Shown here: piece after piece, positions 1 through 64,000 of the stretch
How the letters are laid out: each line of letters begins with the position of its first letter
How positions within the stretch are numbered: the first letter of the stretch is position 1
Made by a program: the position numbers and the translations under genes
Notes under the pieces: generated by a model
The model's database searches: none
Told to the model about the DNA's origin: nothing
What the model saw: the letters and a program-made list of their open reading frames with translations, nothing else
From: an uncultured Acidimicrobiales bacterium
GTDB taxonomy: Bacteria; Actinomycetota; Acidimicrobiia; Acidimicrobiales; RAAP-2
Direction of reading: 5' to 3'
DNA: 64,000 nt
Assembly (NCBI GenBank): GCA_963699055.1
Contig: CAVOTA010000002.1
Location: 1,036,430 to 1,100,429, forward strand

Positions 1-2715
<2,715 letters not shown>

Positions 2716-2719
2716 CGTC

Positions 2720-3909
2720 CTAGTTTCGCAGGCGCTCGACGACCTGCGGTACCCGGTGCAGCGCATGGGCCACATCGTCGTCGGTGGTCGTGACACCGAG
2801 CGAGAACCGGACCCCGGACGCGGCGGCCACCGGGTCGAGGCCGAGGGCGGCCAGCACCCGGCTCGGCTCGACGGCCCCGCTGGAGCACGCCGCACCGGCC
2901 GAGGCGGCGATCCCGGCCTCGTCGAGCAGCACGACGGCGGCCTCGGACTCGACGCCGTCGAGGCGCACGTGCAGGATGCCGGCCACCCGGTGGGCCCGCG
3001 CCCCGACTCGACGAGTCCGGGGACGCACCGGGCCAGTCCGTCACCCAGCCGGTCGCGCAGGGCCCGCACCCGGGGCACGTCGAGGGCGGACCCGGCCACG
3101 GTGGCCTCCATCGCGGCGGCCAGACCCACCGCGCCGGCCACGTTCGGCGTGCCGCTGCGGCGGCCGCGCTCCTGACCGCCACCGGCCATCCGGGGGTGCA
3201 CGGCGGCACCGCGTCGCAGCACCAGCGCCCCCGCTCCCTTGGGTCCGCCGAACTTGTGGGCGCTGACCGACACCAGGTCGGCCGGGGCGGTGACCACGGC
3301 GGTGTCCAACCACGGGACCGCCTGGACGGCGTCGGTGTGCAGGATCGCCCCGGGGGACCGTTCCCGCACCACGGCCGCCACCGCGTCGAGGGGCTGGACG
3401 GTCCCGAGCTCGTTGTTGACGGTCATGACCGACACCAGGCGGACGTCGGCGGTGCAGGCGGCGGCCAGTCCGTCGAGGTCGACCCTGCCCCACCGGTCGA
3501 CGGGCACCAGGCGGAGCGCCGCGCCGGTCCGGGCGGCCAGGGCCCGGCACGCCTCGAGCACGGCGGGGTGCTCGATGGCCGAGCACACCACCGCGCCGGG
3601 TCCCGCCCCGGTGCCGGCTGCACCCACTGCGGCGGCCCACCCGCCCAGGACGGCGAGGTCGTCGGCCTCGGTGCCCCCCGAGGTCAGGACCACGTCGCCG
3701 GGACCGGCGCCGAGCAGCTCGGCGATCCGGTCGCGGGCGTCGTCGAGGGCGGAGCGGACCCGCCGTGACTCGGCGTGGGCGCCCGACGGGTTGGCGAACC
3801 GGTCCGTCAGGAACGGCAGCATGGCGTCGAGCACCCCGGGCCGCAGCGGGGTGGTGGCGGCGTGGTCGAGGTAGGTGCGACGCTCCCCCGCCCCGGGGTC
3901 CGCCGTCAC
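2720..3909 (-). CDS. IscS/NifS-like cysteine desulfurase, reading frame interrupted near 2998-3006 (one base apparently missing)
   Basis: The N-terminal ~300 aa (YLDHAATTP, SAHKFGGPKG PLP-lysine motif) lie in the frame starting at 3909. The C-terminal ~95 aa (HVRLDGVESEAAVVLLDEAGIAASAGAACSSG, active-site Cys loop) lie in the frame of ORF 2720..3028. The junction falls in GGGGCGCGGGCCC. Confidence 0.85.
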
Positions 3910-3942
3910 GGGTGCCCGGTCACCGGGCGGAGCCGGGCACCA

Positions 3943-5346
3943 TCAGGCGATCCAGACCGACTTCACGTTGCAGAACTCGTGGAGCCCGTAGGAGCCGAGC
4001 TCGCGGCCGATGCCGGACGCCTTGATGCCACCGAAGGGCAGCTGGGGCATCGACACCGTCATGCCGTTCACGAACACCTGACCCGCGGCCAGACCGACGG
4101 CGAACCGCTGCTGTTCGTCGGGGTCGGTGGTCCACACGCTCGAGCCGAGGCCGAACTCGGTGTCGTTGGCCACCGCCAGCGCCTCGTCGGCGTCGGCCAC
4201 CGTGTAGAGGAGGGCCACGGGTCCGAAGACCTCCTCGGTGGCGACGCGCATGCCCGGGCGGATGTCGGTGACCACGGTCGGCGCGTAGAACGCCCCGGGG
4301 TGGTCGGGTCCGGCCGGGCCCACGACGCGCCGGCCGCCGCACAGGACCGTCGCCCCCTTGGCCCGGGCGTCCTCCACCTGGGCCTCGACGGTGTCGACGG
4401 CGGCGGTGTTGATCAGCGGTCCGACCTCGGTGGCCGGGTCGAAGGGGTCCCCGACCGACAGGGCCGCCATGGCCTCCACGAACCGCCCGGTGAACTCCTC
4501 GGCCACGTCGGCGTGGACGATGAACCGCTTGGCGGCGATGCACGACTGCCCGCCGTTCTGCACCCGCGCCTGGACGGCCGTGGGCACGGCCCGGTCGAGG
4601 TCGGCCGAGGGCAGCACGACGAACGGGTCGCTGCCGCCGAGCTCGAGCACGACCTTCTTGCCGGCCGCACCGGCCTGGGCGGCGACCGCCCGGCCGGCGC
4701 CGACGCTGCCGGTCAGGGTCACCGCGGCCACCCGGTCGTCGGCGATGACGGCCGGCACCTGGTCGGTCCCGATGAGCAGCGTCTGCAGCAGCCCGACCGG
4801 GGCGCCCGCCCGCCGGAAGAGGTCCTCGAGGAGCAGGGCGGTGCGGGGCACGCTCGGTGCGTGCTTCAGCAGCCCCACGTTGCCGACCATCACGGCGGGG
4901 GCCAGGAAGCGCACGACCTGCCACAGCGGGAAGTTCCACGGCATGATGGCGAGCACGGCGCCGATCGGCTGGTAGGTCACCAGGCCGAGCGATGCGTCGA
5001 CGGGCACCTCCTTGTCCTGCAGCATGTCCTCGGCGTGCTCGGCGAACCACCGGAACCCGCTGGCGCACTTGGCCACCTCGCCCTTGGCCTGGGCGAAGGG
5101 CTTGCCCATCTCGGTGGTGATGACGTGGGCGATGTCGGGGACCTCGCCCTCGAGCAGCTCGGCGACGGTCACCAGCAGGCGGGAGCGCTCGGTGAACGAG
5201 GTGGTGGACCACGTCGCCGCGCACGACGCGGCGGCGGCCAGGCACTCCTCGACACGGACGGCGTCGAAGGGCTCGAACGACTCGAGCAGCTCGCCGGTGG
5301 CGGGGTTGACGGTGGCGATGGGGGGACCGAAGTCAGCAGGGCGCAT
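3943..5346 (-). CDS. NAD(P)+-dependent aldehyde dehydrogenase, GabD-like succinate-semialdehyde dehydrogenase
   Basis: This is the C-terminal 467 aa of track ORF 3943..6612, starting at ATG 5346 (MRPADFGPPIATVNPATGE). ALDH motifs are present: IMPWNFPLWQV, LELGGSDP, NGGQSCIAAKR, PFGGIKASGIGRE. Confidence 0.88.
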   Translation of the reverse strand: MRPADFGPPIATVNPATGELLESFEPFDAVRVEECLAAAASCAATWSTTSFTERSRLLVTVAELLEGEVPDIAHVITTEMGKPFAQAKGEVAKCASGFRWFAEHAEDMLQDKEVPVDASLGLVTYQPIGAVLAIMPWNFPLWQVVRFLAPAVMVGNVGLLKHAPSVPRTALLLEDLFRRAGAPVGLLQTLLIGTDQVPAVIADDRVAAVTLTGSVGAGRAVAAQAGAAGKKVVLELGGSDPFVVLPSADLDRAVPTAVQARVQNGGQSCIAAKRFIVHADVAEEFTGRFVEAMAALSVGDPFDPATEVGPLINTAAVDTVEAQVEDARAKGATVLCGGRRVVGPAGPDHPGAFYAPTVVTDIRPGMRVATEEVFGPVALLYTVADADEALAVANDTEFGLGSSVWTTDPDEQQRFAVGLAAGQVFVNGMTVSMPQLPFGGIKASGIGRELGSYGLHEFCNVKSVWIA

Positions 5347-5378
5347 GGCGACCAGTATCGCCCATGGGCACGGGCCGC

Positions 5379-6755
5379 TCACCCCGTGCCCGGTGCGCCG
5401 CCCTCCAGGCCGAGCACTCCAGGCAGTGCCAGCCGGCGCACCTTGCCGGTGGCCGTGCGGGGCAGGGACGGGGCCAGCGCGTACTGCTTCGGTCGCTTGT
5501 ACCCGGCCAGGTGGGAGGCGGCGTGGGCGGCCAGCGCGTCGAGCACCGCCCCTCCGGCGCCGTCGTCGGCCACCACTGCGGCGCACACCCGCTGACCCCA
5601 CTCCTCGTCGGGTACCCCGAAGACGGCCACCTCCCGGACGCCGGGCACGTCGGCCAGGACCGCCTCCACCTCGGCCGGATACACGTTCACCCCGCCGGTG
5701 ATCACCAGGTCGTCGCGCCGTCCGTCCAGGTAGAGGTAGCCCCCGTCGTCCAGCCGGCCGAGGTCGCCCACCGAGAACCACCCGTCCCGCCACACCGCCG
5801 CCGTCCGGTCCGGGTCGCGCCAGTAGGCGAACCGGCCGAACCCGGGCGGTCGGCACCACACGGTGCCGTCGGGGTCCACGGCGAGCGTGCGCCCGGGTCG
5901 GGCCCGGCCGACGGTGCCCGGGCGCTCGAGCCACTCCCCGGGGGAGCACACCGTGAACTGGCCCTCGGTCGACCCGTAGAACTCCCACAGGGCGCCGTCG
6001 GGCACCACCGCCAGCGCCGCCCGCTTGAGCGCGGGCGGACACGGCGATCCGGCGTGCACCAGCAGCCGCAGCCGGGCGAACCGGTCGGGCCCGTTGTCGG
6101 GCAGGGCCAGCAGCCGGGTGAGGGCGGACGGGGCGAGGAAGGTGGTGGTGGGGAGCGGCCCGGCGGCGCCGTCCAGCGCGTCGGCGGCCGTGGCGGCGTC
6201 GAAGTGGCCGAGGACCACGCACGTCCCGCCGCGGAGCAGTGTGCCCCCGGCGAATCGCACCGACACCGAGTGGTACATCGGTGAGCACACCAGGTGGACG
6301 TCGTCGGGTCCGAACCCCCACTGGTCGGCCTCGTCGGCGAGGGCGGCGTCGGCCGTCGCCCGGTCCCACACCCCCGACCACACCCCCTTGGCCCGTCCCG
6401 TGGTGCCCGACGTGTAGTGCATGGGTCGGGCCAGCGGGCACGGGGCGAGCGTCGCCTCGTGGCCACGGTCGAGCCGGGCCAGTGCGTCGGGGTCGCCGAC
6501 CACGAGCGCGGGATCGGCGTCGCCGACGAGGAGTTCCCGCTCGGCCGCCAGCAAGGTGGCGTTCAACAGCACGGGCACGATCCCGGTGCGGAGGGCACCG
6601 AGCACGGCGCACAGCAGGGCGGCCGAGGACGGCAGGCAGAACACGACCCGGTCGCCGACCGACAGCCCGGCGGCGGCCAGTGCCCCCGCCGCCCGGCGCT
6701 GGCGGACCTCGGCGTCGGCTGCGTTCAGCACCTCGACGACCGGGGCGCCGGTCAC
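5379..6755 (-). CDS. AMP-dependent acyl-CoA synthetase/ligase
   Basis: ORF 5379..6755. It carries the adenylate-forming motifs YTSGTTGRAKGV, EFYGSTEG, WFSVGDLGRLDDGGYLYLDGRRDDLVITGGVNVYP and PRTATGKV. Confidence 0.88.
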   Translation of the reverse strand: MTGAPVVEVLNAADAEVRQRRAAGALAAAGLSVGDRVVFCLPSSAALLCAVLGALRTGIVPVLLNATLLAAERELLVGDADPALVVGDPDALARLDRGHEATLAPCPLARPMHYTSGTTGRAKGVWSGVWDRATADAALADEADQWGFGPDDVHLVCSPMYHSVSVRFAGGTLLRGGTCVVLGHFDAATAADALDGAAGPLPTTTFLAPSALTRLLALPDNGPDRFARLRLLVHAGSPCPPALKRAALAVVPDGALWEFYGSTEGQFTVCSPGEWLERPGTVGRARPGRTLAVDPDGTVWCRPPGFGRFAYWRDPDRTAAVWRDGWFSVGDLGRLDDGGYLYLDGRRDDLVITGGVNVYPAEVEAVLADVPGVREVAVFGVPDEEWGQRVCAAVVADDGAGGAVLDALAAHAASHLAGYKRPKQYALAPSLPRTATGKVRRLALPGVLGLEGGAPGTG

Positions 6756-6765
6756 GGTCGACCGC

Positions 6766-8058
6766 TCACGGCGTCCCCCCGGCCGGCGCCCCCCGCACGG
6801 GCACGGATGCCCCCACCGCCGGCGCCGGGTCGCCGAGGTTGGTGAAGATGCCGGGGCGGGCCACGGCGGCCAGGACGGCCAGGGCGAGGAGGGCGACGGC
6901 GCCCCCGACGGTGACCGCCCGGATCCCGTGGGCCGTCGCCAGCCAGCCCTGGACGACGGCCCCTACCGGGTACACGAGGCCGAGGGCCATCATGTAGATG
7001 CTGAGGATGCGGCCCCGGGACTCGACCGGGGCCCGCAGCTGCACCACCGTGTTGAGCCCGGACAGCACGACGATGTAGGCGGCGCCGACGGCCACGAAGG
7101 CGGGCACGGCCAGGGCGAGGGTGGGGGCCAGCGCGTACCCGCACAGCAGCACCGGCACCGTGAAGATGGCGGTCCGCAGGACCGCCAGACGCCCGAACCG
7201 CTCGGCCAGCCCGGCGAGCGACAGGGCACCGACGACCGCGCCCACCCCCTGGGCGGTGATGAGGACGGCCGTGGTGACGCTCAGGCTCCACCCCACGGGT
7301 TCCACGACGTGGGCCATGGCCGGCACCAGTGCGATGAACGGCGAGGCCAGCAGGGCCACCACGGCGATGCAGGCGATGGCGGACCGGCAGCCCGGCTCGG
7401 CCATGGCCGCCCGGGCGCCCTCGGCGATGCGCGCCGCCATGGACGCTCCGCCGGTCTGGGGCACCGGCTTGGGCAGCTGCACCAGCACCAGGGCGACGAC
7501 CACGGCCCCGAAGGAGAGGGCGTTGATGCCGAAGACGACGGCGTAATTGCGGGTGAGCAGGACCAGCCCGGCGATGGCCGGGCCGATGACCCGGCCGAGG
7601 TTGAACTGCGCCGACGAGAGCGACACCGCCCCGAGCAGGTCGGCTTTGGGCACCAGGTCGGGGACCATGGCCTGGTAGGCGGGGAACCCGATCGCCCCCG
7701 CCGCCCCACCCAGGAACGAGAGGAGGACCAGCACGGCGGGCGGGTCGTGGTGGAGTCCGACCAGTACGGCCAGGACGACGGCGAAGCACGTTTCCGCCAG
7801 GGTGGTGACGATCAGCCAACGGCGACGGTCCAGCCGGTCGGCCAGGGCGCCTCCGACCGGGGCGAGCAGACCGATGGGTACGAAGCCGGCGGCGGCCACC
7901 AGGCCGGCCCAGCCCGCCCCCGCGTGCCCGGTGCGCGAGAAGACGAGCACCCCCAGGGCGACCGTCTGCATCCACGAGCCCAGGTTGGAGACGAGGGCGG
8001 CCGACCAGATGAGGGCGAAGTTCCGCGAGCGGAGCGGGCGGAGCGAAGCCAGGGCCAC
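6766..8058 (-). CDS. MFS transporter
   Basis: ORF 6766..8058 with a GTG start. It is a hydrophobic 12-TM-like protein with the MFS loop motif GALADRLDRRRW. Confidence 0.82.
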   Translation of the reverse strand: MALASLRPLRSRNFALIWSAALVSNLGSWMQTVALGVLVFSRTGHAGAGWAGLVAAAGFVPIGLLAPVGGALADRLDRRRWLIVTTLAETCFAVVLAVLVGLHHDPPAVLVLLSFLGGAAGAIGFPAYQAMVPDLVPKADLLGAVSLSSAQFNLGRVIGPAIAGLVLLTRNYAVVFGINALSFGAVVVALVLVQLPKPVPQTGGASMAARIAEGARAAMAEPGCRSAIACIAVVALLASPFIALVPAMAHVVEPVGWSLSVTTAVLITAQGVGAVVGALSLAGLAERFGRLAVLRTAIFTVPVLLCGYALAPTLALAVPAFVAVGAAYIVVLSGLNTVVQLRAPVESRGRILSIYMMALGLVYPVGAVVQGWLATAHGIRAVTVGGAVALLALAVLAAVARPGIFTNLGDPAPAVGASVPVRGAPAGGTP

Positions 8059-8105
8059 CGCGCCAGGCTACCGGCGCGATCGGCGGCCGGGTCCGGGGCC
8101 GGGAG

Positions 8106-8225
8106 CTACTTCTCCAGCTTCACCTTGCGTCGGGGACGCAGTGCGAACCACCAGATGCTGGCCATGGTGGCCAGCACCCCGAAGGCGGCGGCCGGCTTGG
8201 CGATCTTGCGGGTGCGGTCGGACAT
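8106..8225 (-). CDS. Small hypothetical membrane protein (39 aa)
   Basis: Own translation gives MSDRTRKIAKPAAAFGVLATMASIWWFALRPRRKVKLEK. It has one hydrophobic helix flanked by basic residues. No family is recognised. Confidence 0.3.
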   Translation of the reverse strand: MSDRTRKIAKPAAAFGVLATMASIWWFALRPRRKVKLEK

Positions 8226-8327
8226 GCCCCGACGTTACCCGGACGGCCCCGTTCTCACCTTCTTCTTCCGATCTTCTTCCGGTTCTCCTACCGCCGCCTT
8301 GGGTTCCCCTTAGGGACGTCCCGCAGC

Positions 8328-8741
8328 ATGGAGGACATGCACGGGAGCACCTTCCGCAACTCGAGGACCGAACGGGAGCGCCGACGCGCCACCGGGCCCG
8401 TCCTCACGGTCGTCCACGGCGGCGACGGACTCCCCGCACCCACGCGTGTCGCCCCTCGCGCCCACCCGGCGTTCGAGGGCTTCACACCTGACGGCCTCCC
8501 GGGCGACCACGCCCGGGCCGCCGTCCACAGTTCCGGACCGGAGGCAACGTCCGGCCGCACGACGTCGAGGGGCAACACCTCACCCGGCGTCCGCGGCCCG
8601 GTGCACTCCGGTCCGGGCCCGCACGTCCCCCAGGCGGAGCTGGTCCGGCGCATCGCCGACCAGCTGGCCGCCTTCGACGCCGACCGTGCCGCACCCACCG
8701 GCACGGGCCCGGCCGCCACGGTGGTCCGGCTCCACCGGTAG
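8328..8741 (+). CDS. Hypothetical protein
   Basis: ORF 8328..8741 with an ATG start and G/C-ending codons typical of the local coding bias. No motif is recognised. Confidence 0.4.
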   Translation: MEDMHGSTFRNSRTERERRRATGPVLTVVHGGDGLPAPTRVAPRAHPAFEGFTPDGLPGDHARAAVHSSGPEATSGRTTSRGNTSPGVRGPVHSGPGPHVPQAELVRRIADQLAAFDADRAAPTGTGPAATVVRLHR

Positions 8742-8810
8742 TCGGACGCCGCGCTGCTCCGGCTCCGTCCACCGGGGTCCCGCTCCACGGTGCCCCTGTC
8801 AGGGTTGGCG

Positions 8811-9638
8811 TCAGCCGGAACGACGGGGCTCGTCGGGAACCCGGTAGGCGACGGATCCCCGGCCGGCGGCAGGGACGAGCCGGCTGACCGGGTCGACGCA
8901 CCGGTCGAGGATCGAGCGGGCCACCCATGCCGTCGAGGCGAACGCCCCCTCGGCGCGCAACGCCCGGAAGCGGGCGACGGCGGGGAAGTCCTCGTCCGGG
9001 GTGGACCGGATGAGCGCCTGCATGTCGGTGTCCACGACACCCGGGGCCACCGCGTACGCCCGCAGGCCGGACGCCTGCTCCTCCAGTCCCACCACCTCGG
9101 TGAGCATCTCCACCGCCGCCTTCGAGGCACAGTAGGCGGCCCAGCCCCGGTAGGCCGACGTGGCCGCGCCCGACGACAGGTTGACCAGGGTCCCTTCGCC
9201 CGGTCGGCGGCGCACGTGCCGGGCGAAGGCGGCCGTGCCCCAGGCGACACCCAGCACGTTGACGGCCACGTGCGCCGCCACCGCGGCCGGGTCGGCCTCG
9301 GCCAGCGGACCGATCGGGCCGAGCACCCCGGCGTTGTTGACCCACAGGTCGATCCGACCGAAGCGGTCGACCACGGCGTCGGCGAAGGCGTCCACCGCGC
9401 CGACCTCCGTCACGTCCACGGCGCCGGCCAGCCCGTCGGCCCCGACCGGCACCGCCGGGACGGTCCGTGCACACAGCCCGAGGCGGAGGCCCTCACCGGC
9501 GAAGTGGTCGGCCAGTCCCGCCCCGATGCCCCGGCTGGCGCCGGTGACCACGGCGACCAGTCCCCGATAGGGCCCGCCCGGGACCTGCTCCCCCGGGACC
9601 TGCCCCGTCCCGTCCCCGGGATCGCGCCCGCCGGCCAC
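8811..9638 (-). CDS. Short-chain dehydrogenase/reductase (SDR)
   Basis: ORF 8811..9713. It carries VVTGASRGIG (TGxxxGxG), NNAG and YCASKAAVE (YxxxK). I chose the GTG at 9638, 5 nt after the upstream stop at 9643; the start is uncertain. Confidence 0.82.
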   Translation of the reverse strand: MAGGRDPGDGTGQVPGEQVPGGPYRGLVAVVTGASRGIGAGLADHFAGEGLRLGLCARTVPAVPVGADGLAGAVDVTEVGAVDAFADAVVDRFGRIDLWVNNAGVLGPIGPLAEADPAAVAAHVAVNVLGVAWGTAAFARHVRRRPGEGTLVNLSSGAATSAYRGWAAYCASKAAVEMLTEVVGLEEQASGLRAYAVAPGVVDTDMQALIRSTPDEDFPAVARFRALRAEGAFASTAWVARSILDRCVDPVSRLVPAAGRGSVAYRVPDEPRRSG

Positions 9639-9642
9639 GTCG

Positions 9643-11031
9643 TCAGTCCACCGTCGACACGAAGACGTTCTTGACCTCGCTGTACGACGACAGCGCCTCG
9701 AGGCCGAGCTCACGTCCGAAGCCCGACTGCTTCATGCCGCCGAAGCTGGTCTGGACGCGCACGGAGCTGTTGGAGTTGACCGACAGGTTGCCGGCCCGGA
9801 CGGCGCGGGCCATGCGCAGCGACCGGGCGCCGTCCCGCGTCCAGATGGAGCCCGACAGCCCGTAGGGGGTGTCGTTGGCCAGGCGCACGGCCTCCTCCTC
9901 GTCGTCGAAGGGGATGACGGCCACGATGGGACCGAAGATCTCCTCACGCGCCATCCGCCACTGCGGGTCGGCCGGCGCCACGACCGTCGGGGGGAACCAG
10001 AACCCGGGCCCGTCGGGGACCCCTCCGGCGGTGTGGGCCGGCACCGGTCCACCGGGGGCACCCATGCCCTCCTCGAGGAAGGAGGCCACCACGCCCCGGT
10101 GGGCGGCGGTGACCATGGGGCCCATCTTGGAGTCGGGATCGGTCGGGTCGCCGACCGTCCACGCCAGCACGGCGTCGGCCAGCAGGTCCAGGAACTCGTC
10201 GAGGGCGGGGCGCTGCACCAGGATGCGGCTGCGGGCGCAGCAGTCCTGCCCCCCGTTGGCGAACACGCCCCCGGGGGCGGCCGCCGCCGCCTTGGCCAGA
10301 TCGGCGTCGGCGAAGACCACGGAGGCCGACTTGCCGCCGAGTTCCAGGGTGACCCGCTTGATGGTCCCCGAGGCGCGGGCCATGACCTCGCGGCCCACCT
10401 CGGTCGACCCGGTGAAGGCGACCTTGTCCACGTCGGGGTGCTCGGCCAGCCGGGTCCCGACGACCGAGCCCTTGCCGGTCACGACCTGGAGCACGCCCTC
10501 GGGCAGACCGGCCTCGAGGCCGAGCTCGGCCAGGCGCAGGGCGGTCAGCGGGGTGATCTCGGCCGGCTTGACCACGATGGTGTTGCCGGTGGCGAGGGCG
10601 GGTCCGACCTTCCAGGAGGTGATGGCGACGGGGAAGTTCCACGGCACGATCGCCCCCACCACGCCCAACGGCTCGTGGAACGTCATGTCGACGCCACCGG
10701 CCACGGGCACGGTGGCACCCCGGTGCTTGTCGACCGCGCCGGCGTAGAAGTAGAGGACCTCGGCCACCATGCCGACCTCGTCACGGCTCTCGGAGATGGG
10801 CTTGCCCACGTTGGCCGTCTCGAGCTGCGCCAGTTCCTCGGCGTGCTCCTCCACCTGCGCGGCGAACCGGCGCATCAGCCGGGCCCGGTCGGCCGGAGCC
10901 ACCGCCCGCCACACCGGGCCGGCCTCGACGGCGCGGGCCACGGCCTCGTCGGTCGCCTCCACCCCGTGGACGGGGACCTCGGCGATGACCTGCTCCGTGG
11001 CCGGGTTCACGACCTGGGTTGCTCCACTCAT
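9643..11031 (-). CDS. Aldehyde dehydrogenase (PuuC-like by gene context)
   Basis: ORF 9643..11031. ALDH motifs are present: IVPWNFP, LELGGKSA, NGGQDCCARSR, FGGMKQSGFGRE. Confidence 0.88.
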   Translation of the reverse strand: MSGATQVVNPATEQVIAEVPVHGVEATDEAVARAVEAGPVWRAVAPADRARLMRRFAAQVEEHAEELAQLETANVGKPISESRDEVGMVAEVLYFYAGAVDKHRGATVPVAGGVDMTFHEPLGVVGAIVPWNFPVAITSWKVGPALATGNTIVVKPAEITPLTALRLAELGLEAGLPEGVLQVVTGKGSVVGTRLAEHPDVDKVAFTGSTEVGREVMARASGTIKRVTLELGGKSASVVFADADLAKAAAAAPGGVFANGGQDCCARSRILVQRPALDEFLDLLADAVLAWTVGDPTDPDSKMGPMVTAAHRGVVASFLEEGMGAPGGPVPAHTAGGVPDGPGFWFPPTVVAPADPQWRMAREEIFGPIVAVIPFDDEEEAVRLANDTPYGLSGSIWTRDGARSLRMARAVRAGNLSVNSNSSVRVQTSFGGMKQSGFGRELGLEALSSYSEVKNVFVSTVD

Positions 11032-11199
11032 TGCTGCTCCTCGCTGGTTCTGCGCCGGGATCGGACGCTTCGTCGGTTGGCGGACGTCGGGCGGTGTGAC
11101 GGTGTGCCGGTGTGGATCCGACGGGGGACCCGGCGGTCCGGGACGGTCGTGGTCCGGCGCCGCGGGATCCGCGGCGGCGGCACGACCGAGGCCCCCGGT

Positions 11200-11982
11200 C
11201 TAGCGGGGGGCGTCCCCCGACGTGACGGGGTCGGCACCCGACCGGGAGCGGGCCGCCTCCACCAACCCCTCGAACAGCCGGAGGTCCCCGCTCTCCTCGG
11301 GATGCCACTGGACCCCCACGGCGAACGACCGGCCCAGGACCTCGACGGCCTCGACGACGCCGTCGTCGCTGCGCGCCGACACCAGGAGCGACTCGCCCAG
11401 GGCGTCGACGGCCTGGTGGTGGCTGCACAGCACGTCGGCCCGGTCACCGAGGAGCCGGTGGACGTGGGTCCCGGGCTCGCACACCACCGACACCTCGCCG
11501 AAGGCGCCGGCCGCCGGCTGGTGGCGGGTGGAGCCGAGGAGGTCGGGCAGCTGCTGGACGAGGGTCCCGCCGAACAGCACGTTCAGGATCTGGTGGCCGC
11601 GGCAGACGCAGAGGACCGGGAGGTCGCGCTCGACGGCTGCGTCCACCAGCTGGAGCTCGAGCTCGTCCCGCCGTTCGTTGACCCCGCCGTTGCGGCCGTC
11701 GGGGTCCTCACCGTACCGGGCGGCGTCCACGTCGCCACCGCCGATGACCAGCAGGCCGTCGACGGCGTCGAGCACCGGGCCCACCGCGGACGCGGTCAGT
11801 GCGGCCGGGTCCGCCTCGTCGGCCCCGACCGGCGGCACCAGCACGGGCCAGCCCCCGGCGCCGACCACCACGTCGAGGTACCCGCCGGGGACCACGGCGG
11901 CGTCCCGGTCCCACGACCACCACCGGGTGTCCTGGCGGTACGTCGTCACGGCGATGAGCGGCCGGCGAGCAGGTCTAGACAT
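11200..11982 (-). CDS. Class-I glutamine amidotransferase / gamma-glutamyl-GABA hydrolase-like (PuuD/peptidase C26 family)
   Basis: ORF 11200..12018, with ATG at 11982 (MSRPARRPLIAVT). It has the nucleophile elbow VCRGHQILNV and the His-Glu motif VQWHPE. Confidence 0.82.
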   Translation of the reverse strand: MSRPARRPLIAVTTYRQDTRWWSWDRDAAVVPGGYLDVVVGAGGWPVLVPPVGADEADPAALTASAVGPVLDAVDGLLVIGGGDVDAARYGEDPDGRNGGVNERRDELELQLVDAAVERDLPVLCVCRGHQILNVLFGGTLVQQLPDLLGSTRHQPAAGAFGEVSVVCEPGTHVHRLLGDRADVLCSHHQAVDALGESLLVSARSDDGVVEAVEVLGRSFAVGVQWHPEESGDLRLFEGLVEAARSRSGADPVTSGDAPR

Positions 11983-12080
11983 CAGCCGAGTATCCCATCT
12001 GCGGACCGGCCCCCGCACCGACCCGGCCGCCGGAGGTGGCGGTGGTGGACGACCGGCCCCGATTGGGCCAGAGTGCAGGG

Positions 12081-13448
12081 ATGCTCACCCTCGAGACCCT
12101 GCCCCACCAGATCCGCTCCGGCGAGGTCCACACCGTCGTCGTGGCCTTCCCGGACCTCCAGGGGCGGCCCGTCGGCAAGCGGGTCACGGGCTCCTTCTTC
12201 CTGGAGCACGTGGCCGACCACGGCATCGAGGCGTGCGACTACCTGCTGGCGTGCGACGTCGACATGGACCCCCTGCCCGGGTACGAGTTCGCCAACTGGG
12301 AGACCGGCTACGGCGACCTCAACGCCGTCATCGACCCGCACACCGTCCGGCCCCTGCCCTGGCTCCCCGGGTCGGTGCTGGTGCTGTGCGACCTGTTGAC
12401 CATGGACGGCGAGCCCGTCGAGGTGTCGCCCCGCCGGATCCTGCGCCGACAGATCGAGCGGGCCGCCGAGCGGGGCCTCGTGGTCAAGTGCGCCACCGAG
12501 CTCGAGTTCTACCTGTTCCTCGACTCGTTCGCCGAGGCGGGGGCCAAGCGCTGGCGGGATCTCGCCCCCCACGCCACGTCGATCGAGGACTACCAGCTGC
12601 TCCAGACCTCGCGCGAGGAGTACATCATCGCCCGCATCCGGAACGAGATGACCGAGGCGGGCATCCCGATCGAGTTCTCCAAGGGCGAGGCGGGCATCGG
12701 CCAGCACGAGATCAACATCACCTACGGCACCGCCCTCGAGGTCGCCGACCGCCACCTGGTGTTCAAGAACGGGGTGAAGGAGATCGCCGGCGAGTACGGG
12801 CGGGCCGCCACCTTCATGGCCAAGTGGTCCATGGACACGGCCGGGTCGTCGTGCCACATCCACACCAGCCTGTGGGACGCGTCGACCGACGCACCGCTGA
12901 TGGCCCCCGCCCCCGGCGAGGACTCGGCCTCGGGGTTCTCGGCGGTGGGCGCCCAGTGGGTGGCCGGTCAGATCCACGCCGCCGACCAGCTGGCGTGGTG
13001 CTTCGCCCCCTACGTCAACTCCTACCGCCGCTACGTGCCGGACTCGTGGGCACCCACCGCCGTCGTGTGGGGTGAGGACAACCGGACGTGCGGCTTCCGG
13101 GCCGTGGGCCACGGGGCCGGGCGGCGGGTCGAGAGCCGGATACCGGGGGCGGACGTGAACCCCTACATCGCCCTGGCCGCGGCCATCGCCGGCGGACTGT
13201 GGGGGATCGAGCACGGCGTGGAACTCGCCCCGGCCTTCACCGGCAACGCCTACCACGCCCCCGAGGTGCCCCGGATCCCCACCACGCTGCCCGAGGCCAT
13301 CGCCAGTCTGGAGTCGAGCGAGGTGGCGGCCGAGGCCTTCGGGCCCGTGGTGCACCAGCACCTGGTCAACACGGCCCGCCAGGAGTGGGCCAAGGCCAAC
13401 TCGGTCGTCACCGACTGGGAGCTGGCCCGCAACTTCGAGCGGATCTAG
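12081..13448 (+). CDS. Glutamine synthetase family protein (gamma-glutamyl-amine synthetase-like)
   Basis: ORF 12036..13448, with ATG at 12081 preferred (alternative GTG at 12036). GS catalytic-domain motifs are present: ELEFYLF, KGEAGIGQHEINI, SSCHIH, NRTCGFR. It is divergent from the PuuD-like gene. Confidence 0.85.
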   Translation: MLTLETLPHQIRSGEVHTVVVAFPDLQGRPVGKRVTGSFFLEHVADHGIEACDYLLACDVDMDPLPGYEFANWETGYGDLNAVIDPHTVRPLPWLPGSVLVLCDLLTMDGEPVEVSPRRILRRQIERAAERGLVVKCATELEFYLFLDSFAEAGAKRWRDLAPHATSIEDYQLLQTSREEYIIARIRNEMTEAGIPIEFSKGEAGIGQHEINITYGTALEVADRHLVFKNGVKEIAGEYGRAATFMAKWSMDTAGSSCHIHTSLWDASTDAPLMAPAPGEDSASGFSAVGAQWVAGQIHAADQLAWCFAPYVNSYRRYVPDSWAPTAVVWGEDNRTCGFRAVGHGAGRRVESRIPGADVNPYIALAAAIAGGLWGIEHGVELAPAFTGNAYHAPEVPRIPTTLPEAIASLESSEVAAEAFGPVVHQHLVNTARQEWAKANSVVTDWELARNFERI

Positions 13449-13488
13449 GCGACCGGCCGGCGGACCGCCGTCCGCTGCGACCGCATCC

Positions 13489-13517
13489 TTGACGGGTCGC
13501 ACGCCCGCTGGCACCAT
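13489..13517 (+). promoter_or_regulatory. Candidate promoter for the leuA leader transcript
   Basis: TTGACG at 13489-13494, a 17-nt spacer, then CACCAT at 13512-13517. It sits about 10 nt upstream of the leader-peptide ATG. Confidence 0.3.
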
Positions 13518-13526
13518 GGGGGGAGC

Positions 13527-15459
<1,933 letters not shown>

Positions 15460-15541
15460 CGGCCGGGGCCAGCCGGCACCCGTGGCCCGCGGCGCGGCGC
15501 ACGGGGTACGATCGTCCTTCTTCTCACCCCCACCGTGGGGC

Positions 15542-16342
15542 GTGACCGTGACGTCGGACGGGGGGTGGCAGGTGTCGGGACGGTCCACTGACCCACTGGC
15601 GCGCCTGGTGGCGGCGTGGCGCGGGTACGGCACCCATGACGCCATCGCCCGACGGGACGAGGTCGTCCGCCGCCACCTGGCCGAGCTGCCCGCCGACGCC
15701 CTCGTCGTCAACATCGGCTGCGCCAAGGTGCGCCGGTTCGAACACGACGGGCCCGCCCGCTACCTGGCCACCGACCTGCGGGTCCTCGACTCGGTCGACT
15801 TCTCGGCCGACGCCACCCGGCTCCCGTTGGCCGACGACTCGGTGGACACCGTCATCACCCTCGAGATGCTGGAGCACGTCCCCGAGCCGGCCGCCGTGGT
15901 GGCCGAGTTGGCCCGGGTGCTCAAGCCGGGGGGGACCGTGTTCCTGTCCGTGCCCTCGGCGGTGCCGCGCCACGACCACCACGACTTCTGGCGGTTCACC
16001 GCCCAGGGACTCGAGCAGCTGTGCGGGCCCTGGTTCGACGACGGCGAGGTCCGGGTGTTCGGGGGGACCTTCGAGACGCTCGGCTACCTGGCGGCGTACT
16101 ACGTCTCCCTCCTGCTCCACGTGCTGCGGTTCCCCGGCCGCACCTTCCGGCAGTTCTTCCCCACCGTCGGGCACGCCATCGACCGCCGGGCCGGGTGGAC
16201 GACCTCGACGTCGGCGCTCCACACCCTCGCCTTCGACCTGTTGTTCGTGGCCCGGGGCCGCAGCGGGCGACCCGAACCGCGGTCCGCCGTGGTCGACGCC
16301 GGACCGGTGGACGACGTGGAGGAGTGGGCACCCGCCCCCTGA
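15542..16342 (+). CDS. Class I SAM-dependent methyltransferase
   Basis: ORF 15317..16342. I chose the first start after the leuA stop (GTG 15542). It has a Methyltransf_11-like core: VVNIGCA...DSVDTVITLEMLEHVPEPAAVVAELARVLKPGGTVFLSVP. Confidence 0.75.
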   Translation: MTVTSDGGWQVSGRSTDPLARLVAAWRGYGTHDAIARRDEVVRRHLAELPADALVVNIGCAKVRRFEHDGPARYLATDLRVLDSVDFSADATRLPLADDSVDTVITLEMLEHVPEPAAVVAELARVLKPGGTVFLSVPSAVPRHDHHDFWRFTAQGLEQLCGPWFDDGEVRVFGGTFETLGYLAAYYVSLLLHVLRFPGRTFRQFFPTVGHAIDRRAGWTTSTSALHTLAFDLLFVARGRSGRPEPRSAVVDAGPVDDVEEWAPAP

Positions 16343-16373
16343 CACCCCTCGACGCCCGCGGCCGCCGAGGCCG

Positions 16374-17930
16374 TCAGAAGTGGTTCAGGCGCTTGAAGAT
16401 GCCCTTGGTCTGCTTGTAGAGGGTGACGAACTCGCCGAAGAGCAGCTCGTACTCGGCGGCGTTGGCCGGGTCGGGCTCGTAGCTACGGCGCACCTCGACC
16501 ATGCCCGGCACGTCACCGAGGGCGATGCGGTCGAGGGCGAGCAGGGTGAGCAGTCCCGCCCCCCGCACGTTGGCCAGCACGGGGTCGGCCACCTGGCGCA
16601 CCTGGCGGCCGAGCACGTCCGCATGGATCTGGGACCAGGCGTCCGAATTGGCCCCGCCGCCCACGAAGGCCAGCGAGTCCAGGCGCCGGCCGGCGAACTT
16701 CTCGACCGCCTCGAGGAGCCACCGGGAATTGAGGGCGACGCCCTCGAAGACCGAGCGGACCAGCTGCTCGCGGGTGGTGGTGAGGGACAGGTTGTGGAAC
16801 CCGCCCCGCACGGTGTGGTCGTCGACCGGCGAGCGCTCCCCGTTGAGCCACGGGGTGAAGAGCACCCGGCCGCAGCCGGCGGGCACCCGCTCGACCATGG
16901 CGTTCATGGTGGCCAGGTCGGGGGCCAGACCCAGGTTGTCCCGCACGAAGGTCAGGCAGGCACCGGCGGTCTCGTGCTCGTCGGCGATCACGTACCGGCC
17001 GGCCAGGGCAGCCGGGATCGAGGCGACGTTGGAGGTCGGGGCCGTCTTTTTGAAGGGGACGTGACCCGAGATCCACGAGGACGTCCCGATGTAGAGGTGC
17101 GCCTCGAAGTCGGCCACCGCACCGGACCCGAACACGGCGGAGTGGACGTCGCCCGAACCGGTGACCACCGGCAGCCCCGCCGGGATCCCGAGTTCGGCGG
17201 CGGCCCGCCCCGTCACCTCGCCGACCACCGAGCCCGGGGGGACCAGGTCGGGCAGACGGCCGCGGTCGAGCCCGGTCCACTCCAGCAGCTTGGCGTCGTA
17301 GTCGACGGCGTCGATGCGCCGGTTGTCGGTCACCCAGTGGGCGGCGATCGAGTCGTAGGAGGCCGACACCCGTCCGGTCAGCCGCAGGTTGAGGTAGTCC
17401 ACCGGTTCGAGGAAGGCCGCCGTGCGTCCGTAGACGTCGGGGAACGCCTGGCGGATGAAGAGGATGTGGGCGACCGGGTCCTTGCCCGACAGGCCGGGGG
17501 CGCCGCCGGTCACCTGGACCCAGCGCAGGAGTTTGCGGGGGTCGTAGCCCAGCACGTTGACGGACCCGCCCGCCACCTCGCGGATGGCGCCGTTGCCCCG
17601 CGAGTCCATCCAGATCACGGCCCGCATCAGCGGGTCACCGGCGGCGTCGACGGCCACGGTCCCCGACCACTGGGCCGTGCACCCGACGCCGACCAGGTCG
17701 ACCGGACCGGCGTCGGCCAGCGCCCGGGCGGCGGCCGTGCGGATGGCCGACCACCAGTCGTCCGGGTCCTGCTCCGCCCCTCCCCCGTCCAGCAGGTGGA
17801 GCGGGACCGGCTCGGCGGCGTGGGACACGATGCGGCCCGACTCGGCCACCACGGCAACCTTGGGACCGCCGGTCCCGAGGTCGACGGCCAGTACGCAGGA
17901 CCCGCCCCCTGCCGCGCCCGTCGGGGTCAC
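16374..17930 (-). CDS. FGGY-family carbohydrate kinase (xylulokinase-like)
   Basis: ORF 16374..17930. It has AVDLGTGGPK at the N-terminus and FVGGGANSDAWSQIHADVLG in the C-terminal domain. Its GTG start overlaps the ileS stop (GTGA). Confidence 0.85.
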   Translation of the reverse strand: MTPTGAAGGGSCVLAVDLGTGGPKVAVVAESGRIVSHAAEPVPLHLLDGGGAEQDPDDWWSAIRTAAARALADAGPVDLVGVGCTAQWSGTVAVDAAGDPLMRAVIWMDSRGNGAIREVAGGSVNVLGYDPRKLLRWVQVTGGAPGLSGKDPVAHILFIRQAFPDVYGRTAAFLEPVDYLNLRLTGRVSASYDSIAAHWVTDNRRIDAVDYDAKLLEWTGLDRGRLPDLVPPGSVVGEVTGRAAAELGIPAGLPVVTGSGDVHSAVFGSGAVADFEAHLYIGTSSWISGHVPFKKTAPTSNVASIPAALAGRYVIADEHETAGACLTFVRDNLGLAPDLATMNAMVERVPAGCGRVLFTPWLNGERSPVDDHTVRGGFHNLSLTTTREQLVRSVFEGVALNSRWLLEAVEKFAGRRLDSLAFVGGGANSDAWSQIHADVLGRQVRQVADPVLANVRGAGLLTLLALDRIALGDVPGMVEVRRSYEPDPANAAEYELLFGEFVTLYKQTKGIFKRLNHF

Positions 17931-20900
17931 GACGTGCGCACCCAGATCGTGGCCGTGCGCGCCGTCCCGCCCTCGTCCAGCTCCACGGCCGTACCCGGCC
18001 CGCCGTCGGCCGGCGGCTCCGTCCTCACCCCGACGGCCAGGACCTCCCGGGCGACGGTGTCGAACAGCGGGACCAGGTCGTCGAGGCCGACGACGTGCAG
18101 CACGATCGTGTCCGACACCTCGAGCCCGGACTCCTTCCGGAGGTCCTGGACATTGCGGATCAGCTCACGGCCGAGTCCCCGCCGGCGCAGGTCGTCGTCG
18201 AGGGCCAGGTCGAGGGCCAGCACCTCGGCACCGTCGCGCGACACGGCGAACCCGGGCTGGGCCCGGACCCGCAGCTCGACCTCCTCGGCGGACAGCTCCA
18301 GCGGACCGTCGGCCAGCTCCACCACCACCGGGCGCCCCTCGGCCAGGTCGGCGGCCGCGGTGGCACCGTCGACCGAGGCCATGGCCGATCGCAGGTCCTG
18401 GACCCGCTTGCCGATGCGGGGGCCGAGGAGCTTGTAGTTGGGCACGAGCTCGTAGGCGAGGAACTCACCCAGCTCCTCGGTGGCCTCGACCCGGTCGACG
18501 TTGAGTTCGTCCTCGACCACGCCGGCCGGCGGCACCGGACCGTCGGGAGGCAGGTGGACCACGGCGCGGGCCAGCGGTTGGCGCACCTTGACCCCCGCCT
18601 CCGCCCGGGCGGCACGGCCCAGCGAGGAGAGCCGGCGGGCGAGGGCCATGCCCGCCTCCAGGTCGGGGTCGACGGCGCCGGTGTCGGCCTCGGGCCAGTC
18701 GGCCAGGTGCACCGAGTCGGACTCGTCGGCACCGGTCAGGTCGCGCCACATCCGGTCGGCCAGGAACGGGGTCAGCGGGGCCAGGAGCCGGGCCACGGTG
18801 ACCAGGACCTCGTGGAGGGTGGCCTGCGCCCCCAGCGAGTCGGCCGGATCGGCACCCGGATCGGTGCGCCAGAAGCGCCGGCGCGAGCGGCGCACGTACC
18901 AATTGGAGGTGTCGTCGATCAGCTCGGCGATGGCGGTCGCCGCCGGGAACGGCTCGTACCCGTCGAGCGCCCCGGTGGTTCCCACGATGGTGGCGTGCAG
19001 CCGCGACCGCATCCACCGGTCGAGCTCGGACCGGTCCGCCGGTGCGGGGACCGAGGGGTCGGCCGGGTCGAAGCCGTTGAGCGTGGCGTACGTGGTGAAG
19101 AACGACCACGTGTTCCACAGCGTCAGCAGCGAGTCGCGCATGGAGGCGTCGATGGCCTCGAAGCTCACCCGGGTCGGCGTCCAGGGCGACCCCTGGGAGA
19201 ACATCCACCACCGCAGCGGGTCGGCACCCCGCGTCGTGAGGATCTCCCACGGGTCGATCACATTGCCCACGCTCTTGGACATCTTGCGCCCGTCGGCGTC
19301 CACGATGTGCCCGAGGCAGAGCACGTTGCGGTAGGGCGTCTCCCCCCGGACCAGGGTGTTGACGGCGAGGAGGGAGTAGAACCAGCCGCGTGTCTGGTCG
19401 ATGGCCTCGCAGATGAAGTCGGCGGGGAACACGAACCGCTCGTCGGCGCCGGGTGCTCCCGGATAGCCCCACTGGGCCGTCGGCATCGATCCCGAGTCGA
19501 ACCAGGCGTCGATGACCGGCGCCACCCGGCGCATGACCCCCGCCCCCCCGCCCGTGGCGCAGTCCGGGCACGGGACGGTCACCTCGTCGATGGCCGGCCG
19601 GTGGGGGTCGACCCCGGTGACGTCGGTGCCCGTCAGCTCGGACAGCTCGGACAGCGAGCCGACGCAGCGGGCGTGACCGTCGTCGCACCGCCACACCGGC
19701 AGCGGCGTGCCCCAGAACCGGTCCCGGGAGAGCGCCCAGTCGACGTTGTTGGCCAGCCACTCCCCCATCCGTCCGTCGCGGATGTGCTCGGGGTGCCAGC
19801 CGATGGTCTGGTTCTGCGCCACCAGGTCGGTCTTGCGCTCCGAGGTGCGGATGTACCAGCTGGGCTTCCCCCAGTAGATCAACGGCGTGCCGCACCGCCA
19901 ACAGTGCGGGTACGGGTGGACGTAGGGGTGGCGGCGCACCAGCAGCCCCGCCGCCTCGAGCCGGTCGTTGACGACCCCGTTGACCTCACGCACCGCACGG
20001 CCCTGGAGCCAGGCCACCTCGTCGGTGAACCGCCCGTCGGGCCCGACCGGATTGAGGGTGGGCAGGTCGGCCGACCGGCCGACCTGCCGGTCGACCTCGC
20101 CGAACGCCGGGGCCAGGTGCACGATGCCGGTCCCCTCGTCCGCCTCGACGAACTCGCCGGCCACCACCCGCCACCCCTCCCGGCCGGCGTCGGCCGGTCC
20201 GGGGGTGACGTCGTCGAACGGCCGCCGGTAGCGCAGCCCGACCAGTGCCGCGCCCGGCACGACGGCGTCGGGCACCGCACCCTCGCCGAGCACCTCGGTG
20301 ACCAGCGACGCCGCCACGACGGCGTCGCCCACCACCGCGTACTCGAGGTCGGGGCCGACGGCGGCGCCCGTGTTGGACAGGAGGGTCCACGGCGTGGTGG
20401 TCCAGGCCACCAGGGCGAGGCCCTCGAGCGTGGACCGGCCCAACGCGGCGCGCAGCGCCCCGGCCGCCGCGCCCTCGTCGGTCAGTGGGAACCGGACGTA
20501 GGACGACTCGTCCTCGACCTCGCGGTAGACGTCGGGCTGGCCGAGCTCGTGGCTGCTCAGTGCGGTCCCGCACCGGGGGCAGTACGGCACGACCTTGATG
20601 TCCTCGTACAGCAGGTCCTGGTCCCACAGGGACTTGAGGTTCGCCCACACCGACTCGACGTACTCGCCGTCGAAGGTCCAGTAGGCGTCGTCGATGTCGA
20701 TCCAGTAGCCGATCCGCTCGGTCAGGGTCTTCCACTCGCCCACGTAATTGCGGACCGACTCCTTGCAGAGGCGGGTGAACTCGGCGATCCCCACCTCCTC
20801 CTCGATCTGGCGCTTGGCCGTGATCCCGAGCTGCTTCTCCACCTCGACCTCGACGGGCAGCCCGTGGGTGTCCCAGCCCGCCTTGCGGGGGACGGCGTAG

Positions 20901-21127
20901 CCCCGCATGGTGCGGTACCGGCAGAAGAGGTCCTTGTAGACGCGGGCCCACACGTGGTGGAGCCCGGGGCGGCCGTTGGCGGTGGGCGGTCCCTCGTAGA
21001 ACACCCATGGCTCCGCGCCGGCTCGCAGCTCCACCGACCGCTCGAACACCCGGTGCGCGGCCCACCGGGCCAGCTCCTCGTCCTCGAGGGCGGTGAACTC
21101 GGCTTCGGCGGGTACCGGGCGGAACAC
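17927..21127 (-). CDS. ileS: Isoleucine--tRNA ligase (type 2)
   Basis: ORF 17927..21172. Motifs PPTANGRPGLHH and KMSKSVGN are present. I chose GTG at 21127 (VFRPVPAEAEFTALEDEELARW), preceded by AAAGGAAA. Confidence 0.93.
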   Translation of the reverse strand: MFRPVPAEAEFTALEDEELARWAAHRVFERSVELRAGAEPWVFYEGPPTANGRPGLHHVWARVYKDLFCRYRTMRGYAVPRKAGWDTHGLPVEVEVEKQLGITAKRQIEEEVGIAEFTRLCKESVRNYVGEWKTLTERIGYWIDIDDAYWTFDGEYVESVWANLKSLWDQDLLYEDIKVVPYCPRCGTALSSHELGQPDVYREVEDESSYVRFPLTDEGAAAGALRAALGRSTLEGLALVAWTTTPWTLLSNTGAAVGPDLEYAVVGDAVVAASLVTEVLGEGAVPDAVVPGAALVGLRYRRPFDDVTPGPADAGREGWRVVAGEFVEADEGTGIVHLAPAFGEVDRQVGRSADLPTLNPVGPDGRFTDEVAWLQGRAVREVNGVVNDRLEAAGLLVRRHPYVHPYPHCWRCGTPLIYWGKPSWYIRTSERKTDLVAQNQTIGWHPEHIRDGRMGEWLANNVDWALSRDRFWGTPLPVWRCDDGHARCVGSLSELSELTGTDVTGVDPHRPAIDEVTVPCPDCATGGGAGVMRRVAPVIDAWFDSGSMPTAQWGYPGAPGADERFVFPADFICEAIDQTRGWFYSLLAVNTLVRGETPYRNVLCLGHIVDADGRKMSKSVGNVIDPWEILTTRGADPLRWWMFSQGSPWTPTRVSFEAIDASMRDSLLTLWNTWSFFTTYATLNGFDPADPSVPAPADRSELDRWMRSRLHATIVGTTGALDGYEPFPAATAIAELIDDTSNWYVRRSRRRFWRTDPGADPADSLGAQATLHEVLVTVARLLAPLTPFLADRMWRDLTGADESDSVHLADWPEADTGAVDPDLEAGMALARRLSSLGRAARAEAGVKVRQPLARAVVHLPPDGPVPPAGVVEDELNVDRVEATEELGEFLAYELVPNYKLLGPRIGKRVQDLRSAMASVDGATAAADLAEGRPVVVELADGPLELSAEEVELRVRAQPGFAVSRDGAEVLALDLALDDDLRRRGLGRELIRNVQDLRKESGLEVSDTIVLHVVGLDDLVPLFDTVAREVLAVGVRTEPPADGGPGTAVELDEGGTARTATIWVRTS

Positions 21128-21267
21128 GGGCGTTTCCTTTGGTGTCGTGGTCGGGGTCGGGTGGCGCGGCACTCGGGGCGTCCGGTGCGGGGTGCGGACC
21201 AGATACTACGGGTGCCCGGCGGCGCCGACCGCACCCCGGACCCGCGTCGGTCGGCGAGACTGGGGGC
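21128..21267 (-). promoter_or_regulatory. Structured ileS 5' leader (T-box candidate, unverified)
   Basis: A perfect 9-bp stem GGGGUGCGG/CCGCACCCC (21189-21197 with 21229-21237) encloses a loop containing GUAGUAUCUGGU. The Ile codon AUC is the complement of 21202-21204. Confidence 0.25.
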
Positions 21268-21900
21268 ATGGATGCGCCCCCCACGCTGGTCGGGACCCAC
21301 GTCCGGCTGGAGCCACTGACCACCGGCCACCTCGACGGGCTGCTGGCGGCGGCCACCGGCGACCGCTCGTCGTTCGGCTACACGCCGGTGCCCGACGACC
21401 GGGACTCGATGGCGGCGTACGTGGGACGCGCCCTGCACCACGCCGCCGAGGGCCACCAGGTCCCGTTCGCCACGGTGTCGCTCCCCCTGGACCGGGTGGT
21501 GGGCTCGACCCGCTTCTACGAGCTCGAACCGTGGGACTGGTCCGGGATCTCCCCGGGAGCGGCACCGGTGCCGGCGGCGGGCGCCTTCGACCGGGCGGCG
21601 ATCGGCCACACCTGGCTCGACCCCGCGGTCCAACGGTCCCCGGTCAACACCGAGGCCAAGCTCCTCATGCTGGACCACGCCTTCGGTACCTGGGGTGTCC
21701 GCGCCGTCCGCCTCCAGACCGATGCCCGCAACGCCCGCTCGCGGGCCGCCATCGAGCGGATCGGGTGCAGGCTCGACGGGGTGCTGCGGGCCGACCGGCC
21801 GGCCGCGGACGGGACGGTCCGGGACTCCGCCGTCTTCTCGATCCTGGCCGAGGAGTGGCCGGTGGCACGGTCCCGGCTCGTGGCCCGTCTCGCCCGCTGA
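21268..21900 (+). CDS. GNAT family N-acetyltransferase (RimJ/RimL-like)
   Basis: ORF 21139..21900, with ATG at 21268 (MDAPPTLVGTHVRLEPL). It has an acetyltransferase core: RLQTDARNARSRAAIERIGCRLDGVLR. Confidence 0.8.
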   Translation: MDAPPTLVGTHVRLEPLTTGHLDGLLAAATGDRSSFGYTPVPDDRDSMAAYVGRALHHAAEGHQVPFATVSLPLDRVVGSTRFYELEPWDWSGISPGAAPVPAAGAFDRAAIGHTWLDPAVQRSPVNTEAKLLMLDHAFGTWGVRAVRLQTDARNARSRAAIERIGCRLDGVLRADRPAADGTVRDSAVFSILAEEWPVARSRLVARLAR

Positions 21901-21943
21901 CCGGGCCGGACGACACCCGACGGTCTCCCCCTACCCTGGCGCC

Positions 21944-23473
21944 ATGCCGGATTCCCCCGCCCCGATCGAGGACGCGTCTGTCGACCCGACCGGCGGCCGG
22001 GCCCGCTCGTCGGACACCGTCGTCCTCGTCGTCGTCTGCCTGGCCCAGTTCATGGTGGTGCTCGACGTCTCGATCGTGAACGTGGCGCTCCCCGCCATCC
22101 AGCGCAGCCTCCACTTCCGCCCCGTCGACCTCCAGTGGGTGGTGACGGCCTACGCCCTGACCTTCGGCGGCCTGCTCCTGCTGGGCGGGCGGCTGGCCGA
22201 CCTGTTCGGGCGCCGGCGCATCTTCCTGGTGGGACTGGGCCTGTTCACCGTGGCGAGCCTGCTCGGCGGGTTCGCCACGAACCAGGCGACGCTCATCGCC
22301 GCCCGCTCCCTCCAGGGGGTCGGCGCGGCCATCCTGTCGCCGGCGACCCTGACCATCCTCACCGTCACCTTCACCGACCAGCGGGCCCGGGCCAGGGCCT
22401 TCGGCGTGTGGAGTGCGGTGGCGGCCGGTGGCGGCGCCGCCGGTGCGCTCTTCGGCGGGGTGCTCACCCAGTACCTGTCGTGGCGGTGGATCCTGTTCGT
22501 CAACGTGCCGATCGGGATCGTCCTGTTCGCCGTGGCCCGTCTGCGCCTCCACGAGTCCCGGGCCGAGGGACCCCGACGCCGCCTCGACCTGGCCGGGGCC
22601 GCCACCATCACCGGCGCCCTCTTCCTCCTCGTCTACGCCATCTCCCACACCGACGTGGTGCCGTGGACGGCGACCTCCACGCTGGCGGTGCTGGCCGCGT
22701 CGTTCCTCCTCCTGTCGGCCTTCGTCGCCGTCGAGGCCCGGGCGGCGTCCCATCCGCTGGTGCCGCTCCGCCTGTTCCGGGTCCGCTCGGTCACGGGTGC
22801 GAACCTCGTCATGTTCTGCTTCGGCGTCGGCATGTTCGCCATGTGGTTCTTCCTCTCCCTCTACCTCCAGCAGGTGCTCGGCTACAGCCCGGTCGTGACC
22901 GGGCTGACCTTCCTGCCCCAGACGGCGGCGATCGCCGTCGGGGCCACGCTGTCGGGACGGTTGGCGCCGCGCCTCGGCCCGCGCAACGTACTGATGCTCG
23001 GTGCCGTGCTCGGGGCCGGCGGCCTGTACTGGCTCTCGTTCATCCAGGCCGGCGACACGTACTGGACCGGGGCGTGCGGCGGGGGCATCCTCGCCACCTT
23101 CGGCATGGGGCTGGCGTTCACACCCATCGCCCTGCTGGCCACCGGTGGCGTGCCCCATCAGGACGCCGGACTGGCGTCGGGCCTGGTCAACTGCAGCCGG
23201 CAGATCGGTGCCTCGGTCGGCCTCGCCGCCCTGACGACGTTGGCCGCGTCACGCACGGCGGTCGTCCTCGCCGGCGGGACCCGCGCCCCGGTGACCGCCG
23301 AGGCGGTCAGGAAGGCCATGACCGAGGGATACGCCCGTGCCTTCCTGATCGCGTCGGTGGTCGTGCTGGCCGGGGGGCTGCTCGCCTTCGTGATCCCGCC
23401 GCCCCGGGCGGCCGCCGTGGACTGGGACGCCACCACCGGGGATCAGGTGGCGGGACCCGTCCTCGTCGACTGA
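21944..23473 (+). CDS. MFS transporter, DHA2/EmrB-like (14-TM type)
   Basis: ORF 21695..23473, with ATG at 21944. It carries QFMVVLDVSIVNVALPAI and GRLADLFGRRR, and its length fits the 14-TM drug:H+ antiporter type. Confidence 0.85.
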   Translation: MPDSPAPIEDASVDPTGGRARSSDTVVLVVVCLAQFMVVLDVSIVNVALPAIQRSLHFRPVDLQWVVTAYALTFGGLLLLGGRLADLFGRRRIFLVGLGLFTVASLLGGFATNQATLIAARSLQGVGAAILSPATLTILTVTFTDQRARARAFGVWSAVAAGGGAAGALFGGVLTQYLSWRWILFVNVPIGIVLFAVARLRLHESRAEGPRRRLDLAGAATITGALFLLVYAISHTDVVPWTATSTLAVLAASFLLLSAFVAVEARAASHPLVPLRLFRVRSVTGANLVMFCFGVGMFAMWFFLSLYLQQVLGYSPVVTGLTFLPQTAAIAVGATLSGRLAPRLGPRNVLMLGAVLGAGGLYWLSFIQAGDTYWTGACGGGILATFGMGLAFTPIALLATGGVPHQDAGLASGLVNCSRQIGASVGLAALTTLAASRTAVVLAGGTRAPVTAEAVRKAMTEGYARAFLIASVVVLAGGLLAFVIPPPRAAAVDWDATTGDQVAGPVLVD

Positions 23474-24288
23474 GCCGACCCGGCCACGTCGGGCCGCCTC
23501 CGCAACGGGCGCGGCCACAGCCGGCGCTCCACCACCACGTCGAGCTCGGCGGCGAACGCGGTCAGCACGGTGCCGATCCCGATCCACCACAGCAGGACGA
23601 CGAAGGTGGCGAAGGTCCCGTACAGCGTCCGGTAGTGGCGGAGCTCGTGGGTGACCAGCTGTGCGTCCACGAATTGCAGCAGGGTCCAGCCCACGCCGGC
23701 GACCACCGCGCCCAGCCACAGCGACCGTCGGGCGCCCGGGACCGCCACGACCAGGGCGAAGCCGGCCCAGAACATCAGGATGTTCACACCCAGCGAGCCG
23801 AGCAGCCCGACCAGGGCCGACGCCCGGCCCAGGCCGCCGAAGCTGCCGATGCCGGCCAGCGCCCCACCGGCCACGAAACCGATGCCGAGGACGACGAGGA
23901 AGCCGAGCGCCCGGGGCAGCCACCGGCCGAACGTGGGCAGGTCGGCGCGGGGCACGTCCCACACCGTGGCCATGAGCACCTCGGCGTTGCGGCTGAAGCG
24001 CAGGCAGCCGTAGAGCAGCCAGACCACGAGGACCACGAGCAGGACCACGTTGCGGCCCGACAGGCCGGTGATGTTGGCGCGCAGCTCCTCGCCGACGTCG
24101 GGGAACTGACGGAGGGCGGCGTCGACCACCTCCTGCTGGGCCGCGCGGTGACCGTAGAGCACGATCTCGACGGCGGTGATCAGGACGAGGACGAGCGGGA
24201 ACACGGACAGGAAGGCCCCGTAGGCAACCAGGTTGGCGAGCATGCCGGCCCGGTCGTCCCGGTACTTGACGAAGGTGGCGCCCAACAC
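23443..24288 (-). CDS. YihY/BrkB-family inner membrane protein
   Basis: ORF 23443..24606. The core GMLANLVAYGAFLSVFPLVLVL is followed by multiple TM segments. The start is uncertain; I chose GTG 24288, the first start downstream of the upstream gene's stop at 24375. Confidence 0.7.
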   Translation of the reverse strand: MLGATFVKYRDDRAGMLANLVAYGAFLSVFPLVLVLITAVEIVLYGHRAAQQEVVDAALRQFPDVGEELRANITGLSGRNVVLLVVLVVWLLYGCLRFSRNAEVLMATVWDVPRADLPTFGRWLPRALGFLVVLGIGFVAGGALAGIGSFGGLGRASALVGLLGSLGVNILMFWAGFALVVAVPGARRSLWLGAVVAGVGWTLLQFVDAQLVTHELRHYRTLYGTFATFVVLLWWIGIGTVLTAFAAELDVVVERRLWPRPLRRRPDVAGSAQSTRTGPAT

Positions 24289-24374
24289 GGCCGGGAGCCG
24301 GTGGCGCTGCTGGAAGCCGTCGAGCCGGTCGACCGTACCCGGGCGTGCGCCCCCTCCCCCGGGGCCGGGACCCG

Positions 24375-26097
24375 TCAACCGCCGACCAGACCCTGGCGGC
24401 CGTGCCGACGGAGCTCGTCCAGCAGTCCGGCGACCTCGTCGGTCCCGAGGGGCGCGTACGCCGGCCCGCCGTCTGGGCCGGGGACGCGGCGGAAGACCGG
24501 GTCGTCGCACGCCCACCAGCCGTCCGTGCGCAGCGGGCCCTTGGTCACCTTGCCGCTGGCCGTCTGGGGCAGCGCACCGGTCACCCGGACGAACGCCGGC
24601 GCCCACTTGGTGCCCAGGTCGTCCTGGTCGGCCAGGAAGCGGGCGAAGGCGCCGGGCTCGAAGCTCCGGCCCGGCAGGAGCTCGACCGCCGCCATCACCT
24701 GGTCACCGGCACGGGGGTCGGGCACCGGGTAGACGACCACGGACGCCGCGTCGGGGTAGCGGACCAGCACACGCTCGACGGGGCCGGCCGTCAGGTTCTC
24801 GGAGTCGACGCGCATCCAGTCGCCGCCGCGGCCGGCGAAGTAGAAGAAGCCGTCGGCGTCCCGGTAGGCCAGGTCGCCGGTCCAGTACCAGCCGTTGCGG
24901 ACCCGTTGCGCGGTCGACCCCGGGGTCGCGGTAGTAGCCCTCGAAGCGACCGGTGCCCGATCGGTTCACGATCTCACCGATGGCGGTGGCGCCGTTCGCC
25001 AGGGCGCCGGACGGGTCGAACTCGGCGCGGGGGCACTCCTCCAGGGTCACCGGGTCGAGCACGACCACGTCGTCGGAGGGTGCCCCGAGCGAGCCGACCG
25101 GCGTCCCCGGGACCCGGGTGATGGCGACGCCCCCCTCGCTCGAGCCGTACCCCTCGGTCAGCGTGCACCCGAACCGTCGTTCGAAGGCGGCGTGGTCGGC
25201 CACCGACGCCTCGGTGCCGAACCCGCGGCGCAGGGTGCAGGCGGCGTCGTCCGGTCGCTCGGGGGTGGCGAGCACGTAGGCCAGCGCCTTGCCGACATAG
25301 GTGAAGGTGGTCGCCCCGTACCGGCGGACGTCGGGCAGGAATCCCGAGGCGCTGAACCGGGGGGCGAGCGCCACCGTCGCCCCCACCACGACGCTCGGCC
25401 CCCACAGCACCATCAGCGCGTTGCCGTGGAAGAGCGGCATCGTGCAGTAGGCGACGTCGTCGCGGGCGAAGCCGTAGGCCTCGGCCGACCGCAGGGCGAT
25501 CGAGGCCAGCCGGCCCTGGGTGCAACGGACGGCCTTCGGGTCCCCCGTCGTCCCGGAGGTGAACAGCAGCAGGTAGGGGTCGCCGGGCACGGGAGCCGAC
25601 CGGGCCGCCACCGCCGCGGCCGGCGTGCCGGCGTGGGCGGCCACCCGGGCCGCGTACCCGGGGTCGTCCACCCGCAGGACGCGGTCGGGCGGGACACCGA
25701 TGTCGAGTCCGTCGAGCAGGGCGGCGCCGGCGGCGTCGGTCACCAGCACCCGGCAGTCGGTGCGCCGGACGTCGCCGGCCAGGGCCTCGCCCCGCCGCGT
25801 CGGGTTGACCCCCACGACCACCGCGCCCGCCAGGGCCGCCGCCCCCAGCCAGAACAGGTACTCGGGCTCGTTGCCGAGGAGCACGCCGACGTGCGGAGGC
25901 TGCAGATCGCCGAAGGAGCGCAGCAGCCCCGCCCGGGCCGCCGACGCCGCCACCGAGGCCGCCCACGTCCACCGGTCCTCCCCGGCGACCACCGCCGTGC
26001 CCCCGTCGTCGGCCCGCGCCAGCAGCAGGTCGGCGACGCTCGGCGATCCCTCGGGGAACCCGTCGGGGAACTCGTCCGACACCTCGGGGGGCGTCAT
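24375..26097 (-). CDS. Acyl-CoA synthetase (FadD-like), frame interrupted by one extra base near 24918-24925
   Basis: The N-terminal part (LLFTSGTTGDPKAV, TEGYGSSEGG, GRFEGYYRDP) lies in the frame of ORF 24703..26817. The continuation (GSTAQRVRNGWYWTGDLAYRDADGFFYFAGRGGDWMRVDSENL...PQTASGKV) lies in the frame of ORF 24375..24815. The ATG at 26097 overlaps the thioesterase stop. Confidence 0.85.
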
Positions 26098-26879
26098 GGT
26101 GCCGGCTCCACCAACAGGTCCTGGACCACCCGGCCGATCCTCCCCTGCCGGTCCCACAGGACCGCCTCGGCGCTCCCGATCCCCGGGGCGCCGAACCGGG
26201 TGCGGGCGTCCACGCAGACCCACTCCCCCACCGGCGGTCGCACCAGTGAGACGGTCAGGTCGGGGTTGATGAACAGGGCGGAGCGGAAGTCCAGCTCGGC
26301 GCTGATGCCGTTCGAGAAGTCGGCCGCCGCCACGGCCCGCTGCGCCGGCGAGGGCTCCTCGCCGGCGACGACGGGGAACCGGAGGCGGAACCAGGCGGCG
26401 GCCGGTCCCCGCCGGTCGAACCGTCCGGCCACGAAGCGGATCTCCATCCCCCGGTTGTGGAAGGCGGTGTAGTCCTCGAGGTTCGAGGTGAGCGCGGTAC
26501 CCGCCTCGGGTCCCGCCGGGACCGGCTCCTCGGGCCCCGCCGTCGGCGGGACGGGCAACGTGGGGTCGACCCGGACCCGGAGCGTCCGACCCCACGCGAC
26601 CTCCCGGCCGTCCTGGGTCACCACGGTGTCCACGAGCTGGACCCGGCGACCGGGACGCACCACCCGGCTGGTCACCTCGAGCGGCGTGGTGGCCACCGGG
26701 CGCAGGAGTTCCAGGGTCAGCCGGGTCGGGGCCAGGTCGTCGTCCCTGACGAGACGCTCGACCGACCGGGTGACGGCGGCGGCCACCGGGCCTCCGTGGA
26801 GCGATTCCGGCGACCACGGGCCCCGCGCCAGGTCGGTCGGCACCAGCACGTCACCGTCGGACACGAAGAGCGAGGTCAT
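26094..26879 (-). CDS. Thioesterase-superfamily protein (acyl-CoA thioesterase-like, double hot-dog size)
   Basis: ORF 26094..26891, with ATG at 26879 (alternative GTG 26891). The assignment rests on size, overall sequence character and stop-start coupling to the acyl-CoA synthetase. No strict motif was seen. Confidence 0.6.
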   Translation of the reverse strand: MTSLFVSDGDVLVPTDLARGPWSPESLHGGPVAAAVTRSVERLVRDDDLAPTRLTLELLRPVATTPLEVTSRVVRPGRRVQLVDTVVTQDGREVAWGRTLRVRVDPTLPVPPTAGPEEPVPAGPEAGTALTSNLEDYTAFHNRGMEIRFVAGRFDRRGPAAAWFRLRFPVVAGEEPSPAQRAVAAADFSNGISAELDFRSALFINPDLTVSLVRPPVGEWVCVDARTRFGAPGIGSAEAVLWDRQGRIGRVVQDLLVEPAP

Positions 26880-27022
26880 GGCATGGCCCACGGCCGTCGT
26901 CCGGTCATGGGCGCGACGCTACCGGTGGTCGGTGCCCGCAGTCGCGCCTACCATCGGGTCGCCCCGTCCCGGGACCGCCAGCGGACCGGACGGGCGACCA
27001 CCGACGACACCGAAGGAGCACC

Positions 27023-27406
27023 ATGGGACAGCGCACGGCAGAGATCGACATCGACGGCTCGCCCGAGGCCGTATGGGCCCTCGCCGGTGACTTCGGCGGG
27101 ATCGGCGACTGGATGCCCGGCATGGAGTCGTGCCGGGTCGAGGGTGACAACCGCATCCTCGACACGATGGGCATGACCATCACCGAGCGGCTGGTGTCCA
27201 AGGACGACGACGGACGGGTCATCACGTACTCCATCGTCGACGGTGTGCCCGTCGAGTCCCACGAGGCCACCATCACCGTGACCTCCGCGGGCGACGGCAG
27301 CCATGTCTCCTGGGTGGTGGACGCCGCCCCCGACGAGATGGCCGACCTCATGCAGGCCGTCTACCAGCAGTCCCTCGAGGCGCTGAAGGCCCGCGTCGAG
27401 GCATGA
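27023..27406 (+). CDS. SRPBCC-family protein (polyketide cyclase/dehydrase-like)
   Basis: ORF 27023..27406 preceded by GAAGGAG. It has a typical SRPBCC N-terminus (IDIDGSPEAVWALAGDFGGIGDWMP). Confidence 0.72.
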   Translation: MGQRTAEIDIDGSPEAVWALAGDFGGIGDWMPGMESCRVEGDNRILDTMGMTITERLVSKDDDGRVITYSIVDGVPVESHEATITVTSAGDGSHVSWVVDAAPDEMADLMQAVYQQSLEALKARVEA

Positions 27407-27897
27407 CGGGTCCGGGCACGGACCGGGGGTCGGACGGCGCCGCCGGTCCGGGTCGCACGGGGTCGTACGTCTACCGCGTCGAGGCGCGGAGCGAGGCACC
27501 CGTCGCCCAGGTGTGGCCACTCCTGGGCGAGGCCCGTCGGTGGCGCGACTGGTCGTTCCTCACCGCATCGGGGCTCGAACGCGACGGGTCACCCGACCCC
27601 GACGGGGTCGGTGCCGTCCGCCACTTCACCCGGTACGGGATGGGCTCGCGGGAGGAGGTCGTGGCCTGGGACCCGCCGGGCCACCTCGCCTACCGGATCC
27701 TCAGCGGGTTCCCCGTCCGCGACTACCGGGCCGACATCACCCTGGAACCCGACGGTGCGGGCACCCGGATCGAGTGGGCCGGCTCCTACGAGCCGCGGTG
27801 GCCGGGGACGGGGCGGCTGCTGCAGGCGGTGGTCCCGAAGATGATGCAGCGGTTCGCCGACGATGTCGCCCGGTACGCCACCGACCACCGGACCTGA
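27403..27897 (+). CDS. SRPBCC-family protein
   Basis: ORF 27403..27897, coupled to the previous gene by an ATGA overlap. It carries APVAQVWPLLGEARRWRDW and a C-terminal helix typical of the fold. Confidence 0.65.
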   Translation: MTGPGTDRGSDGAAGPGRTGSYVYRVEARSEAPVAQVWPLLGEARRWRDWSFLTASGLERDGSPDPDGVGAVRHFTRYGMGSREEVVAWDPPGHLAYRILSGFPVRDYRADITLEPDGAGTRIEWAGSYEPRWPGTGRLLQAVVPKMMQRFADDVARYATDHRT

Positions 27898-27975
27898 CCG
27901 ACACCGGACGTCCGCCCGGAGGTCCGACCGGGCGTCATCGGGCGGGGTGCGGCCCGGACGGCCCCGGCCGGTGCC

Positions 27976-29361
27976 CTAACCCCCGACCGACGCCAGACGC
28001 GCCGCCCGCCGCTCGACCTCGTGACGGGCCCGGTCGACGTCGACGGTGAGCACGACGCCGTCGGCCACCACCGGTGAGCCCCCGACCCAGACGTCGGTCA
28101 CCTGCCGGCTCGAGCCCGACCACACCAGGTGCTCGACCAGCATGGCGTCGTCGAGCAGCGGTACGAACGCCGGGTGGTCGAGGGCGACCGCCACCATGTC
28201 GGCCAGGGCGCCGGGGGCGAGCACGCCGAGATCGGGCCGACCCAGTGCCTCACCGGCTCCCCGGGTGGCGAGGTCGAGTGCGACGGCCGCCGGCAGGGCG
28301 GCGGCGTCGCCGCCGCGGATGCGGGCCAGCATGGCGGCCAGGCGCACCTCCTCCCACAGGTCCAGGTCGTTGTTCGACGCCGGCCCGTCGGTCCCGAGCC
28401 CGACCCGTACGCCGGCGGCCAGCAGGTCGACCACCGGGGCGATGCCCGACGCCAGCTTGGCGTTCGACTGGGGGCAGTGGGCCACGGCCACGTCGGCGGC
28501 GGCGTAGGTGGCGATGTCCTCCTCCGAGAGCCAGATGCTGTGGGCGGCCAGGACCCGGCCGTCGAAGACCCCCGCATCGGCCAGGACCCGGGGCACCGAG
28601 CCGCCGTGCTCGGCGACGAAGGCGTCCCCCTCGTGGGCCGTCTCCGCCAGGTGCAGGTGGAAGAGTGCGCCCCGGTCACGGGCGGCGGCGGCGGTGTCGA
28701 CCAGACCCGGCAGAGGGACCGTGTAGGCGGCGTGGGCGGCGAATCCGACCTCGAGCCGGCCGGCCTCCCCGTCGCGCCGGGCGTGGAAGTCGGCGAAGCG
28801 GTCCAGGCTGGAGGTCCACCACGCCCCTCCCGCCTCGGCCCCCGGCAGCTGGAGCACCCCGGGGGTGAGCAGGGCCCGGCTCCCGGCATGGAGGACGGCG
28901 TCGGCGTTGGCGTCCTCGTGGAAGTACATCTCACACGAGGTGGTCACACCGAAGGCCAGCAGCTCGGCGGCGGCCAGGGTCATGCCCCAGTAGACGTCCT
29001 CAGGCTCGAGGTGGGCCTCGCGTGGCCACAGGACCTCGTGCAGCCAGCGCAGGAGCGGCAGGTTCTCCCCCGTCCCCCGGAACAGGGTCATCGCCGAGTG
29101 GCAGTGGGTGTTCACGAAGCCGGGCAGGAGGGCACCCCGGACGGTGATCTCGGCCGTCGCCGGGTCTCCGGACGCCCGCAGGTCCGAGGGCGTCCCGACC
29201 CGGGCCACCCGGTCCCCGGCCACCTCGACGGCGCCGGGTCGCAGGACGCCACCGTCGACGGTGCACGGGACGACGGCGTCGGCCACGTAGCGCACCACGG
29301 GCGACCCGACCGGGGAGGCGGGCGAGGGATCCCGTTCCTGGATCGGTGGGGCGGACGGCAC
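27976..29361 (-). CDS. Amidohydrolase (MtaD / guanine-deaminase-like metal-dependent deaminase)
   Basis: ORF 27976..29361. Motifs GFVNTHCHSAM (HxH), FHLHLAET, VAHCPQSNAKL and GLGTDGPASNN are present. The GTG start is uncertain. Confidence 0.82.
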   Translation of the reverse strand: MPSAPPIQERDPSPASPVGSPVVRYVADAVVPCTVDGGVLRPGAVEVAGDRVARVGTPSDLRASGDPATAEITVRGALLPGFVNTHCHSAMTLFRGTGENLPLLRWLHEVLWPREAHLEPEDVYWGMTLAAAELLAFGVTTSCEMYFHEDANADAVLHAGSRALLTPGVLQLPGAEAGGAWWTSSLDRFADFHARRDGEAGRLEVGFAAHAAYTVPLPGLVDTAAAARDRGALFHLHLAETAHEGDAFVAEHGGSVPRVLADAGVFDGRVLAAHSIWLSEEDIATYAAADVAVAHCPQSNAKLASGIAPVVDLLAAGVRVGLGTDGPASNNDLDLWEEVRLAAMLARIRGGDAAALPAAVALDLATRGAGEALGRPDLGVLAPGALADMVAVALDHPAFVPLLDDAMLVEHLVWSGSSRQVTDVWVGGSPVVADGVVLTVDVDRARHEVERRAARLASVGG

Positions 29362-29537
29362 ACGGTCACCCTACGGTGCCCGACCGGGGGCCCGCAGGAC
29401 CTCCCGGCCCCCGGAGGAGGGGCCACCGGTCCGGGAGGCGGGGGCTGTCCCACAGGGAGCCGAACCGCTGGTCGAGGGCACCATGCGTGGCATTTCGGCC
29501 GGATGGGTAGCAGGATGACCACCGAGAGTCGCATCGG

Positions 29538-29566
29538 TTGTGATGCCTCGCCATTTCCTTTATGTT
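29538..29566 (+). promoter_or_regulatory. Candidate sigma70-type promoter upstream of the Ig-repeat gene cluster
   Basis: TTGTGA at 29538-29543, a 17-nt spacer, then TATGTT at 29561-29566. It sits in a locally low-GC patch. Confidence 0.35.
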
Positions 29567-29691
29567 GCACCTGTCACCACAAGAGAGGTGATCCAGAGGG
29601 GCAGCACAGGTTTCGGTACGGGCCGTGACGGACGTGCACTGTGCCGAGCGGGCCTCACTCTGGTGGGCAGAGAGCGCAGGAGGGCGGGACC

Positions 29692-29778
29692 ATGATCAGG
29701 TCCTCGCAGTTGGAGAGGGCGTCGGTGGCTGCCCGCACCGGCCGCGCCCTGACCGCCCCCCACGGAGCTCCCGCATGA
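29692..29778 (+). CDS. 28-codon upstream ORF (MIRSSQLERASVAARTGRALTAPHGAPA)
   Basis: The ATG is preceded by AGGAGGG at 7-8 nt. Its TGA stop overlaps the ATG of the downstream gene at 29775 (ATGA). Confidence 0.3.
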   Translation: MIRSSQLERASVAARTGRALTAPHGAPA

Positions 29779-30767
29779 CCAACGCCATGAAGCGCAACCC
29801 CCGCGGGGGCAACGGTCCCCGCGTCATGCTCTACGTCCTCGGCGTCATCGTCGCCCTGATGGCGGCGCTGCTGGTCAAGACGACCGCCATCGACAACTCC
29901 GGCCTCTCGAAGTCCGCCAGCCTGGCGAGCTACAACCCCCTGACGGTCGCCCCCATCGCCAACCAGTCGTCCGACACCGGCGTGCCGGTCCCGCCGATCT
30001 CACCGACGGCGACCGACTCGCAGACCTCGCCCTTCCCCGTGATCACCTGGTCGGCCTCCGGACTGCCGCCGGGCATCACCATCGCCCGCTCCTCGGGCCT
30101 GATCTCCGGCACGCCCACGCTGGCCGGCACCTACCAGGTGACCGTGACCGCCCGGGACAACGCCCACCCGCCGACCTTCGGCTATGCGTCGTTCAACTGG
30201 TACGTCGGCAACATGGCGCCGATCATCTCCAAGATCGTCCCCGTGGTCAGCCAAGGGGTCGGCGGCATCCGCGTGGTGATCACCGGGAGGAACTTCACCG
30301 ACGCCTCGGCGGTCGACTTCGGCGGGATCAACTCGGGCAGCCTGACCGTCAACCGGGTCGGCACCCGGATCGTGACCTTCGCCCCGGCCGATACGGCGGG
30401 CACCGTCGACGTGACCGTCACCGCACTCGGCGGCACCAGCGCCGCGGTCCCGACCGACGAGTTCACCTACCTGTCCCCCCAGATCACGGTCGTCTCGAAC
30501 GTGACCGGCACCACCACGGGCGGCACCCGGGTCCGCATCAGCGGTTCCGGACTCTCCGGGGCCACCTCGGTGCTCTTCGGCGGCGTGGCGAGTCCGGACT
30601 TCCGGGTGCGTCACAACGGCACCCTCCTCACGGCGGTCGCCCCTCCGGACTCCACCGGCACCGTGTCCATCGTGGTCACCACGCCGGGCGGGACCGTGTC
30701 GACCTCCGGCCGCTACGACTTCACCTACGTGGTGACCCAGCCGGCCAACTCCCACAAGAAGAAGTAG
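29775..30767 (+). CDS. Membrane-anchored protein with one putative-Ig (He_PIG-like) domain and two IPT/TIG domains
   Basis: ORF 29625..30767, with ATG at 29775 after GGAG. It has an N-terminal TM helix (VMLYVLGVIVALMAALLV). The He_PIG-like segment is WSASGLPPGITIARSSGLISGTPTLAGTYQVTVTARD. Two ...GG.RV.ITG..F..A.AV.FGG... units follow. Confidence 0.8.
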   Translation: MTNAMKRNPRGGNGPRVMLYVLGVIVALMAALLVKTTAIDNSGLSKSASLASYNPLTVAPIANQSSDTGVPVPPISPTATDSQTSPFPVITWSASGLPPGITIARSSGLISGTPTLAGTYQVTVTARDNAHPPTFGYASFNWYVGNMAPIISKIVPVVSQGVGGIRVVITGRNFTDASAVDFGGINSGSLTVNRVGTRIVTFAPADTAGTVDVTVTALGGTSAAVPTDEFTYLSPQITVVSNVTGTTTGGTRVRISGSGLSGATSVLFGGVASPDFRVRHNGTLLTAVAPPDSTGTVSIVVTTPGGTVSTSGRYDFTYVVTQPANSHKKK

Positions 30768-30859
30768 CGCCCACGGGCGTGACGCCCGGTCACCACTCCT
30801 GACGCCCGACCGGTCCGCCGGCCGGGCGTCGTGCCGTACGGACCGTTCGGGGCGCACCC

Positions 30860-30945
30860 ACTTCCTGCGGCGCAGGCCGAACAGCGCCCACCCGCGGCAC
30901 CTACTTCCTGCGGCGCAGGCCGAACAGCCCCCACCGGCGGCACGC
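30860..30945. repeat. Two tandem copies of a 43-bp unit, each with the 13-bp palindrome CCTGCGGCGCAGG
   Basis: ACTTCCTGCGGCGCAGGCCGAACAGC occurs at 30860-30885 and again at 30903-30928. The palindromes are at 30864-30876 and 30907-30919. Confidence 0.85.
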
Positions 30946-31056
30946 CCCTCAGTCGGTCGGCCAGGGAGCCGGTCGCGGCCGGTGCGGGCGGAACCGTCGG
31001 CCCGGCCGGTACAGCCGAGGTGCCGCACGGGGACCAGCACCGATAGCGTCTGACGC

Positions 31057-31461
31057 ATGACCACGGGGTCCATCGATCCGATCGAGTGGAGTCGCCTGCT
31101 CAGCTGGTACGTCAGCGCCTCGGATCTGCTCGAGGACCTGGACGCATGCCGGATCCTCGCGCATTCCATGCTGGAGGGCTCCACCACCGCCAACGCCGCC
31201 ATGGCCGGCACCCTGGACGAACTGACCAGCCGGGCCGAGCTGTGGCTCGTCTCCCACCCCTGCCCCGAGCCCTGGAACGGTGACCACCTGGCCGCCATCG
31301 TCTTCGGCTACATGACGTTCGGCTCGATCATGGAAGAGGCGGATTGGGACCGTGACGAGGCCGACCGGGTCACGCTGAAGACACTGGTGGCCGAAGGCGA
31401 CCTGTTGGTCGACGAGGTGAGGGAGCTTGTCGTCCGGCTGAACCGCGTCCTCGACCTCTGA
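31057..31461 (+). CDS. Hypothetical acidic protein (134 aa)
   Basis: ORF 31057..31461 has a protein-like composition rather than the Arg/Pro/Gly-rich pattern of spurious frames. No family is recognised. Confidence 0.55.
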   Translation: MTTGSIDPIEWSRLLSWYVSASDLLEDLDACRILAHSMLEGSTTANAAMAGTLDELTSRAELWLVSHPCPEPWNGDHLAAIVFGYMTFGSIMEEADWDRDEADRVTLKTLVAEGDLLVDEVRELVVRLNRVLDL

Positions 31462-31755
31462 AGGGATCCGACCGTCGGCCGCCACCGAGGGGGGCAAGGG
31501 TCCGGATTAGACGTGCCGGACACGGAGCACCCCGTCGGCAGTGGAGGCAGGCTGGGAGGCGGCGGTCGGCGGGTGAACGGACCGGGATGGTTGACGGCCG
31601 GAGCCGACGGCTGCGGGGTGACGGGCCGGCCGCCGTCGCGGACGCCCGTCATCTACCGACCGAGTCCGCCGGGCGGGACGGACCCCGGGGCCGCGGTCCG
31701 GGGTGTCCCGCCGGACGGTCACCCCTTCGGGGGCCGTCCGGCGGGATCCGGGAAC

Positions 31756-34700
31756 CTACGGTGCGATGGTGATCGACAGCACGGCGGTGGCGCTGTCCTG
31801 GTGGTGCAGGGGGGCCGGGCCCTTCTTGTCCAGCACCTGGACAGTGAAGGTATAGGTGCCGGCGAAGGACGCCTTGCCCGAGATGGTCCCCTTGGACTTG
31901 GAGAGCTTGAGCCCCGGAGGGAGGCTGCCCCCGACCACCGACCACGAGTACGGCGGGTTCCCCCACGTCGCCGTCAACGTCGCCGCATACTTCACCTTGT
32001 GGGTGGACGAATAGACGGAGCCCGCCGGCAGCGAGGTCGTCGTGATGGACAGCGGCGGCACGGGAAGGACGGTCAGCGTGGCCGCCGTGGTGTCCACCGA
32101 GCCCACCACGTTGGTGAACACGGCGCGCACCTGCTCGCCGTTCTGGGAGAGCGACGGCGTCACCGTGTAGGTGGTGCCCGTCGCGCCCGACACCGCGGTG
32201 AACGTCGTCCCGCCGTCGGTGGACTCCTGCCACTGCACCGTCGGCGCCGGGGTGCCCGTGGCCGAGGCGGTGAACGTGGCGGGGTGTCCGGTGATGACCG
32301 AGGCGTTGGCCGGGTCCGTCCCCACCACGGGCAGCGTGTCCAGGGTGAGGGTGGCCGCGGTCGACGTCGCCGAGCCCACCGAGTTGGTGAACACGGCCTG
32401 GTACTCGTCACCGGACTCGCCCGGGGAGGTGGTCAGGTCCAGGGTGTCCGAATTCGCCCCCGGGACGTCGGCGAAGGTGGTGCCACCGTCGGTCGACACC
32501 TGCCACTGCACCGTCGGCGCCGGGTTGCCCGAAGCGGCGGCCGTGAAGGTGGCCGTCTGGCCCACGTCGACGAGGACGTCGGTGGGGTCGGTGGTGACGG
32601 TCGGCGACGTGTCCACCGACAGGGTGGCCGACGACGTCGTGGCCGAGCCGATCGAATTGGTGAAGACCGCCTCGTACTGGTTGCCGTCATCGCCGGCTAC
32701 GGCGGCCACATCGAGCGTGGTGCTGTTGGCGCCCACGATCGGCGTGAACGTGGTGCCGCCGTCAGTCGACACCTCCCACTGGACCTCGGGGACCGGGTTG
32801 CCGCTGCCCGCAGCGGTGAAGGTCGCCGTCTGGCCGGCATCGACCGTGGTCGCCACCGGGGACGCGGTCACCGCGGGAGTGGTCCCCACGAAGCCGTAGA
32901 AGGTGAGCGACACCGAGCCGCCGGCCGAGCTGGTGGCGAATGTCGGGGACGACCCGTTCAGCGACCAGGACGAGCCGGCACCGCCGCCTCCGCCCGCACC
33001 GCAGTCCACGCCGGCCGTGGCCGTGCTCCCCAGACCCCCGACGTAGCCGCCACCGCCGCCCCCGTTGCCGGCGGAGTCGCCGAGGGACACGGTGTCGGAT
33101 CCGGGTCCGCCCGGGGTTCCGCTCGGGCTGCCCGACGAGTCGTTCACCCCGCCGGCACCACCGACGTCACCGCTGGTGGCACCCATGCCACCACCCGTAC
33201 CGCTGGGACCGGCACCGGTGCCGTCGAGCGACGGCGACGACGAGCCGCCGCCACCGGTTCCGCCGGTGCCCCCGCCCGATCCGGCACACATCGACTCACC
33301 GCCGCCGCCGCCGCCGGCGGCCACGGCGATCGGGGTGGTCCCGACCTGGCACGACGACCCGACGCACACGGCGCTCGAGCCGCCGCCGCCGCCGCCACTG
33401 CCGTCCGCCCCGCCGGTCCCGAGGCAGGCCGACTCCACGTCGATCCCGGCGCAGTAGTAGCCGTTGCCGCCCGAGCCGCCGTTCGAGTACCCGACGCCGC
33501 CGGCGCCGCCCGTGCTCACGACCCCCGAACCGTGGGGTGCGGTGGCGCCGGTGCAGCCGGCGACCGCGGTGACCTGGGACCCGCCGGACACCGCGTAGGC
33601 GCCGTTCAGGGTGGAGCCCGGACCGCCGGAGCCGCCCGAGTCACTGCTGGCGGCACCACCTCCGCCGCCGCCCGCCCCGCCGACCAGTTTGGCCACGACC
33701 TCGGAGGCGCCTGCCGGAACGTTGGCGGTGGACGGAAGTCCGCAGTTCTGGGTGTCCGTCCAGCTCGACAGTTTGGTCAGCACCTGCGGTCCGAACGAGA
33801 ACTGGTCGGCCGGGACCGGTGCGCTGATGCCCGACGGCGTGGACACGGTCACGTCGACGGTCCCCGACCCCGCCGGCGAGGTCGCCGTGACCGCGGTCGC
33901 CCCGTCAGCGGTGATCGTGCCGGGCACGCCGCCGAAGTCGACCGCCGTGGCACCGTCGAGGTTCGTCCCGGTCACGGTCACGCTGGTCCCACCGGACGTC
34001 GGTCCGGTCGCCGGGGACACCGCGGTGACCACCGGCGGCGGCACCACGGTCGTGTAGGCGAACTGGTCGGCCGGGGACGTCGCCGACGTCCCGTCCGGGC
34101 CGGTCACGGTCACGTCCACCGTCCCCGTGCCCGCCGGCGCCACCGCGGTGATCGACGTCGGGGACGTCACCGTGAACGAGGTCGCCGGCGTCGAGCCGAA
34201 GTCGACCGCCGTGGCACCGGTGAAGTCGCTGCCGGTGACGGTGACGGCGGTGCCCCCGGCCGGCGGACCGGTGGCCGGGGCGACCCCGGTCACCGTGACC
34301 GTGTTGGCGGCGGTCGAGGTGATGGTGGTGGTGGCCAGGGGCGAAGGCGCCTGGTAGGTCGGGTTGTCACCCGAGGCGCAGGCGGAGCAGGACGGGTACC
34401 CGTCGAAGGTCAGGGTGCCGACGATCTGCACCGACGTCACCAGGACGAACTCCGTGAACTCGATGGGCGCCACCGTGCCCACCGCCCCGCTGGCCGTGAA
34501 CTGTGCCGTCACCGTCGGGAGGGTCACGTTGTCCCCTCCGGCGATGCTCGTACTCGGGTTCAGGTAGGTCTCGATGTACGGGTAGACGGTCTTGTAGTTG
34601 CCGGTGTCGATCTGTGCGGTGCAGGCGTCCGCCACGGGTGCCGTGCAGTAGGTGGCGGCGAAGTGGCCGGACGTGGTGGCGTCGCCGCCGGTCACCTGGA

Positions 34701-35355
34701 TCGTGCCGGGGACGTAGGTGAGTCCCTTCGGCACCGGCAGCACGATGGAGAACTGGGACGCGCTGTTGACCGTCACGCCGCTGTCCGACGAGGGCACGCT
34801 GGTGGCGACCGGAGCGATCGACGCCGTGACGGTCGAGCCCTGGAGCGCCGTCGACGGGATGCTCACCGCCGTCTCCACGTCCTGGATCACCCCGGCCAGG
34901 TTCCCGACATCGGCCCCCAGGTACTCGCCCACCGAGGGTGCGTAGGTGAGCGTGGCCGTGGTGCAGTTGCCCGCACTCGGATAGGTGTCACCGGGCGCGC
35001 AGTAGGCGAAGGTCAGCACCTGGGTCCCCGTGGTGCCGGACGCCGGTGTGTAGGTCACGATCCCGTTGGTGGCACCGGCACTCACCGTCGCCGTGCCGCT
35101 GGCGGGCGCCGTCACGATGGTGAGGGATGCGGTGTTGACCGAGGCCGCCCCGCCGGTCACCAGGGTGAGGGCGTCGAACTGGTTGGGTGGTGCGGTGGAC
35201 CCCGGGGTGTACCCGGCGTAGCCGTCGGCGATGACCGGGGCGGCCGAGGCCGGTCCGGCGGTGACGACGGCGAGGCCGGCCACGCCGGCCATCCCCGCCA
35301 CGACGGCGACGGCGCCTCGCGCCAACGACCCTGACCATGCTCGCATCGATCCCAT
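31756..35355 (-). CDS. Large secreted multidomain protein (~1199 aa)
   Basis: ORF 31756..35508, with ATG at 35355 after GGGGGAGG. The signal peptide is MGSMRAWSGSLARGAVAVVAGMAGVAGLAVVTAGPASA. After the N-terminal region come two IPT/TIG units. The Gly-rich block follows (CGLPSTANVPAGASEVVAKLVGGAGGGGGG...SVSLTFYGF, nt 32890-33744). Then come three ...TVQWQVSTDGGTTF... Ig units and a C-terminal LPPGLKLSKSKGTISGKASFAGTYTFTV He_PIG-like unit. Confidence 0.88.
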   Translation of the reverse strand: MGSMRAWSGSLARGAVAVVAGMAGVAGLAVVTAGPASAAPVIADGYAGYTPGSTAPPNQFDALTLVTGGAASVNTASLTIVTAPASGTATVSAGATNGIVTYTPASGTTGTQVLTFAYCAPGDTYPSAGNCTTATLTYAPSVGEYLGADVGNLAGVIQDVETAVSIPSTALQGSTVTASIAPVATSVPSSDSGVTVNSASQFSIVLPVPKGLTYVPGTIQVTGGDATTSGHFAATYCTAPVADACTAQIDTGNYKTVYPYIETYLNPSTSIAGGDNVTLPTVTAQFTASGAVGTVAPIEFTEFVLVTSVQIVGTLTFDGYPSCSACASGDNPTYQAPSPLATTTITSTAANTVTVTGVAPATGPPAGGTAVTVTGSDFTGATAVDFGSTPATSFTVTSPTSITAVAPAGTGTVDVTVTGPDGTSATSPADQFAYTTVVPPPVVTAVSPATGPTSGGTSVTVTGTNLDGATAVDFGGVPGTITADGATAVTATSPAGSGTVDVTVSTPSGISAPVPADQFSFGPQVLTKLSSWTDTQNCGLPSTANVPAGASEVVAKLVGGAGGGGGGAASSDSGGSGGPGSTLNGAYAVSGGSQVTAVAGCTGATAPHGSGVVSTGGAGGVGYSNGGSGGNGYYCAGIDVESACLGTGGADGSGGGGGGSSAVCVGSSCQVGTTPIAVAAGGGGGGESMCAGSGGGTGGTGGGGSSSPSLDGTGAGPSGTGGGMGATSGDVGGAGGVNDSSGSPSGTPGGPGSDTVSLGDSAGNGGGGGGYVGGLGSTATAGVDCGAGGGGGAGSSWSLNGSSPTFATSSAGGSVSLTFYGFVGTTPAVTASPVATTVDAGQTATFTAAGSGNPVPEVQWEVSTDGGTTFTPIVGANSTTLDVAAVAGDDGNQYEAVFTNSIGSATTSSATLSVDTSPTVTTDPTDVLVDVGQTATFTAAASGNPAPTVQWQVSTDGGTTFADVPGANSDTLDLTTSPGESGDEYQAVFTNSVGSATSTAATLTLDTLPVVGTDPANASVITGHPATFTASATGTPAPTVQWQESTDGGTTFTAVSGATGTTYTVTPSLSQNGEQVRAVFTNVVGSVDTTAATLTVLPVPPLSITTTSLPAGSVYSSTHKVKYAATLTATWGNPPYSWSVVGGSLPPGLKLSKSKGTISGKASFAGTYTFTVQVLDKKGPAPLHHQDSATAVLSITIAP

Positions 35356-35787
35356 CGGGTCGACACCTCCCCCTGTCAGCCGCAGGCGATGTCCCCCCCG
35401 GGGGCCCCTGCCGGTCGCGCCCTGCGACGTACAGCAAGGTACGACAACACGGGTTGCTTGGCAACTGATTCCGTTGTAGGTGAGGTGCCCCGGACGACGG
35501 CGTCCCACCAGGTCACTCCGAGGGCAGAGCCGGTCCCACCTGGATAAAGAAGTCTTTACCCCGATCGGCGGTCGCCGGCCGGGTCGCCGGGTGTGCGTGT
35601 CGCTACTGCTCCGTTCATCACCCTTCGTGGTCAGACCACCACGTCATGACGTTTCGTTTGCCGGACGCCGATCGGCGCCATATCTTCGCCGCTGTCGCCG
35701 CAACTGGCGGTGCGGAGGGGACCGGTCGATTCGGGCCCGGGCGACGCGACGCCGACTCCGGGGGGAGCTACGAGGGGGAGGTCCGGC

Positions 35788-38700
35788 GTGACCGAGTCCA
35801 GTGCAGGTGTGACCATGCCGTCCGGTCGGTCGGACGGGGGACGGCGGTCCGGAAGAACACGACGCGCCACGACATGCGGGCTGGTGGCCTCGTTGGTCGC
35901 CGGCGTGCTCGGCGTGACGGCGGCGGCGGTCGTGGTCTCGCCGGGGGTCGCCGGGGCGGCGACCACGCCGACGGCGGCATCGTGGAGCGCCAACCCCAAC
36001 ACCAACTGCGGCACCTACGAGACGGCCAGTCCGCCGGCGGGCACGGTGTCGGCCACCGTGACCCTGTCGGGCGGTGGCGGCGGCGGCGGTGGCACCAATT
36101 CCGGCTCCGGGGGGAGCGGCGGTGCCGGCGGCGAGATCAACAGCACCACGGTCGCCCTGACGCACACGACCGGCACCGTCTCCGTGAAGGTCGGCTGCGG
36201 CGGCAACCCGGGCAACAACGGCGGGATCGACACGACCGTCAACGGCGGCAGCGGGGGTGCCGGGTACGCCGCGGGCGGAACCGGGGGCGACGGGAGCTCG
36301 TCGGTGTCGGTGGACGGCGAGTCGTCCGCCGGAGGGGGCGGCGGCGCGTCCGGTCTCTGTCTCGGCAGTGGGACCTGCACCACCGCGGTCGCCGTGGCCG
36401 GCGGCGGTGGCGGTGGCGGGGCGCGCTGGGACTGCACCGGGTCGACCGGACCCGGGAGCGGTGGCGGCGGCGGGAGCAGTGGGAGTTCGTCGGTCGCATC
36501 CGGCGGCGCCGGGACCAACGGTGACGGGACCGACGGAGCCGGCGGCGGCGGAGGTACGTCGAGCGCCGGCGGCGGCGGGGGCAACGGCTATTCGCACAGC
36601 GGGTCGACCGGTGGCGACACGCCGTACGCCTCGTCGGGCGGCGGCGGGGGCAACGGCAACGGTGGCGAGGCGGGCGCCGGTGGCGGCGGTGGCGGTGGCG
36701 GGTACACCGGTGGTGGTGGTGGTGGTGGCGACAGCTGCTCCACGGGATCGGCGGCCGGCGGAGGCGCCGGTGGCGGATCGTCCGCCGTCAACTCGTCGTA
36801 TGCCGGCACCTTCGCGTACGCGTCCGGTGCGGCCGGCGGCGGCAGCAAGACGGCGGGCAGCACCGGGTCGATCACGCTCACGTGGAACGTGGACAACCTC
36901 TCGGTGACCAACCCCGGCACCCAGTCCAGTGTCTCCGGAACGGCCATCACCAACCTGACCGTCTCGAGCAGCTACGACACGACGGGCGGGAACTCGGTGA
37001 CCACCACGGCCACCGGTCTGCCCGCCGGGCTGTCGATCTCGTCCGGCGGTGTCGTGAGCGGCACCCCCACCACCGCCTGCGCCTGCTCGGTCACCGTGAC
37101 GGCCACCGACAGCCAGTCCCTGTCGGCCTCGACCACCTTCACCTGGAACGTGACCAACACGGTGACGGTGGCCAATCCGGGCACCCACACCAACACGTCG
37201 GGCACGGCCATCGGCACCCTGACGCCCTCGGCCACCGACTCGTCGTCGACGGCCACCATCGCCTCGTGGTCGGCCACCGGCCTGCCCGCCGGGCTGTCGA
37301 TCAACACGTCGACCGGGGCGGTCACCGGCACGCCGACCACCGCCTGCGCCTGCTCGGTCACCCTGACCGCTACCGACTCCAAGGGGTACACCGGGTCGGC
37401 CACCTTCACCTGGAACGTGACCAACACCGTCACGGTGGCCAACCCGGGCACCCAGACCGACACGTCGGGGACGGCCGTCCCGACGCTGACGCCCTCGGCC
37501 ACCGACTCGTCGTCGACGGCCACCATCACCTCGTGGTCGGCCACCGGCCTGCCCGCCGGGACTCTCGATCAACACCTCGACCGGGGCGGTCACCGGCACG
37601 CCGACCACCGCCTGCGCCTGCTCGGTGACCCTGACCGCCACCGACTCCAAGGGGTACACCGGGTCGGCCACCTTCACCTGGAACGTGACCAACACCGTCA
37701 CGGTGGCCAATCCCGGCACCCAGACCGACACGTCGGGCACCGCCATCCCGACGCTGACGCCGTCGGCCACCGACTCGTCGTCGACGGCCACCATCGCCTC
37801 GTGGTCGGCCACCGGCCTGCCCGCCGGGCTGTCGATCAACACCTCGACCGGGGCGGTCACCGGCACGCCGACCACCGCCTGCGCCTGCTCGGTCACCGTC
37901 ACGGCGCGGGACTCGGCCGGCACGACGGGTTCGGCCACCTTCACCTGGAACGTGACCAACACCGTCACGGTGGCCAATCCCGGCACCCAGACCGACACGT
38001 CGGGGACGGCCGTCCCGACGCTGACGCCCTCGGCCACCGACTCGTCGTCGACGGCCACCATCACCTCGTGGTCGGCCACCGGCCTGCCCGCCGGGCTGTC
38101 GATCAACACGTCGACCGGGGCGGTCACCGGCACGCCGACCACCGCCTGCGCCTGTTCGGTCACCCTGACCGCCACCGACTCCAAGGGGTACACGGGGTCG
38201 ACCACGTTCACCTGGAACATGAGCAACACGGTCACGGTGGCCAACCCGGGCACCCAGACCGACACGTCGGGGACGGCCATCGGCACCCTGACGCCGTCGG
38301 CCACCGACTCGTCGTCGACGGCCACCATCGCCTCGTGGTCGGCCACCGGCCTGCCCGCCGGGCTCTCGATCAACACCTCGACCGGGGCGGTCACCGGCAC
38401 GCCGACCACCGCCTGCGCCTGCTCGGTCACCGTCACGGCGCGGGACTCGGCCGGCACGACGGGTTCGGCCTCCTTCACCTGGAACGTGACCAACACGGTC
38501 ACGGTGGCCAACCCCGGCACCCGGACCAGCCCGTCCGGACTGGCCATCGGCACCCTGACGCCCTCGGCCACCGACTCGTCGTCGACGGCCACCATCGCCT
38601 CGTGGTCGGCCACCGGCCTGCCCGCCGGGCTCTCGATCAACTCCTCGACCGGGGCGGTCACCGGCACGCCCACGGTCGCGTGCTCGTGCTCGGTGACCCT

Positions 38701-41700
38701 GACCGCCACCGACTCCAAGGGGTACACCGGGTCGGCTTCCTTCACCTGGAACGTCGGCAACACGGTGACGGTGACCAACCCGGGCACCCACACCGACACG
38801 TCGGGCACGGCCATCCCCACCCTGACCCCCTCGGCCACCGACTCGTCGTCGACGGCCACCATCGCCTCGTGGTCGGCCACCGGCCTGCCCGCCGGGCTCT
38901 CGATCAACACCTCGACCGGGGCGGTCACCGGCACACCGACCACCGCCTGCGCCTGCTCGGTGACCCTGACCGCCACCGACTCGGCGGGCTACACCGGGTC
39001 GGCCACCTTCACCTGGAACATCGACCGACACGGTGACGGTGACCAACCCGGGTGGCCAGACCGACCTGTCCGGCACGGCCATCGGCACCCTGACGCCCTC
39101 GGCCACCGACTCGTCGTCGACGGCCACCATCGCCTCGTGGTCGGCCACCGGCCTGCCCGCCGGGACTGTCGATCAACACCTCCACCGGTGCGGTCACCGG
39201 CACGCCCACCACCGCCTGTGCCTGCTCGGTCACCCTGACCGCCACCGACTCGGCGGGCTACGCCGGGTCGGCCTCGTTCCTCTGGGTCGTGGCCGACACG
39301 GTGACCGCCGAGCCGGTTCCCGACCAGTCGTCGGTGTCGGGTACGGCGCTCACCCTCGCCAGCAGCGGCGCCTCCGACTCGTCCTCGACCGCCACCCTGA
39401 CCTGGTCGGCCACCGGCCTGCCGGCGGGGCTGTCCATCGACCCGTCGACCGGTGCCGTCACCGGTACGCCGACCACGGCCGGCACCGACTCGGTGACGGC
39501 CACGGCCACCGACGGCGCCGGGTACTCGGGCTCGGTCTCGTTCACCTGGACGGTCACCAACGCCGTGACGGTGACCAGTCCCGGTGACCAGTCCGACCCG
39601 TCGGGATCCGCCATCACCACCGTCGACGTACCGGCCGCCGACTCGTCCTCGACCGCCACCCTGACCTGGTCGGCCACCGGCCTGCCGGCGGGGCTGTCCA
39701 TCGACCCGTCGACCGGTGCCGTCACCGGTACGCCGACCACGGCCGGCACCGACTCGGTGACGGCCACGGCCACCGACGGCGCCGGGTACTCGGGCTCGGT
39801 CTCGTTCACCTGGACGGTCACCAACGCCGTGACGGTGACCAGTCCCGGTGACCAGTCCGACCCGTCGGGATCCGCCATCACCACCGTCGACGTACCGGCC
39901 GCCGACTCGTCCTCGACCGCCACCCTGACCTGGTCGGCCACCGGCCTGCCGGCGGGGCTGTCCATCGACCCGTCGACCGGTGCCGTCACCGGTACGCCGA
40001 CCACGGCGTGCTCGTGCGCAGTGGTCGTCACCGTGACCGACGACGCCTCCGTCTCGGGCACCGCCGCCTTCGGCTGGGACGTGGTGAACGTGGTCACCCC
40101 GGCGGTGACGACAGCCCAGACCTCGGTGTCGGGGTCTGCCGTCCCACCGGTCGCCGCTTCCGCCACCGACAGCTCCTCGACGACCACCCTCACCTACTCG
40201 GACGGGGGGACACTTCCCCCGGGTCTGGCCGTCGACCCGTCGACCGGGGTGATCTCCGGCACGCCCACCACGGGCGGGAGCTTCGCCGTGGTCGTCACGG
40301 CCACCGACGGTGCCGGGTACGCCGCCACGGACGCCTTCACCTGGGCCGTCACCGACACCGTCACCGTGACGGGGCCGTCGGCGCAGTCGAACGTCTCGGG
40401 ATCCGCCGCCACCCCGGTCACCGTCACCGCCACGGACAGCTCGACGGTGGCCACGGTGACCTGGTCGGACGGGGGGACACTGCCCCCGGGTCTGACCGTC
40501 GACCCCTCCACCGGGGTGATCTCCGGCACGCCCACCACCGGCGGGAACTTCGAGGTCGTGATCACGGCGACGGACAGCGCCGGGTACGCGGGCTCGGCGT
40601 CGTTCCTGTGGACGGTCAGCAACCTCGTGTCCGGCGCCTCGGTGCCCGACCAGGCCGATCTCTCGGGCTCCCCCATCGCCCCGGTCGACGCCCCGGCGAC
40701 GGACTCGTCGTCCACGGCCACCTTCGACTACACCGACGGCGGCACCCTCCCGCCCGGCCTGTCGGTCGGTACCGGGACCGGCACCATCACCGGCACGCCC
40801 ACCACCGCCGGGACGTACGCCGTAGTGATCACCGTGGCGGACTCGGCCGGGTACGCGGCGACGACCAGCTTCCGGTGGACCGTCACCAACGTGGTCACGC
40901 TCACCACCCCGGAGGGGGTCACCGACGTGACCGGGTGGGCGATCCCCCCGCGGACCCTGGCCGTCACCGACTCGTCGTCGACCACGACGATCACCGGTTG
41001 GTCGGCCACCGGCCTTCCCCCTGGGCTGTCCATCGACCCCACCACGGGCGCCGTGACCGGCACACCGACCACGGCCGGCAACTACTACGCGGTCACCGTT
41101 TCCGCCACCGACGGCGCCGGCTTCAGCGGGTCGACGCACTTCGCCTGGGACGTCACGAACCTCGTGACGGTGGCCCCCATCGCCGACCAGTCGGCACACA
41201 CGTCGTATGCGGTGGCCCCGGTGACCCCGTCGGCCACGGACTCCCAGGTCACACCGGCGGTCACGTTGACCTGGTCCGCCACCGGCCTACCGCCGGGGAT
41301 CGCCGTCGACCACGGGACCGGGACCCTGTCGGGAGCCCCCACCGCGCCCGGCACGTACCCGGTGACGGTGACGGCGACGGACAGCGCCACGCCGCACCAG
41401 TCCGGGTCGACCACCTTCACCTGGTCGGTGACCACGCTCGCTCCGGTCGTCACCGGCGTGACCCCGACGTCCGGTCCGGGTACGGGCGGGACGACGGTCA
41501 AGATCGCCGGCACCGACTTCCAGGGCACCACGGCCGTGGACTTCGGGACGGTGCCGGCCTCGGTGTCGAACGTGAACGCCGCGGGGACCCTGCTCACCGT
41601 GACGTCGCCCGCCCACACCACCGGAGCCGTCGACATCACCGTGACCGCCCGGGGTGGGACCAGCTCGGACGGCACCGCCGACCGGTTCACCTACCTCGGC

Positions 41701-42216
41701 CCGTCGATCAGCGCCATCTCGCCGGCCAGCGGACCGGCGGTGGGCGGCAAGAAGATCAAGATCACCGGCACGGCGCTCACCGGGGCCACCTCGGTGACCT
41801 TCGGCGCCGTGGCGGCCACGGGCGTCAAGGTCAACCATGCCGGCACCCAGGTGACGGCGATCGTGCCGGCCGGCACGCCCGGCTCCGTCGTCATCACGGT
41901 GACCACCCCAGGCGGGACCACCGCACCGGGCCCGGCCGATACGTACACGTACCTGGGCCCGGCCGTCACCGGCGTCTCCCCCGCCGCCGGACCGGCGGCG
42001 GGCGGCACCCGGGTCACGATCGAGGGATCGGGGTTCACCGGGGCGACCACCGTCTCCTTCGGTGCCACCCCGGTCACCACGTTCACGGTGAACAAGGCGG
42101 GGACCACGATCAAGGTGGTGGCGCCGCCGGGCGTGGCCGGGGCGGTCGACATCACCGTGACGATCCCCGGCACCACCTCCTCGCCCGTGGCCGCCGACCG
42201 TTTCACCTATGCCTGA
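35788..42216 (+). CDS. Giant secreted protein (~2141 aa if repaired), interrupted by three +1 single-base insertions
   Basis: It is pieced from ORFs 35710..39036, 37625..39238, 39033..39587 and 39289..42216. The domain order is signal peptide, polyglycine-rich domain, about 17 putative-Ig (He_PIG-like) repeats and 3 IPT/TIG domains. The GTG at 35788 follows GGGGGAGG. The signal peptide is RRATTCGLVASLVAGVLGVTAAAVVVSPGVAGA. The Gly-rich domain spans nt 36007-36890. The repeat consensus is DSSSTATI.SWSATGLPAGLSIN.STGAVTGTPTTACACSVT. Frame changes occur at 37561, 39023-39026 and 39165. Confidence 0.88.
37141..39280 (+). repeat. Eight near-identical tandem 267-nt (89-codon) coding repeats
   Basis: ACCTGGAAC... 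recurs at 37141, 37408, 37676, 37943, 38210, 38477, 38744 and 39011. Spacing is 267 nt, or 268 nt where the extra A is present. Confidence 0.9.
39376..40006 (+). repeat. About 2.4 apparently identical tandem 264-nt coding repeats
   Basis: GACTCGTCCTCGACCGCCACCCTGACCTGG starts at 39376, 39640 and 39904. Copies 1 and 2 look identical by eye, and copy 3 diverges near 40007. Confidence 0.88.
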
Positions 42217-42301
42217 GCACCTCCCGACGCTCCGTGCGGGCGCCGAGCTGACGCCCTCCGTCCGCCGCAGTCCGCGGCCCGACCAGAAAGCGGCTTCCAC
42301 G

Positions 42302-45300
42302 ATGCACACGACCCACCCCACCCGACGTCGTCGGCGGACCCTGGCGGCTGCCGGGCTGTCCGCAGCCCTGGCCGGCGGGATGCTCGCCGTCGCCACCACC
42401 GCGGCCGCCCCACAATTGGCCGGGGCGTCCACCACCGGGGTCGCCGCCACCTGGAGCCCCACGCCGGCATGTGGCTCGTACGCGACCGCCACACCACCGG
42501 CCGGTACCGTGTCGGCCACCATCACCGTGAAGGGCGCGGGCGGTGGAGGCGGCGCGACCAATTCGGGGTCCGGGGGCAGCGGGGGCAGCGGTGACGCCGT
42601 CACCGGGACCGTCCTGCTCAACCACACCCGGGGGGCGGTCTCGGTCGAGCTGGGCTGCGGTGGCGGTGGCGGGACGGAGAACGGCGGGTCCGGCTCCACC
42701 AACGGCGGCGGTGGCGGTGGCGGCTACGCAGCCGGTGCGGCAGGCGGCCCGGCCAAGGCCGAGACGGCCTCCGTCGACGGTCGGTCCTCCGGTGGTGGTG
42801 GCGGTGGGGCGTCCGCGCTCTGCCTCGGCACCACGGGATGCACCACCCTCGTGGCCGTGGCCGGTGGAGGTGGCGGCGGTGCCGGCCGCTGGGACTGCAC
42901 CGGATCCACGGGACCCGGATCGGGGGGCTCGGGGTCGGCGACGGCCACTCCCCCGACCGTCGACCCCGGCAACGCCGGCAGCAACGGTGACGGCACCGAC
43001 GGTGCCGGTGGCGGGGGCGGTACCGCCTCCGCCGGTGGTGGCGGCGGCAACGGTTACGAGCAGAGCGGGTCGGGGGGAGCCGACACCCCGACCTCGTCCG
43101 CCGGCGGGTCCGGCGGGACCGGCGGCTCCACCAGCGCCTTCTCCTACGAGGCCGGCGCGGGCGGCGGCGGCGGGGGCGGCGGCTACACCGGCGGTGGTGG
43201 TGGTGGTGGCGACGCCTGCGCCACCGGCTCGGACGCCGGCGGCGGCGGCGGGGCCGGGTCGTCGACGGTCGTGGCCACCTACAACAGCGCGACCACCTAC
43301 GGCGCAGGTTCTGCCGGTGGCGGCACCTCGACAGCCGGTACGGCAGGGACCATCAGCCTGACCTGGAACGTCGACAACCTCTCGGTGACCGATCCGGGCG
43401 CCCAGTCCGACGTCTCGGGCTCCGCCGTCCCGACCCTCACGATCGCGGCCCCGCACGACTCCACGGGTGGCAACACCGTCACCTTCGGCGAGACGGGCCT
43501 GCCCGCCGGACTCTCGATCAACCCCTCCACCGGGGCGGTCACCGGCACGCCCACCACGGCCGGCTCCTACCCGGTGACGGTCACGGCCACCGACAGCCAG
43601 GCCCTCAGCGCGTCGACCTCGTTCACCTGGACGGTCACCAACCACGTGTCGGTCGCCGGCCCGGGCGTCCAGTCCGGGCTGTCGGGTGCGGCCATCACCC
43701 CGCTCGACCTGTCGGCCACCGACTCGTCGTCGACGGCCACCATCGCCTCCTGGTCGGCCACCGGCCTGCCCGCCGGACTGTCGGTCAACCCCTCCACCGG
43801 GGCGGTCACCGGCACGCCCACCACGGCGTGCTCGTGCTCGGTCACGGCCACCGCCACCGACTCGGCGGGGTTCAGCGGCTCGACCTCGTTCACCTGGACG
43901 GTCACCAACCACGTGTCGGTCGCCGATCCCGGAGCCCAGACCGGGCTGTCGGGTGCGGCCATCACCCCGCTCGACCTGTCGGCCACCGACTCGTCGTCGA
44001 CGGCCACCATCGCCTCCTGGTCGGCCACCGGCCTGCCCGCCGGACTGTCGGTCAACCCCTCCACCGGGGCGGTCACCGGCACGCCCACCACGGCGTGCTC
44101 GTGCTCGGTCACGGCCACCGCCACCGACTCGGCGGGGTTCAGCGGCTCGACCTCGTTCACCTGGACGGTCACCAACCACGTGTCGGTCGCCGATCCCGGA
44201 GCCCAGACCGACGTGTCGGGCACGGCCATCACCCCGGTAGACGCCCCCGGCACCGACTCGTCGTCCACCACCACGCTCACCCTGTCCGCCACCGGCCTCC
44301 CGGCCGGACTGACGATCGACCCGTCGAGCGGGACCATCACCGGCACACCCACCACCGCGTGCACGTGCTCGGTCACGGTGACCGCCACCGACGGGTCCGA
44401 CTACCAGGCCCAGACCACGTTCCCCTGGACGGTGACCGACGTGGTGTCGGTGACGTCACCGGGCGACCAGTCGTCCACCTCGGGCACCCCGATCAGTCCC
44501 CTCACCGTCGGGGCGTCGGACACGTCGTCCACGGCGACGGTGGGCTACAGCGCCACCGGGCTGCCCGGCGGACTCTCGATCGACCCGTCGTCGGGCACCA
44601 TCTCGGGGACCCCGTCGGTGGCCGGTTCGTACTCGGTCGTCGTGACGGCGACCGACAGCGCCGGCTTCGGTGACACCGCCTCGTTCACCTGGGTCATCAC
44701 CAACACCGTGACCATGACCGATCCGGGCGCACAGTCCGACGTGTCGGGGACGGCGATCACCCCGGTCGTGGTGCCGGCCTCCGACTCGCTGGCGGGCGCC
44801 ACCTTGACCTTCTCGGACGGGGGCACCCTGCCCCCGGGCCTGACGATCGACCCGTCGACCGGCGACGTCTCGGGTACGCCGACCACGGCGGGCACCTACA
44901 CGGTGACCGTCACCGCCACCGACGACTCGGACTATGCGGCTCAGGTCACCTTCCCGTGGACCGTCACCAACACGGTGGCGGTGTCCGGGGTCGGGGACCG
45001 TACCGACGGCTCGGGATCGGCCATCACCCCGTACGCGGCCTCCGCCTCCGACTCGTCCCCGGTGGCCACGACATCCTTCTCGGCGACGGGGCTCCCACCG
45101 GGCGTGACCATCGACCCCGCCACCGGCGAGCTCTCGGGGACACCCACGACGGCGGGAACCTATCCCGTCACCGTGACCGCCACGGACTCGGCCGGGTTCA
45201 GCGGCTCCGCCGGCTTCACCTGGACCGTGACCAACTCGGTGGTGGTGACGTCGCCCGGTGACCAGACTCACCACCTCGGGCACGACGATCGCGCCGCTCG

Positions 45301-46283
45301 CCGTGGTCGCCACCGACTCGTCGTCGACGGCGACCGTCACCTTCGGGGACGGGGGGACCCTCCCTCCCGGCCTCGCCGTGAACCCGGCCACAGGAGCGAT
45401 CGCCGGGTCGCCGACGACCGGCGGGACCTACACCGTCGCCATCACGGCCACCGACTCGGCCGGCTTCCAGGGCTCGACGTCGTTCACCTGGCAGGTCGAC
45501 GACACCGTCACCGTGACATCACCGGGTGACCAGACCAGCCGGGTCGGCGCCTCGATCCTCCCGGTGACCGTGGTGGGTGCGGACTCGTCGTCCACCGCCC
45601 ACCTGACGTGGTCGGCCACCGGGCTGCCGAACGGTCTCACCATCGCACCGACCAGCGGGACGATCAGCGGGACGCCCGTCCACTCGGGCGCCTACGCCGT
45701 CACCGTGACCGCCACCGACAGCACCGGCTTCCACAGCTCGGCCTCGTTCACCTGGGACGCCGTCGGCGCCTCGATCACGGGGATCCGGCCCGCCACCGGT
45801 CCGGGTGCCGGCGGCACCAAGGTGTCGATCACCGGGAGCGACCTCGTCGGCGCCACCTCGGTGGTCTTCGGGACCGTGCCCGCCACCCGCTTCACGGTCA
45901 ACACCCACGGCACCAAGATCACCGCCTACGCCCCGGCCGAGTCGGCCGGCACCGTCGACATCGTCGTGACCACGCCCCAGGGCCCCACGCTCCCGACGAC
46001 CGCCGACCGCTACACCTTCACCGGTCCGGTGGTCACGGGACTGGGCAAGACGAGCGGGCCGGCCACGGGTGGGACCAAGGTCCTCATCTCGGGGACCGGG
46101 CTGACCGGTGCCACCGTGGTCCACTTCGGGTCGGTCGCCGTCACCACGTTCACCGTCAACAAGGCGGGGACCAAGCTCACGGTCTACAGCCCGGCGCAGC
46201 CGGCCGGCACCGTGGACGTGACGGTGACCACGCCCGGCGGCACCAGTCCGGTGGTGGCCGCCGACCGGTTCACGGTGACCTGA
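42302..46283 (+). CDS. Giant secreted protein (~1326 aa if repaired), interrupted by one +1 insertion
   Basis: It is pieced from ORFs 42209..45529 and 45258..46283. The domain order is signal peptide, polyglycine-rich domain, about 9 He_PIG-like repeats and 2 IPT/TIG domains. The ATG is at 42302 (MHTTHPTRRRRRTLAAAGLSAALAGGMLAVATTAAA). The Gly-rich domain spans nt 42470-43370 (CGSYATATPPAGTVSATITVKGAGGGGG...GTISLTWNV). The frame change is at 45266-45269. Confidence 0.88.
43622..44210 (+). repeat. About 2.2 near-identical tandem 267-nt coding repeats
   Basis: TTCACCTGGACGGTCACCAACCACGTGTCGGTCGCC starts at 43622, 43889 and 44156. Confidence 0.88.
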
Positions 46284-46514
46284 CCACCCGGCGCGTCCCA
46301 CGCGGTGACTCCCATCAGGTGGGCACGGTGGGCCGGCGCGCCACCCGTTCGGGGCGCACGGCACCGGACGGCTCGGTCCACGGGAGTCGACGATCGGGGT
46401 CGGCGACCGGTGGAGCAGCCGGGCCGTTTTGCAACCGTCGGGCCCTTGCCATTTGCGGCCCCTGTTGCCATCCTGGAGGTGGCGTACACGTGCAGCGCGG
46501 CGAAACGGGGCGAC

Positions 46515-46694
46515 GTGAGACTCAATCCAACGAACTCGGTACCGTGCGCGATGTGCGAGGTCCTCGTCCTGGCCGTTGACGTCCAGGCCCGGACCGACCC
46601 CCGCGTGCGCCGCCGGTGGGAGGGCCGTGCCCTGCTCTGCCCGGTGTGCGCGGCCAACCTCGACCGCGACCTCCTGCAGGCCGGCCGCCGCTAG
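46515..46694 (+). CDS. Small hypothetical CxxC...CxxC (zinc-ribbon-like) protein, ~59 aa
   Basis: This is the C-terminal part of ORF 46305..46694: VRLNPTNSVPCAMCEVLVLAVDVQARTDPRVRRRWEGRALLCPVCAANLDRDLLQAGRR. The start is uncertain; GTG 46515 keeps both Cys pairs. Confidence 0.3.
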   Translation: MRLNPTNSVPCAMCEVLVLAVDVQARTDPRVRRRWEGRALLCPVCAANLDRDLLQAGRR

Positions 46695-46799
46695 GTCGTA
46701 CCCGACGCCCGGGGACCGGACACCGCCGGGTACCGCGGGTCACCCCGGGGGTCGACCGGCACCGGGCGAGACGCGGTCCCACCCGGTGCCGTGCCCCTG

Positions 46800-46847
46800 C
46801 TGTTACTGCTCCAGCCTGCTACTGCTCCAGCCCGCTACTGCTCCAGC
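46800..46847. repeat. 3 x 16-bp tandem repeat spanning the stop codon of the downstream-facing gene
   Basis: The plus strand reads CTGTTACTGCTCCAGC CTGCTACTGCTCCAGC CCGCTACTGCTCCAGC. On the minus strand this is GCTGGAGCAGTAGCGG / ..TAGCAG / ..TAACAG, which reiterates the ...LEQ-stop end of gene 46835..47326. Confidence 0.85.
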
Positions 46848-47326
46848 GCGTCCTCGAGGCCCACGGCCACCAGGTCCTCGGGGTGGATCCACTGGTCGGC
46901 GAGGGCGATGCCGCCGGCGTCGACGATGGCGTCGCGCAGCGGGACGGCCCACAGGTGCTCGATCAGCAGGATGGCGGCGGCGGAACCGGCGGGGATCGTG
47001 TCGGCCACGAACCACACCTCCTCGTCGGGGATGACGTGACCGTCCGCTCCTTCGACGGCGCCCAATTCGGCACCAGCCTCGGCGTCACCCTCACCCAGGC
47101 CGATGAGCGCGCCGGCGATGGCACCGAGCTCCATGGCCTCGTCGGTCGTCAGGTCGCTCGCCTGCAGCGCCGTGATGTCGCCGTCGTCGTCCTTCTGCAC
47201 GACGAGCGCATCCAGGATGCGGACGAACTCGTGCTCGCGCAGGCGGTCGAGCTCCGCGGCGATGGTTCCGGTGAACTCGGGCTCGGCAAAGCCGAGCACC
47301 AACATCTGAACAGGTCCGATGGTCAT
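46835..47326 (-). CDS. Hypothetical acidic protein, DUF6325-like
   Basis: This is the C-terminal 163 aa of ORF 46835..47677. The ATG at 47326 follows GAGGAGGGA. The protein reads MTIGPVQMLVLGFAEPEFTGTIAAELDRLREHEFVRILDALVVQKDDDGDI. The family call is from memory of similar actinobacterial proteins paired with SHOCT genes. Confidence 0.6.
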   Translation of the reverse strand: MTIGPVQMLVLGFAEPEFTGTIAAELDRLREHEFVRILDALVVQKDDDGDITALQASDLTTDEAMELGAIAGALIGLGEGDAEAGAELGAVEGADGHVIPDEEVWFVADTIPAGSAAAILLIEHLWAVPLRDAIVDAGGIALADQWIHPEDLVAVGLEDALEQ

Positions 47327-47343
47327 GTTGTGGGGGTCCCTCC

Positions 47344-47613
47344 TCAGGAACTCGCGAGGATCTTCTGCTTCTGGGCGTCGAATTCCGCCTGGGTCAGGAC
47401 GCCGTCGTCCATCAGCTTCTTCAGGTTCTCGAGCTGGGTGACCATGTCGTTCCCACCCACCGCGGCCGGCGCGGGCGGGGGCTCGGGCGCGCCCTGCTGC
47501 TGGTTCGCCTCCTGGGTGGCCTGTGCCGCCCCGGATTTCTTTCCGGCATTGTGGGCCACGGCGGCGACGCCGCCGATGACCGCTGCTCGCCTGAGGGGCC
47601 TTCTCCTCATCAT
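47344..47613 (-). CDS. SHOCT-domain protein
   Basis: ORF 47344..47667, with ATG at 47613 after GGAGGA. A basic/hydrophobic N-terminus is followed by the C-terminal MVTQLENLKKLMDDGVLTQAEFDAQKQKIL. Confidence 0.7.
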   Translation of the reverse strand: MMRRRPLRRAAVIGGVAAVAHNAGKKSGAAQATQEANQQQGAPEPPPAPAAVGGNDMVTQLENLKKLMDDGVLTQAEFDAQKQKILASS

Positions 47614-47738
47614 GGTGGGGTCCTCCGTTCTCGATCCGCCGCCGGCCGTGTCCGGCTGCCTCCTCAACGTACCGCACCGGACCCCGGTCGGGGACGGGCG
47701 ATCGGGCGCGGGACGGGCGGCGGCGCGGGCAGGCGGGG

Positions 47739-48338
47739 GTGCGGAGCCGTCGGGGGGCGGTGACGTGGCGGTACCCTGACCCGATCGCCGTCGACCTCGA
47801 GTACCCCGACCCGCCGCTGTCCCGCCCGGGGTTCGTGCTGCGCCCGTTCCGGGCCGGCGACCACCCCGCCGCCGCGGGCTACGCAGCCGACGCGGCCACC
47901 GCCCGTTGGGTGCCCCCGCTGCCGGACGAGGACCCCGACCGGGTCGTCGCCCTCTTCGAGCAGTTCCGGTCCGACGGGGACCTGCTGCACCTGGTCGTCG
48001 CCGACCCGGACGACGACGCGTACCTCGGCGAGGTGATGCTCGTCATGGGCGACGACGACGTCGGCGAGGTCGGTTGCGGGATCCTGCCCGGCCGACGGGG
48101 TGCCGGGCTCGGTGCGGAGGCCCTGCGCCTGTTCGACCGCTGGTGCGTCGACACCGCCGGCGTGCAGCGCCTCCAGGCGCTGGTGGCTGCGGACAACCCG
48201 GGTGGGCTGGAGCTCGCCCGCCGGATCGGGTTCCACCGCGAGGGGGTGCTGCGTGGCTACTGGGCCGGCGAGGACGGCCGCATCGACGTGGTCATGCACT
48301 CGATGCTCCCCGGCGAGGTCCCCGGCGGCGGCCACTGA
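47739..48338 (+). CDS. GNAT family N-acetyltransferase
   Basis: ORF 47739..48338 with a GTG start (alternative GTG at 47760). The core reads GEVGCGILPGRRGAGLGAEALRLFDRWCVDTAGVQRLQALVAADNPGGLELARRIGF. Confidence 0.78.
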   Translation: MRSRRGAVTWRYPDPIAVDLEYPDPPLSRPGFVLRPFRAGDHPAAAGYAADAATARWVPPLPDEDPDRVVALFEQFRSDGDLLHLVVADPDDDAYLGEVMLVMGDDDVGEVGCGILPGRRGAGLGAEALRLFDRWCVDTAGVQRLQALVAADNPGGLELARRIGFHREGVLRGYWAGEDGRIDVVMHSMLPGEVPGGGH

Positions 48339-48389
48339 CGGACGGTGGCCCCGCCGTCGTGGGCGGCAGCCGATCCGAGGAGGAGCGCA

Positions 48390-49004
48390 GTGGCGAACGT
48401 CGTCCTGGCCCACGGGGCCTTCGACGAGCTGTGGGGACCCCACGAGATCACGTCGCGCTGGATGCCCGCGCGGCGCGACGGCCTGTGGCACCACGGGTAC
48501 GAGGTCGCCGACGACGACGTCCGGATCTGCTTCTCCGGTGACCTGTTCCGGCGGCGCCCCGGGTCCGAGGAGACCGAGCTGGTGGAGCAGTCCCGTGCCG
48601 GGATCGCCGAGGCGCTGGGCGACCTCCACGGCGGTGACGCCATCGCCGCGCTGGGCCAGGCGGCCGGCGACGCCGCCTTCGACCGCACGGTGGACATGGT
48701 GACCGTCATGGCCACCCAGCCCGATCTGCGGGACCGGCTGCGCGGCCGGATCGAGGCGGTCGTCGACGACGACACCCGGGTGATCGTGGCCCACTCCCTC
48801 GGCACCGTCCTCAGCTACCTCGCGCGCTGCAACCACCCCGGGTGGCCGGTCGACACCTTCGTGGCCCTCGGGTCGCCCCTCGGGACGTCGATGATGTCCG
48901 GCCTGCTCCCCGACGCACCCGCCGACGGACCGGCACCGTGGCCCGGACCGGTCAGCCGATGGGTCGACGTGCGGGCCGTGCCGGGCGGATCCCGTCGACC
49001 ACCC
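48390..49004 (+). pseudogene. Alpha/beta-hydrolase-like gene lacking a recognisable C-terminus and stop (possibly 3'-truncated)
   Basis: The GTG at 48390 follows GAGGAGGA. The protein begins VVLAHGAFDE and has the nucleophile elbow VIVAHSLGT (GxSxG type), ending around ...RWVDVRAV. The same frame then runs with no stop to 49682, antisense through the clearly real mftR gene. Confidence 0.4.
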
Positions 49005-49670
49005 TCAGCGGAGAGGACCACGCTCGGCGAACCCGGTGGCGAGCAGCCGGAACGCCCGGTCGACCTCGGACACCAGGTCGTCGCCGTCGCTGCGGGCCCA
49101 ACAGGCGAATGCGGCCATGGCCGCCCCGAGCGCGGCCCGGGCCACCGTCTGGGGTCCGAGGTCGTCCGGCGACCCGCCCATGCGGCCGGCGGCGAACCCG
49201 GCGACCACGTCGCACCACTCCTGGTAGCGCACGGCCGAGTGGGCCACCAACGTGGGCACGGTGCCGATCAGGACCATGCGGATCCGGAGCTCCTCGAGCT
49301 CCCCGGCGCCGAACCGGTTGGTGGCCATCACCGACCGCCGCACCACGTCCATCAGGGGTTCGGTGGCCGGCGCCTCGTCGAGTCGGGCCCGGAGGCGGAC
49401 GAGTTCGGCGTCGAACTCACCCCATACGACGTCCGGCTTCGACTCGAAGTACCGGAAGAACGTGCGCCGCGAGATCCCGACCGCCGCCGCGATCTCGTCG
49501 ACCGTGGTGGCGTCGTACCCCTGACGTGCGAACAGGTCGAGCGCGGCCCGCGCCACGTCCTGGCGCGAGGTGCTCGCCGGGCGCCCGCGCGACGGCTCCG
49601 TCGGCCCGCCCCCGGCTCCCCCGGCCACCGCCGTCACCGCTCCCCGGTCGTCACGCTTCCATTTTGGCAT
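49005..49670 (-). CDS. mftR: TetR-family regulator MftR
   Basis: ORF 49005..49814, with ATG at 49670. The HTH reads ALDLFARQGYDATTVDEIAAAVGISRRTFFRYFESK. It is divergent from mftA. Confidence 0.85.
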   Translation of the reverse strand: MPKWKRDDRGAVTAVAGGAGGGPTEPSRGRPASTSRQDVARAALDLFARQGYDATTVDEIAAAVGISRRTFFRYFESKPDVVWGEFDAELVRLRARLDEAPATEPLMDVVRRSVMATNRFGAGELEELRIRMVLIGTVPTLVAHSAVRYQEWCDVVAGFAAGRMGGSPDDLGPQTVARAALGAAMAAFACWARSDGDDLVSEVDRAFRLLATGFAERGPLR

Positions 49671-49673
49671 CGA

Positions 49674-49690
49674 GTGCACTGAAATTGCAC
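49674..49690. promoter_or_regulatory. Candidate MftR operator (inverted repeat GTGCA-N7-TGCAC)
   Basis: GTGCACTGAAATTGCAC lies in the 67-nt mftR-mftA intergenic region. Confidence 0.35.
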
Positions 49691-49737
49691 CAACCGCACG
49701 AGACCCGGCCCCGGCCGGCCGATCCACCGGAGGACCC

Positions 49738-49887
49738 ATGACCCCCACCACCGCCCCGGAGACGACCGAGGCCGACCCGGCCGAGCACGATGCCGCCACC
49801 CCCGCAGCGGGCACGGCGACGCCGCTGGTCGCGGGTGACCTGCTCGTCGAGGACGTGTCGATCGACGGGATGTGCGGCGTCTACTAG
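49738..49887 (+). CDS. mftA: Mycofactocin precursor peptide MftA (49 aa)
   Basis: The ATG at 49738 follows GGAGGA. The peptide ends ...LLVEDVSIDGMCGVY, the hallmark MftA C-terminus. Confidence 0.92.
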   Translation: MTPTTAPETTEADPAEHDAATPAAGTATPLVAGDLLVEDVSIDGMCGVY

Positions 49888-49924
49888 ACCGCGCCGCACC
49901 CGACCCGACCCGCAGACCGACGCC

Positions 49925-50218
49925 ATGAGCCAACCCACCACCGCACCCGGGTACGACGCGGCGCGCCCCTGGGAGCTCCACCCCCAGGTGTCGCTCCGTC
50001 CCGAGTCGTTCGGCGCCCTCGCCTACCACTTCGGCACCCGCCGGCTCTCGTTCCTGAAGAGCCGCACGCTCCTGACCGTCGTCGAGTCCCTGGCCGACCA
50101 GCCGTCGGGCCTGGCCGCCTGCCGGGCCGCCGGTGTGCCCGACGGCGAGCTCGACGCCTACGAGCAGGCCCTGGCCACCCTGGCCCGGACGGGCATGATC
50201 TGCGAGCGGGTCGCGTGA
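49925..50218 (+). CDS. mftB: Mycofactocin biosynthesis chaperone MftB
   Basis: ATG at 49925. The protein has PWELHPQVSLRPESFGALAYHFGTRRLSFLKS (PqqD/RRE-like). It sits between mftA and mftC. Confidence 0.88.
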   Translation: MSQPTTAPGYDAARPWELHPQVSLRPESFGALAYHFGTRRLSFLKSRTLLTVVESLADQPSGLAACRAAGVPDGELDAYEQALATLARTGMICERVA

Positions 50219-51426
50219 GCGGCACCGGCCACGACACCGGGTTCCGGCTGGTCGACCGGTTCGAGCACGGGCTCGACGCACCGATCTGCCTCACGTGGGA
50301 GCTCACCTACGCGTGCAACCTCGCCTGCGTCCACTGCCTGTCGAGCTCGGGGCGACGCGACCCGCGCGAGCTGTCGACCGACGAGTGCAAGGCGCTCATC
50401 GACGAGTTCGAGCGCATGCAGATCTTCTACGTCAACATCGGCGGGGGCGAGCCCACCATCCGGTCGGACTTCTGGGAGCTCGTGGCCTACGCCACGGCCC
50501 ACCACGTCGGGGTCAAGTTCTCGACCAACGGCTCGCGCATCACCGCGGAGGTCGCCGCCCGGCTGGCCGCCAGCGACTACGTCGACGTCCAGCTGTCGCT
50601 CGACGGCGCCACGGCCGAGGTGAACGACGCCGTGCGGGGCGAGGGCTCCTTCGCCACCGCCGTGGGTGCCATGGAGCACCTGGCCGCGGCCGGGTTCGCC
50701 GGCTTCAAGCTGTCCGTGGTGGTCACCCGGCACAACGTGGGCCAACTCGACGGGTTCAAGGCACTGGCCGACCGCCACGGCGCCCAGCTGCGGCTGACAC
50801 GGCTGCGCCCGGCCGGCCGGGGTGCCGACGTGTGGGACGAGCTGCACCCGACCGCCGACCAGCAGCGCCAGCTGTACGACTGGCTGGTGGCCCGGGGCGA
50901 GGACGTCCTGACCGGTGACTCCTTCTTCCACCTGGCGGCCTACGGGGACGCCCTACCGGGTCTCAACCTGTGCGGTGCGGGACGCGTGGTGTGCCTGGTC
51001 GACCCGGTGGGCGACGTCTACGCGTGCCCGTTCGCCATCCACGACGAGTTCCTGGCCGGCAACGTGCGCCACGGCGGCGGGTTCACCGACGTCTGGCGCA
51101 CCTCCGAGCTCTTCACCGAGCTCCGCTCCCCCCAGAGTGCCGGCGCCTGCTCGTCCTGCGGCCACTTCGACGCCTGCCGGGGCGGCTGCATGGCGGCCAA
51201 GTTCTTCACCGGGCTCCCCCTCGACGGACCGGACCCCGAGTGCGTCCTCGGCCACGGCGCCCACGCCCTCGACGCCCGGGACGGCTCGGCCACGCCGCGG
51301 CCCTCCCCGGACCACTCGGCACGGCCGCGCCGGGTGGCGGTGGCGGTGACCCCCACCCGTCGGCCCGACCGCCGGTGCGACGAGAGCCCGCTGGCCGGGG
51401 CCGGCACCGCCCCCCGGGCGACGTGA
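50215..51426 (+). CDS. mftC: Mycofactocin radical SAM maturase MftC
   Basis: ORF 50215..51426. It has the CNLACVHC (CX3CX2C) motif and SPASM-type Cys clusters (CGAGRVVC...YACPF...CSSCGHFDACRGGC). Its GTG overlaps the mftB stop. Confidence 0.93.
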   Translation: MSGTGHDTGFRLVDRFEHGLDAPICLTWELTYACNLACVHCLSSSGRRDPRELSTDECKALIDEFERMQIFYVNIGGGEPTIRSDFWELVAYATAHHVGVKFSTNGSRITAEVAARLAASDYVDVQLSLDGATAEVNDAVRGEGSFATAVGAMEHLAAAGFAGFKLSVVVTRHNVGQLDGFKALADRHGAQLRLTRLRPAGRGADVWDELHPTADQQRQLYDWLVARGEDVLTGDSFFHLAAYGDALPGLNLCGAGRVVCLVDPVGDVYACPFAIHDEFLAGNVRHGGGFTDVWRTSELFTELRSPQSAGACSSCGHFDACRGGCMAAKFFTGLPLDGPDPECVLGHGAHALDARDGSATPRPSPDHSARPRRVAVAVTPTRRPDRRCDESPLAGAGTAPRAT

Positions 51427-53420
51427 CCGGTCCCCGGCTGACCGACCCGGTCACCCTCGGGACCCGGGAGGCGCCCTCCCGGGTCGTCTTCGGCCCCCAC
51501 GAGACGAACCTCGGGGAGGGTCGGGCCATCGGCCCCCGGCACGTGGCCTACTACGCGGCCCGGGCGGCCGGCGGTGCCGGCGTCCTGGTCACCGAGACGG
51601 CCTCCGTCGACCCGTCCGACTGGCCCTACGAGCGCGCCCCGCTGGCCACGTCGTGCGGGCCGGGATGGCGGTCGGTGGCCGAGGCGTGCCGTCCCCACGG
51701 CACGGTCGTCCTCGCCGGACTCGGGCACGCCGGCGGGCAGGGGTCGAGTGCGTACTCGCAGTCCGTCCTGTGGGCCCCGTCGCCGGTGGCCGATGCCGCC
51801 AGCCGGGAGCTGCCGATGGCGATGGGGTCCGTCGAGCTGGCCGCCGTCGTCGACGGGTTCGCCACCGCGGCCCGGGCGGCGGTCGACGCCGGGCTCGACG
51901 GCGTCGAGGTCGACGCCGGGGCCATCTCCCTCCTCCGCCAATTCCACTCCGGCATCACCAACCAGCGGTCCGACGCCTACGGCGAGGACCGTCTCCGCCT
52001 CACCCGCGAGGTGCTGGACGCCGTGCGGGCCGCCGTCGGACCCGGTGCGGTGGTCGCCCTCCGCCTGTCGTGCGACGAGCTGGCCCCGTGGGCGGGTGTC
52101 ACCCCCGAGCAGGCGGCGGCCCACGTCGCCGAGCTGGCCGACCGGCTCGACCTCCTGACCGTCGTGCGCGGGGGCCCGTACTCGGCCACCGCCTACCGGC
52201 CCGACGCCCACACCGGGGCCGGGTTCAACCTCGAGCTGTGCGCCGCCATGCGCCGGGCGGCCGCCGGGCGGGTGCCGGTGGTGTTCCAGGGCAGCGTGGT
52301 CGACCCCGACCGGGCCGGCGCCGCCCTGGACGACGGTGCGGCCGATCTGGTGGAGATGACCCGGGCCCAGATCGCCGAGTCCGGACTGGTGGCCCTGGTG
52401 CGCGCCGGGCGGGCCGCCGAGGCACGGCCGTGCATCCTGTGCAATCAGGCCTGCCGGGTGCGCGACAACCGCAACCCCCTGGTCAGCTGCGTGGGTGATC
52501 CCCGTGCCGGACACGAGACGGTGGACGTCGATCCGGTGCACGCCGCGGCCGGGATCCCCGGCGCCGCCGTCCCGCCCGTGCTGGTGGTGGGTGCCGGTCC
52601 GGCCGGTCTCGAGTGCGCCCGGGTGCTGGCCAGCCGCGGCCACGACGTACGGGTCGTCGACCGCGCCCCGGTCACCGGTGGGGCCCTGCGGGCCGCCGCC
52701 GTGGGACCCGGGCGCGAGCGGCTCGCCGACCTGGTGGGCTGGCTGGCCGCCGAGTGCGCCCGGCTCGGCGTGGACGTCGAGCTCGGGCACCGGGTGGACG
52801 CCGCCGAGCTGGACGCGGCGCGGGCCGACGGGATCACCGTGGTGCTGGCCACGGGCGGACGGCGGGCGCCGTGGGAGCTGCCCACGGACGGCTCGGTCCC
52901 GGTGGTCGACGCCGCCACGGCACTGTCCGGCGGCGTCGACTCCCTGCCCGACGGTCCGGCCGTGGTCCACGACCCGGTCGGCGGGCCGGTGGCCGTCGGG
53001 GTGGCCGAGTGGCTGGCGGCCGCCGGCCGCGACGTCGCCCTGGTCACCCCCGACCAGATCGCCGGCACCCTGCTCTCGTTGACCGGTGACCTGGCCGACG
53101 CCAACACCCGCCTGCAGCGGGCCGGGGTGCGCCGCGAGCTGCGCGCCCTGCTGCGCCGGATCGCCGTCGGCGAGGTCCACGTCGAGGACGTCTGGACCGG
53201 CGAGGCCCGCGCCGTGACCGCCGCCGTCGTCGTCGACTGTGGGCACCGCCTCCCCGAGGAGCACCTCTACGACGCCCACCCGGGCACCCTGCGGGCCGGG
53301 GACTGCGTGGCCCCCCGCACGGTGCTCGAGGCCGTGCTCGAGGGCCGGAGGCGGGCACTCGAGATCTGCGGGGCGGTTCCCGCGGCCCGCGTCCCCACCA
53401 CCACAGGAGCGACCCCATGA
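51423..53420 (+). CDS. FadH/OYE-family flavin oxidoreductase (2,4-dienoyl-CoA-reductase-like), mycofactocin-system type
   Basis: Part of ORF 50970..53420, with a GTG at 51423 overlapping the mftC stop. It has an OYE barrel (FGPHETN...NQRSDAYGEDRLRL), the CILCNQACRV Fe-S motif and VLVVGAGPAGLECA. Confidence 0.85.
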   Translation: MTGPRLTDPVTLGTREAPSRVVFGPHETNLGEGRAIGPRHVAYYAARAAGGAGVLVTETASVDPSDWPYERAPLATSCGPGWRSVAEACRPHGTVVLAGLGHAGGQGSSAYSQSVLWAPSPVADAASRELPMAMGSVELAAVVDGFATAARAAVDAGLDGVEVDAGAISLLRQFHSGITNQRSDAYGEDRLRLTREVLDAVRAAVGPGAVVALRLSCDELAPWAGVTPEQAAAHVAELADRLDLLTVVRGGPYSATAYRPDAHTGAGFNLELCAAMRRAAAGRVPVVFQGSVVDPDRAGAALDDGAADLVEMTRAQIAESGLVALVRAGRAAEARPCILCNQACRVRDNRNPLVSCVGDPRAGHETVDVDPVHAAAGIPGAAVPPVLVVGAGPAGLECARVLASRGHDVRVVDRAPVTGGALRAAAVGPGRERLADLVGWLAAECARLGVDVELGHRVDAAELDAARADGITVVLATGGRRAPWELPTDGSVPVVDAATALSGGVDSLPDGPAVVHDPVGGPVAVGVAEWLAAAGRDVALVTPDQIAGTLLSLTGDLADANTRLQRAGVRRELRALLRRIAVGEVHVEDVWTGEARAVTAAVVVDCGHRLPEEHLYDAHPGTLRAGDCVAPRTVLEAVLEGRRRALEICGAVPAARVPTTTGATP

Positions 53421-54262
53421 CCGATTCCGAGCCCGTCGCCGGGACCGACCGCAGCCGGGGACGGGTGGCCGGCAAGGTCGCCCTCGTCACCGGGGCCGCA
53501 CGGGGCCAGGGGCGCAGCCACGCCGTCCGGCTGGCCGCCGAGGGGGCCGACATCGTCGCCGTCGACCTCTGCGCGCCGGTGGCCCACGTGGACTACGACA
53601 CCGCGACACCCGAGGACATGGCCGTCACCTCCCGGCTGGTCGAGGAGGCCGGCGGCCGGATCGTCACCGCCGCCGTCGACGTCCGCGACGCCGGCGGTCT
53701 GGCCGACGCCGTGGCCGGGGGCGCAGCGGCCCTCGGGGGTCTCGACATCGCCGTGGCCAACGCCGGCGTGTGCTCGATCCAGCGGTGGGACGAGGTGACC
53801 CCCGAGCTGTGGGACACGGTGATCGGCATCAACCTGACCGGGGTCTGGAACACCTGTACCGCCGCCATCCCCCACCTGCTGGAACGGGGCGGTGGCTCGA
53901 TGGTGCTCATCAGTTCGACGGCGGGGCTGAAGGGCCAGCCGTTCCTCACCCCCTACGTCGCCTCCAAGCACGGACTGGTCGGCATCATGCGGAGCCTGGC
54001 CAACGAGCTCGCCGCCCGGCACATCCGGGTGAACTCCCTCCACCCGACCGGGGTCGACACCCCGATGCTGAACGCCATGACGGGGCTGACCGAGCGCATC
54101 GAGGCCAGCCCCGACGTCGGTTCCCTCTTCCTCAATTCGCTGCCGGTCGACCTGGTCCGGGCCGAGGACGTCTCCCACGCCGTGCTGTTCCTCGCCTCGG
54201 ACGAGGCGAGGTACGTGACCGGCCTCACCATGACCGTCGACGCCGGGGCCTCGGCCCGGTGA
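53417..54262 (+). CDS. Mycofactocin-coupled SDR-family oxidoreductase
   Basis: ORF 53417..54262. It has GKVALVTGAARGQGRSHAVRLAAEGADIVAVDLC (characteristic of the nicotinoprotein SDR subgroup) and YVASKHG (YxxxK). It is coupled by an ATGA overlap. Confidence 0.85.
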   Translation: MTDSEPVAGTDRSRGRVAGKVALVTGAARGQGRSHAVRLAAEGADIVAVDLCAPVAHVDYDTATPEDMAVTSRLVEEAGGRIVTAAVDVRDAGGLADAVAGGAAALGGLDIAVANAGVCSIQRWDEVTPELWDTVIGINLTGVWNTCTAAIPHLLERGGGSMVLISSTAGLKGQPFLTPYVASKHGLVGIMRSLANELAARHIRVNSLHPTGVDTPMLNAMTGLTERIEASPDVGSLFLNSLPVDLVRAEDVSHAVLFLASDEARYVTGLTMTVDAGASAR

Positions 54263-54284
54263 GCCCGCCCCGGGGGACGACCCG

Positions 54285-56252
54285 ATGAGCGCCGGGGGCC
54301 GCTACCGCCACCTGTTCACCCCGCTGCGCCTCGGACCGGTGACGGTGGCCAACCGGATCGTCTTCTCCGCGCACCTCACCAACTACGCCACCGACGGCCT
54401 GCCCACCGAGCAGCACGCCGCGTACTACGCCGCCCGCGCCGCCGGGGGCGTGGGCCTCGTGATCACCGAGGAGCACTCCACCCACCCCACGGACTGGCCC
54501 TACGAGAAGCTGATCCACGGGTTCCACCCCCGGGTGGTCGACGGGTACCGGCGGATCACCGACGCCGTCCACGCCCACGACGTCCCCGTCTTCGCCCAGC
54601 TCAACCACAACGGGGGCCAGGCCTCGTCGATGTACTCGCGGCTGCCGGTGTGGGCCCCGAGCCCGGTCCCGGACCCGCTCTTCCGCGAGGTGCCCAAGGC
54701 GGTGGAGCACCACGAGATCGCCGAGATCGTGGACGGCTACGCCACCGTCGCCGCCCACTGCGCGGCAGGCGGCTTCGACGGGGTGGAGCTCCAGTGCTCC
54801 CACTCCTCCATCGTCCGGGGCTTCCTGTCCCCGGCCACCAACCGGCGGACCGACGAGTACGGGGGCGACCTGACCGGACGGGCCCGGCTGCTGCTCGAGA
54901 TCGTCGACGCCGTGCGCTCCACCATCGGTTCGGACCGGGCGCTCGGCGTGCGCATCTGCGGCGACGAGCTGATCGAGGGCGGCACCGACATCGACGACGC
55001 CGTGGCCGTGGCCCGCATGGTCGAGGCCAGCGGTCAGGTCGACTACATCAACACCTCGATCGGCGTGGCCACCGCCACCCTGTACATGATCGAGGCCAGC
55101 ATGCAGATCCCGCCCGGCTACGCCCTGTTCGTCCCGAGCGCCATCCGGGCCGCCGTCGACCTGCCGGTGGTGGGGGTCGGCCGGTTCAAGGACCCGCTCC
55201 AGGCCGACCGGGCGCTGGCCGACGGCGTCTGCGACCTGGTGGGGGTCGTCCGGGGTCAGATCGCCGACCCCGACTTCGCCGCCAAGGCGCGTTCGGGGCA
55301 CGCCACCGACATCCGCACCTGCCTGTCGTGCAACCAGGAGTGCGTCGGCCGGATGGGCCTGAACCGGTGGCTCGGCTGCATCGAAAACCCCCGCACCGGT
55401 CGCGAGGCGGAGCCCGTCCCCGCACCCCGTCGGCGGCGCAAGGTCGTCGTGGTCGGGGGCGGGCCGGGCGGGCTCCAGGCCGCCGTCACCGCCGCCGGGC
55501 GCGGCCACCACGTCGTGCTCTTCGAGCGGCACGACCGACTCGGCGGCCAGGCCCACGTGGCGGCGTCGGTACCCAGCCGCGCCGAGTTCTTCGACATCGC
55601 CCGCAACCTGATCGTGGCCGCCCGCCGCGAGGGCGTCGACCTGCGCACCGGGGTCGAGGCCACGGCCGACACGGTCCGGGCCGAGTCGCCCGATGCCGTC
55701 GTCGTCGCCACCGGCGCCCGCCCGGCGCGTCCGTGGTGGGCCGGCGGGGAGCCCCGCGTCGTCGATGTGCGCGACGTCCTGGAGGGACGGGCCCGTCCCG
55801 AGGGCCGGGTGGTGGTCGTCGACGAGCTCGGCTTCCACCAGGCCACCTCCACGGCCGAACTGCTGGCCGACCGGGGCTGCACCGTCGAGATCGTCACCAA
55901 CGGCATGGTGGTGGCCCAGGACCTCGGGATCACCCTGGACATGGAGATGTGGAACGTGAAGGCGCACGCCCTCGGGATCGGCCAGGCCGTCGACCTCGTA
56001 CCCATGGGGGTCGGGCCGGCCCCCGACGGGTCGGACGCGCTCGAGCTGCGCCTCCAGCACCACCCGACCGGGACCGACCAGGCCCGGACGTGCGACTGGG
56101 TGGTGTGCGCCGTGCACCAGCAGCCGGAGGACGACCTGTGGCACGCCCTCGACGGCGCGCCCTTCGAGGTCCACCGCATCGGTGACTGCGTCGCCCCCCG
56201 CCGCGCCCATGCCGCCGTCATCGAGGCCGACCGCGTGGCGGTGGCGCTGTGA
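54285..56252 (+). CDS. FadH/OYE-family flavin oxidoreductase, second paralog
   Basis: ORF 54285..56252. Motifs HSSIVRGFLSPATNRRTDEYGG, CLSCNQECVGR and VVVVGGGPGGLQAA are present. Confidence 0.87.
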   Translation: MSAGGRYRHLFTPLRLGPVTVANRIVFSAHLTNYATDGLPTEQHAAYYAARAAGGVGLVITEEHSTHPTDWPYEKLIHGFHPRVVDGYRRITDAVHAHDVPVFAQLNHNGGQASSMYSRLPVWAPSPVPDPLFREVPKAVEHHEIAEIVDGYATVAAHCAAGGFDGVELQCSHSSIVRGFLSPATNRRTDEYGGDLTGRARLLLEIVDAVRSTIGSDRALGVRICGDELIEGGTDIDDAVAVARMVEASGQVDYINTSIGVATATLYMIEASMQIPPGYALFVPSAIRAAVDLPVVGVGRFKDPLQADRALADGVCDLVGVVRGQIADPDFAAKARSGHATDIRTCLSCNQECVGRMGLNRWLGCIENPRTGREAEPVPAPRRRRKVVVVGGGPGGLQAAVTAAGRGHHVVLFERHDRLGGQAHVAASVPSRAEFFDIARNLIVAARREGVDLRTGVEATADTVRAESPDAVVVATGARPARPWWAGGEPRVVDVRDVLEGRARPEGRVVVVDELGFHQATSTAELLADRGCTVEIVTNGMVVAQDLGITLDMEMWNVKAHALGIGQAVDLVPMGVGPAPDGSDALELRLQHHPTGTDQARTCDWVVCAVHQQPEDDLWHALDGAPFEVHRIGDCVAPRRAHAAVIEADRVAVAL

Positions 56253-57265
56253 GCGGGTCGACCGGCGGCACCGTCGCCGTGGTCGTGGCCCGGGACGGCC
56301 GCCTGCCCGTCGGGGCGGCCGAGGCGGTGGCCGAGGCCGGCGGCCGGGTGGTGGTCGTGGGCTCGGGGGCCGAGGAGGCCGCCCGGTCCCTGCCCGGGGC
56401 CGTGCACGCCCGCTGGGCGGAGACGGGCCGGGGACTGCGGCCGGCGGAGCTGGCCGCCTCCCTCGCCCCCGTCGTGGCCGACGAGACCCTGGTGATCCTG
56501 CCCGCCTCGCCCGACGGCCGCGACCTGGCGCCACGTCTGGCCGCGGCCACCGACCGCCCGCTGGTGGCCCGGGTGCTCGAGGCGGCCACCGGCCCCGCCG
56601 CCGACGGCACCACGTGCGTCCGCGCCCGGGTGGGACGCGTGGACGACCGGGTGCTGGTGCCGGTGGAGGTCCGCGGACCGGCGGTGGTCACCCTGGCCGC
56701 CGGCGGCCGGCCGGGCACCCGGGCCGACGGGGCCCCGCCCGGGACCGTGGTCGAGCCGGTGGGTCTCGCCGGGGCGGAGTGCGGTCCCGACCCGGAGCTC
56801 GTCGGACTGCTGGCCCCCGACCTGCACACCATGGACCTGGCCGACGCCACCCGGGTGGTGGTCGGCGGCGCCGGTCTCGCGGCCGGGCTCGACGACGCAC
56901 GGGCCGCCGCCGTCTTCGGCCTGCTCGTCCGGGTGGCCGGTGCCATGGGCGGCTCGGCCGGCGCCACCCGGGTGGCCACCGACGCCGGCTGGACCGGCTA
57001 CGAACGCCAGATCGGCACCACGGGCGTGACGGTGGACCCCGACCTCTACGTGGCGCTGGGCGTGTCGGGCGCCGTCCAGCACACCGGCGGCATCGGCGCC
57101 CCCCGCCACGTGGTGAGCGTCAACACCGACCCGTCGTGCCCGATGACGGCCATGGCCGACCTGGGCCTGGTGACCGATGCCGGAGCCCTCCTCGTGGAGC
57201 TGGCCGGGCGCCTCGACGTGGCCGGCGACCCGGTGGCACCGGGGGCGGCGGGGGCGGTCCGATGA
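56249..57265 (+). CDS. etfA: Electron transfer flavoprotein alpha-subunit-like (EtfA/FixB family)
   Basis: ORF 56249..57265. The C-terminal FAD domain reads GATRVATDAGWTGYERQIGTTGVTVDPDLYVALGVSGAVQHTGG...VVSVNTDPSCPM. Its GTG overlaps the upstream stop. Confidence 0.8.
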   Translation: MSGSTGGTVAVVVARDGRLPVGAAEAVAEAGGRVVVVGSGAEEAARSLPGAVHARWAETGRGLRPAELAASLAPVVADETLVILPASPDGRDLAPRLAAATDRPLVARVLEAATGPAADGTTCVRARVGRVDDRVLVPVEVRGPAVVTLAAGGRPGTRADGAPPGTVVEPVGLAGAECGPDPELVGLLAPDLHTMDLADATRVVVGGAGLAAGLDDARAAAVFGLLVRVAGAMGGSAGATRVATDAGWTGYERQIGTTGVTVDPDLYVALGVSGAVQHTGGIGAPRHVVSVNTDPSCPMTAMADLGLVTDAGALLVELAGRLDVAGDPVAPGAAGAVR

Positions 57266-58578
57266 CCGGGCGTCACGACGTCGACGTCGACGCCGTCGTG
57301 GTCGGTGCCGGCCCCGCCGGCGCCTCGGCCGCCCTCGCCCTGGCCCGCGCCGGGCGGCGCGTCGTGCTGGTGGAGCGCGGCCCGTTCCCCGGGTCCAAGA
57401 ACGTCTACGGCGGCGTGGTCTACGGCCGCGTGCTCGACGACATCGTGCCCCGGTGGTGGGAGGAGGCACCGGTCGAGCGCTGGATCGTGCGCCGGTCCAC
57501 CATGATGGTGACCGGGTCGCAGTCGCTGTCGGTCGACTTCCGGTCCGACGCCTGGGGCAGCGCCCCCTACAACGGGATGACCACCCTGCGGTGCCACTTC
57601 GACGCCTGGCTGGCGGGCAAGGCGACCGCGGCGGGGGCGCAGCTCCTGACCTCCACGGTGGCCACGGGACTGGTGCGCGACGCCGGCGGCCGGGTGGTCG
57701 GCGTCCGGACGGACCGCGACGGCGCCGAGCTCCGCGCGCCGGTGGTGATCGCCTGCGACGGCGTCAACTCGTTCCTGGCCAAGGAGGCCGGGCTGCTGCC
57801 CAGGGCCGAGGCCTCCCACCACACACTGGGCGTCAAGGAGGTGCTCGACCTCCCGCCCGGCGCCATCAACGAACGCTTCGGGGTCCAGGACCACGAGGGC
57901 GTCGACGTGGAGATCCTGGGCTGCACCCGGGAGATCCCCGGAGGCGGGTTCCTGTACACGAACGCCGATTCGGTGAGCATCGGCGTGGTGGTGTCGCTGC
58001 CGGAGCTGGCGGCGTCGGGGGTCCGGCCCGAGACCCTGGTGGCCGACCTGAAGGCACACCCGACGATCGCCCCCCTGCTGCGGGGTGCGACGCTGCGCGA
58101 GTACGCGGCACACCTGATCCCCGAGGGCGGCTACGACACCATGCCGACCCTCGCCACCGACGGCCTGCTGATCGCCGGCGACGCCGGGGCGATGACCCTG
58201 GCGGCCGGGCTGTGGCTCGAGGGCGTGAACTTCGCCATCGGCTCGGGCCACGCCGCCGGACGGGCGGTCGACCGGGCGCTCGACCGTGGGGACTGCTCGG
58301 CCGCCGGCCTCGCCTCCTACCGGGCCGACCTCGAGGGGCAGTTCGTGCTGGCCGACCACAAGCGGCTGCGCAAGGCGCCGGCCCTCGTGCTGTCCGACCG
58401 CGTCCAGCAGCGCTACCCCGGGCTGCTGTGCGACCTGGCCGAGGGGATGTTCACCGTGACCAACCCGACGCCCAAGCCCGGTGGACTCAAGCTCACCCGG
58501 ACCGTCGCCGCCCGACACGGCGTGTCGCTCCGCCAGCTGGCCGGCGACACCCTGCGCGGACTGAGGATCTTCGGATGA
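57262..58578 (+). CDS. fixC: FAD-dependent oxidoreductase FixC-like (ETF:quinone oxidoreductase type)
   Basis: Part of ORF 56182..58578, with ATG at 57262 (ATGA overlap). It has DAVVVGAGPAGASAALALARAG and a FixC-like body (GDAGAMTLAAGLWLEGVNFAIGSG). Confidence 0.82.
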   Translation: MTGRHDVDVDAVVVGAGPAGASAALALARAGRRVVLVERGPFPGSKNVYGGVVYGRVLDDIVPRWWEEAPVERWIVRRSTMMVTGSQSLSVDFRSDAWGSAPYNGMTTLRCHFDAWLAGKATAAGAQLLTSTVATGLVRDAGGRVVGVRTDRDGAELRAPVVIACDGVNSFLAKEAGLLPRAEASHHTLGVKEVLDLPPGAINERFGVQDHEGVDVEILGCTREIPGGGFLYTNADSVSIGVVVSLPELAASGVRPETLVADLKAHPTIAPLLRGATLREYAAHLIPEGGYDTMPTLATDGLLIAGDAGAMTLAAGLWLEGVNFAIGSGHAAGRAVDRALDRGDCSAAGLASYRADLEGQFVLADHKRLRKAPALVLSDRVQQRYPGLLCDLAEGMFTVTNPTPKPGGLKLTRTVAARHGVSLRQLAGDTLRGLRIFG

Positions 58579-58883
58579 GCGGCGCCGGCGCCCGCCGCTG
58601 GGACGGGATCTCCTTCGAGGAGCGCATGGCCACCGTCGACTTCCGGATCGGCGCCCGGGCCCACATCACCGTCGACGCCGACGTGTGCCGCTCGTGCACG
58701 ACCAAGGTGTGTGTGAGCGCGTGCCCGGCCGATCTCTTCGCGCCCACGGCCGACGGCGGCATCCTGTTCAACTACGAGGAGTGCTTCGAGTGCGGGACCT
58801 GCTACATGGTCTGCAACGCCGAGGGCGCCATCACCTGGACCTACCCCGACGGCGGCCACGGCGTCGTCTTCCACCACGGATGA
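58575..58883 (+). CDS. fixX: Ferredoxin-like protein FixX
   Basis: ATG at 58575 (ATGA overlap). The protein reads MSGAGARRWDGISFEERMATVDFRI...CRSCTTKVCVSACPA...CFECGTCYMVC. Confidence 0.8.
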   Translation: MSGAGARRWDGISFEERMATVDFRIGARAHITVDADVCRSCTTKVCVSACPADLFAPTADGGILFNYEECFECGTCYMVCNAEGAITWTYPDGGHGVVFHHG

Positions 58884-59860
58884 CGGTCGGACCCGGACCC
58901 GACGGCGGCCCCCGACGGGGGGCCGGCACCACACCGCTGGTGGTGGCCTGCCTGCGCATCAGCGACCTGCGACCGACCGTCGACCCGCTCGAGGGGACGG
59001 TCACCCGGGACCGGCTCGGTGTCGGGCTGTCCCCCGCCGATGCCGCCGCCCTCGAGCACGCCCTGCGGATCGCCGACACGTGGTCCGGTCGGGTGGTGGC
59101 CGTGTGCGTGGGTCCGGTCTCGGTGGAACCGGTGCTGCGCGACGTCGCCGGCCGGGGGGTCACCGTCGTACGTGTGCCGCTGGGCGACGAGGGGGACGGG
59201 CACCGCTACGTGGGCGAGCTGGTCGAGGACGAGCGCGACCTCGCCCGCACGCTGGCCGCCGCCATCGCACCGTTCGGCCGACCCGACCTGGTGGTGTGCG
59301 GCGACCGCTCGGTCGACCGCGGCACCGGCGCCCTGCCCGCCTTCCTGGCCCACGAACTGGGCGCGGCCCAGGCGCTCGGCCTGGTCGCCGTGGTACCGAC
59401 GGACGGACCCGGTGGACGGCGGGCGCTGGCGGCCGAGCGGCGCCTCGACGGGGGCTGGCGTGAGCGCCTCCTGGTCCCCCTCCCCGCCGTGTGCTCCGTG
59501 GAGGGTGCCGGCGTCCGGCTGCGCCGGGCCCCGCTGGCGGGCGCCCTGGCCGCCGGGGCCGCACCGGTGCCGGTCGACCGGTCACTGGCCGTGGCGGCCG
59601 CCGCCCTCGCCGAACCCGGGGCCTTCCACGTGGGGGCGCCACGCCCGTTCCGGCCGCGTGCCCGCGTCCTGCCGGCACCGCACGGACGGGACCCGCGGCA
59701 GCGGCTGCTGGCGCTGACCGGAGCACTGGTGGCCCACGATCCCCCGACGGTGGTGGAGCCGGCCGACGCCTCCGAGGCGGCGGATGTCCTGCTCGCCTTC
59801 CTCGCCCGGCACGGCTACCTGGGTGACGGGGACCACAGTGGGGACGGGGCCTCGCCGTGA
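58880..59860 (+). CDS. etfB: Electron transfer flavoprotein beta-subunit-like (EtfB/FixA family), with extensions
   Basis: Part of ORF 58685..59860, with ATG at 58880 (ATGA overlap). The core reads LVVACLRISDLRP...LSPADAAALEHALRIAD...PDLVVCGDRSVDRGTGALPAFLAHELG. Confidence 0.72.
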   Translation: MTVGPGPDGGPRRGAGTTPLVVACLRISDLRPTVDPLEGTVTRDRLGVGLSPADAAALEHALRIADTWSGRVVAVCVGPVSVEPVLRDVAGRGVTVVRVPLGDEGDGHRYVGELVEDERDLARTLAAAIAPFGRPDLVVCGDRSVDRGTGALPAFLAHELGAAQALGLVAVVPTDGPGGRRALAAERRLDGGWRERLLVPLPAVCSVEGAGVRLRRAPLAGALAAGAAPVPVDRSLAVAAAALAEPGAFHVGAPRPFRPRARVLPAPHGRDPRQRLLALTGALVAHDPPTVVEPADASEAADVLLAFLARHGYLGDGDHSGDGASP

Positions 59861-60588
59861 TCCGGCTGGCGGAGCTCGCCTGGCCCGAGGTGGCCCGACT
59901 GGCGGAAGCCGGTGCCGTCCTGGTGGTGCCGGTCGGCGCCTGCGAACAGCACGGCCCCCACCTGCCCGTGACCACCGACGCCGACCTGGCCGAGGCCGTC
60001 GCCGGTGCGGCCGGCGAGCTCGACCCGCTGCTCGTGGTCGCCCCCGTCGTCGCCTACGGGTCGTCGGGTGAGCACGACGGGTTCGCCGGCACCCTCTCCG
60101 TGGGCCGTGACGTCACCGAGCAGCTGCTCGTCGAGCTGGGCCGCTCCGCCTCGGCGACCTTCGTCCACGTCGTGCTCGCCTGCACCCACGGCGGCAACGC
60201 CGCGCCGTTCCGGGCCGCCCTGGCCCGCCTGGCCGCCGAGGGGTGTCCGGTGTCGGGATGGTGGCCGCGGTGGGGCGGCGACCTGCATGCCGGGCGCACC
60301 GAGACGTCGTTGATGCTGGCCGTCGCCCCCGACCGGGTGCGCTCCGGCGCCGCCGTCCCCGGGAACCGTCGCCCGCTCGACGAGCTCCTGCCCCTGCTCG
60401 AGACGGGCGGGGTCCGGTCGGTCAGCCCCAACGGCGTCCTCGGCGATCCCACCGGCGCCGGCGCCGAGGAGGGCCGGGCCCTGCTGCGCACCGCCGGCGC
60501 CGACCTGGCCGCCACCGCCGCCCGGGCCCGGGCGGGCGCCACCGTCGCCGTCGCCGTCCCTGCGAACGAGAGTGAGGTACCCGCATGA
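59857..60588 (+). CDS. mftE: Mycofactocin biosynthesis peptidyl-dipeptidase MftE (creatininase family)
   Basis: ORF 59857..60588. It has VVPVGACEQHGPHLP and HAGRTETS. Its GTG overlaps the etfB-like stop. Confidence 0.88.
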   Translation: MIRLAELAWPEVARLAEAGAVLVVPVGACEQHGPHLPVTTDADLAEAVAGAAGELDPLLVVAPVVAYGSSGEHDGFAGTLSVGRDVTEQLLVELGRSASATFVHVVLACTHGGNAAPFRAALARLAAEGCPVSGWWPRWGGDLHAGRTETSLMLAVAPDRVRSGAAVPGNRRPLDELLPLLETGGVRSVSPNGVLGDPTGAGAEEGRALLRTAGADLAATAARARAGATVAVAVPANESEVPA

Positions 60589-61385
60589 GCCGAGTCGCCG
60601 TCGTGACCGGAGGGGCCCGGGGCATCGGGGCCGCCACCGTCTGCGGCCTGGCCGCGGCCGGCTGGCGGGTGGTGGCCGTCGACCGGGCCGGGGACGACCC
60701 CCGGGTTCCCTATCCCCTCGGCACCCGGGCCGAGCTCGACGCCACGGTGGCCCTGGCCGACCGGCTCGGCGGCGGCACCGGTGCGGTGGTGGCCCACGTG
60801 GCCGACACGACCGACGAGGCGGCGCTGGCCGTGGCGGTGGCCCTCGCCGAGGAACGCTTCGGTGGTGTCGACGCCGTCGTGGCCGTCGCCGGTGTCATCG
60901 CCGGCGGCACCCCCCTGTGGGAGATGCCGGCCGCCCAGCTCGAGGCCGTGCTGGCCGTGGACCTCGGGGGCCCGATCGCCGCCGCCAGGGTCGGGATCCC
61001 GGCGCTGCTCCGCCGGCCGGCACCCCGCCAGGGGCGCTACCTGGCCGTGGCGTCGGCGGCCGCCACCCGGGGGATGGCGGCCCTGGCCGCCTACGGCGCC
61101 GCCAAGGCCGGCGTGGCCGGTCTGGTGCGGGGACTCGCCGCCGACCTCGCCGGCACCGGCGTCACCGCCAACGCCGTGTGCCCCGGCTCCACCGACACGG
61201 CCATGCTGGCCGAGAGCGCCCGGCTCTACGGACTGCCCGACACGGCCCCCTTCGCCGACCAGCAGGCGATCGGCCGCCTGCTCGCCCCCGAGGAGGTGGC
61301 CGCCGCCCTGGTGTGGCTGGCCGGCGAGGCGAGCAGTGCCCTCACCGGTGCCGTGGTGCCGGTCGACGGCGGCCTGGCGCTGTGA
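60585..61385 (+). CDS. Mycofactocin-coupled SDR-family oxidoreductase, second type
   Basis: ORF 60585..61385. It has VAVVTGGARGIGAA and YGAAKAG (YxxxK). It sits between mftE and mftF. Confidence 0.82.
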   Translation: MSRVAVVTGGARGIGAATVCGLAAAGWRVVAVDRAGDDPRVPYPLGTRAELDATVALADRLGGGTGAVVAHVADTTDEAALAVAVALAEERFGGVDAVVAVAGVIAGGTPLWEMPAAQLEAVLAVDLGGPIAAARVGIPALLRRPAPRQGRYLAVASAAATRGMAALAAYGAAKAGVAGLVRGLAADLAGTGVTANAVCPGSTDTAMLAESARLYGLPDTAPFADQQAIGRLLAPEEVAAALVWLAGEASSALTGAVVPVDGGLAL

Positions 61386-61395
61386 CCTCCGGCTG

Positions 61396-62805
61396 ATGAC
61401 GGCGCTGCCGGAGGGGTTCGGCCTGGCGCTCGACCGCCGGCTCCGGCGCTTCGGCGACGGCACGGTTCTGGCCGGTGGTCACCCGGGCCGGGTGGTGACG
61501 CTCACCCCGCGGGGTGCCCTCGCCCTCGACGGGCTGGTGGCCAGCGGCGTCGCCGACCCCGCCACCCGGGAGCTGGCCGGCCGCCTGGTCGACGCCGGGA
61601 TGGCCCACCCCCGACCACCGGGACGCCCGACCCGGTCCGCGCCCGCCGTCACCGTCGTCGTACCGGCCTTCGGACGGCCCGGGGCCCTGGCGCGGTGCCT
61701 CGCCGCCCTCGGCGACGGGCATCCGGTGGTGGTGGTCGACGACGGATCCCCCGACCCCGGGCCGCTGGCCGACGCGTGCGCCGCCCACGGTGCGACCCTG
61801 GTGCGACGGCCGGTCAACGGTGGACCGGGCGAGGCCCGCAACGCGGCGCTGGCGCACGTCGGGACCGACCTGGTGGCCTTCGTCGACAGCGACTGCACGG
61901 TGGGACCCGGCTGGTTGGAGGGACTGACGTGGCTGTTCGCCGACCCGGACGTCGCCGCGGTGGCACCCCGGATCGTCCCCGACCGTCCGGAGCCCGGCGA
62001 CCGGCGGGTCCTCGACCGGTTCGAGGCGGCGCGCTCGCCGTTGGACCTCGGGGCCGAGGAGGGTGAGGTCGGCCCGACGCGATCGGTCCGCTACGTGCCC
62101 ACCGCCGCCCTGGTGGTCCGGCGGCGGGCACTGGAGGCCGTCGGCGGGTTCACCCCGGGTCTGCGGGTCGGCGAGGACGTGGACCTGGTGTGGCGGCTCG
62201 TCGGCGCCGGCTGGCGGGTCCGCTACGCGCCCGACGTCACCGTGGGCCACGCCGAGCCCCGGACCTGGTCCGACCTGCTGGCCCGGCGCTTCCGCTACGG
62301 CACGTCGGCCGGGCCGCTGGCCGCCCGCCATCCGGGCCGACTGGCCCCGGTCGAGTTGCGTCCGTGGCCGGCGGCCGCGGCCGCGGCCGCGCTGCTCGGT
62401 CGCCCGGGGACGGCGGCCGTCGCCGTCGCCGGGTCCGGGATCGTCCTGGCCCGGACCGTGGGCCCTCTCGGGGTACCGGGCGGGCAGGCGTGGGCGTGGA
62501 GCGCCGGAGGTGCCGGCTGGACCGTGGTGGGGCTGGGCCGGGCCGCCACCACGCTGGCCTCCCCGGTGCTGGTGTTCCTCGCCGGCCGGGGCGGCAGGGC
62601 CGCCCGCGCCGCCCTCGCCCTCGCCGTGGTCCCCCCGGCCGTGGAGTGGGTGCGGCGCCGGCCCGACCTCGACCTGCCCCGGTGGATGGCGGCGTCCGTG
62701 GCGGATGACGTCGCCTACGGCGCCGGGGTGTGGACGGGGTGCCTCCGCTCCCGGTCCTTCGGGCCCCTCCTGCCCACCCTCCGGACGGGCCGCCGACAAT
62801 CGTGA
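61396..62805 (+). CDS. mftF: Mycofactocin biosynthesis glycosyltransferase MftF
   Basis: Part of ORF 60781..62805, with ATG at 61396. It has a GT2 core (VTVVVPAFGRPGALARCLAAL, VVVVDDGSPDP, FVDSDC, GEDVDLVWR) plus a C-terminal membrane region. Confidence 0.88.
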   Translation: MTALPEGFGLALDRRLRRFGDGTVLAGGHPGRVVTLTPRGALALDGLVASGVADPATRELAGRLVDAGMAHPRPPGRPTRSAPAVTVVVPAFGRPGALARCLAALGDGHPVVVVDDGSPDPGPLADACAAHGATLVRRPVNGGPGEARNAALAHVGTDLVAFVDSDCTVGPGWLEGLTWLFADPDVAAVAPRIVPDRPEPGDRRVLDRFEAARSPLDLGAEEGEVGPTRSVRYVPTAALVVRRRALEAVGGFTPGLRVGEDVDLVWRLVGAGWRVRYAPDVTVGHAEPRTWSDLLARRFRYGTSAGPLAARHPGRLAPVELRPWPAAAAAAALLGRPGTAAVAVAGSGIVLARTVGPLGVPGGQAWAWSAGGAGWTVVGLGRAATTLASPVLVFLAGRGGRAARAALALAVVPPAVEWVRRRPDLDLPRWMAASVADDVAYGAGVWTGCLRSRSFGPLLPTLRTGRRQS

Positions 62806-62806
62806 C

Positions 62807-62836
62807 CTCGCTCCTCCTCAAAAATGAGGAGTCGAG
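62807..62836 (+). terminator. Hairpin immediately after the mftF stop (no U-tract)
   Basis: CTCGCTCCTC-ctcaaaaat-GAGGAGtCGAG forms a 10-bp stem with one bulge. Confidence 0.4.
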
Positions 62837-62883
62837 CACCGGTCCCGGTTCGCCCTCACGACCAGCGGGTATCGGGAGAAACG

Positions 62884-63087
62884 ATGAGTACCATCGCCCT
62901 CCCGAGGCCCCAGAATTACACCTTGTTCCGTGGTGATGATCGGACATATCCCCAGGCAGGAAATCCATTCACGGCCGGTGGACAAATTGTTGAAAAACAA
63001 GCCTCCCGTAAGCTGCTCGGATTACCTGCCGATTCTCCCGAGACCGATGTGCCACCGCACACATCGGTCCAGTTCAGGGCCCCGTAG
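62884..63087 (+). CDS. Possible 67-codon ORF (MSTIALPRPQNYTLFRGDDRTYPQAG...)
   Basis: The ATG is preceded by GGGAGAA at 4 nt. Many codons end in A/T, unlike every confident gene here. It may be non-coding. Confidence 0.2.
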   Translation: MSTIALPRPQNYTLFRGDDRTYPQAGNPFTAGGQIVEKQASRKLLGLPADSPETDVPPHTSVQFRAP

Positions 63088-63323
63088 CTGACGGACCCCC
63101 GGGGAGGGCCAGGATCGGTATACTCCTCACAACGCACACCTGCCAAGGCGATTGCATGATTGCTCGCGACCCGACGGATGGCCGATCACTCGGCTTCCGA
63201 CGGTAGCGAGGGTCGGGTCGACAGATGCTTGTCGGCCTTCGCAACACAACCAACGGCGGGGATGCGGCACGACGCGACCGCGTCGAGCGAGTCTTCGAGA
63301 AATGAGTGATGTCCCCACGACGC

Positions 63324-63480
63324 AATCCTGGGCATAACAACACCGGCCGCACACCCTGAGGCGTAACGCCAGGACGAACGGAGCCTGCCCGCTCGTCGTC
63401 CGGGGACCGCATGCGATGGCCGTTGCCCGCCAACACCAATCAGAGGAAGGCGCCCCGTGCGCCCTACGAAGGGAGGTGCC
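63324..63480 (+). promoter_or_regulatory. Structured leader upstream of the rpf-like gene (possible ydaO/c-di-AMP-type riboswitch, unverified)
   Basis: A module is duplicated. The first copy is AAUC(63324-63327)-CUGG...CCAG-GACGAACGGAGCC(63373-63385). The second is AAUC(63438-63441)-stem GGCGC/GCGCC-ACGAAGGGAGG(63466-63476). The second copy contains the rpf SD. Confidence 0.25.
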
Positions 63481-64000
63481 ATGCGGACCCGCATTGCACT
63501 CGTGGCGATCATCCCGGTCGCCGTCATCACCGTCTCGTTCCTGAGCCAGCTCGTCTCCGTACAGCCGGCCCGGGCAGCAGCCGCCGCACCCCGCCGGCCG
63601 GTCGCGCACGCCACCGGGCACCGGTCCGACCGGCTCACGTCCATCGTCACCGACCACGGCCGCCTCGGACAGCGCACCGACACGGACACCGTGCCGGTGC
63701 TCCCCCGTCTGGCTGCCGCCCTGGTGACCGGCCACTCCGCCGGGACCAAGGAGGTCGTCCCGGTGGCCCCACCGGTACCGGCCGACACCGTCACCCCCGC
63801 CGAGCGCGACGCGTGGGAGCGCGTCGCCATGTGCGAAGAGGGCGGCGACTGGCACGCCGACAACGGCCGCTTCAGCGGTGGCCTCGGGATCACACGGTCC
63901 AACTGGGCGATCTACGGCGGGCTGCGGTACGCCCCCGAGGGCGCCATGGCCACCGAGGACCAGCAGATCATGGTCGCCGAGCGGATCCAGGGCAGTCCGC
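63481..64000 (+). CDS. Rpf-like (resuscitation-promoting-factor / transglycosylase-like domain) secreted protein, 5' part; runs off the window
   Basis: Own translation from ATG 63481 after GAAGGGAGG gives MRTRIALVAIIPVAVITVSFL... (signal/TM). Further on it reads ...ERDAWERVAMCEEGGDWHADNGRFSGGLGITRSNWAIYGG...QQIMVAERI. There is no stop before 64000. Confidence 0.8.
   Translation, partial: MRTRIALVAIIPVAVITVSFLSQLVSVQPARAAAAAPRRPVAHATGHRSDRLTSIVTDHGRLGQRTDTDTVPVLPRLAAALVTGHSAGTKEVVPVAPPVPADTVTPAERDAWERVAMCEEGGDWHADNGRFSGGLGITRSNWAIYGGLRYAPEGAMATEDQQIMVAERIQGSP

Follow-up and report, generated by a model that had tools for sequence, protein, structure and literature searches.

The gene cluster described here lies in a window of 64,000 nucleotides (the whole stretch of DNA analysed) and comprises four paralogues, A, B, C and D, whose products have He_PIG and IPT/TIG domains in common. 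We think it rather likely that an uncultured soil actinobacterium of the Acidimicrobiaceae type exports the three large ones, B, C and D, as fibre-like binding proteins; judging by analogy, these giant proteins probably bind a putative partner outside the cell. The initial annotation had placed four such paralogues at these positions (Table 1), with B and C in divergent orientation, and this holds: He_PIG (PF05345) and TIG (PF01833), both named there as well, are recovered above the Pfam gathering scores of 24 and 20.9 bits, respectively, and the spacer between B and C, which presumably contains the putative promoters of both genes, is 432 bp long.

Table 1. Features of the cluster, in coordinates of the window
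Feature	Position	Strand	Remarks
Gene A	29775..30767	+	330 aa; N-terminal hydrophobic signal-anchor at about aa 14-40
A, He_PIG	29958-30218	+	local HMM
A, TIG domains	30219-30473, 30477-30731	+	local HMM
ORF O	31057..31461	+	134 aa, acidic, pI 4.2, without signal peptide
Gene B	31756..35355	-	1199 aa, intact; predicted signal peptide at start
B, N-terminal lineage-specific domain	34306-35235	-	about 310 aa
B, two TIG domains	33790-34296	-	Pfam 70.2 bits, E 1.5e-19
B, glycine-rich domain	32896-33774	-	local HMM
B, three I-set Ig domains	32026-32880	-	Pfam, local HMM
B, C-terminal He_PIG	about 31759-32040	-	47.1 bits, E 3e-12 on the C-terminal 110 aa
Spacer between B and C	35356..35787		432 bp, divergent; from the coordinates of B and C
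Gene C	35788..42216	+	conceptual product 2141 aa; predicted signal peptide first; three +1 frame changes
C, glycine-rich domain	35971-36891	+	modelled segment 35962-36897
C, 17 He_PIG repeats	36907-41442	+	local HMM
C, frame change 1	37558..37570	+	GGGACTCTCGATC; extra A at 37561
C, frame change 2	39020..39033	+	ATCGACCGACACGG; one extra base at about 39023-39026, repeat junction
C, frame change 3	39162..39174	+	GGGACTGTCGATC; extra A at 39165
C, three TIG domains	41443-42213	+	local HMM
Gene D	42302..46283	+	conceptual product 1326 aa; predicted signal peptide first; one +1 frame change
D, glycine-rich domain	42440-43372	+	local HMM
D, nine He_PIG repeats	43388-45767	+	local HMM
D, frame change	45263..45275	+	CAGACTCACCACC; one extra base near 45268
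D, two TIG domains	45771-46280	+	local HMM

The repeat assignments are strong throughout. Protein A matches He_PIG with 47.8 bits (E 2e-12) and TIG with 56.8 bits (E 2e-15), and it also matches the NCBIfam choice-of-anchor Z repeat (NF058597, 42 bits). For C, the 5' part scores 83 bits against He_PIG and the 3' part 333 bits over eight stretches (E 1.5e-101), with 103.4 bits (E 7e-30) against TIG; in D, He_PIG is matched by the two parts with 62.7 and 96.4 bits, and TIG is found with 58.3 bits. The C stalk contains a tandem array (37007-40011; 267-bp unit, 11.3 copies, 86% identity), and the He_PIG count in C orthologues ranges from 14 to 25 between species, the orthologue P0155 (2853 aa, single frame) having 25. 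The I-set domains of B (PF07679) reach 87.1 bits (E 9e-25, three stretches; gathering score 23.7 bits), while its N-terminal domain has no Pfam match and 30 relatives, every one in Acidimicrobiales MAGs. All four proteins carry an N-terminal hydrophobic segment and no other, whereas the initial annotation had given a TM helix to the small protein only. Neither an LPXTG-like C-terminal motif nor a C-terminal hydrophobic window is present in any of them, in agreement with the earlier view that a recognisable C-terminal anchor is lacking. Cleavage of the signal peptides is a prediction made by eye, based on AGA/ASA after the hydrophobic segment.

Each of B, C and D contains a glycine-rich domain (GRD) of about 300 aa, which the initial annotation had already pointed out. 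This domain can be named more sharply as a divergent relative of the ALK/LTK glycine-rich domain (Pfam PF12810), because HMM links connect the two transitively, ALK and LTK are the top PDB profile matches, and a confident model (pLDDT 91) finds this kind of structure exclusively. Sequence identity is 66-67% between the copies of C and D and 42-45% between those of C and B. A GRD profile search of 1.84 billion 50%-identity cluster representatives returned 287 full-length matches of about 300 aa; two of the top 50 representatives match PF12810. The matches of the window-family HMM (E 1e-14 to 1e-46) include members that score above the PF12810 gathering score (24.5 bits) over the same residues: P0038 (window-family HMM 5.6e-46, residues 46-324; PF12810 28.3 bits, residues 75-311), P0185 (4e-19, 325-575; 33.9 bits, 354-552) and P0209 (1e-14, 20-271; 27.6 bits, 48-247). 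The window GRDs have no direct sequence match in the PDB, and those of B and C have no PF12810 match in Pfam even at E<=10. The HMMER composition-bias filter, which also hid the obvious domain of P0155, may contribute to this missing match. When a 17-sequence GRD profile was compared with PDB sequences, the top seven matches were LTK and ALK (E 0.008-0.03, with high composition bias), collinear over profile positions 21-248.

The AlphaFold2 model of the GRD (35-sequence alignment; pLDDT 91.1, pTM 0.91) has about ten beta-strands, and its glycine-rich remainder falls into no DSSP class. In the PDB, its fold matches only the tail tip of mycobacteriophage Bxb1 (9D93, chains Qa/Qb, Foldseek E 3.5e-5), the fibre of cyanophage Pam3 and about 20 GRD chains of ALK/LTK (probability 0.9-1.0). 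ALK/LTK, the Bxb1 tail tip and the Pam3 fibre are listed in the literature as the known glycine-rich polyproline-II-helix bundle domains (PMC13243192). With TM-scores of just 0.31-0.42 to the structures of ALK/LTK and Bxb1 (0.33-0.42 for ALK/LTK), the fold match depends on the probability given by Foldseek and on the matches being confined to these proteins. At E<=1e-3 the model also matches 113 predicted viral structures, TM-scores reaching 0.62; tail fibres, minor tail proteins and cyanophage virion proteins are among them, and the GRD family itself includes phage proteins, for example of Brevundimonas phages. To our knowledge, structurally known polyglycine-II domains are few (ALK/LTK, some phage fibres and, as cases apart, antifreeze proteins and Obg), and we know of no bacterial cellular member with a known function.

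In ALK/LTK (LTK 7NX0/7NX1; ALK 7LRZ, 7MZY, 7N00, 7NWZ), whose ligand-binding domain combines a TNF-like beta-sandwich with glycine-rich helices, the motif order is collinear with that of the window GRD: a beta-strand that runs into GxGGxGG, then a ..VG.(G) strand, GGGGGGAS..C/V..., AGGGGGG after a hydrophobic strand, and finally GGGGGGY.GGGGG. Both are extracellular, by prediction in the case of the window proteins. Differences from ALK/LTK are that the window GRD conserves six cysteines, that its glycine-rich inserts are longer and that it is borne by the Ig-like repeats of a secreted bacterial protein rather than in a receptor tyrosine kinase, and no ALKAL-type ligand is expected for it. Phage bundle domains are found in the Bxb1 tail tip (9D93; gp33 'tail wing brush' and gp29 subdomains), in Pam3 (7YFW) and in the gp38 adhesin of Salmonella phage S16 (6F45), the last of which is absent from the structure matches of the GRD model; phage fibres and the window proteins alike place the GRD distally on an elongated, repeat-built fibre. 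He_PIG/Big/TIG repeat adhesins, such as the sortase-anchored proteins of the MSCRAMM type, have this layout as well: behind the signal peptide comes a separate N-terminal head, and then a long stalk of near-identical tandem Ig-like repeats that differ in copy number from one relative to another. The window proteins differ from the sortase-anchored adhesins in that they are without LPXTG or another recognisable C-terminal sorting signal, and their head is glycine-rich, whereas adhesin heads are of DEv-IgG or lectin type.

The sizes given earlier for the giant proteins stand as they are for B, but 2141 and 1326 aa correspond to no ORF in the sequence as given and are obtained only after single-base deletions, the frame changes in C and D having been overlooked. 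The GC3 frame plot and translation place three changes in C, each +1, near 37561, 39026 and 39165, and one +1 change in D near 45268, so that mechanical ORF calling yields fragments (35710-39036, 37625-39238, 39289-42216, 42209-45529 and 45258-46283). The extra A at 37561 is evident because sister repeats read GGGCTSTCGATC against GGGACTCTCGATC here; the third C site occupies the same repeat position as the first, and after it the original frame resumes. It is possible that the cluster is decaying and that C and D are true pseudogenes, leaving A and B as the only functional genes. This would agree with the presence of four frame changes in the sequence analysed, and with the many that C and D also show in the closest relative (L002) and in metagenome locus L001. 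However, GC3 stays at 0.97-0.99 in the shifted frames, deletion of one base per site gives uninterrupted reading over 2141 and 1326 codons without stops, and all four shifts have the same sign, with those in C adding up to a restored frame. Moreover, the C/D orthologues of L003-L009, seven related MAG loci, keep a single frame, P0155 among them. In poor assemblies, of which L029 is one, shifts occur throughout, also in housekeeping genes and the amidohydrolase gene, and an unrelated acyl-CoA synthetase gene of the window is likewise +1-shifted, in a C4G4 run. Each site looks like two merged alleles: C sites 1 and 3 both have GGGA at a place that is GGG in C repeats and GGA in D repeats, as if GGG/GGA had been written GGGA. 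Decay is thus quite unlikely. Given these merged-allele sites, the coding signal kept in the shifted frames and the single-frame orthologues, the four changes are most likely consensus errors of long-read metagenome assembly. The practical lesson is that near-identical tandem repeats in long-read MAGs hold merged-allele indels, which make intact giant genes resemble pseudogenes.

Could the cluster instead encode an envelope coat, S-layer-like or sheath-like, in which A is a membrane dock that holds C and D by TIG-TIG pairing? A, a membrane-anchored protein, is paralogous to the module at the C-terminus of C, with 45% identity over 288 aa (E 3e-64) to C residues 1768-2055 (the last He_PIG and two TIG); it shows a single hydrophobic window in the hydropathy check and ends in a basic C-terminus (..SHKKK). 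A coat would also fit with C and D terminating in TIG without another anchor, and with the acidic, Thr/Ser/Gly-rich composition of the proteins, which resembles that of many coat proteins. However, among the 14 loci compared (the window and 13 relatives in which the B-C(-D) arrangement is retained), A adjoins the cluster at only four (the window, L002, L003 and L005, judged by locus neighbourhood only) and ORF O is present at two; in L001, L004, L007, L008 and L020 an amidohydrolase gene directly adjoins B. The idea that small protein A tethers its giant paralogues, raised in the initial annotation, is unsupported because of this patchy adjacency, and A is an accessory rather than a conserved partner. 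The wide variation in He_PIG number also fits adhesin stalks better than a lattice, and Pfam and NCBIfam searches found no S-layer or SLH-type domain, which leaves a coat doubtful.

A phage ancestry, with the genes representing a chromosomally resident receptor-binding module of a prophage or tailocin, is suggested by the head domain, which in structure matches phage tail-tip and fibre proteins best and whose family includes phage proteins, for instance of Brevundimonas phages. Against this, the neighbours of the cluster are housekeeping and metabolic genes (IleRS, FGGY kinase, MFS transporter, thioesterase, amidohydrolase, GNAT acetyltransferase and the mycofactocin genes MftR/MftC), among which no phage or prophage structural module was found. 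In 13 related loci from MAGs or metagenomes the gene order amidohydrolase-B<>C-D is kept; this synteny is stable over about 13 species-level genomes, on chromosomal MAG contigs of up to 4.1 Mb, and the G+C of the cluster is the same as that of its flanks. Unlike phage fibres, the window proteins have a chromosomal cellular context, and their Sec-type signal peptides and Ig-like stalks are typical of cellular surface proteins. We regard a phage origin of the cluster as highly improbable.

The scenario we favour is that of exported binding fibres. B, C and D would be synthesised with a cleavable N-terminal signal peptide, and each would carry one cysteine-stabilised GRD in which a beta-sandwich supports polyglycine-II helices. 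By analogy with phage proteins and ALK, this domain may be a ligand-binding head, since tail fibres and tail-tip proteins of phages carry a module of this type at their functional end; for Bxb1 gp33, no receptor function has been demonstrated (PMC12646305). The stalk under the head would be made of He_PIG repeats in C and D and of TIG and I-set domains in B, and C and D, ending in two or three TIG domains, would be released or held non-covalently, as they have no covalent anchor signal. The divergence of the three heads (42-67% identity) suggests three putative ligand specificities. Perhaps the heads are even the cellular counterpart of phage polyglycine-II receptor-binding domains, with the three fibres addressing distinct envelope or glycan ligands on other organisms or particles, A docking them via TIG-TIG pairing where present, and this divergent, cysteine-rich subfamily of bacteria lying near the prokaryotic or phage stock of the metazoan ALK/LTK domain; taken as a whole, this extended proposal is unlikely. 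The GRD defines a small family of a few hundred clusters, heading long Ig-repeat fibres and kept in a clade of uncultured soil Acidimicrobiaceae, and it offers concrete candidates for testing GRD ligands outside animals and phages.

The acidic ORF enclosed in the cluster, ORF O, was likewise recovered as first annotated. Its codon-position G+C (GC1/2/3 = 0.66/0.44/0.90) is accompanied by no family match in Pfam or NCBIfam, and its sole homologue among the syntenic loci is in L002 (E 2e-37); it is probably a real gene, though not a conserved member of the cluster.

Exported Ig-repeat proteins of giant size are common among bacteria, and the initial annotation had claimed a cluster of four exported paralogues here (genes A to D), three of them giant, built from He_PIG and IPT/TIG domains. 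The Pfam scan bears out both assignments in all four proteins and also detects three I-set Ig domains in B. C contains a 267-bp tandem array (11.3 copies, 86% identity), the He_PIG repeats number 17 in C and nine in D by local HMMs, and the last He_PIG and two TIG domains of C resemble A at 45% identity over 288 aa (E 3e-64). Thus, from gene calls, Pfam domains, tandem array and the paralogy of A and C, the cluster is real, far beyond chance. The G+C content is 71-79% along the whole window. Each of the four proteins has one N-terminal hydrophobic segment, and neither an LPXTG-like C-terminus nor a C-terminal hydrophobic segment was found in A-D, in line with the claimed lack of a C-terminal anchor. 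A 43-bp tandem repeat (30854-30943; 2.1 copies, 93% identity) lies between A and the acidic ORF O, and directly 3' of D the 16-bp unit CTGCTACTGCTCCAGC occurs three times (46800-46847) in a region without a clear gene call.

Genes of the paralogue cluster and its chromosomal surroundings
Feature	Position	Strand	Product or setting	Basis
IleRS	17930-21205	minus	chromosomal neighbour	
MFS transporter			neighbour of cluster, ordinary chromosomal gene	
Acyl-CoA thioesterase			neighbour of cluster, ordinary chromosomal gene	
Amidohydrolase	27979-29370	minus	chromosomal neighbour	
A	29775-30767	plus	330 aa	codon-position G+C plot, translation
O	31057-31461	plus	134 aa, pI 4.2	codon-position G+C plot, translation
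B	31756-35355	minus	1199 aa	codon-position G+C plot, translation
C	35788-42216	plus		codon-position G+C plot, translation
D	42302-46283	plus		codon-position G+C plot, translation
GNAT acetyltransferase			downstream of cluster	
MftR-type TetR regulator	49008-49880	minus	mycofactocin	
MftC radical-SAM/SPASM enzyme	49888-51423	plus	mycofactocin	

The protein sizes proposed for C (2141 aa) and D (1326 aa) are reached as uninterrupted products once single bases are removed at 37561, 39026 and 39165 in C (sites 1 to 3) and at 45268 in D (site 4), but both genes are interrupted in the sequence as given. The G+C signal at third codon positions switches frame at ~37560, ~39020 and ~39165 in C and at ~45265 in D, all jumps being +1, and a mechanical ORF list divides C into 35710-39036, 37625-39238 and 39289-42216, and D into 42209-45529 and 45258-46283. 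Taken at face value, these interruptions would mean that C and D are real pseudogenes. Yet the shifted segments retain a GC3 of 0.97-0.99, and there is no stop codon in the 3467 corrected codons of the two genes. Sites 1 and 3 read GCCGGGACT, the sister repeats of C GCCGGGCT and the repeats of D GCCGGACT; given these readings, the extra base has the appearance of a G/A difference with its two alleles placed side by side, and sites 2 (G+A) and 4 (C+T) could be read as merged alleles too. Orthologues at seven related loci (L003-L009) are in a single frame, including a called protein of 2853 aa that contains 25 He_PIG domains and three TIG domains, while the loci with many shifts (L001, L002, L020, L022 and L029) are also shifted in B or in the amidohydrolase gene, pointing to assembly quality rather than biology. 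An unrelated AMP-binding acyl-CoA synthetase gene (24375-26100, minus strand) is interrupted by a +1 change near 24915-24925, within a C4G4 run (CCCCGGGG), and GYYRDPG/STAQRVRNGWYWTGD reads through once one base is removed, which suggests indel errors elsewhere in the window as well. On these grounds, the frame changes in C and D are probably consensus errors and the apparent pseudogenes artefacts; true pseudogenisation strikes us as quite improbable.

Programmed +1 frameshifting and phase variation were rejected, since the sites are neither slippery nor repetitive and the orthologues are single-frame. An antisense gene at 37600-38976, prompted by GC1 and GC2 values that fit the minus strand, was likewise dismissed, because perfect He_PIG repeats are encoded in the plus-strand frame and Thr/Ser-rich sequence is expected to combine low GC1 with high GC2. 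Most of the near-identical He_PIG repeats of C (36900-40000) carry a CxC motif (PTTACACSVT), which is replaced by AGT/GGS at the same position in more diverged repeats and may be an inter-repeat disulfide or metal site.

B, C and D each contain one glycine-rich domain (GRD) of ~300 aa. Direct Pfam and PDB sequence searches with the window GRD gave no match, and a 5-sequence profile retrieved only a chance match from the PDB. An exhaustive profile search with the three window copies and two relatives against 1.84 billion cluster representatives returned only 287 proteins at E<=1e-3, of which 78 reached E<=1e-10. The matches almost always span the full profile, in varied architectures; partner domains among the top 50 include Big_3_5 (17), TIG (14) and He_PIG (13). 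Two of these 50 match PF12810, the ALK/LTK glycine-rich domain, and in the homologues P0038, P0185 and P0209 PF12810 scores above gathering across the stretch that the window-family HMM also matches. Many more homologues have precomputed PF12810 or PF21722 annotation, under names such as "glycine-rich protein" or, in Brevundimonas phages, "putative lectin-like domain protein". Run against PDB sequences, a 17-sequence profile had LTK (7NX0, E 0.008) together with six ALK entries as its best hits, with alignments collinear through the characteristic motifs.

The predicted fold points the same way. AlphaFold2 with 5 sequences was unusable (pLDDT 45.7), and a 35-sequence alignment gave a model of the C GRD (35962-36897) with pLDDT 91.1 and pTM 0.91. 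Foldseek matched it to only three kinds of PDB structure, the mycobacteriophage Bxb1 tail tip (9D93 chains Qa/Qb, E 3.5e-5), about 20 ALK/LTK GRD chains (probability 0.9-1.0) and the cyanophage Pam3 fibre, at modest TM-scores of 0.31-0.42. A comparison with predicted viral structures gave 113 matches at E<=1e-3, including cyanophage virion proteins (TM-score up to 0.62), tail fibres and mycobacteriophage minor tail proteins. We conclude from profiles and model that the window GRD, whose own sequences score below the Pfam threshold for PF12810, is likely a divergent six-cysteine bacterial relative of that family. Such a head would tie fibre proteins of an uncultured soil lineage to the ALK/LTK and phage-fibre fold. 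Bacterial and phage proteins already bear annotations of PF12810-type domains; a literature search for PF12810 or bacterial ALK-like domains found nothing relevant, and we know of no characterised member from cellular bacteria. In a 2026 survey, the known glycine-rich polyproline-II-helix bundles are ALK/LTK, S16 gp38, the Pam3 fibre 7YFW, and Bxb1 gp33 and gp29 (PMC13243192), gp33 being a non-essential "tail wing brush" (PMC12646305).

Searches with such domains require caution. A word-indexed homologue search returned three proteins with the raw GRD, because words of polyglycine crowd out other candidates, three with glycine runs masked with X, and 326 when the query was an alignment of 50 full-length members of the family. 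At default filters hmmsearch missed the obvious N-terminal GRD of P0155 (the 2853-aa C orthologue at L004), probably owing to its composition-bias filter. Thus, a GRD missing at some related loci is a technical rather than biological matter, and a search without hits for GRD-type domains is no reliable sign that they are absent. P0157, an ENA metagenome protein of 3167 aa, has two tandem GRDs (residues 59-355 and 566-862), so a single protein can carry a duplicated head.

The order amidohydrolase-B<>C-D, with B and C divergent, is kept across 13 related loci, and the He_PIG number of C orthologues varies from 14 to 25. For the lineage-specific N-terminal domain of B, the GTDB species representatives contain 30 relatives, all in uncultured Acidimicrobiales or Acidimicrobiaceae MAGs, mostly long-read "MFD" assemblies along with two short-read SPRUCE peat MAGs. 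A adjoins only 4 of 14 syntenic loci, a count that covers the locus alone, and O only two, which weakens the earlier proposal that the small anchored A tethers the giant paralogues. The TIG domains of A pass the cut-off of NCBIfam NF058597 (42 bits against 30), the "choice-of-anchor Z repeating domain", a repeat that owes its name to its occurrence with alternative anchoring signals.

The architecture consists of an export-type N-terminus, head, stalk and TIG domains, with no covalent anchor signal. The signal peptides of B, C and D are probably removed by cleavage, whereas the N-terminus of A would stay as an anchor. By analogy with cytokine binding by ALK/LTK and with phage fibre tips, the GRD probably serves as a ligand-binding head, and the three diverged heads could bind different ligands. 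Mycofactocin genes lie ~3 kb downstream of the cluster (49008-51423), with mftA/mftB probably located in 49742-50218.

What the first reader, a model, noticed from the sequence alone, without database searches (positions are those of the whole stretch)
49005..62805. Mycofactocin operon with mftR-A-B-C...E...F but no mftD in 13.8 kb
MftA (C-terminus IDGMCGVY), MftB, MftC (CX3CX2C plus SPASM), MftE (creatininase motifs) and MftF (GT2) are all recognisable. The space between them is fully occupied by two FadH/OYE enzymes, two SDRs and the ETF/FixCX module. No FMN-dependent alpha-hydroxy-acid-oxidase-like MftD is present, nor is one found in the flanks within the window. In the established pathway MftD converts the MftE product AHDP into premycofactocin. 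Its absence therefore implies one of three things. The gene may lie elsewhere. One of the co-operonic FMN enzymes may substitute. Or a different end product may be made. Eight of the eleven gene junctions from mftB to mftF are 4-nt overlaps.
Basis: partly seen in the sequence, partly recalled or inferred. Interest (0 to 1): 0.7.

Follow-up and report, generated by a model that had tools for sequence, protein, structure and literature searches.

The report
Mycofactocin operon lacking mftD, with ETF module
This is an intact mycofactocin cofactor operon of an already catalogued variant: it carries an electron-transfer flavoprotein module and lacks the usual maturation enzyme MftD and recycling enzyme MftG, so it is a known kind that still poses an unanswered biochemical question.

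Summary
Window 49005-62805 encodes mftR, then on the other strand mftA-B-C, FadH/OYE-1, SDR, FadH/OYE-2, etfA, fixC, fixX, etfB, mftE, SDR and mftF. The named mycofactocin-family genes score above curated NCBIfam cut-offs; fixC and fixX are homologues only. No MftD-like sequence occurs in any frame of the 64 kb.

The architecture is not new. NCBIfam has dedicated models for the OYE and ETF genes. RefSeq annotates the same cluster on Streptomyces and haloarchaeal plasmids. Haft (2011) said MftD is not universal. BGCFlow (2023) reported mftD-less, OYE-bearing clusters in Saccharopolyspora, and S. erythraea makes methylmycofactocin.

Across 98 loci, the ETF/FixCX genes never co-occur with mftD (0/14 against 56/84) or mftG (0/14 against 32/84). 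The OYE-SDR-OYE trio does co-occur with both in Rhodococcus, so the OYEs are not simple MftD substitutes. Sister Acidimicrobiaceae loci are colinear with the window but lack the whole 8.6 kb block, and they also lack mftD.

Most likely the block links mycofactocin to the quinone pool in place of MftG, and a non-MftD enzyme performs the deamination step. An unlinked mftD could not be excluded because the rest of the genome was not searchable. Interest is moderate.

The parts
49005..49670 (-). mftR, a TetR-family regulator divergent from mftA. The start is uncertain; the ORF is open to 49814.
   Evidence: TIGR03968 235.3 bits against cut-off 224.9; frame plot.
49738..49887 (+). mftA precursor peptide, 49 aa, C-terminus IDGMCGVY, GGAGGA upstream
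   Evidence: TIGR03969 48.1 bits against cut-off 25; sequence.
49925..50218 (+). mftB chaperone
   Evidence: TIGR03967 116.4 against 33.
50215..51426 (+). mftC radical SAM/SPASM maturase
   Evidence: TIGR03962 658 against 265; CX3CX2C at residue 34.
51423..53420 (+). FadH/OYE family oxidoreductase 1, a three-domain FMN / 4Fe-4S / FAD flavoenzyme
   Evidence: TIGR03996 919.7 against 627.9. Full-length homology to DCR 1PS9, NCR 6QKG, histamine dehydrogenase and TMADH. C-x2-C-x3-C-x11-C at residue 337 and a single GxGxxG at 390.
53417..54262 (+). mycofactocin-coupled SDR (subfamily 1, nicotinoprotein type)
   Evidence: TIGR03971 357.9 against 300.
54285..56252 (+). FadH/OYE family oxidoreductase 2
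   Evidence: TIGR03997 1001.3 against 793. PDB homologues and alignment. 4Fe-4S motif at residue 346 and a single GxGxxG at 391.
56249..57265 (+). mycofactocin-associated ETF alpha subunit
   Evidence: NF038209 377.2 against 240.
57262..58578 (+). FixC-like FAD oxidoreductase (ETF-quinone oxidoreductase type)
   Evidence: PRK10015 and PRK10157 at E=1e-96 and 1e-93, below the equivalog cut-offs.
58575..58883 (+). FixX-like ferredoxin
   Evidence: PRK15449 at E=3.6e-14, below cut-off.
58880..59860 (+). mycofactocin-associated ETF beta subunit
   Evidence: TIGR04503 350.3 against 200.
59857..60588 (+). mftE peptidase (creatininase family)
   Evidence: TIGR03964 250.7 against 172.
60585..61385 (+). 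mycofactocin-coupled SDR (subfamily 2/4)
   Evidence: TIGR04504 330.1 against 250; NF040491 300 against 265.
61396..62805 (+). mftF glycosyltransferase
   Evidence: TIGR03965 395.2 against 280.

Best explanation
The locus is an intact, translationally coupled operon from an Acidimicrobiaceae-like actinobacterium. It belongs to a recurrent and already curated class of mycofactocin loci. A redox block (FadH/OYE-1, mycofactocin-coupled SDR, FadH/OYE-2, EtfA, FixC, FixX, EtfB) lies between mftC and mftE, and both mftD and mftG are missing.

Shown: the gene identities; that mftD and mftG are absent here; that they are absent from every ETF-type locus examined; and that the class recurs across three lineages.

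Inferred:
- MftA is processed by MftB/C and MftE to the intermediate AHDP, and the product is glycosylated by MftF.
- The SDRs are clients of the cofactor.
- The two Fe-S flavoenzymes carry only one dinucleotide-binding glycine motif. Like trimethylamine dehydrogenase (TMADH), they therefore probably do not use NAD(P)H.
- They would exchange electrons with the dedicated EtfAB, which feeds FixC/FixX and the menaquinone pool.
- The block thereby provides the cofactor-to-respiration link that MftG provides elsewhere.
- The AHDP-to-premycofactocin oxidation is done by an enzyme that is not an MftD orthologue. The best in-operon candidate is an OYE working with ETF as acceptor (about 0.3 on its own). 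Otherwise it is an unlinked, non-orthologous enzyme.
For: - All families score above curated cut-offs, and no MftD is present in 64 kb.
- The same gene order is found in relatives L001, L002, L009, L011 and L021.
- It also occurs on six inspected Streptomyces plasmids and in two haloarchaeal plasmids. All are annotated by RefSeq with the same product names.
- ETF-type loci have 0/14 with MftD and 0/14 with MftG. Other loci have 56/84 and 32/84 (Fisher p=1.6e-6 and 4e-3, not corrected for phylogeny).
- Among the 12 plasmids that carry MftC, exactly 4 have an MftD at >=60% identity anywhere on the plasmid, and none of those 4 is ETF-type.
- Within Streptomyces both cassettes occur: mftD+mftG, or OYE+ETF+FixCX.
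- A genome-wide published table shows no MftG in four ETF-type organisms seen here, nor in S. erythraea, Iamia or Ilumatobacter.
- S. erythraea, whose cluster lacks mftD and has OYE2, makes oxidised and reduced methylmycofactocins.
- OYE1 and OYE2 are full-length homologues of TMADH and histamine dehydrogenase. The TMADH-ETF complex is solved as 1O94/1O95. In OYE2 the third-domain segment aligns with TMADH's degenerate, non-NAD(P)H motif.
- In Acidimicrobiia that do have MftD, it lies directly after mftC in all 4 loci seen (L033, L060, L089, L090).
Against: - Orthologues of OYE1-SDR-OYE2 co-occur with mftD and mftG in Rhodococcus opacus and R. erythropolis. The OYEs therefore have a role of their own and need no dedicated ETF there.
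- Compact loci L010 and L019 are colinear with the window on both sides. They lack the whole block and also lack mftD. The missing mftD in this lineage is thus independent of the block.
- About a third of non-ETF loci (28/84) also have no mftD within 10 kb, for example the Nocardia mftB-C-F-G loci, so split systems are common.
- OYE1 and OYE2 lack the cysteine that forms covalent FMN in the amine dehydrogenases. They score closer to dienoyl-CoA and naphthoyl-CoA reductases.
- The rest of the source genome was not searchable.
- The locus counts are not phylogenetically independent, and the sample is biased towards relatives of the window.
Confidence: 0.5

Rival explanations
1. Split but conventional system. 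An ordinary mftD orthologue lies elsewhere in the genome. The OYE/SDR/ETF/FixCX block is only a mycofactocin-using catabolic or respiratory module with no part in making the cofactor.
For: - Split clusters are frequent. Nocardia loci are mftB-C-F-G with no mftD or mftE within 10 kb. Acidimicrobiia L089 and L090 are mftB-C-D with no mftE or mftF within 10 kb.
- The compact mftD-less loci L010 and L019 need an outside source of the activity anyway.
- The OYE trio coexists with mftD in Rhodococcus.
Against: - None of the eight ETF-type plasmids carries an MftD anywhere, although they carry all the other mft genes as one cassette.
- MftD is next to mftC in all four Acidimicrobiia loci that have it.
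- None of the 120 closest relatives of an Acidimicrobiales MftD lies on a contig of the length of the window's contig or its relatives' contigs. This is weak evidence: the list stops at 72% identity, and the same trick also misses known genes.
Confidence: 0.28
2. A different end product. Without MftD the pathway stops at glycosylated AHDP or another amine-bearing compound, giving a cofactor-like molecule with different chemistry.
For: No gene for the deamination step is recognisable in the operon or in the 64 kb window.
Against: - Two mycofactocin-coupled SDRs with non-exchangeable NAD are in the operon, and they need a redox-active partner (Haft 2011).
- MftA has the invariant IDGMCGVY end.
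- S. erythraea, with an mftD-less cluster, makes both keto and hydroxy forms of methylmycofactocin.
Confidence: 0.08
3. A decaying, non-functional cluster that has lost mftD.
For: The closest relative L001 shows several split genes: mftC, OYE1, SDR and etfB.
Against: - All 14 ORFs in the window are intact, with strong GC3 coding signal and nine 4-nt overlaps.
- The architecture is conserved from 65% to 93% protein identity across Acidimicrobiia, Streptomyces and haloarchaea.
- The breaks in L001 fit long-read indel errors.
Confidence: 0.03

Closest known systems
Conventional mycofactocin cluster mftR/mftA-B-C-D-E-F(-G), as in Mycobacterium, Tsukamurella (L092) and the Streptomyces sp. NBC_00080 plasmid (L005)
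   Same: mftR, mftA with IDGMCGVY, mftB, mftC, mftE and mftF are all present, in the same relative order, with 40-78% protein identity.
   Different: The window has no mftD and no mftG. An 8.6 kb block of seven redox genes lies where mftD normally sits, between mftC and mftE.
ETF-type mycofactocin clusters already annotated in RefSeq: Streptomyces plasmids NZ_CP107787, NZ_CP016083, NZ_CP107797, NZ_CP108009 and NZ_CP102515; haloarchaeal plasmids NC_013744 (Haloterrigena turkmenica) and NZ_CP054588 (Halolamina)
   Same: mftA-B-C, FadH/OYE, EtfA, FixC-like, FixX-like, EtfB, mftE and mftF are present, with no mftD and no mftG. Product names come from the same NCBIfam models.
   Different: The Streptomyces versions have no SDR between the two OYEs, and in most of them the mftE/mftF order is swapped. 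The haloarchaeal versions have a single OYE and the module on the opposite strand. The window's version is chromosomal, in an Acidimicrobiaceae-like genome.
Rhodococcus opacus B4 and R. erythropolis cluster: mftR-A-B-C-D-OYE1-SDR-OYE2-E-F-G (L097, L098)
   Same: The identical OYE1-SDR-OYE2 trio lies in the same place and order, with 55-67% identity.
   Different: Rhodococcus keeps mftD and mftG and has no EtfAB/FixCX. The window has EtfAB/FixCX and lacks mftD and mftG.
Saccharopolyspora mycofactocin-like clusters (BGCFlow, bioRxiv 10.1101/2023.06.14.545018)
   Same: They are reported to lack the TIGR03966 (mftD) profile while carrying TIGR03997 (OYE2) and an MftA ending IDGMCGVY. S. erythraea produces methylmycofactocins.
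   Different: Whether those clusters contain ETF/FixCX was not stated and could not be checked here.
Trimethylamine dehydrogenase with its ETF (PDB 1O94/1O95), and FixABCX / YdiQRST modules
   Same: The three-domain FMN / 4Fe-4S flavoenzyme fold, the C-x2-C-x3-C-x11-C motif, a third domain without a second GxGxxG, and a dedicated ETF encoded alongside. EtfA, EtfB, FixC and FixX are all four present.
   Different: There is no cysteine at the covalent-FMN position. The OYEs score higher against dienoyl-CoA and naphthoyl-CoA reductases. The ETF subunits are very divergent (EtfB only E=1e-8 to standard models). No substrate is known.

Membership tests
Mycofactocin system (Haft 2011; NCBIfam) | MftA precursor with the conserved C-terminal IDGMCGVY | tested here: met
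   49-aa ORF at 49738-49887; TIGR03969 48.1 bits against cut-off 25.
Mycofactocin system (Haft 2011; NCBIfam) | MftB, MftC (radical SAM/SPASM) and MftF (GT2). Together with MftA, these are the markers Haft found to be universal. | tested here: met
   TIGR03967, TIGR03962 and TIGR03965 all score above cut-off. Universality is stated in PMC3023750.
Mycofactocin system (Haft 2011; NCBIfam) | MftE peptidase and MftR regulator (common, not universal) | tested here: met
   TIGR03964 250.7 against 172; TIGR03968 235.3 against 224.9.
Mycofactocin system, established six-gene pathway | MftD, the FMN-dependent AHDP deaminase (TIGR03966 / PF01070) | tested here: not met
   No tblastn hit better than E=0.16 in six frames of the 64 kb window. 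None at E<=1e-5 with three references. The rest of the genome is not testable.
FadH/OYE + ETF class of mycofactocin loci (NCBIfam TIGR03996, TIGR03997, NF038209, TIGR04503) | OYE_1, OYE_2, mft_etfA and mft_etfB above curated cut-offs and adjacent to mftC | tested here: met
   919.7/627.9, 1001.3/793.2, 377.2/240 and 350.3/200. The same order is seen in 13 other loci.
FixABCX-type ETF / ETF-quinone oxidoreductase module | All four subunits (EtfB/FixA, EtfA/FixB, FixC, FixX) encoded together | tested here: met
   56249-59860. FixC is E=1.6e-96 to PRK10015 and FixX is E=3.6e-14 to PRK15449, both below the E. coli equivalog cut-offs, so they are homologues and not equivalogs.
FixABCX-type ETF / ETF-quinone oxidoreductase module | Bifurcating-type second FAD site in EtfB; quinone reduction | not tested
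   No motif or structural analysis was done. Biochemistry is needed.
TMADH / histamine dehydrogenase type amine dehydrogenases | Three-domain fold with 4Fe-4S motif and a third domain without an NAD(P)H glycine motif | tested here: met
   Full-length alignments to 1DJN, 3K30 and 6DE6. One GxGxxG per protein. The OYE2 segment aligns to the degenerate TMADH segment.
TMADH / histamine dehydrogenase type amine dehydrogenases | Cysteine forming 6-S-cysteinyl FMN (TMADH Cys30) | tested here: not met
   OYE2 has Leu (AHLTN) at the aligned position. OYE1 has PHETN, read by eye.
MftG-dependent mycofactocin recycling (GMC oxidoreductase) | An mftG gene near the cluster | tested here: not met
   No tblastn hit in the window. 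0/14 ETF-type loci have one. Genome-wide absence in four ETF-type organisms is shown in the eLife 2025 supplement.

The most novel reading that the evidence does not exclude
EtfAB-FixCX together with the two Fe-S flavoenzymes forms an alternative, quinone-coupled route that replaces both flavoenzymes of the textbook pathway. One OYE would oxidatively deaminate AHDP with ETF as acceptor, taking the role of MftD. The same chain would re-oxidise mycofactocinol into the respiratory chain, taking the role of MftG. That would make the two cassettes, {mftD, mftG} and {ETF, FixCX}, interchangeable solutions.
Probability: 0.25. Interest if true: 0.65.

Novelty: new member of a known kind. Interest (0 to 1): 0.37.

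Why it matters
The accepted pathway treats MftD as the enzyme that creates the redox-active keto-amide, and MftG as the link to respiration. A 2025 study left open what replaces MftG in the quarter of MftC-encoding genomes that lack it.

The comparison made here gives a concrete candidate. A dedicated ETF/FixCX chain is never found together with mftD or mftG. It travels with the rest of the genes as a self-contained plasmid cassette in Streptomyces and haloarchaea. Those cassettes are small enough to express in an mft-free host, which would show directly whether mycofactocin can be made and recycled without MftD and MftG.

No paper in the searchable library links mycofactocin with ETF or FixC.

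For this particular window the value is mainly as one more intact example, from an uncultured Acidimicrobiaceae lineage.

Tried and rejected
- **Exact-protein look-ups of three window proteins** found nothing, so the source contig could not be extended. It is 1,619,652 bp.
- **Contig length as a fingerprint for an unlinked mftD**. None of the 120 best MftD relatives lay on a contig matching the window's or its relatives' lengths. I do not rely on this. The list stops at 72% identity, and the EtfA genes of L009 and L021 are likewise missing from the list.
- **OYE2 as the specific MftD substitute.** In the first 89 loci OYE2 and MftD never co-occurred. The idea was rejected when R. opacus and R. 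erythropolis showed mftD next to OYE1-SDR-OYE2.
- **SDR subfamily 2 as a substitute.** Rejected, because it co-occurs with MftD in 14 loci.
- **A shared extra gene in the gaps of other mftD-less loci** (L084, L020, L024, L063, L032, L053, L018, L074). The gaps held only a LuxR-type regulator, MoxR-AAA and VWA proteins, a zinc ADH, a MOSC/FAD reductase, an ABC ATPase and a hydrolase.
- **The covalent-FMN cysteine of amine dehydrogenases** is not present.
- **A ribosomal-protein operon at 36-46 kb.** This early guess of mine was wrong.
- **Two papers could not be read**. The oxygen dependence of MftD therefore remains my recollection only and is not used as evidence.

Full report
**What is in the sequence**

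The window is 71-79% G+C, so most open frames are spurious. I placed genes by third-position G+C and by translation. From 49005 to 62805 there is one divergent regulator and a 13-gene + strand operon:
- mftR, 49005-~49670, minus strand
- mftA 49738-49887, 49 aa, ending DVSIDGMCGVY
- mftB 49925-50218
- mftC 50215-51426
- FadH/OYE-1 51423-53420
- an SDR 53417-54262
- FadH/OYE-2 54285-56252
- etfA 56249-57265
- fixC-like 57262-58578
- fixX-like 58575-58883
- etfB 58880-59860
- mftE 59857-60588
- a second SDR 60585-61385
- mftF 61396-62805

Every one of these except FixC and FixX scores above the curated cut-off of a dedicated NCBIfam model. That includes models named 'mycofactocin system FadH/OYE family oxidoreductase 1' and '2', and 'mycofactocin-associated electron transfer flavoprotein alpha' and 'beta subunit'. 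Nine of the eleven junctions from mftB to mftF are ATGA or GTGA 4-nt overlaps, so this is one translationally coupled operon.

**Is mftD really absent?**

I took a RefSeq-annotated MftD from the Mycolicibacterium chubuense plasmid and ran tblastn against all six frames of the 64 kb window. The best hit was E=0.16, which is noise. Two further MftD references and an MftG reference also gave nothing at E<=1e-5.

The window ends 1.2 kb after mftF. The two relatives fetched around EtfA, at 83% and 65% EtfA identity (L001, L002), have the same gene order. They show no FMN_dh gene in the roughly 4.5 kb beyond mftF or in the 3-4 kb upstream.

**Where it comes from**

The window's own proteins are masked from the exact-match index. 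Its EtfA sits on a 1.62 Mb contig. The best MftC match (85%) among species-representative genomes is an uncultured Acidimicrobiaceae metagenome-assembled genome (MAG).

**It is a known kind**

- The NCBIfam models show that curators already recognise these accessory genes as part of mycofactocin loci.
- RefSeq annotates the same cluster on Streptomyces linear plasmids. Six were inspected and a seventh MftC-bearing one was not.
- In a one-OYE form it also occurs on plasmids of the archaea Haloterrigena turkmenica and Halolamina sp..
- The BGCFlow paper reports 17 Saccharopolyspora clusters that lack the mftD profile but carry TIGR03997. It notes that S. erythraea nevertheless makes methylmycofactocin.
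- Ellerhorst et al. list MMFT-2, MMFT-2H2 and MMFT-3 for that strain.

A different end product is therefore unlikely. The absence of mftD is not a new observation.

**Comparative test**

I scanned species-representative genomes with an MftC alignment and received 80 loci with 10 kb flanks. I added plasmid loci and loci fetched around EtfA, MftD and OYE1 relatives. All 98 were annotated by tblastn with the window's proteins plus MftD and MftG references.

| Locus type | Loci | With MftD | With MftG |
|---|---|---|---|
| ETF/FixCX present | 14 | 0 | 0 |
| ETF/FixCX absent | 84 | 56 | 32 |

The Fisher p values are 1.6e-6 for MftD and 4e-3 for MftG. The counts are not phylogenetically independent: the 14 fall into three lineages, and the sample leans towards relatives of the window.

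Twelve plasmids carry MftC. Exactly four have an MftD at 60% identity or more anywhere on the replicon, and those four are the non-ETF ones. Within Streptomyces both cassettes exist: mftG-mftA-B-C-D-E-F, or mftA-B-C-OYE1-OYE2-etfA-fixC-fixX-etfB with mftE and mftF. A published genome-wide table shows no MftG at all in Halolamina sp. CBA1230, H. turkmenica, Streptomyces sp. SAT1 and S. yangpuensis. Its MftC accessions for these organisms are the ones in my loci. The same table shows no MftG in S. erythraea, Iamia or Ilumatobacter.

**Two results that cut against the simple substitution idea**

First, Rhodococcus opacus B4 and R. erythropolis carry mftR-A-B-C-mftD-OYE1-SDR-OYE2-mftE-mftF-mftG. 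The OYE-SDR-OYE trio therefore coexists with MftD and MftG and needs no dedicated ETF there. What is exclusive with MftD and MftG is ETF/FixCX, not the OYEs.

Second, two other Acidimicrobiaceae genomes (L010, L019) have a compact mftR-A-B-C-E-SDR-F locus. By blastn it is colinear with the window and with L002 on both sides. It differs only by lacking the ~8.6 kb OYE1-to-etfB block. Those loci also lack mftD. In this lineage the missing mftD is therefore not tied to the presence of the block.

More generally, 28 of 84 non-ETF loci have no mftD within 10 kb. They include nine Nocardia loci of the form mftB-C-F-G. Some Acidimicrobiia have mftB-C-D with no mftE or mftF nearby. Split arrangements are common.

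**What the block probably does**

OYE1 and OYE2 align over their full length with the three-domain Fe-S flavoenzymes. These are 2,4-dienoyl-CoA reductase, 2-naphthoyl-CoA reductase, histamine dehydrogenase and trimethylamine dehydrogenase. The last has been solved in complex with its ETF. Both OYEs have the C-x2-C-x3-C-x11-C cluster motif and only one GxGxxG. The OYE2 third-domain segment aligns with TMADH's degenerate segment, and the alignment to the NADPH-using dienoyl-CoA reductase stops at that point. This suggests the natural partner is not NAD(P)H, but it is an inference. They lack the cysteine that binds FMN covalently in the amine dehydrogenases.

Taken with the co-encoded EtfAB and the FixC/FixX pair, the most economical reading is an electron path between mycofactocin-linked flavoenzymes and the quinone pool. 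That is the job MftG does elsewhere. Whether one OYE also performs the AHDP deamination, with ETF as acceptor, is possible chemically but unsupported by the Rhodococcus and compact-locus data.

**What could not be settled**

I could not search the rest of the source genome. The contig-length trick gave a negative that I regard as weak. An unlinked mftD therefore remains a live rival, which I put at about 0.28.

In favour of a non-MftD route:
- The ETF-type cassettes on plasmids are otherwise complete.
- In all four Acidimicrobiia loci with MftD, the gene lies directly after mftC.

**Literature**

No paper in the searchable library contains both 'mycofactocin' and 'electron transfer flavoprotein' or 'FixC'. 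Only BGCFlow mentions TIGR03997.

**Verdict**

This is a correct observation of an intact operon. It is a new member of a known, curated class. The useful product of this check is the clean complementarity between ETF/FixCX and the mftD/mftG pair, which is testable with small plasmid cassettes. Interest is moderate.

Noticed in passing
window 29592-46283: Several very large ORFs full of He_PIG and TIG immunoglobulin-like repeats, with further repeat types in the two largest: 39094-42216 (+), 42161-45529 (+), 45249-46283 (+), 31756-35643 (-) and 29592-30767 (+). Their second-position G+C exceeds first-position G+C, which made a composition-based gene caller pick the wrong strand. Between 35.6 and 39 kb the strand assignment is unresolved: a + strand He_PIG hit conflicts with a strong - strand coding signal.
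   Followed up: partly
98 mft loci: The mycofactocin-coupled SDR of subfamily 2/4, the one between mftE and mftF in the window, almost never occurs with mftG. It is found in 1 of 32 mftG loci and in 31 of 66 loci without mftG. It does occur with or without mftD.
   Followed up: partly
L010 and L019 against window 51.3-59.9 kb and L002: The OYE1-SDR-OYE2-etfA-fixC-fixX-etfB block behaves as a single ~8.6 kb insertion or deletion in an otherwise colinear chromosomal context among Acidimicrobiaceae genomes.
   Followed up: yes
L020, L024, L063; L007 and L093: A MoxR-type AAA ATPase and a VWA (CoxE-like) protein lie inside or beside several mftD-less mycofactocin clusters, including both haloarchaeal ones. 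This suggests a cofactor-insertion chaperone pair associated with these systems.
   Followed up: no
L034, L038, L047, L050, L059, L065, L075, L077, L085 (Nocardia); L089, L090 (Acidimicrobiia): Other split forms of the cluster exist. Nocardia has mftB-C-F-G with no mftD or mftE within 10 kb. Some Acidimicrobiia have mftB-C-D with no mftE or mftF within 10 kb.
   Followed up: no
L001 3957-13625: In the closest relative of the window, mftC, OYE1, the SDR and etfB are each split into two or more called genes. This fits long-read indel errors or early decay.
   Followed up: no
L006, L094, L095, L096: In Streptomyces the ETF-type mycofactocin cassettes lie on large linear plasmids, right next to polyketide synthase and other secondary-metabolite genes.
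   Followed up: no
window 48345-48914 (+): A ~175-aa stretch with strong coding signal lies between a GNAT acetyltransferase and mftR and has no Pfam or NCBIfam match. Its frame stays open to 49682, across the mftR gene on the other strand.
   Followed up: no

Follow-up and report, generated by a model that had tools for sequence, protein, structure and literature searches.

The window, the 64 kb stretch of Acidimicrobiales DNA analysed here, carries a mycofactocin (mft) operon in the order mftA-B-C, OYE1, SDR1, OYE2, etfA-fixC-fixX-etfB, mftE, SDR2 and mftF, from which the regulator gene mftR is transcribed divergently (Table 1). An earlier note on this DNA had placed genes for ETF-alpha, FixC, FixX and ETF-beta at 56249-59860 within the mft operon, and the family matches agree with that assignment. 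The true start of mftR is probably near 49637. The mftF reading frame is open from 61348, but the TIGR03965 match begins at residue 26 of this long ORF, and a start at the ATG at 61396 agrees better with the family model.

Table 1 Genes of the mycofactocin locus, with window positions and supporting matches.
Gene	Product	Position	Strand	Evidence
mftR	TetR-family regulator of the mycofactocin system	49005..49814	-	TIGR03968 235 bits (cutoff 225)
mftA	mycofactocin precursor peptide, 49 aa, C-terminus VEDVSIDGMCGVY	49738..49887	+	six-frame motif search and translation
mftB	chaperone	49925..50218	+	TIGR03967 115 bits
mftC	radical SAM maturase	50215..51426	+	TIGR03962 658 bits
OYE1	mycofactocin-system FadH/OYE Fe-S flavoprotein 1	51423..53420	+	TIGR03996 920 bits
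SDR1	mycofactocin-coupled SDR, subfamily 1	53417..54262	+	TIGR03971 358 bits
OYE2	mycofactocin-system FadH/OYE Fe-S flavoprotein 2	54285..56252	+	TIGR03997 1001 bits
etfA-like	mycofactocin-associated ETF alpha (large), 338 aa	56249..57265	+	NF038209 377 bits (cutoff 240)
fixC-like	FAD-dependent ETF:quinone oxidoreductase (FixC/EtfC-like), 438 aa	57262..58578	+	7KOE_C 245 bits
fixX-like	FixX/EtfX-like ferredoxin, 102 aa	58575..58883	+	two [4Fe-4S] motifs; 7KOE_D 59.6 bits
etfB-like	mycofactocin-associated ETF beta (small), 326 aa	58880..59860	+	TIGR04503 350 bits (cutoff 200)
mftE	peptidase	59857..60588	+	TIGR03964 251 bits
SDR2	mycofactocin-coupled SDR, subfamily 2	60585..61385	+	TIGR04504 330 bits
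mftF	glycosyltransferase	61396..62805	+	TIGR03965 395 bits

Reading of the sequence located stop/start overlaps at GTGA 56249, ATGA 57262, 58575 and 58880, and GTGA 59857. The 4-nt overlaps previously described for the module thus exist at all of its junctions, but they are a general trait of the cluster and not a speciality of the module, occurring at 10 of 11 junctions from mftB to SDR2 (mftB/mftC among them). No terminator-like site was found on the + strand inside the mft cluster. A GMC search across the 64 kb detected no mftG gene, as had been claimed, and neither an MftD homologue (E < 1e-3) nor a second ETF turned up in the same window. The missing mftD and the tie of OYE1 and OYE2 to the module had gone unmentioned in the earlier note.

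The ETF alpha protein matches PF00766 (77 bits), and alignment with 5OL2_A and 4KPU_A recovers the motifs R241, QIGTTG and SGAVQH of its FAD domain, indicating that the ET-FAD domain is intact. For ETF beta, the 290 positions of TIGR04503 span residues 21-314, leaving low-complexity stretches of about 20 residues at the N terminus and 12 at the C terminus beyond the model. The terminal extensions noted before are real to this extent, but the family as a whole conserves the longer C-terminal region. The predicted core fold resembles that of ETF small subunits, with 7koe_A as the top match. Generic ETF equivalog models score far below their cutoffs (alpha, 83 vs. 600 and 65 vs. 528; beta, 35 vs. 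445). Among the Group-2 bifurcating motifs, conservation is lacking for GxxSPTxV, RPxFGG occurs in a degenerate form (RARVGR) and RxGV keeps the Arg alone; judged by these residues, two of the three bifurcating-type motifs are absent from the ETF.

FixC aligns with 7KOE_C over its residues 7-409. It scores 324 bits with PRK10015 and 313 bits with PRK10157, each under the model's own cutoff, is borderline for the ETF-QO quinone-binding domain PF21162 (27.3 against a cutoff of 27.7) and reaches 62 bits with ETF-QO (2GMH). FixX has eight Cys in two cluster motifs (38, 41, 46, 50 and 70, 73, 76, 80), all eight of which align with those of 7KOE_D. Both proteins fall below the NCBIfam FixC/FixX cutoffs, and the alignments show them to be clearly homologous to EtfC and EtfX in the solved EtfABCX complex from Thermotoga (7KOE).

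The neighbouring OYE proteins each contain a 4Fe-4S motif (C337-x2-C-x3-C-x11-C in OYE1; from C346 in OYE2) and one GxGxxG only. In the third domain of OYE2, the motif VVVVDELGFHQATS, similar to that of TMADH, replaces the NADPH Gly-rich loop of FadH, and both OYE1 and OYE2 are without an NAD(P)H loop. OYE2 scores 174 bits with TMADH. Significant structural relatives include TMADH and histamine dehydrogenase (~170 bits); OYE2 is nearer to 2,4-dienoyl-CoA reductase and 2-naphthoyl-CoA reductase (~270 bits).

We then considered how the module is distributed. The earlier note had proposed searching for mycofactocin-associated ETF models in NCBIfam; these exist (NF038209 and TIGR04503), both proteins pass them, and the association of ETF with mycofactocin is therefore already catalogued rather than new. 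Mycofactocin biosynthesis genes accompany the ETF/FixCX block in 77 of 80 species-level genome loci, mftE lies immediately 3' of the module in 73/76, and all 82 loci having the four genes keep the order alpha-C-X-beta, which, as had been noticed, is unlike fixABCX. The same order occurs in Pfam-annotated Amycolatopsis and Saccharopolyspora loci, RefSeq annotates the same block in cultured Streptomyces, where the ETF-type cluster sits on accessory plasmids, and PGAP names mycofactocin-associated ETF proteins in many cultured actinomycetes. With the block recurring inside mft clusters of several actinobacterial orders, the expected co-occurrence is borne out and these data support an ETF/FixCX clade tied to mft clusters. 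Among the papers searched, there was no publication joining mycofactocin with an electron transfer flavoprotein and no experimental study of such a role, in keeping with the earlier note.

The distribution of MftG bears directly on function. MftG was found near the module in 0 of 68 ETF-type loci vs. 9 of 43 module-free loci (Fisher p = 1e-4; ±10 kb around the loci, and genome-wide for two Streptomyces genomes), and in every locus examined the two are mutually exclusive. The module is also absent from all 80 MftD-selected loci. According to the published co-occurrence table, Streptomyces yangpuensis and Streptomyces sp. SAT1, which have ETF-type clusters, are MftG-negative genome-wide, as are 4/4 cultured Acidimicrobiia, 5/5 Saccharopolyspora, 2/2 Frankia and most Amycolatopsis. 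The genus-level pattern is not strict, since the table's Pseudonocardia genomes are MftG-positive and other Pseudonocardia carry the mft ETF. In the metagenome cluster L104 (mftC-mftD-OYE1-SDR1-OYE2-...-mftE-mftF), there is no ETF, and MftG (785 bits) follows where the module would sit; L085 and L083 are otherwise similar clusters with MftG at the alternative position. Thermomicrobium has neither MftG nor the module, so MftG-less configurations are not limited to the latter. Many MftG-negative organisms are without a known module, and Nocardioides, Rubrobacter and haloarchaea lie outside this comparison. According to the MftG paper (PMC11778925), it is still open which system takes the place of MftG in the ~25% of genomes that have mftC without it. 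Saccharopolyspora erythraea, whose genus has ETF-type clusters and no MftG, produces both oxidised and reduced methylmycofactocin (PMC9679996).

On balance, we lean slightly towards the module being a respiratory outlet for the mycofactocin redox pool. The products of the four genes would form a dedicated EtfABCX-type complex of the mycofactocin system, comprising an alpha/beta ETF heterodimer with the electron-transfer FAD in alpha, FixX as a ferredoxin with two [4Fe-4S] clusters, and FixC as a membrane-associated flavoprotein reducing menaquinone. Electrons from mycofactocinol may enter the ETF directly or via OYE1/OYE2, and FixX and then FixC would relay them to menaquinone, with the module taking the role that MftG plays in mycobacteria. 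In EtfABCX (7KOE), electrons reach menaquinone via two [4Fe-4S] clusters and a quinone-reducing FAD (PMC10734219). The idea of a dedicated mycofactocin(ol)-to-quinone route gains comparative support from the MftG distribution, the S. yangpuensis and SAT1 genomes and L104, and linking mycofactocin to the respiratory chain as electron carriers is a likely job for such proteins in bacteria without MftG; the path itself, from its electron donor and direction of flow to its quinone acceptor, we infer, as we do any second (bifurcating) flavin. A counterpoint to the outlet role is the lack of conservation in two of the three bifurcating motifs of Group 2. We know of no ETF that directly oxidises a small cofactor, except for NADH at the bifurcating flavin.

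A rather unlikely but serious alternative is that ETF/FixCX is the dedicated redox partner of OYE1/OYE2, with mycofactocin involved only indirectly. OYE genes are present in every ETF-type locus, OYE2 lies immediately 5' of etfA in 63/69 loci, and L076 is a stand-alone six-gene block, OYE1-OYE2-etfA-fixC-fixX-etfB, lacking mft biosynthesis genes in the surrounding 10 kb. This linkage, L076 included, is explained equally well by an ETF serving the OYE enzymes. The natural electron acceptor of TMADH is an ETF (Methylophilus), and by analogy the ETF might take electrons from the 4Fe-4S clusters that OYE1/OYE2 retain, a possibility compatible with the TMADH-like sequence in place of the NADPH loop of OYE2 and with its relatedness to TMADH and histamine dehydrogenase. 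Etf proteins also deliver electrons to butyryl-CoA dehydrogenase and caffeyl-CoA reductase, and the ETF might similarly feed the OYE enzymes for a difficult reduction. However, L104 (OYE1 and OYE2) and L107 (OYE1) hold OYE with MftD and no ETF, L104 also having MftG, so the OYE enzymes are not dependent on the mft ETF. Moreover, the non-NADPH motif of OYE2 is identical in loci with and without ETF, which indicates mycofactocin as the OYE partner; the closer kinship of OYE2 to the two CoA reductases than to TMADH, and the near confinement of the curated mycofactocin-associated ETF families to mft clusters, also speak against it.

We consider a biosynthetic role improbable. The module might replace MftD together with an OYE enzyme, by O2-independent oxidative deamination of AHDP with electrons passing to quinone, or might use bifurcation to provide the radical SAM enzyme MftC with low-potential electrons. 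It occupies the mftD position of canonical mftABCDEF clusters; no MftD homologue (E < 1e-3) was found in the window, the 80 ETF-type loci or three ETF-type Streptomyces plasmid regions, nor any FMN_dh gene (Pfam) in the Amycolatopsis and Saccharopolyspora loci. Amine oxidation is known among TMADH-family enzymes. BGCFlow describes Saccharopolyspora mft clusters lacking mftD and bearing TIGR03997 (PMC11162802), and S. erythraea still makes mycofactocin (PMC9679996). Yet mftD is often unlinked, many MftD-selected loci holding no other mft gene, and A. methanolica, a proven, MftG-negative producer from a genus with ETF-type clusters, has mftD as a lone gene, so that absence from a cluster does not prove absence from the genome. 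In addition, MftD stands alongside OYE1 and OYE2 in L104, canonical clusters mature mycofactocin with no ETF at all, and the bifurcation motifs are poorly conserved. Still harder to credit is a generic housekeeping ETF, a possibility the earlier note had left standing. Pfam ETF domains are detected and this is the sole ETF in the window, but the generic-model scores and the plasmid location in Streptomyces support a clade distinct from housekeeping ETF, as does, for the block here, its recurrence in mft clusters over several actinobacterial orders.

Among known systems, the respiratory outlet reading can be set beside several. The NF038209 (mft_etfA) and TIGR04503 (mft_etfB) families, which are defined by genomic context only, share the mft setting and gene order, and the window proteins differ from them in nothing substantive; the Acidimicrobiales versions carry the extra terminal residues of ETF beta. 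MftG, the GMC-family mycofactocin dehydrogenase of mycobacteria (PMC11778925), would do the same job of re-oxidising mycofactocinol for the respiratory chain, but it is a single GMC flavoprotein unrelated to the four-subunit ETF/FixCX, and the equivalence is suggested by distribution only. Thermotoga maritima EtfABCX (7KOE), an electron-bifurcating NADH:menaquinone/ferredoxin oxidoreductase, and FixABCX of diazotrophs have the same four components; FixC resembles 7KOE_C over its full length, FixX resembles 7KOE_D and the beta fold 7koe_A, whereas the module differs in gene order, in its degenerate or lost Group-2 motifs and in a context of mycofactocin instead of nitrogen fixation or NADH oxidation. 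TMADH of Methylophilus methylotrophus with its dedicated ETF (PDB 1O94-1O97) likewise pairs an FMN/4Fe-4S OYE/FadH flavoprotein without an NAD(P)H loop with an adjoining ETF and has the third-domain motif in common with OYE2, but OYE1/OYE2 have no Cys at the covalent flavin position of TMADH, are nearer to the CoA reductases and, in L104, occur without an ETF. Finally, FixC shares the FAD domain of ETF-QO (2GMH), with a borderline quinone-binding domain; in ETF-QO a 4Fe-4S domain is fused into the same protein, whereas the clusters of the module would reside on a separate FixX, as in EtfABCX.

Because the window has a G+C content of about 74%, we chose its real genes by third-position GC together with family searches. 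These searches bore out the four plus-strand genes read in the earlier note, encoding ETF alpha, FixC, FixX and ETF beta (hereafter the module). The GTGA/ATGA stop-start overlaps it had described are readable in the sequence at 56249, 57262, 58575, 58880 and 59857. The operon order is mftR (minus strand), mftA, mftB, mftC, OYE1, SDR1, OYE2, the module, mftE, SDR2 and mftF, placing the module between the mftC/OYE/SDR genes and mftE; OYE1 and OYE2 are mycofactocin-system FadH/OYE Fe-S flavoproteins (TIGR03996/TIGR03997), and SDR1 and SDR2 are mycofactocin-coupled SDRs. The C-terminal end of MftA is IDGMCGVY. Overlaps of 4 nt occur at 10 of the 11 junctions from mftB to SDR2, which makes the overlap pattern a mark of the whole operon and not of the module alone, and no terminator-like site was found on the plus strand within the mft cluster. 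The N- and C-terminal extensions previously ascribed to the beta subunit turned out to be mostly a family feature, with residues 21-314 spanning the whole 290-position TIGR04503 profile, and only short low-complexity tails are extra. In the alpha subunit, residues 9-322 aligned with positions 2-302 of the 303-position NF038209 profile. The start of mftF is ambiguous, and both candidates are listed in the table.

Coordinates of the features in the window and in two comparison loci, with family matches
Sequence	Feature	Coordinates	Strand	Length (aa)	Family match or remark
Window	ORF with class-V aminotransferase/cysteine-desulfurase-like domain (aa 12-270) and complete MnmA tRNA 2-thiouridylase (aa 400-756)	1636-3909	-	757	
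Window	SDR, aldehyde dehydrogenase, Peptidase_C26 gamma-glutamyl hydrolase-type amidotransferase, glutamine-synthetase-like gene	8811-13448			
Window	Large He_PIG/TIG/Ig-domain (surface-protein-like) genes	29775-30767	+		
Window	Large He_PIG/TIG/Ig-domain (surface-protein-like) genes	31756-35325	-		
Window	Large He_PIG/TIG/Ig-domain (surface-protein-like) genes	37625-45529	+		
Window	High-GC3 'ORFs' with in-frame stops	39258-42206			rejected
Window	ORF overlapping mftR on the opposite strand	48345-49682	+	445	no family match; probably no gene
Window	mft cluster	50215-62805 (mftC to mftF)			
Window	Module	56249-59860	+		
Window	ETF large subunit (alpha)		+	338	NF038209, 377.2 bits (cutoff 240); PF00766, 77.2 bits
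Window	FixC-like FAD oxidoreductase		+	438	PRK10015/PRK10157, ~320 bits, under cutoffs
Window	FixX-like ferredoxin		+	102	
Window	ETF small subunit (beta)		+	326	TIGR04503, 350.3 bits (cutoff 200)
Window	mftF, GTG opening the ORF	61348			overlaps SDR2 by 38 nt
Window	mftF, alternative ATG start	61396			10 nt past SDR2 stop; better fit to TIGR03965 model start
Window	Resuscitation-promoting-factor (Rpf)-like gene	63367-63999	+		runs past window end
L104	mft cluster with MftG	7534-20204			
L104	ORF between OYE2 and mftE	15957-16481		174	no family match
L076	Stand-alone OYE1-OYE2-etfA-fixC-fixX-etfB block	3135-10903			

Several features outside the operon were also recorded. The 757-aa ORF looks like a fusion of two genes; in mycobacterial genomes, the aminotransferase/cysteine-desulfurase-like and MnmA genes are usually separate and adjacent. 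The set that includes the glutamine-synthetase-like gene resembles, taken together, a Puu-type set for gamma-glutamyl polyamine utilisation. The He_PIG/TIG/Ig-domain genes measure 537, 975 and 1106 aa on the plus strand and 1189 aa on the minus strand, and the high-GC3 'ORFs' with in-frame stops proved to be artefacts, namely the antisense strand of these large genes.

We found that the association of the module with mycofactocin is known at the annotation level. The earlier note had suggested a search for mycofactocin-associated ETF models in NCBIfam; two exist, NF038209 and TIGR04503, and each subunit scores above the cutoff of its model. The RefSeq annotation of plasmids from cultured Streptomyces lists mftA-B-C, OYE 1 and 2, ETF alpha, an FAD-dependent oxidoreductase, a 4Fe-4S dicluster protein, ETF beta and mftE/mftF, with labels that include 'mycofactocin-associated ETF' alpha/beta subunit and 'mycofactocin system FadH/OYE family oxidoreductase 1' or '2'. 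The beta-subunit name is carried by proteins of Streptomyces, Amycolatopsis, Pseudonocardia, Prauserella, Saccharopolyspora, Saccharothrix, Kitasatospora, Micromonospora and others, and the same block occurs in Amycolatopsis and Saccharopolyspora phatthalungensis. The module in the window adds one more example to a family that has already been curated and, because annotation pipelines already recognise it, is ordinary as a sequence finding. Our literature search found no paper containing both 'mycofactocin' and 'electron transfer flavoprotein', and the 2011 paper defining the mycofactocin system does not mention the module genes.

Using a beta-subunit profile, we identified 155 relatives among species-representative genomes and kept 80 loci, mostly from Acidimicrobiales MAGs, with others from Frankiales, Dermatophilaceae and the Datisca-associated Frankia symbiont. 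The window is similar to Acidimicrobiales MAGs at 79-85% identity. Window proteins were mapped onto these loci for all counts. As the earlier note would predict, the ETF/FixCX clade co-occurs with mft genes, biosynthesis genes being present in 77/80 loci. The order alpha-C-X-beta was invariant (82/82 loci), OYE2 lay immediately upstream of etfA in 63/69 loci, and mftE immediately followed etfB in 73/76. Of the three loci lacking mft genes, two lie on short contigs; the other one, L076 from an Acidimicrobiaceae MAG, carries the two OYE genes and the module as a stand-alone block, flanked by pentose-phosphate genes (opcA/pgl) and glcDEF-like genes, with no mft biosynthesis genes within 10 kb. 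Together with the conservation counts, this locus indicates that the cohesive unit comprises six genes rather than four. One MAG, SMAG_U5912, contains two separate mft loci with the module (L034 and L070); genuine duplication, heterogeneity between strains and an artefact of binning are all possible causes.

We then compared the distribution of the module with that of MftG, the GMC-family mycofactocin dehydrogenase of mycobacteria. Mycofactocin is a redox cofactor derived from a peptide. Its connection with respiration dates from 2025 and concerns mycobacteria only, where it runs via MftG; MftG is missing from about 25% of genomes with mftC, and their substitute was stated as an open question (PMC11778925). 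PROSITE-style regular expressions for GMC and FMN-hydroxy-acid-dehydrogenase signatures were too insensitive, their sole matches being 'STHGGN' inside mftE, and we replaced them with tblastn using MftD and MftG references from annotated plasmids. The absence of an mftG-like gene from the window was confirmed by a family scan of window ORFs, which yielded no GMC protein and no match to the MftG models TIGR03970, TIGR04542 or NF038210, and by tblastn with two MftG references, which matched neither the window nor any mft locus with the module (ETF-type locus). The family scan likewise detected no second ETF in the window. Within 10 kb, MftG homologues were found in 0/68 ETF-type loci with mftC in view vs 9/43 loci without the module (Fisher p = 1e-4). 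None of 80 metagenome loci selected by MftD contained etfA, fixC, fixX or etfB.

By accession, we tied loci to the co-occurrence table of the MftG paper. MftC WP_257858222 (S. yangpuensis) and WP_168720396 (Streptomyces sp. SAT1) are encoded in two ETF-type clusters on plasmids, L086 and L084, respectively, and the complete genomes of both organisms are MftG-negative in that table (PMC11778925). The mutual exclusivity of MftG and the module was assessed within ±10 kb, and genome-wide for these two organisms. At the level of genera, the same table also lists as MftG-negative cultured Acidimicrobiia (Aquihabitans x2, Iamia and Ilumatobacter), Frankia x2, Janibacter x2, Saccharopolyspora x5, Prauserella marina and 8/9 Amycolatopsis (PMC11778925). 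Pseudonocardia is an exception: the table scores its genomes as MftG-positive, yet the mft ETF occurs in other members of the genus. Some MftG-negative organisms, for example Thermomicrobium roseum, also lack the module. Streptomyces plasmids show a dichotomy: NBC_00080 has mftG with mftABCDEF, whereas NBC_00564, S. yangpuensis and SAT1 have mftABC-OYE1-OYE2-ETF/FixCX. In L104 (metagenome contig Ga0208247_10008), MftG has naturally taken the place of the module; this locus encodes mftR, mftB, mftC, mftD, OYE1 (1190 bits), SDR1, OYE2 (1006 bits), the 174-aa ORF, mftE, mftF and MftG (785 bits, TIGR03970), with no ETF/FixCX genes.

The module occupies the mftD position of canonical clusters. Formation of the redox-active keto-amide requires MftD. 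We found no mftD in the window by family scan or tblastn, either in its mft cluster or elsewhere, nor in any ETF-type locus examined (L001-L090, ±10 kb). BGCFlow reported Saccharopolyspora mft clusters without mftD but with TIGR03997 (PMC11162802), yet S. erythraea produces oxidised and reduced methylmycofactocin (PMC9679996). Many MftD loci lack any further mft gene and have no genomic context in common, and a lone mftD also occurs in A. methanolica 239, a proven producer. With mftD unlinked in these cases, its absence from a cluster does not imply absence from the genome. Among the 120 matches listed of 7,998 proteins above the threshold in our MftD search, none was labelled Acidimicrobiales. 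A replacement of MftD by OYE plus ETF/FixCX was downgraded, as L104 and L107 combine MftD with OYE genes and as many mftD genes, that of A. methanolica included, stand alone; a biosynthetic role of the module appears improbable to us.

Overall, we lean slightly towards the module draining the mycofactocin pool into respiration and standing in functionally for MftG. On this reading, electrons from mycofactocinol would pass to ETF, directly or via OYE1/OYE2, and then through FixX and FixC to menaquinone. Mycofactocin has a potential of about -255 mV. As that of menaquinone is -74 mV (PMC10734219), the proposed transfer would be exergonic. The quinone route put forward in the earlier note remains a plausible hypothesis, now with comparative evidence in its favour. 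A possible, more tentative extension is that the module is an EtfABCX-type complex re-tooled to take mycofactocinol, not NADH, as its two-electron donor, acting as a mycofactocinol:menaquinone oxidoreductase that substitutes for MftG in a large share of the ~25% of mycofactocin-encoding genomes without it; the donor would act on the nucleotide site of the small subunit or by way of OYE1/OYE2. If true, the genomes covered would include Acidimicrobiia, Frankia, Saccharopolyspora, many Amycolatopsis and some Streptomyces.

In the main rival reading, the flavoproteins themselves would be the clients of ETF. In Methylophilus, trimethylamine dehydrogenase (TMADH) is served by ETF, and by analogy the ETF of the module might serve OYE1 and OYE2, a reading that draws on the cohesion of the six genes and on the stand-alone block in L076. 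The FadH/TMADH 4Fe-4S motif CxxCxxxC...C was present in 67/67 OYE2 and 60/63 OYE1 sequences, and each protein has one dinucleotide-binding motif. At the position of the FadH NADPH Gly-rich loop, OYE2 has a conserved VVVVDELGFHQATS, resembling VVILNADTYFMAPS of TMADH; both flavoproteins show the TMADH-type pattern of an FMN TIM barrel with the 4Fe-4S motif and no third-domain NAD(P)H Gly-rich loop. Among solved structures, 2,4-dienoyl-CoA reductase and 2-naphthoyl-CoA reductase are closest to them (~270 bits), ahead of TMADH and histamine dehydrogenase (~170 bits). However, L104 has the OYE enzymes without ETF, and the non-NADPH motif of OYE2 is identical in loci with and without ETF; both findings weaken this reading, which we judge less likely than the respiratory outlet. 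A housekeeping ETF role is the least probable: the generic equivalog models were not passed by alpha (82.9 vs 600 and 64.9 vs 528) or beta (34.6 vs 445 and 22.5 vs 350).

For organisms without MftG, the module offers a candidate electron route that is concrete, widespread and testable, and makes the question left by the MftG work directly testable. It is found in Acidimicrobiales that abound in soil and peat, and also in producers open to genetics, Saccharopolyspora and Amycolatopsis among them. Confirmation of this role would add a new electron donor to those of the EtfABCX family and give a function to four families named by genomic context only (mft_etfA, mft_etfB and mycofactocin-system OYE 1 and 2).

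Finally, we compared the module with known ETF systems. All four subunits of a Fix/EtfABCX complement are encoded. The ET-FAD domain motifs are retained in alpha, and PF01012 was recognised in both subunits (alpha, 27.3 bits; beta, 54.4 bits). An AlphaFold model of EtfB alone had a mean pLDDT of 60.7, with the C-terminal third below 50; its confidently predicted core matched ETF small subunits by Foldseek (top match 7koe_A), with bifurcating and canonical ETFs scoring alike, so that the types are not separable in this way. Three motifs of Group-2 (bifurcating) ETFs were taken from PMC10734219. In the small subunit, the Arg of RxGV (Arg38 in T. maritima EtfA) is kept as R43, within RDRL then GVGL, and GxxSPTxV, from the loop round the bifurcating FAD, is not conserved, with FHVGA at the aligned position; the profile alignment sets 'GSPTQV' of 4KPU_B opposite 'LHVGA' of the family profile. 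This alignment came from a profile search, as phmmer with the C-terminal 110 residues of EtfB found no match in the PDB. In the large subunit, RPxFGG (Arg140 in T. maritima EtfB) is degenerate (RARVGR), VRARVGR standing opposite TRPAFGG of 5OL2_A with only R and one G kept.

FixC and FixX did not reach the NCBIfam cutoffs (313 bits vs 610 for PRK10157; 52.8 bits vs 166 for PRK15449) and, on these scores, are homologues rather than equivalogs of the enterobacterial proteins. In T. maritima EtfABCX (7KOE), electrons pass from the ET-FAD through two EtfX clusters to the EtfC flavin and menaquinone (PMC10734219). FixC aligned over nearly its full length with EtfC (7KOE_C, 245 bits), whereas its match to ETF-QO (2GMH) was weaker (62 bits). 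FixX matched EtfX (7KOE_D) at 59.6 bits with all eight cysteines conserved, in two [4Fe-4S] cluster motifs, CRSCTTKVCVSAC and CFECGTCYMVC, and the small and large ETF subunits matched 7KOE_A and 7KOE_B at 31.8 and 72 bits. Judged by its sequence, the module is an EtfABCX-like assembly, not a typical bifurcating one.
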